A stretch of DNA of 64,000 bases from Eledone cirrhosa (lineage: Eukaryota): assembly GCA_964016885.1 (NCBI GenBank), contig OZ024742.1, forward strand, positions 193,998,001 to 194,062,000. Reading direction: 5' to 3'. This document shows, in pieces, positions 1-64,000 of the stretch (position 1 is the stretch's first letter; each line of letters begins with the position of its first letter). The notes under the pieces are model-generated. The model was given only the letters and a program-made list of their open reading frames with translations, was not told the DNA's origin and ran no database searches. The translations under genes were made by a program, and so were the position numbers.

Positions 1-3000
1 ACATTACGGCAGGCCTGACTTATTTATAACTTTTACTTGTAACCCCAATTGGAAGGATATTGAGGGCGAACTCCTTCCAGCTCAGAACGCCTCACGCCGA
101 CATAATCACGCGGCTAGAGTATTCCGTCTTAAGTTACTTAAGCTTATGGATCTTATCAAAATAGGTTAGGTTTTCGGACCAGTTCAATGTGACATGTACA
201 CAATCGAATGGCACAAAAGGGGCCTCCCCCATGCTCATATTCTTATTTGGCTGACAACAAAGGTTAGTCCTAACGACATTGATAGGATCATCTCTGCAGA
301 ATTATCCGATCCTCCCACTAACAAGGACTTGTACATGAAAGTTAGGGCACATATGTTGCATGGACCATGTTGGTCTGGCTTTAGAACTGATTTACCATGC
401 GTTACAGGCAATAAAAGATGCACTAAAACATGACCCCGTCAATTTATTCGCGATACTCAGACTGGCAATGATGGCTACCCATTATATAGACGGAGGCGAC
501 GTGAAGAGGGAGGTTTTACGGCCAGGGTTAAGAATGGCGAGGTTGACAACCGATGGATCATTTCCTATTGCCCTCTCTTGCTCAGAACTTTCAACGCACA
601 CATTAATGTTGAATTCTGCAGCTCCGTCAAGTACATCAAATACATTAGTAAGTATATTAATAAGGGTTCTGACGCTGCTTCGTTCGGTATACTCAACGAA
701 AACAATAGAGACGAAGTAACGCAATTCCAAGTGGGGCGCTACAGCGAGGCCTTTTGGCGAATCTTCGGTTTTCCAATACATGATAGGCACCCTTCAATTG
801 TAAAATTAGATGTACACCTAGAACACGGTCAACGGATGTACTATACCAACAAAAATGCCGCTGAATTGGCACAACCCCAAGGGAGACAACTTTAACTGGA
901 TTTTCCAAACTGTGCGAATACGATGACTTCGCAAAATCCTTGCTGTATCCCCAGGTGACATAATACCACACATGGAATAAAACATGGAGTCGCAGAAAAA
1001 CTGGCCAACCAGTTATTGAGGTTCCCGGGATCAAATTCACTAATTGCTTGGAGCGAGTGTATACGATTCCACCAAATCAACACGAGTGCTTCTATATTCG
1101 AATGCTACTGCATGAGGTCAAAGGACCGACCAGTTTTCAGGACCTCAGAACAGTAATCGTGTTTGGTCTACATACAGAGATGCCTGTTTAGCTCGTGGAA
1201 TGCTTGGAGATGACTCTCGATTGGATGCAACCTTGACGAGGATCGCTTCATCACACTTAGCTGGAGGCCTACTAGAGTTCTTTGCAAAGTGTCTTCACTT
1301 ATGTAACAATTGTGAACCCTAAACATTATGGTTGAAGTTTCGGAACCAACTGTCTGAGGACTTCCTGCACCAGGCTGAACTACTACTTCCTGACATAGAA
1401 GTAGATTTGAGTGATGATTTATACAATAAAGAGCTTATAGACATAGAGGACAGGATTTTCCTTATGGGTTGGAATGCCTTGCCAGCATACGGTCTGCCAC
1501 AAACCCACCGCACTGATTCTAATAAAATTCCCACTCTCATCATCCAAGAAACATCTTATGATGTCGACACTCTAGCTAGATATGTGTTTGAAATGGAACC
1601 AAAACTTCTTCCCGATCAGCAATTTGCATACAACACTATCACCAACTATGTATTTCATCGATGGGGTGGCATCTTCTTTCTTGATGACCCTGGAGGCACT
1701 GGAAAACCCTTTGTTACTAAACTTCTTCTTACCCAAGTTAGACAGAATGAAGTTATTGCAATAGCCGTAGCATCATCTGACATTGTAGCTACACTACTTC
1801 CTGGCGGCAGGTCAGCACACTCTACCTTTAAGCTTCCGCTTAACTTGGTATCAGCTGAAACACCGCTCTGTGACATCACCGAGGATAGTCCAAGAGCAGA
1901 ACTGCTACGACGGTGCAAACTGATTGTGTGGGATGAATGCTACATGGTTCACAAATGAGCTATTGAGGCCTTAGATAGAACACTGAAAGACATTAGAGAC
2001 CGTCAGGAGACCATGGTGTAACTATTTTGCTTTCAGGAGACTTTCGACAAACTTTGCCGGTTATTCCAAAGGGCACCAGAGCGGATCAAGTTCGGGCCTG
2101 CCTGAAGTCTTCTCCATTGTGGCCACAGCTAACAACACTTCGTCTGACCACTAACATGCGTGTTCAACTGCATGGCGATACTGTGTCTGAAAAATTTGCT
2201 GAAGACCTTCTCATACTTGGCGACGGCAAAGTACCTTCAGATGTGGATGGAGACATTACATTCGACAATATATGCTGTTTGGTTAACATTATTGAAGATC
2301 TCAAGGCAGCCGTTTTTCCCAGCTTGGTAGATAATTACCGCAATCATACATGGCTGTGTGACAGGGCTATATTAGCTCCTACAAATGTCATTGTCTCCGC
2401 CATTAATCGCCAAATGCTTGAAAGTCTTCCTGGAAATGATAAGAATTTTAAGTCTATTGATACCAATGTTGATGCACATGATGCGGTCAATTATCCCATT
2501 GAATTCCTCAATTCATTGGATATTTCCGGTCTACCTCAACATATTTTGTCTCTCAAAGAAGGATGTCCAGTTATATTTCTCAGGAGTATAACTGCTCCCA
2601 AGCTTTGCAATGGTACACGCCTTGTTGTCAATAGGATGTCACAGCACATTATTTATGCTACGATTATGTCGGGTGTGGAAAAGGAGATGTTTTAATACCT
2701 ATGGTAACTCTTACTACATCGGGAGTGGATGCACCCTATTCTTTTAAAAGAACCCAATTTCACCCTCGTGCTGCATTTGCTATGTCCATCAACAAGTCCC
2801 AGGGTCAGACTTTATCTGTGGCAGGCCTTCACCTGGAGGAGCCATGTTTTTCACATGGTCAATTCTACGTTGGATGTTCTCGAGTTGGCTGCCGGAACAA
2901 CCTCTTTGCTTTTGCTCCAAACAGAAAAAAAAAGAATATTGTATACCGTGAGGTTTTATAGGGTTTTATTTTTGGTTCAAAACGGCAATGTTACACCGAC

Positions 3001-3901
3001 TGCCTTAAATATATAGCGTCTACGAAACCTGTATTCAACATCGGTGCAGTGCATTCTATTGACACCTAGGCCTCTAAGGACCAGCATTGCTCGCAAATCA
3101 AAGCGGACTTTGAAATCGATGCTTTCGATTGTTAAGGACGCCACTCCAGTCGCTGACAAGTCAGGCGTTTAATACATAGACACACACAACTTGGCGCATA
3201 CATACAACGATTGTTCCCTCATTTCTTTCATTGTTTCAATATGCATTCCGACCTAGACAACACGCAACAACAGCATTTCTGGTGCATCGAAGTAAATTTT
3301 AGTCATCATTCTCAATTGCATTTGAAGATGCAATGGAAGAAGAATTTCTGTTTTGTTAATTTCAGCGAGTCTTTTTGGTGAATATGGCTTTTGCTGCAGC
3401 TGTCCATTTCGCATGGTCTGGCTGTCTATAATCTGTCCGACAAACTCACCATGGGTATGTTATGAGCTCTTCATAATTTATACTTAAACATCTACGCTAT
3501 TACATTGTCAATATTTTTTATCACAGGTGCGAACCTCTTTGATGCTGCCTGCCCCCTCGACTTTGGATAACGCATTTTTATTTTGTTTTTCATGTCCATC
3601 CAATTTTTTTGTTTCAAAATAACTGATAGTTTGGTTACCCTGATGTTTTTCTCCGAGACAACTTTCGATTTTTACCAGTGCAGTTTTTATTCCCAGCATC
3701 CTCTTTTTTTTTAACATTCGGTTTATGGTTATTTTTTCTTACCTTCATAAGGCATGCTGTTGGTTGAGGAATATTAATCAAAAGTACCACAGGAAAGTCT
3801 ACACTGTATACTTTACAGTTTTAAACCATGAAAGGAACTTAACATTGTAACTTTAACACAGTTACTGAGCAGCTCCGAGCAACGCCGGGCTTTACTGCTA
3901 G
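1..3901 (+). mobile_element. Decayed autonomous Helitron (5' end lies outside the window)
   Basis: RepHel coding remnants at 2-2961, then a 3' terminus: imperfect GC hairpin CCGAGCAACGCCGG (3875-3888) followed by CTAG (3898-3901) and T. Confidence 0.9.
2..2961 (+). pseudogene. Helitron Rep (HUH) / PIF1-like helicase, broken by frameshifts and stops
   Basis: Rep motifs FITFTCNP, EWHKRGLPHAHIL and KYISKYINKG; helicase motifs PGGTGK, LIVWDE, LSGDFRQ, AMSINKSQGQTL and FSHGQFYVGCSRV, spread over several frames. Confidence 0.95.
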
Positions 3902-4127
3902 TATATGCTATAGAGATTTCTGATTAAAAACAAGAATGGAATTAATATAATAATAATGAATTTATTTTGTCTGATATTGAGCAGGGCCGTGATTAGTTTT
4001 TCGCGAATTATATGATATTAGATGTACTTCAACATATACTAACTTATAAGAATATTAACAATATAACTATATATGTGAATACTTACTGTAGAACGGGAAA
4101 ATCTTCTAATGAATGTTTATATAATTC

Positions 4128-4192
<65 letters not shown>

Positions 4193-4426
4193 TATGCATG
4201 TATACGTACATACATATATGCATACAGACGTACAGTAGCATGCACATAAATATATATATATACATATATACACACATATGCATACAGGTACACATACATA
4301 TATGCACGTATCAGTTTAGCGGCGCTAACGTCGCTTTGTTCGTTTGTAAACAAACTGAACAGCCTGAATTTATGCCATACGGTGTTAAGGCAACCACGTC
4401 ACCTTTTTGTTCAACACTGACACAGG

Positions 4427-4471
4427 AACGATGTACTAGTTTCAAGCTTGTTAGCTATCATCAGCACCGTT
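4427..4471 (-). ncRNA. Minimal type I hammerhead ribozyme
   Basis: Reverse complement of the 5779-5823 motif. Confidence 0.85.
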
Positions 4472-4886
4472 TACCCATCTGCCAGATAGTTGAACGTTCG
4501 AAAGTATATACTTTCCTTATGAAAATTAACGGCTGAGCAGCCTAATTTGCATATTGAGTGAGTTAAATCGGTCAGGCATACCGAAAACGATAAATTGAAA
4601 CAAAATGAAAACGAAATTTCATTTCTCACTCTTAGTATGGCACTTACTTAAATGTAAGTATGCATGTATACGTACATACATATATGCATACAGACGTACA
4701 GTAGCATGCACATATATATATACATATATACACACATATGCATACAGGTACACATACATATATGCACGTATCAGTTTAGCGGCGCTAACGTCGCTTTGTT
4801 CGTTTGTAAACAAACTGAACAGCCTGAATTTATGCCATACGGTGTTAAGGCAACCACGTCACCTTTTTGTTCAACACTGACACAGG

Positions 4887-4931
4887 AACGATGTACTAGT
4901 TTCAAGCTTGTTAGCTATCATCAGCACCGTT
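4887..4931 (-). ncRNA. Minimal type I hammerhead ribozyme
   Basis: Reverse complement of the 5779-5823 motif. Confidence 0.85.
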
Positions 4932-5778
4932 TACCCATCTGCCAGATAGTTGAACGTTCGAAAGTATATACTTTCCTTATGAAAATTAACGGCTGAGCAG
5001 CCTAATTTGCATATTGAGTGAGTTAAATCGGTCAGGCATACCGAAAACGATAAATTGAAACAAAATGAAAACGAAATTTCATTTCTCACTCTTAGTATGG
5101 CACTTACTTAAATGTAAGTATGCATGTATACGTACATACATATATGCATACAGACGTACAGTAGCATGCACATATATATATATATATATACATATATACA
5201 CACATATGCATACAGGTACACATACATATATGCACGTATCAGTTTAGCGGCGCTAACGTCGCTTTGTTCGTTTGTAAACAAACTGAACAGCCTGAATTTA
5301 TGCCATACGGTGTTAAGGCAACCACGTCACCTTTTTGTTCAACACTGACACATCGTTCCTGTGTCAGTGTTGAACAAAAAGGTGACGTGGTTGCCTTAAC
5401 ACCGTATGGCATAAATTCAGGCTGTTCAGTTTGTTTACAAACGAACAAAGCGACGTTAGCGCCGCTAAACTGATACGTGCATATATGTATGTGTACATGT
5501 ATGCATATGTGTGTATATATGTATATATATATATATATGTGCATGCTACTGTACGTCTGTATGCATATATGTATGTACGTATACATGCATACTTACATTT
5601 AAGTAAGTGCCATACTAAGAGTGAGAAATGAAATTTCGTTTTCATTTTGTTTCAATTTATCGTTTTCGGTATGCCTGACCGATTTAACTCACTCAATATG
5701 CAAATTAGGCTGCTCAGCCGTTAATTTTCATAAGGAAAGTATATACTTTCGAACGTTCAACTATCTGGCAGATGGGTA

Positions 5779-5823
5779 AACGGTGCTGATGATAGCTAAC
5801 AAGCTTGAAACTAGTACATCGTT
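5779..5823 (+). ncRNA. Minimal type I hammerhead ribozyme
   Basis: AACGGTG-CTGATGA-tAGCTaacaAGCTt-GAAA-CTAG-TA|CATCGTT: 7-bp stem I, palindromic stem III ACTAGT, GUA cleavage site after 5816. Confidence 0.88.
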
Positions 5824-6244
5824 CCTGTGTCGGTGTTGAACAAAAAGGTGACGTGGTTGCCTTAACACCGTATGGTATAAATTCAGGCTGTTCAGTTTGT
5901 TTACAAACGAACAAAGCGGCGTTAGCGCCGCTAAACTGATACGTGCATATATGTATGTGTACCTGTATGCATATGTGTGTATATATGTATATATATATAT
6001 ATATGTGCATGCTACTGTACGTCTGTATGCATATATGTATGTACGTATACATGCATACTTACATTTAAGTAAGTGCCATACTAAGAGTGAGAAATGAAAT
6101 TTCGTTTTCATTTTGTTTCAATTTATCGTTTTCGGTATGCCTGACCGATTTAACTCACTCAATATGCAAATTAGGCTGCTCAGCCGTTAATTTTCATAAG
6201 GAAAGTATATACTTTCGAACGTTCAACTATCTGGCAGATGGGTA

Positions 6245-6289
6245 AACGGTGCTGATGATAGCTAACAAGCTTGAAACTAGTACATCGTT
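6245..6289 (+). ncRNA. Minimal type I hammerhead ribozyme
   Basis: Identical to 5779-5823; cleavage after 6282. Confidence 0.88.
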
Positions 6290-6654
6290 CCTGTGTCAGT
6301 GTTGAACAAAAAGGTGACGTGGTTGCCTTAACACCGTATGGCATAAATTCAGGCTGTTCAGTTTGTTTACAAACGAACAAAGCGACGTTAGCGCCGCTAA
6401 ACTGATACGTGCATATATGTATGTGTACCTGTATGCATATGTGTGTATATATGTATATATATATATATATGTGCATGCTACTGTACGTCTGTATGCATAT
6501 ATGTATGTACGTATACATGCATACTTACATTTAAGTAAGTGCCATACTAAGAGTGAGAAATGAAATTTCGTTTTCATTTTGTTTCAATATATATATATAT
6601 ATATATATTAAAATACAAATATTAATAAAATACATGTTCTTTTTATCAATTACA

Positions 6655-6704
6655 TTTGATTATATATATTTCAGATGTACAACAGTAAGTCCTCATCAGA
6701 CAAA
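6655..6704 (-). ncRNA. Hammerhead ribozyme motif (somewhat decayed)
   Basis: TTTGT-CTGATGA-GGActTACtgttGTAcaTCT-GAAA-TATATA-TA|ATCAAA. Confidence 0.65.
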
Positions 6705-7302
6705 ATATAATGATGCATGGCATACCCTGAGATGTTAAATGGTTAAGATTTAATCAAGGTAGTGATTAACCTAAGAGAAAGTTTAACATGTATACCCTTA
6801 TAATGAGAAAATGCGAAAACGTAATAAATTCAATAGAGAATGTGTGAGTAAGAAAAACGTTGCTTAATGTAACAGTTATAGAGATTTTAAAATGTATGAT
6901 ACTACAATTTATCAGGGAAAGCGGTAAATGAGAGCCACTGAGATAATATATATAGAGAGAGGGAATATATGTAGAAGGAGATTTTTCGAAAGTTAAACGG
7001 TTAAGTTTGAAAATATTTAATTTATTCTATTTTAGGGTGAAGAATCAAAATGTTCGGGGGAGGGGGGGGGTTAAATTGGTGGTTATTTATTAGTTTTGTA
7101 AATTCAGTAAGTGTTTTAACATTTCTAAACTTCGGAATTTTATGATGATAACTTTTAAAGGATTTAGCTGGCCAGCGGAAAATAAAGTTTACACTGTCGA
7201 ATATTTTTCTAAATGTAAGCTTTACCGGAGTTATTCATTGTCAAAATATATGGTATGTAAATCTTATGAAGTATTTATTGTTAGAAATATTTAAATAACT
7301 AT

Positions 7303-7390
<88 letters not shown>

Positions 7391-7397
<7 letters not shown>

Positions 7398-7635
7398 ATT
7401 ATGTAATAAACAACATAAGGCAATTATTCCATTTACCAGTGGTTTCTTAAAAGCAAAAGGTTTTGCTTTCAATCCTCAGAATGAAAAATCCTGGTTTGTT
7501 TATTGAATATTGATTCTATTCAATAAACAAACCAGGATTTTTCATTCTGAGGATTGAAAGCAAAACCTTTTGCTTTTAAGAAACCACTGGTAAATGGAAT
7601 AATTGCCTTATGTTGTTTATTACATAATAATAATA
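7391..7635. repeat. 245-bp perfect palindrome (7-nt loop) with one HHR per arm, inside a (TA)n-flanked insertion
   Basis: Arms 7391-7509 and 7517-7635 are reverse complements; loop TTGATTC. Confidence 0.9.
7540..7599 (+). ncRNA. Type I hammerhead ribozyme (mirror copy at 7427-7486, minus strand)
   Basis: TTTCATT-CTGAGGA-TTGAAAGCAAAAccTTTTGCTTTTAA-GAAA-CCAcTGG-TA|AATGGAA; all three stems pair; GUA site. Confidence 0.85.
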
Positions 7636-7697
7636 ATTAAGCTCTGTTGCTTACATAGAGCACTCTTTTTTCCTGGACTTTTCCGATGGAATTACTT

Positions 7698-7731
<34 letters not shown>

Positions 7732-8333
7732 TGAGCCTGTATATTTTAGGTAAATGATAACGAAAATAAAAATAAGATAATATATTTAGGCATGCTAAAG
7801 TTAAATATATACGTGTATATAAAAGGGTGTAAATGCATTGATTATTCATAGCTCAAAATAAATGATAATCAATAAATTTAACTAAGCATGATGTATACAT
7901 GGAGGTTTATATGAATATAAATTAGGTATTATTGATACAGTATACTTTAGGTAAGTGATAACGGTTATCATGTTATATAATAAGGTTCGAAACGTCTTAT
8001 AATTAAATATATATATATATATATATAAGTAAAGCAAGGCAAGTTTACACTGTTGAATATTTTCCTAAATATAAACTTTACCGAAGATAATCAATTGTCA
8101 ACATATGGCATGTAAATCTTATGAAGTACTTATTGTTAGAAATATTTAATTAACGATTATGTATATAGATAATTATTAACGAGCCAGTATATTTCAGGTA
8201 AATAACGAAAAAAATATAATAGATTGAGGCATGCAAGTTTAAATATATACCAATATAACAGGGTGTAAATGCATTAATTATTCATAGTTCGAAATAAATA
8301 ATAATCAAAAACACATGAAAAATTCACAGTTAG

Positions 8334-8415
<82 letters not shown>

Positions 8416-8540
8416 GAATATATGTATAATATATTTGGCACTATAATCTATGGTAAATTAAATATATTTTGGAGATCTTGCGCTATTACTTTAAAGTAGT
8501 GACTATGTCACTTACTTCTTTTTTCAACAAAAAAGGGAGA

Positions 8541-8586
8541 TAATCTGACGGATCTGTTTCACACTGTTGGTGATCATCAGAGCTTA
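8541..8586 (-). ncRNA. Minimal type I hammerhead ribozyme
   Basis: TAAGCT-CTGATGA-tCACcaacaGTGt-GAAA-CagatccG-TC|AGATTA; GUC site; stem I has one mismatch. Confidence 0.75.
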
Positions 8587-9104
8587 GTACTCGCCGATGT
8601 TTGTTGAAAATTATAGATGCTGGATTCCTATAGATTTCTCGTAACAATCAGCAACTGGTTATACAGAACGATTGCCGGTCCAGCAAAAATTGAAAATTAG
8701 GATTGGTGCTCTGAAATAGCGATGTATACATGAATATATGTATCGTATATTTGGCTATATACTGTGTGCTTGATTAAAAACATTTGTAAAACCTTGCGCT
8801 ATATACATATATTCAAGTTTAACCTAGAAGTTAATGGTAAAAAACAAAATAAATTTAATCAAGGTTTCTGTGCCGTGACAAGCAACACGAATCTACGGGG
8901 TTGAGAAGCGAGTTCTTTAACTACAATCATGCCTGCACATACTGAGAAATGGGGACGTGAAAATGAATTTCATGGCTTACAACATATTGAACAATTATTC
9001 TAACCTTTAAGGTGTCTTCACAGTACATTTGATTGAATATAGAATTATATGAGCATTAAACAACGATGTTGCTTCCATGTAGGGAAGTTAATAAAAAGTA
9101 ACAT

Positions 9105-9620
9105 AATAAATGGCACAAGGGCAGCAATTATCGCAGTGCATTACTGGTACTTTATTTTATCGACCCCCGTAAGGATGAAAGGCAAAGTTAACCTAGGAAT
9201 AATAATGGTTTCTGATTTAGGCATAAGGCCGACAATTTAGTGGAGGGGAAATTCGAGTATATCGATCCCAGTGAATTACTGTTTTATTGAGCCCTTATGG
9301 AAAAGTTCACCTCGAAGGTATTTGAACAGAAAACGTAAAATCTGTATGTTGTCCAACACTCTACTGATATTACCAATACACTGTCCTATGGAATACCATA
9401 ATGGTTTCTGATTTAGGCGCAAGGCCAACAATTTTGGGAAGGTGAAATTTGAGTAAATCGATCCCAGTGCATTGCTGGTACTTTATTTTGACGACGCCGT
9501 AAGGATGAACGCGAAAGCTAACATCAGTGGGATTTGAACTCAGAACGTAAATGAACGTAACTCTATGCCGCATGGCATGTTGTCCGATGCTCTACTGAAC
9601 TGCCAATCCAACGCCCTATG
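9105..9620 (-). mobile_element. Cluster of three tandem SINE copies
   Basis: Repeated motifs gcataaggccgacaattt...atcgatcccagtg...ctggtacttattttatcgacccc...ggatgaaaggcaaagtt; reverse complement of the family at 12119-12312. Confidence 0.75.
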
Positions 9621-10140
9621 AAATATCATAATAACAATGACGTGTGTGTATTGTAATTTCTACAGCATTGAAAATGAATAGTTTGTCGGTGGGCCCACGG
9701 TGAGGAAGGCTACATATTATACTGACCGGTATAGTATGAGTATTTTAGTATGAGGACAATAATAAAACCAGCCACAGTACAAGCAGATGTAGTGAATTTA
9801 ATTAAGAGAAAATATTAAATATGTTCAAAGTAAGTTAGCAGAGACTACAAAATTAAATTATCTCGTTATCCATCAGCAAATATATATTTCGCCTAGTGAA
9901 CATTTTTCATTCTTGATGATGCAGTATATCCTAAAAGCCAGCACCTCATGTTAACAATGAGTGGATATGGCTAACAATGAACGTTTCTCAGACTGGCACT
10001 GTGTCAAGGAACAAAATACAAAGACCGACTATGTATTATACGGTCACCGTAGGCTATACACGTGAAGATAATTACGGCTGCAAAATAGATGGGAGAGAAT
10101 TGCTAGAATGAAAGAGGAAATTCCTAAAATGTATTTCCAA

Positions 10141-10229
10141 TTCTTCTTCTTCTTCTTCTTCTTCTTCTTCTTCTTCTTCTTCTTCTTCTTCTTCTTCTTC
10201 TTTTTCTTCTTGTTTTTCTTCTTCTTCTC
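10141..10229. repeat. (TTC)n microsatellite
   Basis: Direct reading. Confidence 0.95.
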
Positions 10230-10789
10230 ATGGATGTTAAGCAACCATGTTGCTTGGAGTCTAACCTGGGTCCCCTGTTGGTTGGTTTTGCACGTAAAAT
10301 CTGTGCAGGAATTCTTTCCTAAGCGATTAGTTTTATTCGTTTCATTCATTAGACTGCTGTTTGCCGGACTGATAAGTTTCTCTATATAAACATACAAAAA
10401 TCTGGTTTCCCGCACACACGCATGAGTACATTTTTTTTTTTTTATCAAGGTATATCTGTAGAACTCCGTTGCAGATCTTTTCCTTTTTTAAATCCACTTA
10501 AGTTCTGATGAAATACGATGTGTATGAGAATAGTAATGGCTTATTGTACTGTGTGAGCTATGAGAGGAGTGGGGATTAACGGGCTGTGCCACTGCTTCAT
10601 ATAATATCCCGGTAGTTTACAAATGTCATCTCAGCTCTCTGCAGTCATTGTATGTTTTTGTCAAGAGCTCTTAAATTTTAGGGTATCCAATGATGCGTAC
10701 TGAGCAACGAACAAACCTGACGTTTTTGGTCCGCCGGTGAAAATTCCGGAATACTTCAGCATGTGAACTGAGATAAGACGATGTCACAC

Positions 10790-11336
10790 TCAAGGATTCA
10801 AAGACGGACGCTAGGCCGTGGAAGATGACCTCATGGTCGGAAGGATTTCAACGAGCATGACTAAGGCCAACGTTGGTTGTGTGAGGCATTGGGAGGGGGG
10901 GGGGGCGTAGCGATCGTCGCCTGACTGTTTGACTGATCTCAATGAGCTGGACATAAATCGTGAGAACAGTTGGAAGTTTATCACCGAAGATTTGGGCACA
11001 CAGAAATCTGGGCGAAGATGGTGCCGAAGCAGCAGAACGAGGACCAGATGAAGCGGTGCATGTATATGTGTCAGGACATGCTTGAGCATCTTGGAACCGA
11101 ACAAGACTCGCTGGAGAGTTATCACCAGTGATCTTCGTTTATCGGACGTGGCATCCATTTAGAGCCCTGTAACGACGGAGTTGCGCAGAATCCCGGAAGA
11201 TTGCTTCCATGAGTGAATGAAGGCGTGGCGTAATAAGGGGGATTATTTCGAAGGGGATAACTTCAAATTTTTTGTTTGGATTGGAAATATTTTTGGGCGA
11301 CCCCAGTCCTGTTTCTTTTTTGACGCACCTCATATA
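10790..11336 (+). mobile_element. Mariner-type (Tc1/mariner) DNA transposon remnant, internally deleted
   Basis: Degenerate transposase peptides (FKDGR...EDDLMVGRIST, KMVP, RVITSD, GDYFEGD) and a mariner-like 3' TIR end ttttttgacgcacctcata. Confidence 0.7.
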
Positions 11337-12014
11337 TGTTAGACATCCTTTCAATTGAAGAACAACAGGCTGAAGGTTATTTAACGTATAACACCACGTT
11401 AATAACTGATGCTACTTCCTTATTATTTCAATCGGCACTAAATTTTATATATTCTATTGTACATTTGCCTATTTTCCTCCAACGGTTAAACATTTTCTAT
11501 ATTGTTTTAAATTATCTAAAATAAAAATTGACTTTTTCTTTAGCAAATTTTTATTTACATACATTCTTTGTTGTGAATCCGATTTGTCACAGGAGTTGCT
11601 TAATGTAATTTCCAGTGAACGAAGATCTCGAAATTTGAAAAAAAAAATTTTCAGAAATTAGATTCGTTTCACTTCATCTCGCTGAAGTTTTTGCAGTCAA
11701 ATTGATGAAAGAGATCTGTACACACACTCAAACACACTTATACTCTCACACACACACCCATACACACAATAACACACACATATATGAACACACGAACACA
11801 CACACACACGGGCGCGCGCGCACACACGCGAACACACACACACACGCACCTACATATATATATATATATAATATGGTATAAGAATGGACTAATATAACTC
11901 CTTAAATAGCTCAAATACTATACAGGCTAAAATCTATAATTTGATTTTCAGTTTTCCAAAATCAGTCAGTTGTCTATTTCATTCACTTTTCGATTATTCC
12001 GTCTTACATTATTA

Positions 12015-12312
12015 CGCCGAGGTTAACTTTGACTTTCATCCTTACGGGATCGATAAAATAAAGTTCCAGTAATGCATTGAGTAATTGCTGACTTTGTGCC
12101 AACAGTAGAAACAATTATTACGGTGGATTAGCAGTATCGTTAGAGGATCGGACGCCATGTTCTGTAGCAAAGAGTTACGGCCCTTTATGATCTGAGTTCA
12201 AATCCCGCCGAGATTAACTTTGCCTTTCATCCTTACGGGGTCGATAAAATAAAGTACCATTAATACACTGGAATAATTGCTGGCCTTGTGCCAAAAGTAG
12301 AAACAATTATTG
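12015..12312 (+). mobile_element. Two tandem tRNA-derived SINEs (truncated 12015-12118; near full-length 12119-12312)
   Basis: B-box-like gagttcaaatcc; body ttaactttgcctttcatccttacggggtcgataaaataaagtacc; tail gtagaaacaattatt. Confidence 0.8.
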
Positions 12313-12362
12313 CAATTTAATCGTTTGCTCCCCCGATCATTTTAGTCGTCCCTATGTGTGTG

Positions 12363-12399
<37 letters not shown>

Positions 12400-12475
12400 C
12401 GAAGGAAATATGGTAAGGAACCAGGTGGACCATAACGCACCAAAGTACTCAATACTTATGGTAGTAGAGTGGGTA

Positions 12476-12559
12476 ATAGGAACGAGTAAGACCCCGACGG
12501 CTGAGCTGAAGCCGTTTCGACGGCTTGAGCTCAGCCTACGGGGTCTTACTCGTTCCTAT
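12476..12559. repeat. 84-bp near-perfect hairpin containing the 3' half of an HHR
   Basis: Arms pair around a TTCG loop (12516-12519). The minus strand reads GAAA-CGGCT-tcagctc-AGCCG-TC|GGGG (stem III plus GUC). Confidence 0.75.
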
Positions 12560-12589
12560 ATATATATATTAAAAGAATAGAGGTGTAAC

Positions 12590-12626
<37 letters not shown>

Positions 12627-12742
12627 GTGAGAGAGAGGGAGAGAGTGACAGAAATTCTGCGGTGCTGGGCCTTGGGAGACCACTAGTCCTAGCAGTTCTC
12701 AATGTCTGGGGAATTTCAGAAAGGGTATAGAGACATGTAAAA

Positions 12743-15700
12743 TGTTTGTAGAGTACTGATGATTCTTTTCTATCTTGAAGCTCTCGCCAGTGTTCATTTA
12801 ATCGTTCTGCTATACTACGAGCTATCTCTCCTATGTACACTATATTCTTATTTTACATTGTCCTTCAGTATATATTATGCTATACACTATATTTCTAGTT
12901 TACAGTTAATATGGGGGCTTAGTTTACAGATTGTGCATTTCTTATCTATACAGGGAGGTCTTTGAAAAGGGTATGTATTACTAATAACTATTTTTATGGA
13001 GGTACCTGGTCTTTCTACTATCTTAATATTTAGTTTTAGTTTATCTAGGGCCCTTCTAAATTTGTAAGCTAGTTCACCTCTAGGGGTTGTATTGATGAAC
13101 ATTACACTCTGGTATGTATTGCTATCATACCATGAGTTTATTATATTAACCTTATTCCGAGTTCTTTCTATTCTATTCCAAAATGTGCTCCTATACAAGG
13201 GGCATGTCCCATTTGTATCATTATTTAAATCCCGCCGAGGTTGACTTTGCCTTTCATCCATACGGTGTCGATAAAATAAAGTACCAGTCATGCACTGGGT
13301 ATTTGCTGGCCTTGTGCTTAAAGTAGAAACAATTATTTACCATTTTATTTCATTTGGTTCTGGCCCCTCTATATACTCTAAATTTATCTCTCTTATTAAA
13401 ACTGCATACGGTGGATGAAGTGTTGTATATGTCTCTTTAGTTCTTTGGGGTTGCACATGCGGAACACGTTTCTCATCACCCGTACTAAATCCGCAATCAG
13501 CATGTTGATTTTGGTGTGATACGAAACAGCTGAGTTTCGGTGGATCAGATATTTGGAAGTCATGTGTTTTGCATAATGGGAATGGAAGATTTGTTTTGTT
13601 GTTATTAATGGATTCTAACCAGCGCTCTGTGTCTAGTACAGGTAATCGATGGGTGGCGTGTTTGCTTGGGTAATCTATAGAAACTCTAATACTCTGGTGG
13701 ATGGAGTTAGCTATTTGCTGGATGCTTTCCATGGTGTTTTTCTCTAATTCCTGACTGTTCTCTAGTGGGGGTGTTTTTACAACGATGTTTATATCATCAA
13801 CGTAGCGAGAGTACAATATCAGAGTTAAGAGGTTGCTGTCTTCTAATTGTTCTTTAAGTTTATTGTCCCACCATACCATGAATAGCTTAGCTATGTCGCC
13901 TGCAATGCTAACACCAATGGCTGCTCCCTCTTCTTGGGCATATGTTTTTCCATTAAATTTGAACATATGTTCCTTAAGGGTTAGTTTTATACTGGCCCCC
14001 ACCGCATGTGCAATCATTTTCTTTAGTTCATCATGGTTTTTGGGGGTCCGTATGACTCTGGTCCACCCGTTCCATCTGTCTGTGTGGGTTTTATTGGCCA
14101 TTGAGGATATGGTAGGTGGTCTGCCTCTAGCTAGCCTTGTCGGGAAGAGGTTGCTAAGGCCATACGTATCTAGATAATCATTACTATGAGTAAGTTTAAG
14201 TATGAGTCCCAGCTCACTGGTATCAATCCCATGGAATTCAATATTGCCCTCACTGATCCTTTCTACGCATTTCTCCACAGCAAAATCCACGTTAATGGAT
14301 GGTTATAGGGACAAAACCTCCATACTACCTATTATACAGTCTGTTAGGTCCCTAGATCGGTTATTTTCGCTGATTTTGCTGAGGAGATCCTCCGTGCTGT
14401 CACATATATCCGGGGACATTTCAATGATCGGGCGTACGATCAGGGAGAGGAAGTAGGAAATTATGTAGTTACTAGCAATGTTAGCTCTACAGACTGGCCT
14501 TGTCTGTGGTCTTGTGACTGGATCACTTTTCATCTTATGGTCTTTTCGAAGTTCATACAATGCTGACACGTCATTGTTCCAGGCCTGGAAGTTGTTGGCA
14601 GTTTCTTTATTGGGCTGCATTATGTTTGTCCACATCATCATATGAGCGTTGAGGGTTTTCTCCCTATCCTCATGCTCTTGTGGTGTTACTTCTCTTGTGT
14701 TAGTGATGCGGGTTTGCATTGCCTGGATGTAGTTTGACAGACTGTCAACCGACATTCTTCTAGACTTGTCTGTTGGAAAGCATGCAATCTCTCCATTACG
14801 TGAGAGCTGCATGAGCTTACGCAAGCCATTTGCAGATTTTTCTCCCAGTTGCTTCTTGCTATACTGTTCTATAATATTTCTAAGATTAGATCTAGCTATA
14901 GTAAATTGTGGTTCTGTTTGTTCATCGACCTGTGACGGCAATTGCGTGCGTTTGTTAAAAGCTAAAGTCGTAGCGTGGATTCGTCGTAGATCGAAGGACA
15001 TATCGGAAGGGTTATAAGTAGAATTCCAGGCAGCTGTGTTATGTGTTCTATTGCTATTATTATTGCTAGTTATGCTGTTTCTATTTCCACCAGCAGCCTC
15101 ATGGTTGTTTCTATGTCTCTCCTTATTACTCCTGTCTCTTTCCTCTGGCTCATTGTTATTATCTACTCTATTTTTGTGTCTGTGTGTTCGTCTCTGTCAG
15201 TATCGATAGTCTCCCTTCTTCTTTCAATCCCATGACCGTCCCTTACCTCTGTGTTACTGTCATTATATTTTTATGTGTTTGTGTGTATGTTAAGATTGTG
15301 GCGGTGGTGAGAGGAATAGGATGCGTGTGTGTTGTTGTTGTTATTGTTGTTGGCTCTCTGTATTTTGTTATTGTTGTGTGTGTTGTTGTTATTATTGTTG
15401 ATTTTGCTGTTTGTGTCTGTGTGTCTGTTGTTGCTGTCTCTCTGTATGTTATTATTGTTGTTGTGTGTGTTGTTGTTGTTGTTATCGGTGTTTGTGTCTG
15501 TTGTTGTTGGGATGTGTGATGTGTGTGTGTGTGTGCGTATGTTGGTACTTTTTTTTGTTGTTGTTGTTGTTGTGGTTGGTTTTGAGGTCCCAACGTAATT
15601 TTGTAAATGATTTTTCTATTTCTGAGAAGCATCTTATCATATTTACCTTAATATATGTTGCATATTTAGGTGTTAGCTGTAATATGGATAGTTCATCTGG

Positions 15701-16150
15701 GTCTACTATAGTGTTGCCGTATATATTTGTTTTGTTGTTGTTGAATTCGTCCGCTAATGAGACGTCGGCCATGTTTATACCATCAATCCTATCTGGATAT
15801 TTATCTCTATTCTCTGAAGTTTCTTGGTTTCGTTTCGTATGTTTGAGTCATGTTCATTTCTTGTTAAAGTGTGTGTTGCATTCTTGGATGATATGCGTTT
15901 TATCTTCGAGTATAATGTTTATGTATTCTAATTTTTCTTTTTGTGTAGTGGCCTCAGTTATTTCGTGTATTAGGTTACGCTTATGTTTTTCTTGATGACT
16001 TAATTCTCTGTAAACAATCTTTTTTATGTTTAGAATTAGTGTTCGTTTTAGCCTATTTGCTTGTTTTTTGATAATTTGTAACCTTCTTACATCGGTGTTG
16101 ATGTAGATTTTATTTTTATTTCTATGTTCTCTAATTTGCCCTTATGTTAG
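12743..16150 (-). mobile_element. Penelope-like retroelement, family A, decayed (RT + C-terminal GIY-YIG)
   Basis: Fragments: TDKS and RPVCRAN (14303-15001), GAAIG and YSRYVDD (13337-14290), Cys linker CIDKKCTIC (12887-13291), YIGEIARSIAERLNEH (12743-12840). Confidence 0.9.
13229..13336 (+). mobile_element. 5'-truncated SINE inserted in PLE family A
   Basis: Absent from the homologous site at about 46620-46635; flanked by a duplicated attattta. Confidence 0.85.
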
Positions 16151-16154
16151 AGAA

Positions 16155-16882
<728 letters not shown>

Positions 16883-16893
16883 AACAGATTAAT

Positions 16894-16942
16894 GTTTAAG
16901 CAAAGAATCGCTGCTTTCACCCTTAACGGGATCTTCTGAAAC
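16894..16942 (-). ncRNA. Hammerhead motif with variant core CAGAAGA
   Basis: GTTT-CAGAAGA-tCCCgttaaGGGt-GAAA-GCAGcgattctTTGC-TT|AAAC. Confidence 0.6.
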
Positions 16943-17020
16943 TAACAAAGTCAATCTGTGAACGCAGAAGTGAATATTTCAAAAAACGTTGCAACCGGAT
17001 AAAGGCAGGAAGATGATACT

Positions 17021-17291
17021 TTGGTTCGTGGAAGCATTCCCTGGCAAAGAACGGGAAAAAACGAATATAATACGTCATTATTTGGAGCGGTGAAAAACAA
17101 TTAGACGCAAAGACAAAACCACGTTTATGGTATAAAAGAAGTCGTAGACTAATATTCCATTGGGTGGTTCATAGAGACGTTCTCTGGCAATGAACGAAAA
17201 AACGAAGATAATACGTCATATGTGGACCGGTGAGAACAATTGCACACAAAGACAAAACCACGTAAATGGTATAACTGAAGTCGTAGACTAA
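17021..17291. repeat. Diverged ~140-bp tandem duplication
   Basis: 17021-17152 and 17164-17291 share ctggcaa.gaacg, taatacgtcat, aaagacaaaaccacgt and gaagtcgtagactaa. Confidence 0.8.
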
Positions 17292-18436
17292 AATTATAAC
17301 TAGGAAACCGAATGATTCTCGGCTTCTGAGTTAAATAAATTCTAAATAAATTACAGATGTAATTGAAATTAAATAAATAAATACACGCATCCAAATACGT
17401 ACATACAGAAGTATACGCGAAAACACTCGCCATGGGTATACAAATACACGCACGTACAAAAAAAAACCCGCACGCACATACAGAACCCACGAAACGCCTG
17501 TACCTGCACGCATACGAATGTATACACCAAATACACATAAAAATATATCTTTATAAAAAATATATATATATGTGAATGTGTGTGCGTGTATACATAGAAT
17601 TAAATAAACGTATATAAATAAATAAACACGTATAAAAAAAGCGCACACACATACGTACATATAACTACACATGTGTTCGGAGACGTACGTCAACCAAAAC
17701 ACAATGTACACATATACACACACCCTACAACCGTACCAACCCGCATACACACACATACGAAAAACTCCAGTATACAAATAGCCAAAGCATATGTACCAGA
17801 ATATATAATATATACGCCATAACATATACAATCAAATATACGTACGAGAAAGTATACGTACTAACACATAACATACTGGTAATATATATTTACCTATACA
17901 AATAAGGAATGGTATAAACTTAACATATACTTAGCTACAACATCAAGACGTGAAATATCCGCGTATAGTTCGTACTATCCGTTAGGGTATAATGTGGGGC
18001 TCTAATACAGGAATGTTATGTGCAATTTATGTTTACAACCCGAAATTGCCTCAGATGTTTTGTTTAAGATGTGGTCTTTGGCATGGATAATTTTCAGGGC
18101 CTCAGCGACGCACAGGTCACATGGTCTTTTATTTCCGTTATACGATCTAGCCCACGCAAGGATTTCCCAGTGTAACTTATATTGCGTGTGGTTGTCTTTT
18201 AGACTCCAGATATAAACTGAAAGTGACGTCGTATTCCTTCTTAAAGGGTAACGAAAAGAATGGGTATGCATGTAAAGACGCTGCTTGAATCTATTGGCGG
18301 TTAACCCTATGTAGGCCCTACAGAGAATGATTATCTGTGTTTTCTTCGGAAAATATATTTATTCCATTCCAGAAACTAATTAGTTGGAAGTGATATTTTA
18401 GTAAGTAAGTTAATTTTATAATTTTCTTATCTTACG

Positions 18437-18687
<251 letters not shown>

Positions 18688-19089
18688 GTATATAGATATT
18701 CATTTTTTTTTTTATGAAGAGATAATCATACAAGTTCAACCTCTCTGACATATGAAGTCACGTTAGCAAATCATATTAAAATAACGTAAATATCAGGTCT
18801 TGTTTTCTACAGTTTGATTCACTTCTAGCATCATGGCGTTATTTCAATAGTGACAACATTTTGATAAGATTTTGATGAATAGACATAATATTGCATGTCT
18901 GATTCCTAAAACACTAAACATTCTGCCAAAAAGACAAAAATGTGGAAAGATTGATTCACACATATCAACAGTGTCAACAGAACGTTTGAGTTAACTATTT
19001 TCTATTTTTTTTCTTTATCTGTTTTCATTTTGTTTTTCTTCTCCTCCTCATTCTTTTACTTCTTCTTTTACTTCCTTTTCTGAGAGGAT

Positions 19090-19400
19090 CGTGTGTGCAG
19101 AGTCTTCAAGTATCTTTCTAGCAGTTAGTATCAGATGAATCCGTTTCCAGTTGATTATGGCAGTATCTTCTACTGAGCGAGGCCGATCCTAAGGATGTCA
19201 TCCAACCTTTTTGTTCGGAGTCTACCCTGAATCCCCTGCCTGTTGTTTTTTCCCGTAACATCTTTAGAGCGATTATTTGCTGGGGAATTTTAACGACATA
19301 CCCGTAGTATCGGAAATGAGATCACTTATATCGTAGAAGTAGCGATTCCCTGATTTTCTAGTTGCTCACCCTAACCTGTAACGTTACTACAAAGACAATT
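19090..19400 (-). mobile_element. RTE-like LINE 3' remnant
   Basis: Degenerate peptide HFRYYGYVVKIP and downstream residues typical of RTE ORF C-termini. Confidence 0.45.
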
Positions 19401-19432
19401 GGGAGGAATCCCATTCCGGCCGCTTATATTCG

Positions 19433-19890
19433 CTATCGTATACTTTCGGTTCTACTTATCCTGTCCACAGGAGTGTCATAGAAAGCCTGGCCAGATGTGG
19501 TTCCGCCACAGCTTAGCACATTGCTGTCCTTTCTCATGAAATTCTGCCACGTCCCTTCAGTGCAGGGCTGTTCCAGCAGGGCGCATACCAAGAGGTGTTG
19601 CGTAGTTTGTGGTTCGATGCCGCAGTCACACACAACATCCCCATCCTTTAAATATCCCCATTTTACAAGAGTGACTTTTGCACGACCAACAGCAGATCTT
19701 GAGGCTTTTCACCACTGCATAGTTAATATGTGCTCTAGGGACCAGTGCGTCGCTCGCCTTCAGTTCCATTGTTGCGGTCAAGTTAGGAACGTCCACGCCG
19801 CGGCCCTGGGAATATTGATAAGGTCGACAAGATCAATAAAATACTGCCTACTAATCCTATCACCACAACAAGCAACATTTATGAGCTAAC
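19433..19890 (-). mobile_element. Non-LTR retrotransposon 3' remnant with a C-terminal Cys/His knuckle (Ingi-like)
   Basis: RSAVGRAKVTLVKWGYL...CDCGIEPQTTQHLLVC. Confidence 0.65.
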
Positions 19891-21954
19891 TTTGGTCATT
19901 TCCCAAGAGTAATGGCCATAGGTACATGGCACGAATTCTGAATTGAAGATTGCAAGTTTAGCTTTCACACTTAACGCCCTTCTTCTGATTACCGAATGCT
20001 GAGGCTGGCACATTAGTGCACCAGCTCCTGCAATCCTTTAACATCTTTTGTTTACTCAGGTACTTCTTTGAATTTGGATGCAATAATATCTGCATATCTG
20101 GTCCTGGCATGCTTATCCATCCACCAACCCTTCCAATTTAATATTGATGAATAATATATCAGCAATTATTTCCATGTTGATTGATAGATTCCTTATTAGA
20201 AACGCAATTGAATAAATATAATAAGGATAATACTTTTATTCTTTTTCCTGGGGTGTGTTTATGTTATCTTGTATTTTAGCGAGATAGATATACCTTACTA
20301 CATCCACGCTATTATGCTCATTCTACAATACAAAATATCTACAGAAATCCACACTGCAGAACGAGAAATAGTTTATAAATGTTTATCTAATATTTATACA
20401 TAGATTGAAATATATGAATATGCATTTTATATGAGTATACATAAAGGTGCATTCTTTTATTCATTTACAGGTTTCAGTCATTAGATTGGTGCCTGAATGT
20501 ACACCATCTTTATGGGATTTAATCCATCATATAAAGCACGCCACTTATTTTTTAAGCCTGATAGATATTGTATGGAACATATACACAGAGTCTGGAAAAC
20601 GCACAAACACACACGAACATACCGTCACACATTTATACGCACACACGTTTTATATACACCAAACCTCATATTGATGTAAAAGTAACTTGCTGGATTTACC
20701 ATATATTGGGGCTGAGCTTGAATCCACGCAGTTATGAAGCAAACTGGTTAACCACATAAACATGCCTATGAATACATAGATACATGGCTTAGGAGAATTA
20801 AGTTCATGGTTTAAAATGTTATCTTCACAATGCATAACTGATTGAATATAGATGTACATGAGATCAGACAGCCTGTCCGAATGGTTAAAAAGTTTGCTTC
20901 GCAATGATTAGGTTCGGAGTGTGATGCCACTGAGTGTCTTCATTTACCATAGCTTCAGGCCGAACTCTGATTTTGATTGACATTGGTTATATAAAAAATA
21001 TTTGGAAGCCCGTCGGATGGACTATCTCAAATTCAAATGACCGGCCTTGTTACATACTCTCATTGTAAATCTCCATATGAATGACTTTATCTATAGTCAT
21101 GTCTGTGAAACGATTAGCCCCTTCCTCGATAATTTGACGTGTAGGCTATTTTTTAGATGGAAAGAATGGAACGCTCATCGTCCAAATCGACGCAAGGACA
21201 TTCCATTTCAATTAACATGGATATGTCTGATTCAAAAACATGAATTAATAATCATATAGAATAATTGAAAACTATCTAAGAATTTTAATTCTTTCTTGCA
21301 GCAATAATTAAAGGCTTTCTCCCCAGAATCAAACAAACGTGTATTGAAGTAGTACATTATATAACTACAGAATATTTAATGTTTAGGAAGAAACAATTAA
21401 GTAGAAAACAGGTTGGTTCAACCCGGCCTAAGTTAAAGGATTGAAACCAATAAAAAACATTGAATGATGTCAGCCCAGGAAGAAATGTTTAAACGGCAAT
21501 TCCTAAGACAAAATAAAGGGGAACTATAGAGACCAAATGATATTTGACTGTAGCTTTCCAGAAGTTAACAAAGCAAGGAATACTTAGATGTTGAGGAGAA
21601 ACAATGAATTACATTATGTCTGGTTGGCCTATTTCCGCCATGACAGAGCTATATGGTTTGCCAGCATTACGACATAGCGACATATATAAATCCCATTGTG
21701 TGATTGTTTAATCAATAGGTTCTTTGGCATGAGTTGTGACTCAGTAAGTAAAAGTGAAATTACAGCATCATAGCTTACAACTATATTATCAGTAATGTGC
21801 ATATATTCTGATTGAACAAATATATGTATCTACGTATGTCTGTGTGTATTGATATATACATACATATATACATATGTGTATGTGTGTGTGTGCGTACGCG
21901 CGTGTGTGTGTGTATATATATATATATGTATGTATGTATTTGTGCATCTATATT

Positions 21955-22097
<143 letters not shown>

Positions 22098-24210
22098 CCC
22101 ATACACATATACAAAAATGAATGTGTATGTGTTTATTGATCTTCCGATGCGACAAGGAGTGCTGCAATTAAGTCGATCAACAGAACAGACTGCAGTTGCC
22201 GATCATTCCAGACACGAGCACATGACGAGGAAGACTAAGTGTGACAGAGGGTGTGACAAGGCAGGCATTTTAATTACATGTGTATTAGAACAACGTGAGA
22301 TATTGTTTCTTACTCAAGGCAATAACGCACCATTGAGGAAAAACTCACTGACCTATGACCTGGAGCCAAACAGTGTAACCACCAAACTATACGCCTTCGC
22401 TCGCTTATATAGATAGGATTGTATAGATACGAATCTACTTTGGTCAATAGCACATTACTCTATTATTCAATATTCCAGTAGAACGTCAGTTTATGTTTTC
22501 TATAAGTGACTGGGATGCTCTCAATCAACCGTGTTCAATTTCTGGAGATATGCGTCTTGTGATTGATTTTATATAACAAATCTAGCAATATAACGAAATA
22601 TATCCCGAGAGACAGAAATAAAAGTGAGGGATCCCATTACTGTTCAGTACCTATTTATTGAAAAGAGCAAAATCAAATTGACCTACACATGATTTGAACA
22701 CCGAGTTCAAACAGCCGAAAACAAAAGTATTCTATCCGCGTATCTAACAGTTCTATCACAAGGCATGTGTAACAGCTGCTTCTAAGGCACAAGGTTTAAA
22801 ATAAGCATAAAAATAATAGTAATAATTACATGTATTCAGCAATCACTAGCATCTTTTTCGCTAATATTTTTTTCACTGAAAGAAAACGAATTTCTGTCAT
22901 TACATTTAACGTTATCTTTTTGTCGATTTCCACTCCTTTCTTTCATCCTTTCGGTATTGAGAAAATATCTGATTTGAAAATAAATAAATTCTTCTTGATT
23001 TGGGAAAATATTTTTGATTAACAAAATTTATCTGATTTCCATAAATGAATATATTTAAAATTTAAAATTCAATATTACATTGACGGGGAAACTTTAACGT
23101 CAAAATACACATATGGAATTTAGATATTATCATTTTTACTACAAGATAAGTATGAAGGAAGTTAAACATAATTCTGCAATTGAAATATAATTATGGTCAT
23201 TATTACTCCGAAATAAGTACATAGGAATCTGATTCTGTCCCTTACAAATGGAAAAAATAGTTGAATAATCTTAAAGAAGCTTGTAAATCTATAGGATTCA
23301 TAATCATCATTTAAAAGCACAGAGGAAAGCAAATAACTGCGTATACACTACATTATCCTAACAGATATAAGTATATACAATGTATATTTCCAATTAAAAG
23401 CAACAGAAAATACATTAAAAAGAAAATGGAAATAATTTTCAGTGAATATTTTTTACATTTGCTTAACAAGCGAAAAGCAGTCGCCATTTAGTCCTAGAGC
23501 GGAAACAATCAAAGGTGTTGTAATACTTTCAACATTTCACCTCTTTGTATTTACATTTTTGATGTCAATAAAATATTTGTGTCGGTGCATTCAACTTCTC
23601 TTTTCTAAACACCACCTCACTATCGCTCTCAAACGCCTACACTGAAACACCAACATTTCCTACCCGTTAACAAATCTCCAACGAACATTTAAAAATCATT
23701 TTTTTTTCTTTTACAAATCCTTCAGATTTCCTCTAAAAATCCTCTAAACTTAAATAAATCCTCTAAACCTAAACAAAAATAATAATTTATCTGCATTTTT
23801 ATGAATGTAATTTAAATCTCTCTTCGTGTGTAAGTATGTAGACATAGATATCTATATCTATCTATCTATCTCTATATATATATACATCAAGTATGTATGC
23901 ATATATGCCACACATGAGATATGTTATTTAATAAGGAAACATACATAATGATTTAAGCCTGCGTGTACGTTTAAATTGGGTAAAGTCACCTGCATTTATA
24001 CGATATTTTAAATAGGATATACTTAATTACCTCGTACTTTTCCTTGAACATATGTGTTGTGTATTGGATCTTGGATTTAAAGTTAATGATGTCATATATA
24101 TATATGAATTGAGATTGAATTATTTTCCCATATCTTACGTTATATATTTTCCATCTTGACGTAATAGTCACTTATATGTATTAAATACTTGCTCACATTA
24201 TTTTCTCTAT

Positions 24211-25366
<1,156 letters not shown>

Positions 25367-25369
25367 TAA

Positions 25370-25435
<66 letters not shown>

Positions 25436-25517
25436 CGAAGGAGTTGTGGTAAGGAACCACATGGATCATAGCGCACCAGAGTACTCAATACTTAGGGTAG
25501 TAGAGTGGGTCATACAT

Positions 25518-25589
<72 letters not shown>

Positions 25590-25641
25590 AGTGAGTGATA
25601 GAGAGTAACTTATCAATGGATATTTACATCTCGTTTTGATC

Positions 25642-25711
25642 TTTGTCTGAGGAGAACACGTAGAGCAGCTGTTATTCAACTGCCATACGTCTTTGAAATA
25701 CGTATAACAAA
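25642..25711 (+). ncRNA. Type I hammerhead ribozyme with long stem II
   Basis: TTTGT-CTGAGGA-GAAcACGTAgaGCAGcTGttattCAaCTGCcaTACGTcTTT-GAAA-TACGTA-TA|ACAAA; palindromic stem III ATACGTAT. Confidence 0.85.
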
Positions 25712-25761
25712 ATAAAAAAGATGTACAAATGAAACAGTATTTCTTATTTATTTTTATAATA

Positions 25762-26065
25762 TATATATCAAAGAAGAAATTAAAAGATGGTTAAAAATGT
25801 TCCATTTATTTTATTATGCGCATTTCGAAAACAACATCATCCTGGGACAAAAATTGTATTCTCATCAGATAAAATAAGTTAACATGATATGAGGCCTAAA
25901 AACACTTGTGAACAAGTGTTTCTAGGTCTCATATCATGTCATGTTACATTATTTTATCTGATGAGAACACAATTTTTTTCCCGAGGATGATGTTGTTTTC
26001 GAAATGCGCATGATAAAATATATGGAACTTTTTTAATAATCTTTTAATTTCTTCTTTAATATATA
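25762..26065. repeat. Diverged ~300-bp palindrome with an HHR in each arm (25807-25876 minus; 25950-26020 plus)
   Basis: Centre acttgt-ga-acaagt. Motif TATTTTAT-CTGATGA-G...C-GAAA-TGCGCA-TH|ATAAAATA; the minus copy has AUA, the plus copy has non-cleavable AUG. Confidence 0.8.
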
Positions 26066-26149
26066 CTCCAGTTCTACCTTTGTTGAGTGCTACTTATCTG
26101 ATATATGCATAGTTTTATTGTTCTACAATATTACTCACCTCCTACATAC

Positions 26150-26310
26150 ACCATGCTTTGCAGTATAGAGTTATGGCCCTTCACGTTCTCAATTAATTTG
26201 CCACCAATGTTAACTTTGCCTTTCATACTTAAAGGGTCGATAGAATAAAGTACCAGTAATGCACTGGAATTAATGCTGCCCTTGTGCCAAAAGTAGAAAC
26301 AATTGTTATC
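26150..26310 (+). mobile_element. SINE copy
   Basis: Same family as 12119-12312. Confidence 0.75.
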
Positions 26311-26779
26311 ATCATTGGTGGTCGGCAAGAGTAGAAGTGTATTTGGAAGCTCCATGAGTTGCTGAATTTGAGTTGTTTTCTTAATTTGTATTTGCTAATT
26401 CTTGTTGCTAAGAGTCGTAAGACTTCCTTCTGTTCCCTGTGAAGGGGAGACGCTATAATATTTGGGCCTTTTGGCCTAAATATTTTAACTTTGTTTTTAA
26501 AAATATATTTTTCTCGAAAAAACAATGGCTGAGCCATGCCCCCAGTTTTAAGTCCTGTCGTGTGACAGCTGCTTAAAAGTTCAGAGTGCGGATACCGCAG
26601 ACACAACTTGCACTATTGCTAACACAAGTAAACAAATATTTAATACAAACACAACATGCAACAACACATGTAACAACACCACAACCAAAATAAACAAAGA
26701 CAGCAACAGTGAGAACACTATCAGTTTAACAGTGATAACCAAATCTCAGATCAAACCTGAAGAACTAAAGCAAATCCCG

Positions 26780-29700
26780 GAGTAGATCCCTTCCAAAACG
26801 AGACGGTTCTACAAGTAATGGTTCAGGGCAAAAGGCCGCACTGTTTCGGTTGCGGCGAAACAACATAGTTGCAAGCCTTCTGCCCTCAGCTACTAAAAAA
26901 TGCAACGGGTCAAAAGTATCCGCTGATGCCGATGCCGGGTCTTCAACAACAACTGTAACAGCCAAAATCAACACCACCTGCACCAAATTCTTCAGCTGCA
27001 GCACCAGCGACAGCACCGGCAAAACCAACAATACCACCGGCAACGGCCGCAGAAACACCACAACCTACAACAACTGCAAAGACCACCAAGACAAACCAGG
27101 GGCCACTCCAAAGAAGCTCTCCCGCTCCCCCTCTCAAACACACACACCCACTTACATCTGAGACACACACAGAAACCTCTTCATCTCTGAGCGAAGATGA
27201 GAAGAAACACCAAAACGCTAAAAAAAAAAAAAAATAGAAAACTCAAGAAATCTCACACACCAACACAAACAACAGCAAACAAAGAAGACACATTCGCACC
27301 AAACATAAACACACATACAACACCCACTTTACAACAACCCATCTCCACCAACAACACAACCACTAACACAAACAACTAAAAGAAAGCACACAATACAACA
27401 ACTCACAACCACAACAACACTTAACTTAGTTACAAAATCGAACGAAAAATTACTGAACCTCATAATATGAAGCAAGGAAATAGAGAAAGAGGGCGAGGCG
27501 TTTAGCACTGCACCTTCAAAGTGCCACAAACAATGTTACTGGTTAGGGTGCCATTAGACAATTATAAAACAATTAGGGAGAGCTTCCCTAACGACGTGGG
27601 AACACCCAGTGTAAAAGCCTAAATTAGGCTTTTAAAGGAATCCCACCAACCAAGCATGGAAGTCAAACCACCCGCCTCCAACATCATCCTGAGGGTAAGT
27701 AACCCTCTCTTTCTCGTTTTTCTTAACAACATGGGGGTGTTAAGAGTGGGATACATAAATGTTCGTGGCCTGGGGTCGGCCTGGAAGCAAGGCTGCTTGC
27801 TCAACGACCGTCAGGGAGACCAGGATTTCCGACACGCGCACATTAGCTCATATTTTTGAAGACTTTGAGATCTACGCATCTCTTAGTAAACTGAAATGGG
27901 AGGCAGGGTGTCAGCGCTGTTTAGGAAAGGCCTGGGTCTCGAGGTACGAACAATCTAGCTGGACCCGGACGGTAAGCTGGCGGTTCTAGATGTGAACAAT
28001 AGTGATGGTTGTGCTTTTAGAGTGGGGCAGGACGGCCAGATTTCTTTAGGCGTATGGAAGTCTTTCTAGGAACAGAGCGCCCTTTAGCGGGGGAATGGAA
28101 CATCTTCTTGTACACACGCTGGGACTATGTGGGAATAGCTGATGGAAGTGGGGGTGCAAAAAACTCAAAAACCTGATCAGCTAGTTTCAACTTTCAAACA
28201 GCTATGGACAAGATTTCCCTAATGCGCCAGTGAGGACTTGGAGAATTACATACGTCCGCCTATTCAGACCACAAGTTTGTGATCAGCATGGTCGATCTAC
28301 ATAGAACACGTAGAGAGACACCCGGTTATAAGAAGATAACGCCATGTTTGCGGCACGTAAAGTCTACAGTAACCGGATTAGAAAATTAGTTAATCTGCTG
28401 TTGACAGCAGCTGGTGGTGGGTCTCTCTCAAGAGAGCAATTAGAGCAGAATCCATAGCATTCAGTAAAGAAGTAGCGAAAGGAAAAAGTAAAACGGAAGG
28501 GGGGTTAGTAACTAAATTAGATGCGGCGATTAGGAATGGCATTGCAACCGACGTGTTAGCTGCGACAATGGTACTAGAACATTTCTTCAATGTGAAGCAC
28601 GAAGTCTCTGGATTGTCAGAGCTAAGGCCCGTGCTCTAAGAACCGAGGGAACGAAAGCTGTTCGATGGGCCCGAGTGCTGGAGGCAGAGCGTGGTAACAA
28701 AACCACAATTCGGCTTTGACAGACCGAAACGGACACGAGTTGAACGATTCCTGGCGGATGTGTGAGGCCTTTCGCCAGCACTTTGCTCGGCTGTTCGGTG
28801 GAAGCTAGGAGTCAGAGACGGTGACGAATGTCAGTAACTACGGTTTCCCGCGTCTCTCACTGGCCGATGATGGGCGCTTCGAAAGGCTGATAACTCTGGC
28901 CGAAATTCGGGATCTCCTAGTCGGCTGCGTGTGGCACAAGTCACCCGGTTTTCATGGTGGTCTGCCGTACGAGCTTTACGTAGACATGCCAAGCTTCTTC
29001 TCTTATCTCCTCGAAGTGCTCTACTGCAACTGGTAGCAGAACGGGAGTATTCCCAGTTCTGTGAACTGGGGCGTAGTGATGCCGATGAGGAAAGACGAGA
29101 ACAAGAGAGATACTTTAGATAATTTCAGGCCCATAATTCTACTCAACACAGAGTTTAACATTTTGGACAATGAGTTAGCGGAGAGGTTGGTGCCTAGCGT
29201 TGAAGATTTGGTTGGGGAGGCGCACAATTGCGTAATCTCGACCAGGTCATACACGACAACCTCTACCTCATGTGATACATGATACAGTGGGTAGGGTGTA
29301 AACCTGGCTTCGGTGGGGCTCTAATCGATAAAGGTCAATTGAAAGATTTCGATAGAGTCGACAATCGATACCTGGAGGCTGTCCTCAAGGCGGCTGAATT
29401 CGGTGCCGTCTTCAAAGACTTAATCGCTGCAATGCACAGAGGCATCTGCTCGGTGGTCAACGTTAATGACCACCTTTAGGAACCGTTTCAGATCTTCCGT
29501 TTGGTCAAGGATGCCCTCTTTCCTGCCTTCGGTACGTATTTACTCTCGAGCCTTTACTGCGGCTAGCTGGAGCTGTTGCAGGGCACCCCACTCCAACAGG
29601 GACGCGGAAGCGCTGTGTCGGCATACACGGACGATATCACCGTGATTCTGTTGAACAATTCGTAAAGCGAGGTTGTCGGCACCTTATCGGAGGAATATGA

Positions 29701-30640
29701 AAAGCTGACAGGAGCGAAACTTAACCCGGAAAAGTCGATGGGCTTGCAGCTCGGCACATGGAGAGGAAAGTCCTTGCTGTCCAAAAGCGTTGCTGGGCAC
29801 TGGACCGACGGACCCATAAAGTTGCTCGCGATTTGGTTCGGATCATACTTCTAAGGGGATAAGAATTGGGACGAGGTGACGTCCTAGTTAGCTACTCTCA
29901 CACAGAAATGGGCCAAGTGGAAGCTTTCCCTGAAAAGGTGGGCGGAGCTGGTGAACACGTACAGCGCCTCCGTCATATACTACCACCTGGCAGTCATGCC
30001 TTGCCCCCATTCGCGCCTCGCCAGATTGGAACGGATCCTCTTCAATTTCTTCTGGGAGGAAGGTTCCGGTGGTGTGGAGGTTCATCTGCTGCCAGCACCC
30101 TCTACGTGGAGGTCTAGGCATGCCATGGCTAATGATGCGCAAACATGCGCTGAGCCTGCAGACCCTCCAGGTATACTGCCTAAACGGTGAACAGGTGTGG
30201 TCGCCGTTTGTCAGACGGGCCTTTCTACAGCTCGTTTATTTGACAGAGTTGCAGTCCTGAGTCAAGAAGAGACCGAGACTGGTTGACTGGCATCTGGAAT
30301 GCTGCCATTCGCTCATTGAACACCACCAGGCGGACAATGCGGTCAGTGGAAATTTCCCTCAAGAGTTCTATAGAGGATTAATGGTGGGCATGAGCGATGA
30401 CGCTTTCGACGCTCTCGGAGAGATTCTTGATGTCGACGAGAACCGACCAGCCAGTCTTTTCCGGAGGACTTTCTAGCCGGAGACTATGGACAATTCCCAG
30501 AAATCCCTCGCCTGGCAGTGCTAATGGGGAGCCCTGTCGATTCGAGATGAACTGTATAGACACGGTAGTGCTGTCATGAGAGCTCTCCGAGATGCGCGCA
30601 GAGTTTTGCACGCACTCGTCCAAGCCTCTGTTGCTGACAA
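26780..30640 (+). mobile_element. Decayed Tx1/L1-clade LINE (ORF1 knuckle, APE endonuclease, RT)
   Basis: ORF1 remnant VQGKRPHCFGCGET; APE start MGVLRVGYINVRGL (27731); RT remnants KSPGFHG, NFRPIILLNTEFNIL, QGCPL, AYTDDITV, GGLGMP. Many stops and frameshifts. Confidence 0.85.
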
Positions 30641-30654
30641 CTTATTAAGGGCAG

Positions 30655-30840
30655 TGTATAGGCAGTATCGGTAGAGGCGGACACCATGCTTTGCAGCAGA
30701 GATTTATGGTCCTTTACGGTCTGAGTTCATATGCCGCCGAGGTTAACTTTGCCTTTCATCCTTACCGGGGTCGATAAAATAAAGTACCCGTAATGTACTG
30801 GATAATTACTGGCCTTGTGCCAAATGTAGAAACAATTATT
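30655..30840 (+). mobile_element. SINE copy
   Basis: Same family as 12119-12312. Confidence 0.8.
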
Positions 30841-30843
30841 TTC

Positions 30844-30904
<61 letters not shown>

Positions 30905-30951
30905 AAGGAAAAGCGAAGTAGTTTCAGATGTTCAAGTCCTTTAATAATAAT

Positions 30952-31036
30952 TGTTTCTACTTTAGGCACAAGGCCAGCAATTACCCAGTGCATTACTGGT
31001 ACTTTATTTTATCGACCCCGTAAGGATGAAAGGCAA
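30952..31036 (-). mobile_element. 5'-truncated SINE with an 18-bp target-site duplication
   Basis: TSD aagtcctttaataataat at 30934-30951 and 31037-31054. Confidence 0.9.
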
Positions 31037-33921
31037 AAGTCCTTTAATAATAATGCTGTGATATATATTTCAATGGCGAAAGTGGCCTCAATGTTCTGTG
31101 CGCCAGTCTCGCGACATCGCCAGACAGCTTGTTACATTATAAGGTTATGTTTCCGAGGCAATCCAAATTGAATCGACATGGGCACGGACGAAGTATGTGA
31201 TTTGGGGTTCTTCACCCGTTCCCCTGTGAGTACCAATTCACCCCCACTGGTCTGTGCAGGCGCAGGTCCAGGGGGAAGTTGACCATTAGCTACCGCAGAT
31301 TTAAACGAAATTCGCTTAGTCAGTTCACTCTCTCAGCCAGACAATGACCCATTCAAGCCTGCACCATAGTTTACTGCTACCCATCCCCTCTGTGGCAGTC
31401 AGCCGAAAGCCAGTGGGGATGGGAGAGTGTTAGTATTTACATGTCTCTTTATTATCTCTCACAGTCATGGACAGTATAACTGACCATCAAGCCCTAAGAG
31501 TATATATTTAATTCTATGTATCATAGTTTCATATTAGAAGTTATAAATTAGAACTAAAAACTACAATTTAAAATCGAAAATCCTAAATCAAGTATCAGAA
31601 ATTATAAATTAAAAAATTAACAATTAGAAATTAAACAATTAAATATTTTTCCAGTGAGAATCCGGATTGAGGTGAGTAGAAAAATGATAGATTGAAGTGA
31701 GTAAATAATATGCAGAGATGTTTAAGTAAGAATTTCTGAAAGGGGTCCAAATGTTACAGTTACACTATCTACATACTGAACGATGGTGCCGTAGAGTAGA
31801 ACTGAGGGTAAATTACAGTATTACGGGTAGTAGTCAATCGGGTACATAGTCGTAATTTCCATCACACGGAACAAAACCAACAAAAACATATGTAAAGTAC
31901 ACAAAAGAAAAGAACCAATGAATGAATAAATGAATGAATGAATGAGTGAATGAATGAATGCAAAAACACAGAGTACATAAATGCAACATGATCCATATTA
32001 TTGTCAATTTACTCACTTCAATCTATAATTTTTCTACTCACCTCAATCCGGATTCTCACTTGAAAAAGCTTTAATTGTTTAATTTCTAATTGTTAATTTT
32101 TTAATTTATAATTTCTGATACTTGATTTAGGATTTTCGATTTTAAATTGTAGTTTTTAGTTCTAATTTATAACTTCTAATATGAAACTATGATACATAGA
32201 ATTAAATATATACTCTTAGGGCTTGATGGTCAGTTATAATGTCCATGACTGTGAGAGGTAATAAAGAGACATGTAAATACTAACACTCTCCCATCCCCAC
32301 TGGCTTTCGGCTGACTGCCACAGACGGGATGGGTAGCAGTAAACTATGGTCAGGCTTGAATGGGTCATTGCCTGGCTGAGAGAGTGAACTGACTAAGCGA
32401 ATTTCGTTTAAATCTGCGGTAGCTAATGGTCAACTTCCCCCTGGACCTGCGCCTGCACAGACCAGTGGGGGTGAATTGGTACTCACAGGGGAACGGGTGA
32501 AGAACCCCAAATCACATACTTCGTCCGTGCCCATGTCGATTCAATTTGGATTGCCTCGGAAACATAACCTTATAATGTAACAAGCGGTCTGACGATGTCG
32601 CGAGACTGGAGCACAGAACATGGTGGCCACTTTCGCCATTGAAATGTATATCACACCATTATTATTAAAGGACTTGAACATCTGAAACTACTTCGCTTTT
32701 CCTTATTCGATATTTACTCCATCACTCCTATGGGTAATAAGTACGTTGAGTACTTGATTTGAATTTCATCAATGTTTACCCTCAGAATTTAGCTCCAATT
32801 AGTTGAGCGCTCTATGATGTAACCAATATGGTGGAGAAGAGAGGAACCAACCATGAGCTATCCCTGGAAATTCTCTATACCATGGGATGGAAACCCCTGA
32901 CACTGGACGGACATAATAATAACTTTCGGCAGGTTAAATACGCGGAAACAAAGATAAACCCCTATTTTTCTGCACCAAATCGCATTTGAACAGAAGCCCC
33001 CTCAATTCAACCTATACATGGACAAATTGACAATAATATGGATCATTTTGCATATATGTACTCTGTGATTTTGCATTCATTCATTCATTCATTCACTCAT
33101 TCATTCATTCATTTATTCATTCATTGGTATTTTTCTTTTGTGCACTTTATATATGTTTTTGTTGGTTTTGTTCCATGTCATGGAAATTACGACAATGTAC
33201 CCGATTGACTACTACCCGTAATACTGTAATTTACCCTCAGTTCTACTGTACGGCACCATCGTTCAGTATGTAGATAGTGTAACTGTAACATTTGGACCCC
33301 TTTCAGAAATTCTTACTTAAACATCTCTCTGCATATTCATTACTCACTTCAATCTATAATTTTTTTACTCACGTCAATCCGGATTCTCACTTGAAAAATA
33401 TTTAATTGTTTAATTTCTAATTGTTATTTTTTAAATTTATAATTTCTGATACTTGATTTAGGATTTTCGATTTTAAATTGTAGTTTTTAGTTCTAATTTT
33501 TACTTATAACTTCTAATATGAAACTATGATACATAGAATTAAATATATCCTCCTAGGGCTTGATGGTCAGTTATACTGTCCATGACTGTGAGAGGTAGTA
33601 AAGAGATCTCTAAATACTAACACTCTCCCATCCCCACTGGCTTTCGGATGACTGTCACAGATGGGATGTGTAGCAGTAAACTATGGTGCAGGCTTGAATG
33701 GGTCATTGTCTGGCTGAGAGAGGGAACTGACTAAGCGAATTTCGTTTAAATCTGCGGTAGCTAATGGTCAACTTCCCCCTGGACCTACGCCTGCGAAGAC
33801 CAGTAGGGATGTATTGGTACTCACAGGGGAACGGATGAAGAACCCAAAAGCACATACGTCGTCCGTTCCTATGTCGATTCAATTTGGATTGCCTCGGAAA
33901 CATAACCTTATAATGTAACAA

Positions 33922-33995
33922 GCGGTCTGACGATGTCGCGAGACTGGCGCACAGAACAGTGTGGCCACTTTCGCCATTGAAATATATATCACAGC
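33922..33995 (+). ncRNA. Type I hammerhead ribozyme with long stem II (copies: 32584-32657 +, 35293-35366 +, 31055-31128 - with core mutated to CTGGCGA)
   Basis: GCgGT-CTGACGA-tGTcGCGAGAcTGGC..GCCAcTTTCGCcATt-GAAA-TATATA-TC|ACaGC; stem I is perfect (GCTGT/ACAGC) in the 31055 copy; AUC site. Confidence 0.8.
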
Positions 33996-34122
33996 ATTAT
34001 TATTAACGGAATTGAGAATCTGAAACTACTTCGCTTTTCCTTATTCGATATTTACTCCGTCACTCCTATGTGGAATAAGTACGTTGAGTGCTTGATTTGA
34101 ATTGCATCAATATTTACCCTAA

Positions 34123-34203
<81 letters not shown>

Positions 34204-34310
34204 AAAATAAATATATATATATATAGTAATATTAATAAAATTGAAGACTAAAATCCAAAGAGGGCTCGATAAGGAAAATATATATCAAATATATAAGAAT
34301 CGTAGAGCAA

Positions 34311-34461
34311 ATATTTATTAAAATAACAGATTAAAGTTTAAGCAAAGAATCGCTGCTTTCACCCTTAACGGGATCTTCTGAAACTCAGTTTCAGAAGATC
34401 CCGTTAAGGGTGAAAGCAGCGATTCTTTGCTTAAACTTTAATCTGTTATTTTAATAAATAT
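34311..34461. repeat. 151-bp perfect palindrome (1-nt loop) of two back-to-back CAGAAGA-variant hammerheads (34335-34385 -, 34387-34437 +)
   Basis: Centre C34386; AGTTT-CAGAAGA-tCCCgttaaGGGt-GAAA-GCAG..TTGC-TT|AAACT. Same family as 16877-16942. Confidence 0.8.
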
Positions 34462-35493
34462 ATACAAAGTAAAAGAAAAAACAATAACAGGGAGTGCAGT
34501 TGCGAACAGTGTTAGTATTAGGTTGACGTTTTCGAGTGGGGGTAGGTGGACGGCGTTTCGGGCATAAACCCTTCATCAGGAGAAAGGTGGAAAGGAAAAG
34601 ATTTCCGAGAGAGTGTGATAGGGGAGTGGTGGAAAGACACGAAAAGAGAGGGGTGGTTAATGAAGGAAAACAAATAAAATGAAGATAAGTGGTGAAAGGG
34701 TTTCATATTAATTACTCACTTCAACCTATAATTTTTTTACTCACGTCAATCCGGATTCTCACTTGAAAAATATTTAATTGTTTAATTTCTAATTGTTATT
34801 TTTTAAATTTATAATTTCTGATACTTGATTTAGGATTTTCGATTTTAAATTGTAGTTTTTAGTTCTAATTTCACTTATAACTTCTAATATGAAACTATGA
34901 TACATAGAATTAAATATATCCTCCTAGGGCTTGATGGTCAGTTATACTGTTCATGACTGTGAGAGGTATTAAAGAGATCTCTAAATACTAACACTCTCCC
35001 ATCCCCACTGGCTTTCGGCTGACTGTCACAGATGGGATGTGTAGCAGTAAACTATGGTGCAGGCTTGAATGGGACATTGTCTGGCTGAGAGAGGGAACTG
35101 ACTAAGCGAATTTCGTTTAAATCTGCGGTAGCTAATGGTCAACTTCCCCCTGGACCTGCGCCTGCGCAGACCAGTAGGGGTGCATTGGTACTCACAGGGG
35201 AACGGATGAAGAACCCAAAAGCACATACGTCGTCCGTTCCCATGTTGATTCAATTTGGATTGGCTCGGAAACATAACCTTATAATGTAACAAGCGGTCTG
35301 ACGATGTCGCGAGACTGGCGCACAGAACAGTGTGGCCACTTTCGCCATTGAAATATATATCACAGCATTATTATTAACGGAATTGAGAATCTGAAACTAC
35401 TTCGCTTTTCCTTATTCGATATTTACTCCGTCACTCCTATGTGGAATAAGTACGTTGAGTGCTTGATTTGAATTGCATCAATGTTTACCCTAA

Positions 35494-35542
<49 letters not shown>

Positions 35543-35940
35543 AAGTAAAAGAAAAAACAATAACAGGGAGTGCAGTTGCGAACAGTGTTAGTATTACGTT
35601 GACGTTTTCGAGTGGGAGTAGGTGGACGGCGTTTCGGGCATAAACCCTTCATCAGGAGAAAGGTGGAAAGGAAAAGAGTTCCGAGAGAGTGTGATAGGGG
35701 AGTGGTGGGAAGACACGAAAAGGGAGGGGTGGTTAATGAAGGAAAACAAATAAAATGAAAATAAGTGGTGAAAGGGTTTCAGGCGTGTAGAGGTGGTGGT
35801 GGGTGGATGAAGGGGTAGCGGAGAAGGAAACAGGGGGTGCGAGAGGGGAGGTCGGACGGTGGTGGCGTGTGTATGTGTGAATGTGTATGCGTGGATGTGA
35901 GTGTAAGAGTTTGTTGGTGAAGAACGAGGTTCCATGCTCG
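34462..35940 (-). repeat. Two copies (34462-34706 and 35519-35940) of a repeat carrying an HHR core without obvious stem I
   Basis: Minus strand CTGATGA-aGGGtttatgCCC-GAAA-CGCCGTC at about 34546-34578 and 35624-35655. Confidence 0.55.
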
Positions 35941-35944
35941 GGTA

Positions 35945-36087
35945 ATATATATAATATAGAAATGGCTTCTACTGGACTAGAACTGTTTCACTCGAAGGAA
36001 ATCAATCAGGAAATCATCAGAATATTTATACTCTGCTATGAATTGCCTACCTTACTTACTATGGTTACCCCCCGATTGAACCCGAGA
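35945..36087. repeat. Fragment of the repeat family also at 62594-62672 and 63630-63807, with a decayed HHR on the minus strand
   Basis: Shared gcttcta..ggactagaactgtttca and tactctgc.atg...taccttacttact.tggtta.ccc.gatt.aaccc. Confidence 0.65.
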
Positions 36088-36123
36088 TACACACACACAC
36101 ACACACATACAAACACACACACG

Positions 36124-36175
<52 letters not shown>

Positions 36176-37100
36176 CATAATCGGAGAAAGCTAATAGCGA
36201 TACTCCGGCCAAATTCCAACTCACTCAACAAACATTAGGAAATATCTGAGTATATTCCTAATTAAACGTTCGGGGTGCTAACTATATTGTATTGTGTGGA
36301 AAATTGGCTGTATCATTTCATATGAGATATATCAAATATATCTCTTCCCAGACGGACCTCTCGTTTCACTATAAGATTTCTACAAGTTGGATGAAAGTAC
36401 ACCAATTTATGTAGAAGCTTGTATAAGATCAACAGATACTTATTCAAGTGGGCTCTTATAATTCTTCAGTGGGTGCCCAATAATATTAATATTGTTAACC
36501 AAATCAACATCAATATTTAGCGATAATTACCATCAGTGCTTGAGGGAGCTGCTAGGTTGTTAGTCCAACAGTTCTAAAGAAAATCTCACACTGTCTCGAA
36601 AATATGAGGAAGGAAACTACCGCCAGAAAACAATATATGCGCAGGTCAATGAATTCTGAAAAGAATTCAAGCCACGTGCTAGAACTCAATTGGATTTGAA
36701 AAAATATATATACACGTCTGTGTATGTTTAGATATATATGTTTCCTTGTATGTTGTCTCTCTGACAGTTAATTTAATGGTAATGTCCTGTGAGTGTGATG
36801 CAGCTTAATATAGGAGCCACTTAGTACACTGTCTGTCACAGTACCTGTATTTGGTCTATTTATATTCGGTATATTTGATTATGGCTCTGAAAGTCATGAT
36901 CAGTTCTTATTTGAATCTAGTTTAATAGTTGTCTAAGGTGCTGAGTGCATGTTTATGGATTACGTTTGCTTAATTTGGTGGACATCATTGATATTATTAC
37001 TATAACATTAAATGTTTTAACATTTTCGATAACAATCACTCCTTGGAAGGTAGACACAGAGTAGGGAGCATGATTTGGAGATAGAAAATGAAAACGTTTG

Positions 37101-37134
<34 letters not shown>

Positions 37135-40100
37135 CACACACGTATTCTCGCGCGCACGCGCGTGTGAGTTTGTGTGTTTGTACGTGTGATGTGAGAGGGG
37201 TGTCTATGTTTAAAAGAAGAAAGAGGTTAATTTCATACAAATTTCCGGAAACCAATTTCCGCTGATGTTTTGAAGTTTTATAAATCAACCATGTACATTA
37301 ATTATATTTGCATAATTGTTTGCCGTATAGAATCCTTAGAGAAATATATTTTATACGTTTCATATTAGTTTATTCCTCTTTTAGTATTTGAACTTTGTAA
37401 CATTATGACAATTGAAATACTGTAATTGAAAGAGAACACTTAATAAAATGTTATAGAAAACACTTACGGTAATATTTGAATATATTCCTAAGATGTTTAC
37501 TACCATAATTAACAATGGAATTACTTCAGCGAATAAATTTAGAACGAGATAAATGTTTAGAGCTGGCAGAAATACATAAAGATGAAAATATTTATTCAAA
37601 ATATTTCAAAATCTTTCAACAGTTCCTGAATACTGACAGTGATTATCGTTTAAATGTAATTTCTTTAGAAGGTATATGTTTATCCGAATTTCTTGCAATG
37701 GCTTACAAAACAATTAATTTCATTTCTTTCTTTCTTTCTGAGCACATTGACTTTGTAAACTAAAATGTTCTCATATTTCAGTAAAATCACAAAGCGTACC
37801 ATGTTTTATGGACGAGGCACAAATAGAAGAAAAATGAAAAAAAAAGGACGGGTTAGGGAGGATTTTACAGAGGTTTTTGAAGACATGAAGAATATAAAGG
37901 ATAGTTAGACTATAGCAGGATGCGAATTTGAATTCGTATTGGAATTAATATTCAACACATGCCACTTATTGTTAGGCTTTGCAATTATTTTACGGTATAG
38001 TAGCACATATGATACATTTGGTGCATAACCAAGGTAGGATAAGAACAAAAGTCATTAAATAACAGAATCGTTAAAATAATTAGTAAATAAATCAAAAGGA
38101 ATATAACATTGGATATTTTTCTATCTATAAATTAGAAATTTCTTCACAATAAAGGGAAATGAATGTTGATAATCTCACAAAAAACACATATAGAATATAT
38201 CTAAAATTTATAATTATGTATTTAAGATAATATCACCTGTCATTTTATTTCGTTTTTTTTTTTCATGGTACATATTATTATATCGAAATCATGTACAGAT
38301 GTGAATGCGATAAAGAATATATGTAGTTTTCCTGTGAGCTATTCAATATGAACGTTTGTCTAAGAAATTGATTTCACTGCCGACAATTTTTATTTTTTAA
38401 ATTTCTATCATTCATGCAGATTGGAAAATAGTGAATTTCCCGACTCCCAAAGATATGATCATTGTATGTAAATATCTCGAGTCTCAAGGATGATGTACAA
38501 ATAAAGGTCCTTTACTGGTCTGAAACGTACCCAAATCCTTACACTAGATTAAAGAAATGCAAGAGCTAGCTGCATCTGTTAAGCAGATAACACAATAAGC
38601 CTGATATCTACGAATGAGAAAAATATATAGGATGGACTTTCTTACAATTTCCTCCAACTCGTGGCTTCATTCGATCCGAAGTTATACAAGGACACATTTT
38701 CTCAAGGCTTCACGCCCTGGGATAGAACCTGATGTCTCACAGTTGCAATCCTAACTTCTTAAACACATGGACATGTTTACGACTATGATAGTTGATGTCT
38801 TGAAATTTAAGATATGTATTATTTTTTCACTTAAGTTTTACCAAGAAAGGCAATTATAATAATTTTAGCAAATTCACAAGGCCGACAATTGGTAAACTCT
38901 ATCAATTGACAAGTAACTGTTACAGGTATTTTATCAGGCACAATAGTATATAATAAAGTCCTTATTTCTGTGAAGTAAATCACTTCTTTATTTTGCCTCG
39001 CTGCCTGCGTCTCTCTCGGTCACTCTATTTCTCACTATTATAAGCTAATGGTCGCCCACTCGCTGGCTGCCCCTCGGCCCCAGTGGACAGAATAGAGAAG
39101 GCGTTTCTTCGGAGGATGGTGAGGGAAATGCTTTGGAAGATCCATTCTAGCTCTCGAGGCACACCTCTGCTACGGGTCAACAGCAAATCAGTCTGAGAGA
39201 GACCAATATTTAGAGAAGACTTTTTAAAATATCTTTAACATTTTTATCTTGATGTATTATTGCCAAGTCAGAACATTTACATCGTTATAAGTTCAGTCGA
39301 TGAAGTAATTCTATTCCTAATGTCGGTAGTAAACGTCTTACGGGTATATTCAATTAAAGACTAATTGTATGATATAACATGCTATTAAGTATATAGATAT
39401 GAAAATATACAGAACATGTATATTATCTTCATTGCTGTATGAATGCGAAACGTGCGTCGCATACCACTGAAAAGAAAATGCTTGAACAATTTCCCCTAAC
39501 AGGGTCTGTTGAAGTGCTGAAACGAAGTCATTTTCATATTGAATGTCTCACAATTCCACATAAATCGCATTGCCCTGCAGTGTCTATGTGGTAAGAACGC
39601 CAGATCATCGTGTTCCTTAATGATTTCTGTAAGAGAAATAACACTTGTGTAAATACAACAAAAGAGTTCCGATGAAGTGAAAATGATGAACTGAAAAACA
39701 TTGCCTTGAGATTGATCATCTTACAAAAGAACTGTGTTTAATAGATTACAGGAGTTTGAAAAATTTCATACGAAGCATGGGACATTGAAGTAGGCTTCGT
39801 TATGGCCTGCATGCTAATATTTCACCTGGAGATTCGAAATCTCAAAATGACATATGTATAATGTTTGCTGATGAGTTTTCCTCACAGTAAAACTGCTCTT
39901 ATATGTCTTCAGAAAGATTATTCCCCATTTCTTCGTCTAAGGCATGTGGAGAATAATACTCCAAGGTAGGTTTACTCGGATGTCATTTGAAAGTTCAAAA
40001 TGAAACGGGAACCAAAGTGGGAATACTTTTCATTACTGCATCATATGCAGAAACGAATGTATGTCGTTAGCAGAAATACAAATTCGGGTACGTGCCATCT

Positions 40101-40508
40101 CTGTATGAGAAAAAGATCAAATAATGCCAATTCTCGAGAATAGAGATACAGGTATCTTGTGTGTATCAACATACATACGTACATACTAATATATATATAA
40201 ATAAATATATATATAAATAAATTCATTAAATAAAAATGGCGTAGACTTTAAAATACAAGGTGAGGAAACATAATAGTACCACTGATGATATTGCATATGT
40301 GTGACGAAAGATCCTTGATAGACTATATATATATATTTATATATTTATATCTGTATGTTTAATCGTTGGTCAATCAATGATAAACATTGATTGCCAAATA
40401 AATTAACTATGGAGATATAAAAGATACAGAAGCGGAAGCCAACCCAAACTAAACAGTAACTGTGTTCTCTTATGTTTCTGGTCTGGCATATATATATATA
40501 TATGTGTG

Positions 40509-40540
<32 letters not shown>

Positions 40541-40617
40541 ATATATTGTGCGTATATGCATTTGTGTGTGTGGGGGGATGTATTTGGTTCGTACAACTGT
40601 ATTCCATCAGGTTCATG

Positions 40618-40698
<81 letters not shown>

Positions 40699-42799
40699 AT
40701 ATATATATATATATATTGTTATACTTGGGGAGGGTCATATTTGTGTAATATTGCCAGAATTAATAACAGAACACACTCACTATATATATATATATATATA
40801 ATACGAGTACGTGTTGTTTATTTACCGACGATAACTTCAGTATGCAGGATAGAGCATTCGGCGAATTTCGCAGGTGGGTCTGTTTACTCCGAAGTAAATT
40901 TATAAACAAGAAGTGCCAGTCAACAAGATATAAATAACTTCGTTTATTTGTAGTGGATGTTATACATATTTCGGTGATAACCATTATGCAACAGCTATGT
41001 CCTCATAATGCAGCTAGAATTGGAACAGAAGAAGCAGAAAAACATAACGATGTTACCCGTATAGTGAATGCCATACACTGCTCTGACTCTATACGTAACA
41101 ACATGGAACACTTGACATAAATAGATTAATTCGAATACCATAATTCATAATGTCTTTACTATTGACAGATTTAGGATATTTTACAATTGCTATATATGTT
41201 ACTTATGATTTTAATAATTCTTATCACAATAACGGAGATATTTCACATCTCGCATTTTGAAACGATTTAGTTTACCTTATTCAACTTTCTATCTCTTGTT
41301 GCTCTAATATTGTAAGACCTGTGTAATAATTGTGTTTAAATTTGACGTTTTATTTCTGTGCATGTGATCTCTTTTGCATATGTTTATATGTGGATTTCAA
41401 CCGACAGGAAAATATTCTCATTTGTTAAACAATTGTGGCAGATGGTTTCATGAATATAAATATATGAAATATATAGCTCAAATAAATTGAAATGTAAGTG
41501 TTGATAATTTGCAAATCGAATTCACTTTGGTAAATGCTTTAATAGACCCCACATAAACATATATAATGCAAGATTTCAAAATGGGAATTATGCCAGCATC
41601 TCCACATATACGGCGCAGATTGTTAGTCAAGTCTTGAAATATTGTATTGATAGAAAGTAATATATGTAGAAACATATATAGCTAGCACAAATCATAATCA
41701 TACTGAAAGGCAATATAAAATTTTTAAAACGATCACGAAATTTTAATTCTATATAGGTAGATGATAATATAAATATCAGTAAGGACAACTTAATTATATC
41801 AAATACATATATGAACCTATACACATTATATTCATCTATAAAGAACATTACTTTGGTCTTGCTGTGAGTATTTTAAGCAGTGGAATTATCCCAGTCATCT
41901 TTTTATTGGTGTAAGTGTGATGTATCCGTGTTTTACCAGCTGTAAAATATATATATATCCACTCTTCTTACCCAGTGATTTGTTAAAGCCTTACAATTAT
42001 TAGGGTGAAAATAAATGTATGTATATTATACATAAACAAACTGTGTTAGTGCCAATGAATAAATGGTTGCTTGAAGAAAAAAAATAAACTTGTCCCCGGA
42101 TTCTAATTTCAACGCCAGTAGCATCTATAAGAAACCTACTGACGGCAAGAATTAGCAGTCAAATCTCCATTCAAATCAAACCCTAAACTCGTAAAGGCAA
42201 GAGCACAAATCGAATAATGTGGTTCTTTACGCATTATAGCTGGAAAAAGATTAATGCTCAAAGTTTAAATGCCTTTCTGTATATGTTTGGCAGGCAATGA
42301 CCATGTGAAGCGAAATTGAAAACATATTTAATATCAACAACCACAACAGTCAACAATTCAAGTATATATTAATTTTGAAAGTCGAGGAAAGTTAGAATAT
42401 GGAGCAGTGATGTTTTCGTAGGATTGCACAATGAATTTCTCATACATTTTCATTCCACTATTAATAGAATTAATTATCTTCCAGGTTACTAAGATTTCCA
42501 ATTAAAAAACCAAATTAAGCATATTATCTCGAGTAACATTTTCTAGTAGCGATCGGAATATTTGGGAGAAGGAATTTAACTTGCGTCATATTCAAAACAG
42601 TAAGTGCTCTGTCTGCGCTTAGATTATTTATTACTTATCGCATTTAGGTACACACACACATACACACACACATATATATATATATATAAATATATATATA
42701 TAAATTTTGAGTATATGTTCGTTGTTTACCGACACCTGAGTATACAGATTGAAGCACTCGACGAAGTACGCAGGTTGGTTTGTTTACTCCGGAGTAATG

Positions 42800-43942
42800 T
42801 AAAATAATTCACTCAAATGTGTAAAATTTTGCTTCGTTTATTATAAATTATAGATATATTGTTATATATATTTCGGTGACAGCCATCATTGGCTGTGACC
42901 TCTTCAGGTAGTCCGAATTGGTGTGGGAAAGCCAGGTACACATGCTGTTGAAGTGTGCTTTACTCCATCAATACATCGATATGTCCAGCTCCTGGTTGTG
43001 TTGTTATTTCTCTGAGGAACTGGAATCATATGGGTTAGAACAAACGGATTTCGCCGTCAGAGGACATGCTCGCATCTGATTGGTCAATTTTGAGAACATT
43101 CCTCAGTCAAAAGTCCGTAGAATTTTTTCTGGGGCAAGACAATCTGTTGTAGATTTTTTTGTGTAAGTACAGCTGACCTCTTCCATTGTGTTTATAGTGG
43201 TAGTGGTTTTAAGGGGTCAGTTGGCAGGTCAGCTTTAGTGTGCTGCTGTTATGTTCAGGAGAATGTGTGTGTGTAGTTTGGCATCTATCCTGCCAGCATT
43301 TCACGTGGTGGGGCGGTGCCAAACAAATAAAAAAATAATAAAATAAAATAAGATGTTGACACTCAGGTTTTTGGTGCTTTACACTCCACGTTAAAACGCA
43401 CCACTCGATGATAGTGTAAGAATTATAATTCTTTACACTCCTCGATTCTGACACACAGGTTTTCTACTTCAGTTAATATGTTTCAAATCTTTCAAATATT
43501 GATATTGGTTGTAACACACACGCATTTTTTATTTTTTATTTTTTTATCTTATTTTATGGAGGAGGTCAGCTGTACTTAAACAAAAACAACTACAACACAT
43601 TGTCTTGCCTCAGAAAAATTTCTATAGACTTTTGACTGAGTAATATTCTCGCAACTGACCAATGAGATGCGAGCGAGTCATATGACGCTAAAATTCGTTT
43701 GTTCTAACCCATATACTCCAGTTCCTCAGTGAAATAACAACACAACCAGGAGCTGGACATATCGATGTATTGATGGAGTAAAACAAACTTCAGCAACATG
43801 TGTACCTATCTTTCCCACACCAATTCGGACTGCCTGAAGAAATCACAGCCAATGATGGCTGTCACCGAAATATATGTAGCGGAATATCTATAATTTATAA
43901 TAAATGAAGCCAAATTTTACATATTTGACTTAATTATTTTAT
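42800..43942. repeat. Inverted repeat, ~385-bp arms (42800-43187 and 43556-43942) with a ~370-bp spacer; HHR motif in each arm
   Basis: Plus copy 43830-43882: CTGC-CTGAAGA-..ACAGCCAatgaTGGCTGT..-GAAA-TATATG-TA|GCGG; minus copy about 42859-42911. An older related copy lies at about 40810-41030. Confidence 0.75.
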
Positions 43943-43963
43943 ATATATATATATGTAAAGTTT

Positions 43964-44063
<100 letters not shown>

Positions 44064-44132
44064 GTGTATAATGGTAGCTATAGGCGGTATGCCAAAATTA
44101 GCACTCGATATTCACCAGAGTAGAGTGTAGAT

Positions 44133-44347
44133 AGTATAAAGAAAACGAAAACTCAGTGATGCATCTGTACTTAATTTATTGCGTGTTACAATTGTTTCGC
44201 CGCCAGGTAGCTCGAGACATGGTCCTTATATGGATCTGGCTGATTCTACTTCTGCAGGTTCTTTCAGACACGGGTATTTCGTTTGGAGCAAATTTTAACA
44301 CGCAATAAATTAAGTACAGATCCATCACTAATTTTTCGTTTTCTTTA

Positions 44348-44352
<5 letters not shown>
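44133..44352. mobile_element. Short element abutting (TA)n: HHR (44182-44272, minus) plus an inverted copy of its downstream sequence
   Basis: CGTGT-CTGAAAGA-(~60 nt)-GAAA-CAATTG-TA|ACACG; arm 44296-44352 is the reverse complement of 44133-44188. Confidence 0.75.
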
Positions 44353-44413
<61 letters not shown>

Positions 44414-44442
44414 AAGAATAGAGGTGTAACACACAAGTTATT

Positions 44443-44816
44443 ATATATTGGTAAACGGAATAGAAAATGCTGACAAATTGTTCACATTTGAAAAATGGTT
44501 TAATTAGGAATAAAAGAGTATTAGTGATCGTATGGGTTAGTATTCAGTTGCGGTTTTAAGTTTTTAAGTTTTTACCGGTTGCGCATTTCTAAATGCTTTT
44601 CAAAAATAATTTTGAGATAGAGTGTCCGAGCAAACAACACGGACACTCTATCTCAAAATTATTTTTGAAAAGCATTTAGAAATGCGCAACCGGTAAAAAC
44701 TTAAAAACTTAAAACCGCAACTGAATACTAACCCATACAATCACTAATACTCTTTTATTCCTAATTAAACCATTTTTCAACTGTGAACAATTTGTCAGCA
44801 TTTTCTATTCCGTTTA

Positions 44817-44886
<70 letters not shown>

Positions 44887-45066
44887 TAAAAGGAAAAGAA
44901 AATGCTGTCAAATTCTTCCCAGTAAAAAATAGTTTAATTAGGAATAAGTAAAAATTAGTAATAAGTATTGGTTAGTATCCAGTTTTAGTTTTATGTTTTT
45001 ACCGGTTGCGCATTTCTAATGCTTTTCAAAAATAATTTTGAGATAGAGCCCGTGCTGTTTGCTCTA
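44443..45066. repeat. ~380-bp palindrome between TA-rich tracts (44443-44825) plus a third diverged arm (44882-45066)
   Basis: Arms pair around ccg-agcaaacaaca-cgg; the third copy shows that the loop is simply the continuation of one arm (fold-back). Confidence 0.85.
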
Positions 45067-45141
45067 ATCTGATTAGTTTTGTAAATTCTACCTTCTTTTA
45101 TGTGAAAAAATGAAAGTAATTAAGTTACTTACTTAAATTTC

Positions 45142-45223
45142 ACTCCAACTAATTAGTTTCTGAAAGGGGTTATGCATAGTCTTCAAATGGAGATCATGGA
45201 GAAACCTTTCTTCATCAGGGAGT
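45142..45223 (-). ncRNA. Type I hammerhead ribozyme with a large loop 2
   Basis: ACTCC-CTGATGA-aGAAAGG...CCTTTCa-GAAA-CTAATTAG-TT|GGAGT; palindromic stem III ACTAATTAGT; GUU site. The 3' half recurs at about 18372-18390. Confidence 0.8.
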
Positions 45224-45606
45224 CATTCTCGGATAAGATTCCTGGCGATGCGCGGACATGGGAAACTTATACAAAAATAATTCAATGGATGGATATGAGC
45301 AAGCGCGGACGAAATTTCAGTAAGTTAATTACAATAATTTTCTTATTTTACGTCTTTCATATAATTATTCTGCATCCCTTTATATTGAACCACAAAGTTA
45401 CTAAGACAAAACATATATATTTTCTAGAGTAAGTATAGATCTGTATAAATATGTTAGTAGATATACTAATTCTTTATAATTATCTCCAAATTAAACAGAA
45501 ATAACAACACATAGTACAGTATATGGAAGGAATATATTACGTTAACGCTTGAAATAGCAGAAAGAGTGTATTAACGTTCCGGACCCTACATATATATAGA
45601 TATATA

Positions 45607-47087
45607 TATTGTTATACTTTGGGAGGGTCATGTTGCCAATAAGAAACACACGCACCAGTTGCTTTCACTTCAATTTATTATAATAAATTTATAAATTTAG
45701 GAATTTATAAATTTCTGGTTGGTTTGTTCCACAACCAGATGGTTGTTTATATATTGTCAAAGTTCTTTCGTCACACATTATGTGACCTCTTCAGTGACTG
45801 GGAATTTGTTTCTTTGTTTTTGTGCCTCTCCTTTGTTCTGTCCTACGCCATCTTGTTTCTGTGTGTGTGTGTTGTGTGCTCAGTCTGCGCATGCGCCACA
45901 TCCGGGTGTCTGTGTGTGTTTATATTCGTTTGTTTATGTGTTTATTTACATGTTACAGGTTGGTTGTTTGTTCTATGTGCATATGTGTTTTCATTTTGTC
46001 CTTAATTGTAAGTTGTTTAATTGTATGTTGCTGTTCCCCTCATGTTTTCTATTTAATTTTGGTTGTAATTATTTTATGTTTATTGCCTCTGTGATTTGTC
46101 TAAACATTGCGTCTTTTCTGTGTGTAGATTCTATTTTTATTTCTATGTTCTCTAATTTACCCTTATGTTCTATTTTAGCATGTTGGTAGAGTACAGATGA
46201 TTCTTTACTATAATGAAGGTCTCGCCAGTGTTCATTTATCCGTTCCCCTACACTGTCTCAACTATGTACACTATATTTTTGTCTCTACATTGTCCTTCAG
46301 TACATCTTATGCTATATACTACATTTCTGGTTTTACAGTTACTATGGGGGCTTAATTTACAGGTTATACATTTCTTATCTATACAGGGGGGGGTTGAAAA
46401 GGGTATGTCTTGCTAATAAGTGTTTTTACGGAGGTACCTGGTCTTTCTACTATCTTAATATTGAGTTTATGTTAATTCACCTCTAGGGTTTGTATCGATG
46501 AACATTACACTCTGGTATGTATTGCTATCATACCATGAGTTTATTCTATTAGCCTTATTCCTAGTTCTTTCTATTCTATTCCAAAATGTGCTCCTATACA
46601 AGAGGCAGGTCCCATTTGTGTCATTATTTACCATTGTTTCCCATTTGGTTCTGGCTACTCTATACACTCTGATTTTATCTCTCTGAATGTAACCAGAGAA
46701 CTGCATACGGTGGATGAAGTGTTGTATGTGTCTCTCTAGTCTTCGAGGTTGCACATGCGGGACACGTTTCTCATCACTCGTACCAAATCCGCAATCAGTA
46801 TGTTGATTTTGGTATGGTCCGGAAAAAGCTGAGTTCCGGTGGATCAGATATGTTACTTAAGGGTTAATTTTATGCTGGACCCCACCGCATGTCACAATCA
46901 TTTTCTTTAGTACATCGTGGTTTTCGGGTTTCCGTATGGCTCTCGTCCACCCTTTCCATCTATCGGTGTGGGTTTTCTTGGCCATTGAGGTAATGGTAGG
47001 TGGTCTTGTCGGGTACAGGTTGCTAAGGTCATATGTGTCTAGGTAATTATTACTATAGGTAAGTTTAAATAGGAGTCCCAGCTCACT
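45607..47087 (-). mobile_element. Inverted, internally deleted arm of PLE family A (HHR at 45756-45798)
   Basis: Reverse complement of about 48295-50240, lacking ~421 bp that includes YVDD. Confidence 0.85.
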
Positions 47088-50000
47088 GAAGACAACAACA
47101 ACAACACACATCAACAACAGCACACATAAACAACAACAACAACAACACACACACACATTCAATGCCTCTCACAACCACCACAATCTTATCAAACACACAT
47201 CCACAGAAAACAGGTAATGACAGTAGCACAGAAATAAGGGAAGGTAATAGGATTGAAAGGAGAAGGGAGACTATGGACAGAGAAAATAACCAAGACGAAC
47301 ACACAGACACACAAAATAGAGTAAATAATAACAATGAGCCAGAGGAAAGAGACAGGAGTAATAATGAGAGACATAGAAACAACCATGAGGCTGTTGGTGG
47401 AAATAGAAATAGAAACAACACAACTAACAATAACAATAGCACTAGTACACATAAAGCAGCAGCCTGGAACTCTACTTTTTATAATCCCTCCGATAAGTCG
47501 TTCGACCTGCAACGAGCCCACGCCACGAATTTACCTTTTAACAAACGCACGCAATTGCCGTCGCAGGTCAATGAACAAACAGAAGCACATTTAGTATAGC
47601 TAGATCTAAACTTAGAAATATTATAGAACAGTATAGCAAGAACCATAATAGAATGGAGGCCCAGCAACTGCGATAAAAATCTGCAAATGGCTTGGAAGCT
47701 CATGCAGCGCTCGCGTAATGGAGAGATAGCATGCTTTCCAACAGACAAGTCTGGCAGAATGTCGGATGACAGTCTGCCAAACTACATCCAGGCAATGCAA
47801 CCCCACATCACTAACACAAACGAAGCAATACTACGAGCGCATGAGGATAGAGAAAAAGCCCTCAATGCCCATATGGTGTTGTGGACAAATATAATGCAGC
47901 CCAACATAAGGTCTGCCAACAACTTCAAGGCCTGGAACAATGACGTGCCAGCGTTGTATGGGCTTCGAAAAGACCATAAAACGGGCAGTGACCCTGTCAC
48001 GGGACCACCAACACGGCCAGTCTGTGGAGCTAACATTGCTAGTAACTACAGACTTTCCTACTTCCTCTCCCTGATCATACGCCCCATCATTGAAATGTCC
48101 CCAGATGTATGTGCCAGCACAGAGGACCTCCTCAGCAGAATCGGCGACAGTAACCGATCTATGGACCTAACAAACTGCATAATAGGTAGTATGGATGTTG
48201 TGTCCCTGTATCCATCTATTGACGTGGATTTTGCTGTGAGGAAATTCGTAGAAATGATCAGTGAGAGCAATTTTTAGTTCCGTGGGATTGATACCAGTGA
48301 GCTCGGACTCCTACTTAAACTTACCTATAGTAATAATTACCTAGACACATATGACATTAGCAACCTGTGCCCGACAAGACCAGCAAGAGGCAGACCACCT
48401 ACCATTACCTCAATGGCCAAGAAAACCCACACCGATAGATGGAAAGGGTGGACCAGAGCCATACGGAAACCCGAAAACCACGATGAACTAAAGAAAATGA
48501 TTGCACATGCGGTGGGGGCCAGAATAAAATTAACCCTTAAGGAACATATGTTCAAATTTAATGGAAAAACATATGCCCAAGAGGAAGAAGCAGCCATTTG
48601 TGTTAGCATTGGAGGCGATATAGCTAACTTATTCATGGTATGGTGGGACAGTAGACTTAAACTTAAACTTAAAGAACAATTAGAAGACCCCTTAACCCTG
48701 ATAATGTACTCCCGCTACGTTGATGATATAAACATCGTAGTTAAAACACCCCCACTAGAGAACAGTCAGGAATTAGAGAAAAACACAATGGAAAGCATCC
48801 AGAAAATAGCTAACTCCATCCACCAGAGTATTAGAGTTACTATAGACTACCTAAGTAAACACCCCAACCATCGATTACCTGTACTAGACACAGAGCTCTG
48901 GTTAAATACCATTAATAACAAAAAAGAAATCCTTCATTCCCATAATGCCAAACCCATGACTTACAAATATCTGATCCACCGAAACTCAGTTGTTTCGGAC
49001 CATACCAAAATCAACATACTGATTGCGGATTTGGTACGGGTGATGAGAAACGTGTCCCGCATGTGCAACCACGAAGAATTAGAGAGACACATACAACACC
49101 TCATCCACCGTATGCAGTTCTCTGCATACAATCAGAGAGATAAAATCAGAGTGTATAGAGGAGCCACAACCAAATGGAAAAAATAGTAAATAATGACACA
49201 AATGGGACCTGCCCCTTGTATAGGAACAAATTTTGGAATAGAATAGAAAGAACTAGGAATAAGGCTAATAGAATAAACTCATGGTATGATAGCAATACAT
49301 ACCAGAGTGTAATGTTCATCGATACAACCCCTAGAGGTGCATTAGCTTACAAATTTAGAAGGGCCCTAGATAAACATAAACTCAATATTAAGATAGTAGA
49401 AAGACCAGGTACCTCCGTAAAAACACTTATTAGCAAGATATACCCGTTTCAAAGAACCCCTGTATAGATAAGAAATGTATAACCTGTAAATTAAGCCCCC
49501 ATATTAACTGTAAAACTAGAAATGTAGTATATAGCATAAGATCTACTGAAGGACAATGTAGAGACGAAAATATAGTGTACATAGGTGAGACAGCTCATAG
49601 TGTAGGGGAACGGATAAATGAAGACTGGCGAGACCTTGAAGATAGTAAAGAAGCATCTGTACTCTACCAACATGCTAAAATAGAACATAAGGGTAAATTA
49701 GTGAACATAGAAATGAAAATAGAATCTACACATAGAAAAGACGCAATGTTTAGACAAATCACAGAGGCAATAAACATAAAAGAATTACAACCAAAATTAA
49801 ATAGAAAACATGAATGGAACAGCAACATCACAACTTACAATTAAGGACAAAATGAAAACACACACGCACATAGAACAAACAACCAACCTGTCACATGTAA
49901 ATAAACAAATAAATAAACGAATATAAACGCACACAGACACCCGGATGTGGCGCATGCGCAGACTGAGCACACAACACACACACAGAAACAAGATGGCGTA

Positions 50001-50294
50001 GGACAGAACACAGGAGAGGCACAAAAACAAAGAAAAGAATCCCCAGTCACTGAAGAGGTCACAGAATGTGTGACGAAAGAACTTTGACAATATATAAACA
50101 ACCATCTGGTTGTGGTACCAACCAACCAACCGGAAATTTATAAATTCCTAAATTTATAAATTTATTATAATAAATTGAAGTGAAAGCAACTGGTGCGTGT
50201 GTTTCTTATTGGCAACATGACCCTCCCAAAGTATAACAATATCGGTTTCAACACACGTTTTCAGATAAAGAATCTTGCTAAACAAATTCAGAAA

Positions 50295-50296
<2 letters not shown>
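47088..50296 (+). mobile_element. Penelope-like retroelement, family A (5'-truncated, disrupted ORF)
   Basis: TDKSGRM, PTRPVCGAN, SMDVVSLYPSI (47687-48277); YSRYVDD (48413-49186); YIGETAHSVGERINE...EAINIKELQPKLN (49575-49844); 3' UTR ends at (TA)n. Confidence 0.92.
50046..50088 (+). ncRNA. Minimal hammerhead ribozyme in the PLE family A pseudo-LTR
   Basis: GTCA-CTGAAGA-gGTCACAgaatgTGTGAC-GAAA-GaaC-TT|TGAC. Confidence 0.8.
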
Positions 50297-50333
<37 letters not shown>

Positions 50334-50593
50334 AATAAGTAAGTGTAACATGGTTGGCTGTACAACAAGGGATTTTGTTTCAGGTATTAACAATTGTTTC
50401 ATTGATCATCTGAGTCTAGAGGCCGCTAATCGCTCGAAGTTGCGTCAATCGACCTCCACTCGATTTCTACGACGCAGACTGCTTACAACCTCTAAGTGGA
50501 TTACCTATAACAATAACTTGTCATCCCATACATATATATATCAGATCATGCTGTCGAAACGACCCAGAGCTCAGCCGTCAGGGTACTGAATCC

Positions 50594-50626
<33 letters not shown>

Positions 50627-51109
50627 ACAGCTTTGTATAAGGGAACAGCAAGGCCATTGAAGCATTAAATATTCAAATGTAAAAAAATATTGATATGTTA
50701 CCATGAAGGTACTTAATTGGTGCTTTAGACTTCTTGAAAGCTCTCCACCTTAGAAAGCATACACAGATTGTTGCGATCGTTGACGAGAGATTTTTGCAGA
50801 AATATAAAGTATTGAATAGCTTTAATTTAATATGTCAGGACTTTTGTTTTACATTATTCTGAATATTGAATTCGTGTAATTTTTTTTAATGTTGGTATCA
50901 TTTTTTTTTTTTTTTTGTAGATTGATGCAAAGAACATTTACTATACATATACTTTAGCACAAAAATTGTGACTTATACATCTAACATATAATTTTCAATT
51001 CCTCGTACGAATATACACACTAAACGTACGTAATATGCCTAATCTAAAGAGACAATACATTTAAACCACGTCATCATGAATATAGCGATTTAGAATTTTT
51101 GACCTTTTT

Positions 51110-51680
51110 CGTCGTCACCACCTTATTCCAGAAAGAGTCGTCGTGGCAGAGTCTTCAGGCATTCCTTCCAGCGGGCCCTGACGGAAGCAACCGTCTCAAA
51201 TCGATCCAGTTGTATCCATAAGCGAGTCTCATGGATGTTAAACATTTTGCTCAATGTCTACCCCTGAGTTTTGAACGTAAAGTCTGTCCAGCGATTCTTT
51301 CTTGAGCCATTTTAACCACATGCACGTAATAACCGAGCTGTGATCCCTCAATTCGGAAACGAAGCGTCTCAATTTGGAGCGACTTTCTGATCTTCGATCT
51401 ACGAAATCTCTCGACTAAGGACCCTTCGGAGGAACCAGATTTCGGTTGCTTGTGAGCGCGATCGTATTCTTTCGGTCATTACTCAAGATTTATGACTATA
51501 ACTAAGGGTTGGCACGAATACAGAATTGAATATAGTGAGTTTGGCTTTTACACCTATCTCGCTTCTGGAGTTGGCGAATTACTCAAACAACTCCTGCAAT
51601 TCTTGCACTTAACTCAGCCTCCTACTTTCCATTACATGTGAACACGGCTCCGAGATACATGAAGTTCTCTACCTGCTCTA
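51110..51680 (-). mobile_element. RTE-like LINE 3' remnant
   Basis: Degenerate RT C-terminal signatures (aagttctctacctg = VENF; QLGYYVHVVKMAQE) resembling RTE ORF ends. Confidence 0.55.
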
Positions 51681-51684
51681 GACA

Positions 51685-51935
51685 AGCCAGAAGGCTTATT
51701 TGGCCGGTGCTTATCCCGGTTTCATGGCGTGAAGCGACTGAGAGTACAAGACTCCCCCCTGGACAGGACGCCAGTCAATCGCAGAGTTAAACCTGCATCT
51801 ATTGCAGGTACACATTTTCAGCTGAATGTACTGGAGCAACATGAATTGAAGTGTTTTGCTCAAGAACACAACACGCAACCGAGGAATCGAACCTAAGACA
51901 TTATGAACACTCCTACCACTAGGACACGTGCCTCC
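51685..51935 (-). mobile_element. tRNA-derived SINE (second family)
   Basis: Minus strand: A-box-like gtcctagtgg, B-box ggttcgattcc, body gtgttcttgagcaaaacactt...ttgctccagt...gactggcgtcctgtccaggg. Confidence 0.8.
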
Positions 51936-52108
51936 ACGTGTATGTATATATATATATATAAATGTGTGTTTGTATTCATATATATATATATGTGTGTGAG
52001 TGTTTGTATATACATATATATGTGGGTGCCTTTGATCTATATACACTGGTCATAGACACACACACATACACACATACACTCACATATATATATATATATA
52101 CAACTCCA

Positions 52109-52140
<32 letters not shown>

Positions 52141-52269
52141 TCCATTTTCCTTCTCTGTCTATTTCTTTCTCCCTCTCTATGTTTATCTCTCAATCTACTC
52201 TCTCGTAACCACTATATCTTTCTCTCTACCCTTCTCTCTCTCTCACTCTCTCTCTCTCTCTCTATGAAG

Positions 52270-52450
52270 GTACCCAAAACACCCTATATCTCGGGAATCC
52301 GTGGTACGATTTAAGCGAAACTTGGTTTATTCTAGTTGGATTCTCATTTCAGGAGCAATTTCCTTTTAAATTATTTTCCCATTATGTGCCCCTTTGGCTG
52401 TATTACATAACAGACAAGCAAGCAATCACAGACTTTTAATAATATATAGA
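52270..52450 (-). mobile_element. Possible non-autonomous Helitron 5' fragment
   Basis: Minus strand begins A|TCTATATATTATTAAAAG followed by gcttgcttgtctgt, like the 5' end at 25366; no 3' end found. Confidence 0.45.
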
Positions 52451-53311
52451 TTAATAAAATATTTACGATATAACAACTTGTCAAAGAGAAAAGAATACAC
52501 ATACTTACGAATTAAAAGAAATCAATTACATCATCAAAGATGGACTTCAATGAATTGAGATGATTAATATTAACATTCAATGCCAGGTACTTCAATGATA
52601 ATGTATCTTATAAAAGTAATTTGTAACTTAATGTTTCTTGGTAACAGTCTCAAGTGTTCTCCGTACTCATTATGGAAGTTTCTCTTAACTATTAATAACC
52701 TTTAATGACGTAACAGAAAATAACAATATCTTGAAGAATGTTCAATTCGAATGTTTATAGTAACTTCATTTGTAGAGAGATTGCTATCAATGGTTACAGT
52801 AAACGTTAATTTTGATGTGATGGAGTAATACGATATCTTACTAGTGGCGTTTCATGCGGCACAGGGCGTAATTTTCAAGTGTGTGCTACATTAAGGCAAT
52901 TTCTACCTGTCTCCTCAGCTTCCCTTATTCAATGAACAATAAGAAATAACACCTAACGTAAAACGTTCCATTGTATTTTTATTTAAAATTGCTTCTAGTA
53001 TCTTCTTGAGATATTCTAATACTTCAAATCCTATAACTTTCGAAAACTTATTAACTGATGTCAGAATACTTGATCTTAACAATATTTATTAACACCTCTA
53101 ACTCAGTTGATAAGATATTAATAGTTATTTTGATAAGATATTAATAGTTAGAAAGCAGCTTGAATTTTTATTATATCTTCAATCCCTTACTATACCACGC
53201 TTTCTTCCTCCAGCCAATTTTAGATTTTCCAAATTACTATATATATACATATATAGAAATTATAGAAATTATAGAAAGTACATGAATCAAAGTTCAGTTT
53301 AAATCATTTAT

Positions 53312-53360
53312 TTGCTTACAATTGTTTCCTCCAAACCGAGGTTTTGTTTCTTCGGAGCAA
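53312..53360 (-). ncRNA. Hammerhead motif with variant core CCGAAGA
   Basis: TTGCT-CCGAAGA-(weak stem II)-GAAA-CAATTG-TA|AGCAA. Confidence 0.6.
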
Positions 53361-53534
53361 CTATTTAGTGATTTTTACATACTTGACCTCCTTATCAACA
53401 CAAGAGACATATAAAAAGATATGTATATAGTGACCCACAGTGGGTTGACATCCATCATAATAATATAATAATATGGCAATTTACATACATTCATATTAAA
53501 GGACAAAATTAAAGTTAAAATTAAAATTAAAATA

Positions 53535-53801
53535 AATAATAAATAATAAAAATAAAAATAAAAGTAAAAATAAAAATAAAAATAAAAATAAAAATAAAAA
53601 TAAAAATAAAAATAAAAATAAAAATAAAAATAAAAATAAAAATAAAAATAAAAATAAAAATAAAAATAAAAATAAAAATAAAAATAAAAATAAAAATAAA
53701 AATAAAAATAAAAATAAAAATAAAAATAAAAATAAAAATAAAAATAAAAATAAAAATAAAAATAAAAATAAATAAAAATAAAAATAAAAATAAAAATAAA
53801 A
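53535..53801. repeat. (AAAAAT)n microsatellite
   Basis: Direct reading. Confidence 0.95.
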
Positions 53802-53980
53802 CATTGGCAAAAATGTCTATATAACTGCTCTGTAAAACAACTGATGTTATTACATTGAGCTATTTATCTTACTGGTAATAAGATAGTAATGAATTACTGT
53901 CTTTCAATATTTAGGGTTTAAAATATATATAACTATATAAGGTTTTATTATATACATAACCATAAATAGTATCCTTAATA

Positions 53981-54122
<142 letters not shown>

Positions 54123-54174
54123 AAATATGATAATAATGGAGCTGCGGCGTTGCAAATGGGATATATATATATAT

Positions 54175-57100
54175 AAAAGTTCTATTTAAATTGTTGGGAT
54201 ACAACAAGCAAATATTTTTATGACTGATATAAATAATATTTGGAGTAAAATAATACGATATTAACAAATGGAAACTATATTTATAAAACCATATGTATTT
54301 CATTATACATATTTCAAGGACACCAAGTTAAATTATGGTGTGCTTTCATCAGATAAAATATAATATAGATCAGTTTTATGAAAAGATATTGACATACCCT
54401 TAAAAAATGCAACTATTACTGTTGGAAGCTCCCGGATAGTGGAGTTGTTTAATTATATTATTATTAGTATTGGATATTTTTATTTTTAAAATAAGCCGTT
54501 GGGTTACAGAGAAAGAAAAAGATAAAGAAGGAGAGAGAGAAAATGAGAGAGAAAGAGAAACCAAAACAACAGTGAGAGAAATATATATAGAGAGAGAGGA
54601 GACAGTGAGAAGGGGATAGAACGAAAACCTCTAAGTCAATCTTGTTGAGTTAACTTAACAATTGAGATGAAATGAATAAATAAAATTAGAAATGTTCATA
54701 ATCATGAATGGAATATACATATATAATATGAGAAATTAACCATTGTTTAAATATGATTAGATGTTTAGTTAATCATTTAAAAATTGAGATCAATATATTA
54801 AAAACTGGGATCTATACATTAAGAAATGCATATATTACTAGAGAACTACATATCATATAACACGTATACACACGCAAAAATACATATAAATATATATACT
54901 TATAAAATACATAACATATCTAACTACCTACATAATATATATACACGAAGCATAAAGGATTCTTGAATTTAATTTAAGATATAGGAATCTTTAAAATGTT
55001 ATAATTGTTAAGATATTAAAGGAAAGTTTATGTTATACACAGTTTATGTTATTAAAAAAAAATGATTACCTGTTATGTATTTATGGATGTTATTATATGT
55101 CTATCTGTCACGAATCATGGGATAATCACTATACATAAGTGCAATCAAATTGTATTGATATACACGCACATGTACATAAACAATTCTCAAATATATATAT
55201 ATACATGTGCGTGTACCCTCAGCCAATAGGTAGATACGCATCACGTATACATATACAGACAGACAGACATACATTCATAAAAACGTATATACATATATAC
55301 TCACATATAGAGAGAAGTATATATAAATACAGTACATAGTATAATTGAGTACATAAAATACAAAATAATTATATTACAATTTGGAAATATAATTATAAGC
55401 AATATAACTTTAAAAGCAATACAACTTTAAAATATTATAGTATATTTTAAGTTATAATTTCAAAATAATAGTATGTTTAATAGATTTAGTATAGAAATTC
55501 ATTTTACGTATACTTAACTCAACACTTTGAAAGGATAAACTTTTGAAAATAGGAGAAGCTATCAGAACAATAAAAAAAACAATAAAAAATATAAGAAATA
55601 AGAAATATTTTCTCCTTTCAAGGGCTCTCAATATATTTCTCTAGAATAGTTTATTATATTTATATTTATTTATATTTAGGAAGAAAAGTTATTTTTACTT
55701 GAGTCAGTCAAAAATGATGAAGGAATCTCATGATTTATCGACAGGTTCAATATATTAATACAATTAATAAAATTAATTAATTAATTATATACTACATTTT
55801 AAATTTATATTTATATTTAAACGTTGAGTTTAATCTATGTCTGCAGCAACTGAATAAATTATTCCTTAAGTTAAGGGAATCTTTGGTCTTTGATATAAAG
55901 AATATTTCCTCTATACAAAGATCGCAATTTTCTGAAGAGGAGTTAAAAGGAGTAGCTTTCAAATAATATTCCAAATCAAGGAATATGCAACGTTCTTTAG
56001 TTTTAGGTCCTATAATAGGCTCGATAGAGAAGTTGAAGATTTTTAGTTTGGATCTGTAAAATAATGTTTATGATTATTGAAGCGGGATTTAAACTCTGTG
56101 GAAGTAGATCCCACATAATTAAATGAATTTAAATTAGTTTTTACTTTACAATTATATACTAAATTTTTAGCTAAGCAATTGTTATTTAACGGACAGTTAG
56201 ATTTATTTCTACAGTTAAATTTATCTGATTGAATATTGCTTGGGTTATTATTGGTATTTTGGTTAGGTTTTAAATTTCTATTATTAATTCTATTAATATT
56301 TTGCGCTAAATTTTTGGTGGAAGAATAAGTTAATTTTATAGTATGTCTATTAAAAATTGAGTAATATCTATGTGTTCTAGGGAAGCATTTGGCAAGAGCT
56401 TTAAAAAATAGTTTAGCAATAGGGGTTTTAATATTTAATGAGAAAGGAGGAGCGAACCATAATATGTTCCTAGTTCTATTTCTTTTTCGGCTTTCGGAAT
56501 TAATATAAGGTTTTCTATTTTAGTTGCTAAAATTGTTATCATAGTTAAAATTGTTACGATTATAGTTAGTTTTTATATTATTATTATTATCGATGTATTT
56601 AATTTTATTTCTATACCCAGCTCTACCTAACGCTTCGGTGTAATAATGTGCTTTTTCATCAAATATATTCTTATTAGCTGAAATTCTCGAAATTCGTTCT
56701 TGTACAGAGTTCACTATAGTATGTTTAACGGATCTGGGGTGATTAGAGTTAAAATTGACGTAATTTAAGTTCTCATTTAGTTTGTGAAATGGATAATGAA
56801 GACATATGTTAAGATTTAGTGTTACATCTAGAAAATTGACTATTTCATTGTTATTCTCTATTTCTACTTTTAGATTAAGGTAATTAAAAATTTGTATAAT
56901 TTGTTTTCCTTTTCTATTTAGTTCACAGTTATTATTTTCTATAAGTAAAAGCATATCGTCACGATATAAACCTCCGGTTATCTCAGGTATTTTTCTATGT
57001 AGAGAATTAATTATAAATGGACCCACAAGATCCGTTACCTGAGCGGAATCGGATGATCCCATAGTTATGTCGAAATTATTATTTCGATCTGCCCTAGTCC

Positions 57101-58630
57101 AGAGTTGGTTATTAAATTCTATTATGCCTATTTCATGAATTATATAAGAGGCTTCTGTATTCAATTTTTCAAGGTCGTCTTTATTTGCTACTTTGTATTT
57201 CTTCCATAATTCCTTTAATATAAGATCGTTATAAATGTCCTTTTGTATTCCATAAAGATTATTGGTTTTGTCAGACTTGACTAGAATTTTCTCCGTTTTT
57301 TAAAGTTTTCAATATTATTTTTAATATTTGTTAAGTAATCCTGGCTTTTGAAGTTGTTTTTGAATTTGATGCTTTGGATGATAGATATGATATCATTTTC
57401 AAAATCCAATTGTAGTTTGATGGGGGGTGGATTTTTTTTAGATTTGAAGATTTTATCCAGATTGGAGACATTTTCATTTAGATTAGATTTATCGAAGAGG
57501 AAAGCACGCCATCTGATTCTTCTTATAAAAGAGTCTGAGTTTTCTATTAATTGTTTAATAAAATCTTTATTCCTAGGTAAAGATATGTCTTTTAGAGAAG
57601 AAGAGATCTTAAAGAATTCCATTTTTCAGTTATAATATAAAGCGCTCGACAATACAGGAGCAGAATATATGTAAAAGTTCTATTTAAATTGTTGGGATAC
57701 AACAAGCAAATATTTTTATAACTGATATAAAGCACTCAACAAATATTTGGAGTAAAAATACGATATTAACAAATAGAAACTATATTTATAAAACCATATT
57801 TATTTCATTATACATATTTAAAGGACACCAAGTTAAATTATAGTGTGCTTTCATTAGATAAAATATAATATAGATCAGTTTAATAAATAAATATTGACAT
57901 ACCCTTAAATACCATTACTGTTGGAAGCTCCCGGATAGTGGAGTTGTTTAATTATATTATTATTAGTATTGGATATTTTTATTTTTAAAATAAGCCGTTG
58001 GGTTACAGATGAAGAAAAAGATAAAGAAGGAGAGAGAGAAAAACAGAAGAGAGAGAGAAAAGAGAGAGAGAGAGACCAAAACAGCAGAGAGAGAAAGATA
58101 TATATAGAGAGAGGGGACAGAGGGAAGGGGAGAGAACGAAAACCTCTAATTCATATCTTGTTGAGTTAACTTAACAATTGAGATGAAATAAATAAATACA
58201 ATTAGAAATGTTAATAATCATGAATGGAATATAAATATATAATATGAGAAATTAACCATTGTTTAAATATGATTAGATGTTTAGTTAATCATTTAAAAAT
58301 TGAGATCAAAATATTAAAATCTGGGATCTATACATTAAGAAATCCATATATTACTAGAGAACTACATATCATATAACACGGATACACACGCAAAAATACA
58401 TATAAATATATATACAACACTTATAAAATACATAACATATCTAACTACGTATATAATATATACACACAAAGCATAAAGGATTCTTTAATTTAATTTAAGA
58501 CAGGAATCTTTAAAAGGTTATAATTGTTAAGATATTAAAGGAAATTTTATGTAATACACACTTTATGTTATTAAACAAAATATTTTTATATAAGTTTTAT
58601 AAGATTACCTGTTATGTATTTATGGCTGTT
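54175..58630 (-). mobile_element. PLE family C, left arm (probably Hydra clade); retains GIY-YIG, lacks part of RT
   Basis: ORF fragments 57622 to 55792: FIRRIRWRA, SDKTNNLY, FDITMGSSDSAQVTDLVG, GGLYRDD, VYNCKV...YVGST...RFNNH, CDLCIEE, CCRH. The pseudo-LTR is repeated at both ends. Confidence 0.88.
54296..54360 (-). ncRNA. Type I hammerhead in the PLE family C pseudo-LTR (also 62464-62529 +; core-mutated copies 57801-57865 - and 58907-58971 +)
   Basis: TATTTTAT-CTGATGA-AAGcACACCA-taatttaact-TGGTGTcCTT-GAAA-TATGTA-TA|ATGAAATA. Confidence 0.85.
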
Positions 58631-58667
58631 CTCTCCCCTTCTCTTTGTCTCGTCTATCTCTCTCTAA

Positions 58668-58703
<36 letters not shown>

Positions 58704-61700
58704 GCTCTCTCTCTCTCTCTCTTTTTCTCTCTCTCCTTCTTTATCTTTTTCTTTCTCTGTTTACCCAACGGCTTATTTTAAAAATAAAAATATCCAATAC
58801 TAATAATAATATAATTAAACAACTCCACTCTCCGGGAACATCCAACAGTAATGGTTGCATTTTTTAAGGGTATGCCAATATTTATTCATAAAAGTTATCT
58901 ATATTATATTTTATCTGAGGAAAGCACACCATAATTTAACTTGGTGTCCTTTAAATATGTATAATGAAATAAATATGGTTTTATAAATATAGTTTCCATA
59001 TGTTAATATCGTATTTTTACTCTAAATATTTGTTGAGTGCTTTATATCAGTTATAAAAATATTTGCTTGTTGTATCCCAACAATTCAAATAGAACTTTTA
59101 CATATATTCTCCTCCTGTATTGTCGAGCGCTTTATATTATAACTGAAAAATGGAATTCTTTAAGATCTCTTCTTCTCTAAAAGACATACACTTACCTAGG
59201 AATAAAGATTTTATTAAACAATTAATATAAAAATCAGACTATTTTATAATAAGAATTAGGTGGCGTGCTTCCACTTCGATAAATCTAATCTAAATGAAAA
59301 TGTCTCCAATCTGGATAAAATCTTCAAATCTAAAAAAAATCCACCCCCCAACAAAATACAATTGGATTTTTAAAATGATATCATATCTATCCTCCAAAGC
59401 ATCAAATTCAAAAACAAATTCAAAAGCCAGGATTACTTAAGAAATATTTTAAATAATATTGAAAACTTGGAGAAAACGGAGAAAATTCTAGTCCAGTCTG
59501 ACAAAACCAATAATCTTTACGGAATACAAAAGGAGATTTATAACGATCTTATATTAAAGGAATTAAGGAAGAAATACAAAGTAGCAAATAAAGACGACCT
59601 TGAAAAATTGAATACAGATGCCTCTTATATAATGCATGAACTAGGCATTAAACATAGGACATAACCCTTCATGCCAAGGAAACCTAAGATTATTATGAAG
59701 GATCATAAAAGGAACTTCGAAACTGATTTACCAGTCTATTAATTGCACCATCTAAATCGGACCTTGGCAGACTTAGCAAAAATATTCTGGACAGAATAAT
59801 ACCACAAATTAAGAATTTATTTTTTTTTAAATTATGGAAAGGAAGTAGTGAAGTTATCGATAGGTTTAAAGAAATTAAATATAACTAATAATAAGTTTAT
59901 TCAGTTGGATATTGCTAACTAGTATTCATCTATCACTCCTAATCTACCGAATAAGGCACTAACTTACGCATTTAAACATACAGACATAACTAGCAATGAA
60001 ATGCACATTATATTATCGGCACGGAAAACATTAATAGAATTTAATAACCAACTCTGGACTAGGGCAGATCGAAATAATAATTTCGACATAACTATGGGAT
60101 CATCCGATTCCGCTCAGGTAACGGATCTTGTGGGCCTATTTATAATTAATTCTCTTCATAGAAAAATACCTGAGATAACCGGAGGTTTATATCGTGACGA
60201 CATGCTTCTACTTATAGAAAATAATAACTGTGAACTAAATAGAAAAAGAAAACAAATTATACAATTTTTTAATTACCTTAATCTAAAAGTAGAAAGAGAG
60301 AATAACCATAAAATAGTCAATTTTCTAGATGTAACACTAAATCTTAACACATGTCTTCATTATCCATTTCACAAACTAAATGAGAACTTAAATTACGTCA
60401 ATTTTAACTCTAATCACCCCAGATCCGTTAAGAATACTATAGTGAACTCTGTACAAGAACGAATTTCGAGAATAAAAATATATTTGATGAAAAAGCACAT
60501 TATTACAACGAAGTGTTAGGTAGAGCTGTGTATATAAATAAAATTAAATACATCGATAATAATAATAATATAACAACTAACCATAATCGTAACAAATTTA
60601 ACTATTATAACAATTTTAACAACTATAATAGAAAACCTTACATTAATTCCGAAAGCCGAAAAAGAGATAGAACTAGGAACATATTATGGTTCGCTCCTCC
60701 TTTGTCATTAAATATTAAAACCCCTATTGCTAAACTATTTTTTAAAGCTCTTGCCAAATGCTTCCCTAGAACACATAGATATTACTCAATTTTTAATAGA
60801 CATACTATAAAATTAACTTATGCTTCCACCAAAAATTTAGCGCTAAATATTAATAGAATTAATAATAGAAATTTAAAACCTAACCAAAATACCAATAACA
60901 ACCCAAGCAATATTCATTCTGATAAATGTAACTGTAGAAATAAATCTAACTGTCCGTTAAATAACAATTACTTAGCTAAATATGTAGTATATAATTAATT
61001 AATTAATTTTATTAATGTTATTAATATGTTGAACCTGTCGATAAATCATTAGATTCCTTCATCTTTTTTGACTGATTATACACTCAAATAAACATAACTT
61101 TTCTTCCTATATATAAATAAATATAAATATAATAAACTATTCTAGAGAAATATATTGAGAGCTCTTGAAAGGAGAAAATATGTTTTATTTATTATTTTTT
61201 TTATTGTTTTTTTATTGTTCTGAAGGCTTCTCCTATTTTCAAAAGTTTATCCTTTCAAAATGTTGTGTTAAGTATACGTAAAATGAATTTCTATACTAAA
61301 TCTATTAAACATACTATTATTTTGAAATTATAACTTAAAATATTCTATAATATTTTAAAAAATTGTATTGCTTTTAAAGTTATATTGCTTATAATTATAT
61401 TTCCAAATTGTAATATAATTATTTTGTATTTTATGTACTCAATTATACTATGTACTGTATTTATATATACTTCTCTCTATATGTGAGTATATATGTATAT
61501 GTGTGTATTGACATACATGTACGATTGTTTTATGCGTTTTTATGAATGTATGTCTGTCTGTCTGTATATGTATACGTGATGCGTATCTACCTATTGGCTG
61601 AGGGTACACGCACATGTATATATATATATTTGAGAATTGTGTATGTACATGTGCGTGTATATCAATACAATTTGATTGCACTTATGTATAGTGATTATCC

Positions 61701-62570
61701 CAAGATTCGTGACAGATAGACATATAATAACAGCCATAAATACATAACAGGTAATCTTTTTTTTTAATAACATAAACTGTGTATAACATAAAACTTTCCT
61801 TTAATATCTTAACAATTATAACATTTTAAAGATTCCTACATCTTGAATTAAATTAAAGAATCCTTTATGCTTCGTGTATATATATTATATAGGTAGTTAG
61901 ATATGTTATGTATTTTATAAGTGTGTATATATATTTATATGTATTTTGCGTGTGTATACGTGTTATATGTTATGTAGTTCTCTAGTAATATATGGATTTC
62001 TTAATGTATAGATCCCAGTTTTTAATATATTGATCTCAATTTTTAAATGATTAACTAAACATCTAATCATATTTAAACAATGGTTAATTTCTCATATTAT
62101 ATATGTATATTCCATTCATGATTATTAACATTTCTAATTTTATTTATTCATTTCATCTCAATCGTTAAGTTAACTCAACAAGATATGACTTAGAGGTTTT
62201 CGTTCTCTCCCCTTCTCTCTGTCTCCTCTCTCTCTATATATATTTCTCTCTCTGTTGTTTTGGTCTCTCTCTCTCTCTCATTTTCTCTCTCTCCTTCTTT
62301 ATCTTTTTCTTTCTCTGCAACCCAACGGCTTATTTTAAAAATAAAAATATCCAATACTAATAATAATATAATTAAACAAGTCCACTATCCGGGAGCTTCC
62401 AACAGTAATAGTTGCATTTTTTAAGGGTATGTCAATATTTATTTATAAAACTGATCTATTTTATATTTTATCTGACGAAAGTACACCATAATTTTACTTG
62501 GTGTCCTTGAAATATTATATAATGAAATAAATATGGTTTTATAAATATAGTTTCCATTTGTTAATATCGT
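58628..62570 (+). mobile_element. PLE family C, right arm; retains RT, lacks GIY-YIG
   Basis: ATG at 59150; SDKTNNLY, GGLYRDD, NFLDVTLNL, SNHP, CNCRNKSNCPL; pseudo-LTRs at about 58630-59145 and 62200-62570; ends at (TA)n. Confidence 0.88.
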
Positions 62571-62676
62571 ATATATATATATATATTTTATAGAGGGAGC
62601 TTCCAAAAAATTTTACTCTGCCATGTATTGAGTACCTTACTTACTGTGGTTATCCCCGACTCAACCCGGGACCTAC

Positions 62677-62715
<39 letters not shown>

Positions 62716-63578
62716 CGCGCGTTGGTGTGTGTGTATTCGTATGTGCATGTGTGTCTATATTAATATAGACCTATACGTGTACACATGTATACGAATTTTA
62801 ACCAATTATCACTTTTATAATTAATTATTTATTACCTTCTATTATAATTATGAGTATGCCCTTTCCGTAATCTGAAACTTCTCATAAACCTTTTACTATC
62901 TTTTATCCATTTACATTTATATATACCATACTTTTCTTCGTTTTGGAGTCCTTGTGATCTGCAGTCTTTACAACATTGTACATTACGAATCATTATAGGC
63001 TTTAGCAGATTCACTGCCACGCTACACCAGTCTTTGGCCGGGGACCAGCACTAGTATCGCAGGTTGCTTGGTGACGTCAGACCTTATTAAAGACACAAAG
63101 AAATGGTTTTGTGTTGGTGGTGTACGACAAGCTGCGACTGAGAGTATTTAATATCAGTCTACTGCAGGAATGTCTCTCACGGACACTCCGCCTTCCGTGG
63201 TGGCGCCTACAAACTCACAATGCATAGTGTTCTCGAGTGTGGGATATAGGGGACACATGTACAGCGATCGGTTCGATTGACCGACCCGCCCCCCCGTGTC
63301 AATTCTCTATTTATATATTGCTTTAACCTAGAATTTTTTACTAAATCTTTTTTGGTTCTCATACCTAATGCCGTCGCCGAGTGTCTTGCTTCAGGTGATG
63401 TGGTAATCCACGAGTCATGGAAATCATATTGTATTTTTACGTAACATTAAATAAATGCAATGGATCCAGCCTATAATGGATGCTACTCACTACGTTGTGT
63501 TTTTAATCATGGCAACTGGTAATGGGAATGATCTGCTAATGGAAGTGACAAGATCTACACAGTATTTAAAACATCGAC

Positions 63579-63634
<56 letters not shown>

Positions 63635-63707
63635 CCGGGTTGAATCGGAGGTAACCACAGTAAGTAAGGTACTCAATACATAGCAGAGTATAAATATTTT
63701 AATATAG

Positions 63708-63806
63708 AAGAGCTTCTAGAGGACTAGAACTGTTTCAATCGTGAGAAATCATCAGGAAGCTGAGGAATTCTCATGAATGAAACAGTTCTAGTCCTGTAGA
63801 AGCTCT

Positions 63807-63807
<1 letters not shown>
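63708..63807. repeat. 100-bp imperfect palindrome of two back-to-back hammerheads (63711-63761 -, 63760-63804 +)
   Basis: Consensus of the two arms: AGCTTC-CTGANGA-ATTCtcatGAAT-GAAA-CAGttctagtcCTG-TA|GAAGCT; followed by (TA)n. Confidence 0.75.
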
Positions 63808-63837
<30 letters not shown>

Positions 63838-63934
63838 GTAGAACACTGGAAGATAATATCCGTAGTGGTAGAGCACTCAGTCCATGGGACGAGTCAAGTA
63901 GAAGTGGTTACTCAACAGTTAGTTCACCATACCG

Positions 63935-63968
63935 AGAACAATTGTTTCACCTTAGCGGATCCTCAGCT
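63935..63968 (-). ncRNA. Minimal hammerhead motif (short stems)
   Basis: AG-CTGAGGA-tCCgctaaGGt-GAAA-CAATTG-TT|CT. Confidence 0.6.
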
Positions 63969-64000
63969 ACCTGCGGTAGGCCATCGAGCACTCGATGCTC

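Follow-up and report, generated by a model that had tools for sequence, protein, structure and literature searches.

The window analysed here, a 64,000-nucleotide stretch of the Eledone cirrhosa genome (contig OZ024742.1), contains at 4189-6588 a palindrome built of tandem units with a hammerhead ribozyme (HHR) motif, and the palindrome turns round at the predicted cut site of the ribozyme. This raises the question whether the inversion point records the end of a self-cleaved RNA and how two opposed arms come to be joined there. A preliminary description of the locus had proposed a single event, in which reverse transcriptase (RT) ran off the 5′ end of a self-cleaved RNA, the cDNA snapped back and primed its own second strand, and the hairpin was integrated opened out. 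The element is of a known kind, and its head-to-head layout has been described for Penelope-like elements (PLEs), whose life cycle has been called undefined and whose HHR has been called unclear in function (PMC8557442, main text).

Anatomy of the locus

Sequence inspection, TRF and alignment agree that the locus consists of two opposed arms between (TA)n runs, at the positions that the preliminary description had given (Table 1). We numbered the unit u1-466 with u1 at 5351, the base just after the predicted cut. The left arm leaves the junction at u10-13 and runs through two HHRs to u245, where it ends in (TA)30; the right arm (5350-6588, plus strand, 2.66 units of 466 nt) runs from u0-3 through two HHRs to u306 within (TA)n. 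The outer ends are unequal, u245 on the left and u306 on the right, which leaves the right arm with a tail of 61 nt; neither this nor the U-U at the base of stem II (below) had been noted in the preliminary description. As claimed, the right arm starts with CATCGTT at 5351 and the next cuts are predicted after 5816 and 6282. The alignment also shows the ACA microhomology and the 7-nt loop at the junction, the ACA being compatible with both arms.

Table 1. Features of the palindrome (positions in the window) and retrozyme-PLE chimeras at other loci (locus:positions).
Feature	Position	Strand	Remarks
(TA)30 target run, left flank	4131-4190		TRF and sequence
Left arm, tailless	4189-5352	-	2.5 units, unit 460-468 nt; alignment
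Type I hammerhead motif	4428-4470	-	predicted cut between 4434 and 4433
Type I hammerhead motif	4888-4930	-	predicted cut between 4894 and 4893
Inversion junction	5350-5359		ACA microhomology 5350-5352 and unpaired 7-nt loop 5353-5359
Right arm unit 1 (u1-466)	5351-5816	+	first base is the base 3′ of the predicted HHR cut
Long hairpin rich in TA/TG, about u123-245 of the unit	5473-5595	+	fold; length differs among copies
Type I hammerhead motif	5780-5822	+	GUA, predicted cut after 5816
Right arm unit 2	5817-6282	+	private transitions at 5832, 5876 and 5919
Type I hammerhead motif	6246-6288	+	predicted cut after 6282
Right arm partial unit u1-306	6283-6588	+	alignment
Tail u246-306	6528-6588	+	outer end of right arm only
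(TA)n target run, right flank	6588-6608		sequence
Chimera	L074:6238-7050		head-to-head
Chimera	L089:1729-3100		sense; YRDD-type family
Chimera	L093:300-2840		sense; YRDD-type family
Chimera	L163:1067-2606		sense, 13 nt overlap; YVDD-type family

Five substitutions distinguish the two arms, at 5497, 5832, 5876 and 5919 and one in the outer left unit, and the lengths of the TA stretches differ as well; the positions reported before were off by at most 1 nt. Two of the changes in the second unit of the right arm (unit R2), G16 and T60, are found singly in other copies, the full haplotype only at this locus; the R2 changes may or may not stem from a second template. A stretch of 88 nt in one unit, 5832-5919, holds three of the five (two A>G, one C>T), with gene conversion, RNA editing of the template and a consensus error as candidate causes.

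Within the palindrome (4189-6588) every stop-free frame is shorter than 120 aa, in keeping with the earlier statement that the unit is non-coding; with no ORF for RT or GIY-YIG the element is not an autonomous PLE. The GC content is 0.34-0.37, and the monomer folds far more stably than shuffled sequences (z = -8.1), to which the TA/TG hairpin contributes much. Both flanks being (TA)n, the target is AT-rich microsatellite DNA, inside which a target site duplication is unreadable.

The hammerhead motif

The locus carries four type I HHR cores, with CUGAUGA at 5786+, 6252+, 4924- and 4464-. The motif combines a stem I of 6-7 bp and the CUGAUGA...GAAA core with a stem II of 4 bp that has U-U at its base, with the palindrome ACUAGU as stem III and with the triplet GUA. 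We compared 129 HHR rows from 87 of the 93 loci sampled below; in this set, whose conservation is inflated because the rows were picked by HHR likeness and many of the loci via the adjoining word, the U-U at the base of stem II is present in all 129 rows and the core positions, N7 excepted, are unchanged in 125-129. Variation is confined to tolerated positions, namely N7 (U/C 72/57), loop II and one pair of stem I (G-U 89, A-U 30, U-G 7 of 129 rows). A U-U at the base of stem II also occurs in the weakly cleaving axolotl retrozyme HHR_Amex2 (PMC7229834, main text).

A comparison of window 1-12000 with Rfam gave 99 hits at E ≤ 1, only miRNA-like hairpins below the gathering threshold and none of them a hammerhead family. 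The call of one type I HHR per unit, made already in the preliminary description, therefore rests on the motif scan and on covariation within the family. For the isolated motif the minimum-energy model gives another fold and not the hammerhead.

The retrozyme family in the genome

The first 25 nt of the unit (u1-25) are present in 15,100 exact copies in the 3.0-Gb genome. Extrapolated from the 58 clusters found per 100 matches (five of these clusters were left unfetched), the family comprises about 9,000 loci, and a non-coding family of roughly this size is a large natural experiment on tandem and inverted insertion by PLEs. For a positional sample we moved along the first 68 Mb of contig C1 and took 93 loci as they came, anchored on the exact 25-mer, which favours longer arms. 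A word from the microsatellite region, tried as an unbiased anchor, proved subfamily-specific (122 matches) and was dropped. Because automatic mapping of the arms runs too far in the TA/TG region, we placed the junctions by visual inspection.

Unit length ranges from 426 to 556 nt in 30 full units, and in 30 units identity is 98% within a locus versus 93% between loci. Arms have from less than 1 to 9 units. Throughout the 93 loci, 3′ ends followed by TA lie at two fixed places, u245 (44 times) and u306-309 (at least 50 times), which gives a tail of about 61-64 nt. Clean head-to-head pairs made of a tailed and a tailless arm were found at no fewer than 36 of the 93 loci, a number from which about 15 loci with a junction in the TA/TG region or with untyped ends were kept out. 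Those kept out include the apparent exceptions to the one-tail rule, L097, L108, L197, L208 and L209, beside about 10 untypable loci.

With a tandem non-coding unit, an intact HHR core (two consecutive complete HHRs in each arm at 4189-6588), low GC and dispersed monomers to multimers in high copy number, the family has the sequence features of non-LTR retrozymes; the head-to-head inverted, 5′-truncated copy and the tail at one end are those of a PLE-type insertion. The identification as a non-LTR retrozyme of PLE type is upheld, and judged by its sequence the locus at 4189-6588 is one insertion of this HHR retrozyme family.

At two loci of the family, L216 (G000:C1:158367671) and L068, the junction is a perfect fold-back that lies on a palindrome within the unit, either the stem III hexamer of the HHR or a 16-nt palindrome at u385-400. 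Runs of 16 organisms from 15 studies share 33-62% of the sampled unit words (query 5700-5930), as word matches only, so that wide spread or horizontal transfer is no more than conceivable; no RNA run is among those listed with the words. Contigs for these runs were obtained for X1 and X18 only, and those of X1 cover the unit. Unit reads numbered zero in the raw DNA run X23 and the raw RNA run X24 alike, and none came from X15, a sampling that is uninformative.

The inversion point and the predicted cut across the family

The preliminary description had equated the inversion point with the cleavage site, which holds at 4189-6588 and is not supported as a rule for the family. The 36 typed junctions have 72 arm starts, of which 3 come within 5 nt of the cut where 1.5 are expected (p = 0.2), and at 33 junctions neither arm comes so close; counting the left-out locus L108, where an arm starts at u463, the near-cut starts would number 4 rather than 3. 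Mapping the junctions of other copies relative to the cut, the check that the preliminary description had proposed, yielded to a large extent the scattered placement which it had named as evidence against its reading. The other HHR-bearing palindromes in the window also have their inversion points away from the cut.

A genome-wide test was made with 25-mers whose upstream letters -2 to -4 are all unlike the unit, the matches being fetched and classified. True 5′ ends were found 24 times in 15,100 copies at u1, about 23 times in 14,034 at u21 (where 9 of 40 raw matches with an indel-like prefix were counted as indels unfetched), about 16 times in 15,225 at u456 and 7 times in 10,602 at u381. 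After correction for detection odds the rate at u1 is 1.2 times that at u21 (p = 0.34), 1.8 times that at u456 (p = 0.04) and 2.4 times that at u381 (p = 0.02), or 1.6 times that of the pooled controls (p about 0.05). This pattern looks like a modest step at the cut and shows no sharp peak.

We also searched with a gapped pattern for near-symmetric junctions next to the HHR and obtained 20 matches, which represent 18 loci. At 6 of these an arm starts at the cut and at 12 an arm runs through the HHR, so that cut RNA cannot have been the template of the latter. A second ACA microhomology, at u449, is used two to three times in this set versus five times for the one at the cut, and its reuse means that microhomology together with a short loop explains part of the recurrence of the junction. 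Across the family the inversion point is mostly not the cut.

Junctions at the cut site

A small class of cut-site junctions does exist in the family. The junction of the locus at 4189-6588 is found identically at six further loci (L036, L046, L050, L051, L056 and L175), that is at seven independent loci with differing flanks and subfamilies. Among 23 inversion junctions with an arm at u1 the partner starts within 40 nt in 12 (p = 0.00015 against a uniform placement), compared with 9 of 34 in the controls (p = 0.057 for the difference). Where the arms are long the partner is of matched length in 4 of 6 cases at u1 versus 1 of 18 in the controls (p = 0.006, or 0.02 without the locus at 4189-6588), in a test of arm length that was devised after the first loci had been seen.

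A further contrast concerns the number of HHRs passed. In samples that are small and with classes called by eye, both arms have equal HHR passes in all 11 determinable near-symmetric cut-site junctions (partner start u2-80; L042, L052 and L057 omitted as truncated) versus 2 of 11 through-HHR junctions (L230 undetermined), the through-HHR loci having been fetched after the test was devised. This gives p = 0.0002, also without the locus at 4189-6588, and for long arms only the figures are 4 of 4 versus 0 of 9. If both arms were copied up to one and the same physical end of an RNA, matched lengths would be expected. The excess of ends at the cut is estimated at about 33, on the order of 1% of junctions; by this estimate about 99 in 100 junctions ignore the cut.

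The junction at 4189-6588 probably marks the end of an HHR-cut RNA, and both halves of the palindrome are likely to have been copied from RNA that had cut itself at the mirror point, which is a rare case in the family. The earlier proposal that RT ran off at the 5′ end of a self-cleaved RNA can be retained as probable for this locus, given the seven identical junctions and the 11 matched pairs, and finds no support as a general rule of the family. The existence of cut-site junctions points to cutting by the ribozyme in vivo.

Origin of the inverted arms

In the 36 typed junctions the lengths of the two arms are uncorrelated (rho 0.07) and either arm may be the longer one. At 13 of them the arms are staggered, neither being contained in the other. 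Self-copying of a cDNA gives only a contained second arm, so these 13 junctions cannot be self-copies. Staggered arms and swapped tails lead us to infer that in this family both target strands are primed and the two cDNAs then joined through 2-3 nt of microhomology. Inverted arms consisting of the tail only (L070, L080, L192 and L193) are the product expected when priming at u306-309 is stopped at u245, and short templated inserts at the junctions of L046, L056, L123 and L134 fit such end joining. Two-strand priming at two fixed sites with a microhomology join fits the family better than a single snapped-back hairpin.

For the locus itself the explanation that we favour, with reasonable though limited confidence, is a young 466-nt retrozyme, inserted head-to-head in (TA)n and made by a PLE-like RT that primed on both target strands and copied a linear, HHR-cut RNA. 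A borrowed PLE protein would nick both (TA)n strands, and one cDNA would start at u245, the other at u306-309. The template would here be a partly cleaved linear trimer, on which both cDNAs would pass two uncut HHRs and run off at the cut. One 3′ end would then pair over 2-3 nt (TG/TGT on CA/ACA) 9 nt inside its partner, and repair would fill in the rest; alternatively the 3′ end might briefly fold on itself and then anneal to the partner, which would keep part of the earlier fold-back idea. Several points tell against this explanation: the template has to carry a cut HHR beside two uncut ones, 5′ ends show no sharp peak at the cut, most near-symmetric junctions next to the HHR pass through it, the isolated motif is not predicted to fold as a hammerhead, and among the PLE copies compared none has the HHR or tail of the unit. 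Circular or long uncut templates may account for most of the other copies, whose junctions are scattered and whose arms, of up to 9 units, are unrelated in length. For the family as a whole we judge the chances to be about even that PLE machinery primes both target strands at the two RNA sites that bound the tail, with circles giving rise to scattered junctions and self-cleaved linear RNAs to matched cut-site arms.

At 4189-6588 the geometry allows the two-cDNA and the hairpin model alike. According to the latter a single cDNA was started at u306 and extended past the cut end; it then doubled back on 2-3 paired nt, served as its own template as far as u245 and went into the chromosome as an opened hairpin. 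Self-priming has indeed been proposed for PLE junction palindromes (PMC3846280, main text), the tailless arm of our locus starts 9 nt inside the tailed arm and also ends inside it, and 6 of the 11 near-symmetric cut-site junctions have the same polarity. In the other five (L046, L047, L048, L049 and L050), however, the tail sits on the partner arm, which is impossible for a self-copy, as are the staggered junctions. Furthermore the three substitutions of unit R2 are missing from the mirror unit, though they may be later mutations, and structure prediction for the DNA of the cDNA end (folded on unit 2) does not give the fold-back. As the only route the hairpin is refuted; of the snapped-back, self-primed hairpin of the preliminary description there is left a possible origin of this one locus, and an unlikely one.

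The junction could also have come to lie at the cut by chance. Synthesis on a template that was circular or uncut would then have halted in the neighbourhood of the HHR, and the ACA/TGT microhomology with its 7-nt loop would have favoured the join. This reading would leave unexplained why matched arm lengths are confined to cut-site junctions, long arms included, and why both arms at 4189-6588 have two HHR passes, and 5′ ends are 1.8-2.4 times rarer at the two upstream controls than at u1. On the other hand the 5′-end rate at u1 equals that at u21, two thirds of the near-symmetric junctions (12 of 18) pass through the HHR, the ACA at u449 is reused, the sampled arm starts are not significantly enriched at the cut, and HHR cleavage is dispensable for PLE insertion in vitro (PMC11167929, main text). 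On balance we regard chance as distinctly improbable. A fold-back read or assembly artefact, which the preliminary description had already argued against, is most improbable, since the flanks are unrelated, the outer ends unequal and the arms separated by substitutions and TA lengths, since the layout with a single tail recurs at 36 or more of the 93 loci sampled and since the junction itself is found at six further loci that differ in flanks and subfamily; no read obtained and none of the contigs listed from runs X1, X18, X2 and X3 bridges the junction, which carries no weight.

The single locus is ordinary for its family and belongs to a rare subclass of a common family, the anatomy of the family being the more interesting result. 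The fixed starts, the single tail per palindrome and the staggered arms tie the two-strand, two-start chemistry known in vitro to inversions in a genome. This anatomy offers a model of inverted PLE insertion that can be tested and what appears to be an indirect trace of cutting by the ribozyme in vivo. If the two-template reading of the family is true, the genome holds footprints of in vivo ribozyme cleavage together with a family-scale test of how the inverted repeats of PLEs originate.

Possible helper elements and neighbouring repeats

The window contains broken PLE-like copies with YVDD RT and GIY-YIG-like pieces at 45606-50242, which is head-to-head with HHRs at 50050+ and 45794-, and at 12887-15196. 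A YRDD-type PLE-like cluster of tandem and inverted copies lies at 54167-62600 (HHRs at 62472+ and 54352-), and the region 25800-26000 has a related HHR (25868-) beside nested inversions upstream of the cut. We assume that these are PLEs from their YVDD/YRDD and GIY-YIG-like motifs; a Pfam search of five PLE-like ORF pieces returned no PLE family. When the unit was compared with the PLE copies of the window and of five loci there was no match beyond 24 nt at E 0.8, and none of these copies shares the HHR or the tail. Four loci join a retrozyme arm straight to PLE-like coding sequence with no TA at the join (Table 1). These chimeras may be template switches or products of twin priming on mixed RNAs, or they may have arisen when later deletions brought together adjacent elements of a common TA hot spot.

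Other repeats of the window are of different kinds. A small head-to-head palindrome of another HHR family (7394-7637; cores at 7547+ and 7479-, 7-nt loop at 7510-7516) has its inversion about 76-82 nt upstream of the predicted cut. A unit of 1.34-1.37 kb is repeated in tandem and inverted orientation at 31037-35540, where the scan found no HHR and there is no 120-aa frame. A frame-broken PIF1-like helicase (Pfam PF05970) with a Rep-like piece upstream lies at 434-2695, presumably a Helitron remnant. Outside the window, beside the retrozyme of L063 (5100-7068), a different tandem repeat of 310 nt with an HHR-like core is present in five plus copies and one inverted copy, likely a second retrozyme family with the same layout.

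Comparison with known systems

Our search of the literature, incomplete in coverage and confined to main texts, found no paper on retrozyme palindromes, on two-strand priming behind PLE inversions or on cut-site junctions. Metazoan non-LTR retrozymes (PMC7229834; bioRxiv 10.64898/2026.07.22.740005) resemble the family described here in their non-coding tandem unit with one type I HHR, in a GC content under 45% and in their thousands of dispersed monomers to multimers; the unit of 426-556 nt is longer than the RNAs of 170-400 nt reported for them. The main texts of both papers do not treat head-to-head insertions, tails or junction positions. Reverse transcription of circular RNA into tandem cDNA has been proposed for retrozymes (PMC7229834, main text). 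Their origin from PLEs was proposed in 2020 and 2026, the later paper deriving them from the pLTRs of PLEs (bioRxiv 10.64898/2026.07.22.740005, main text) and reporting that 8 of 9 Xenopus retrozyme dimers failed to cleave.

Insertions of EN+ PLEs, as described in the main texts of PMC8557442 and PMC3846280, likewise have a head-to-head inverted copy at the 5′ end, a tail often at one end only, microsatellite targets, an HHR in the repeat and microhomology at 5′ junctions. They differ in having an ORF and a tail of 30-40 nt, compared with no ORF, about 61-64 nt and arms of up to 9 units here. The model proposed in 2013 for head-to-head PLE junctions invokes self-priming and an antisense template (PMC3846280, main text), whereas the staggered and tail-swapped arms of the present family favour two sense-templated cDNAs.

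In vitro the Poseidon PLE of Anolis cuts and extends both target strands, uses AT-rich targets and has two internal RT start sites bounding the tail (PMC11167929, main text). The same main text predicts a dimer, names uncut RNA as the main substrate, reports no RNA-seq ends at the cut and does not tie two-strand priming to inverted insertions. Compared with Poseidon, a minority of genomic junctions here appears to record cut RNA.

In LINE-1 twin priming each of the two strands of the target primes synthesis, which leads to an inverted arm joined by microhomology, and the tail-only inverted arms of our family resemble this classic product. The present family differs from LINE-1 in that the second site is fixed by the element (u245 versus u306-309) and not by chance complementarity, and in that the templates would be multimeric or circular.
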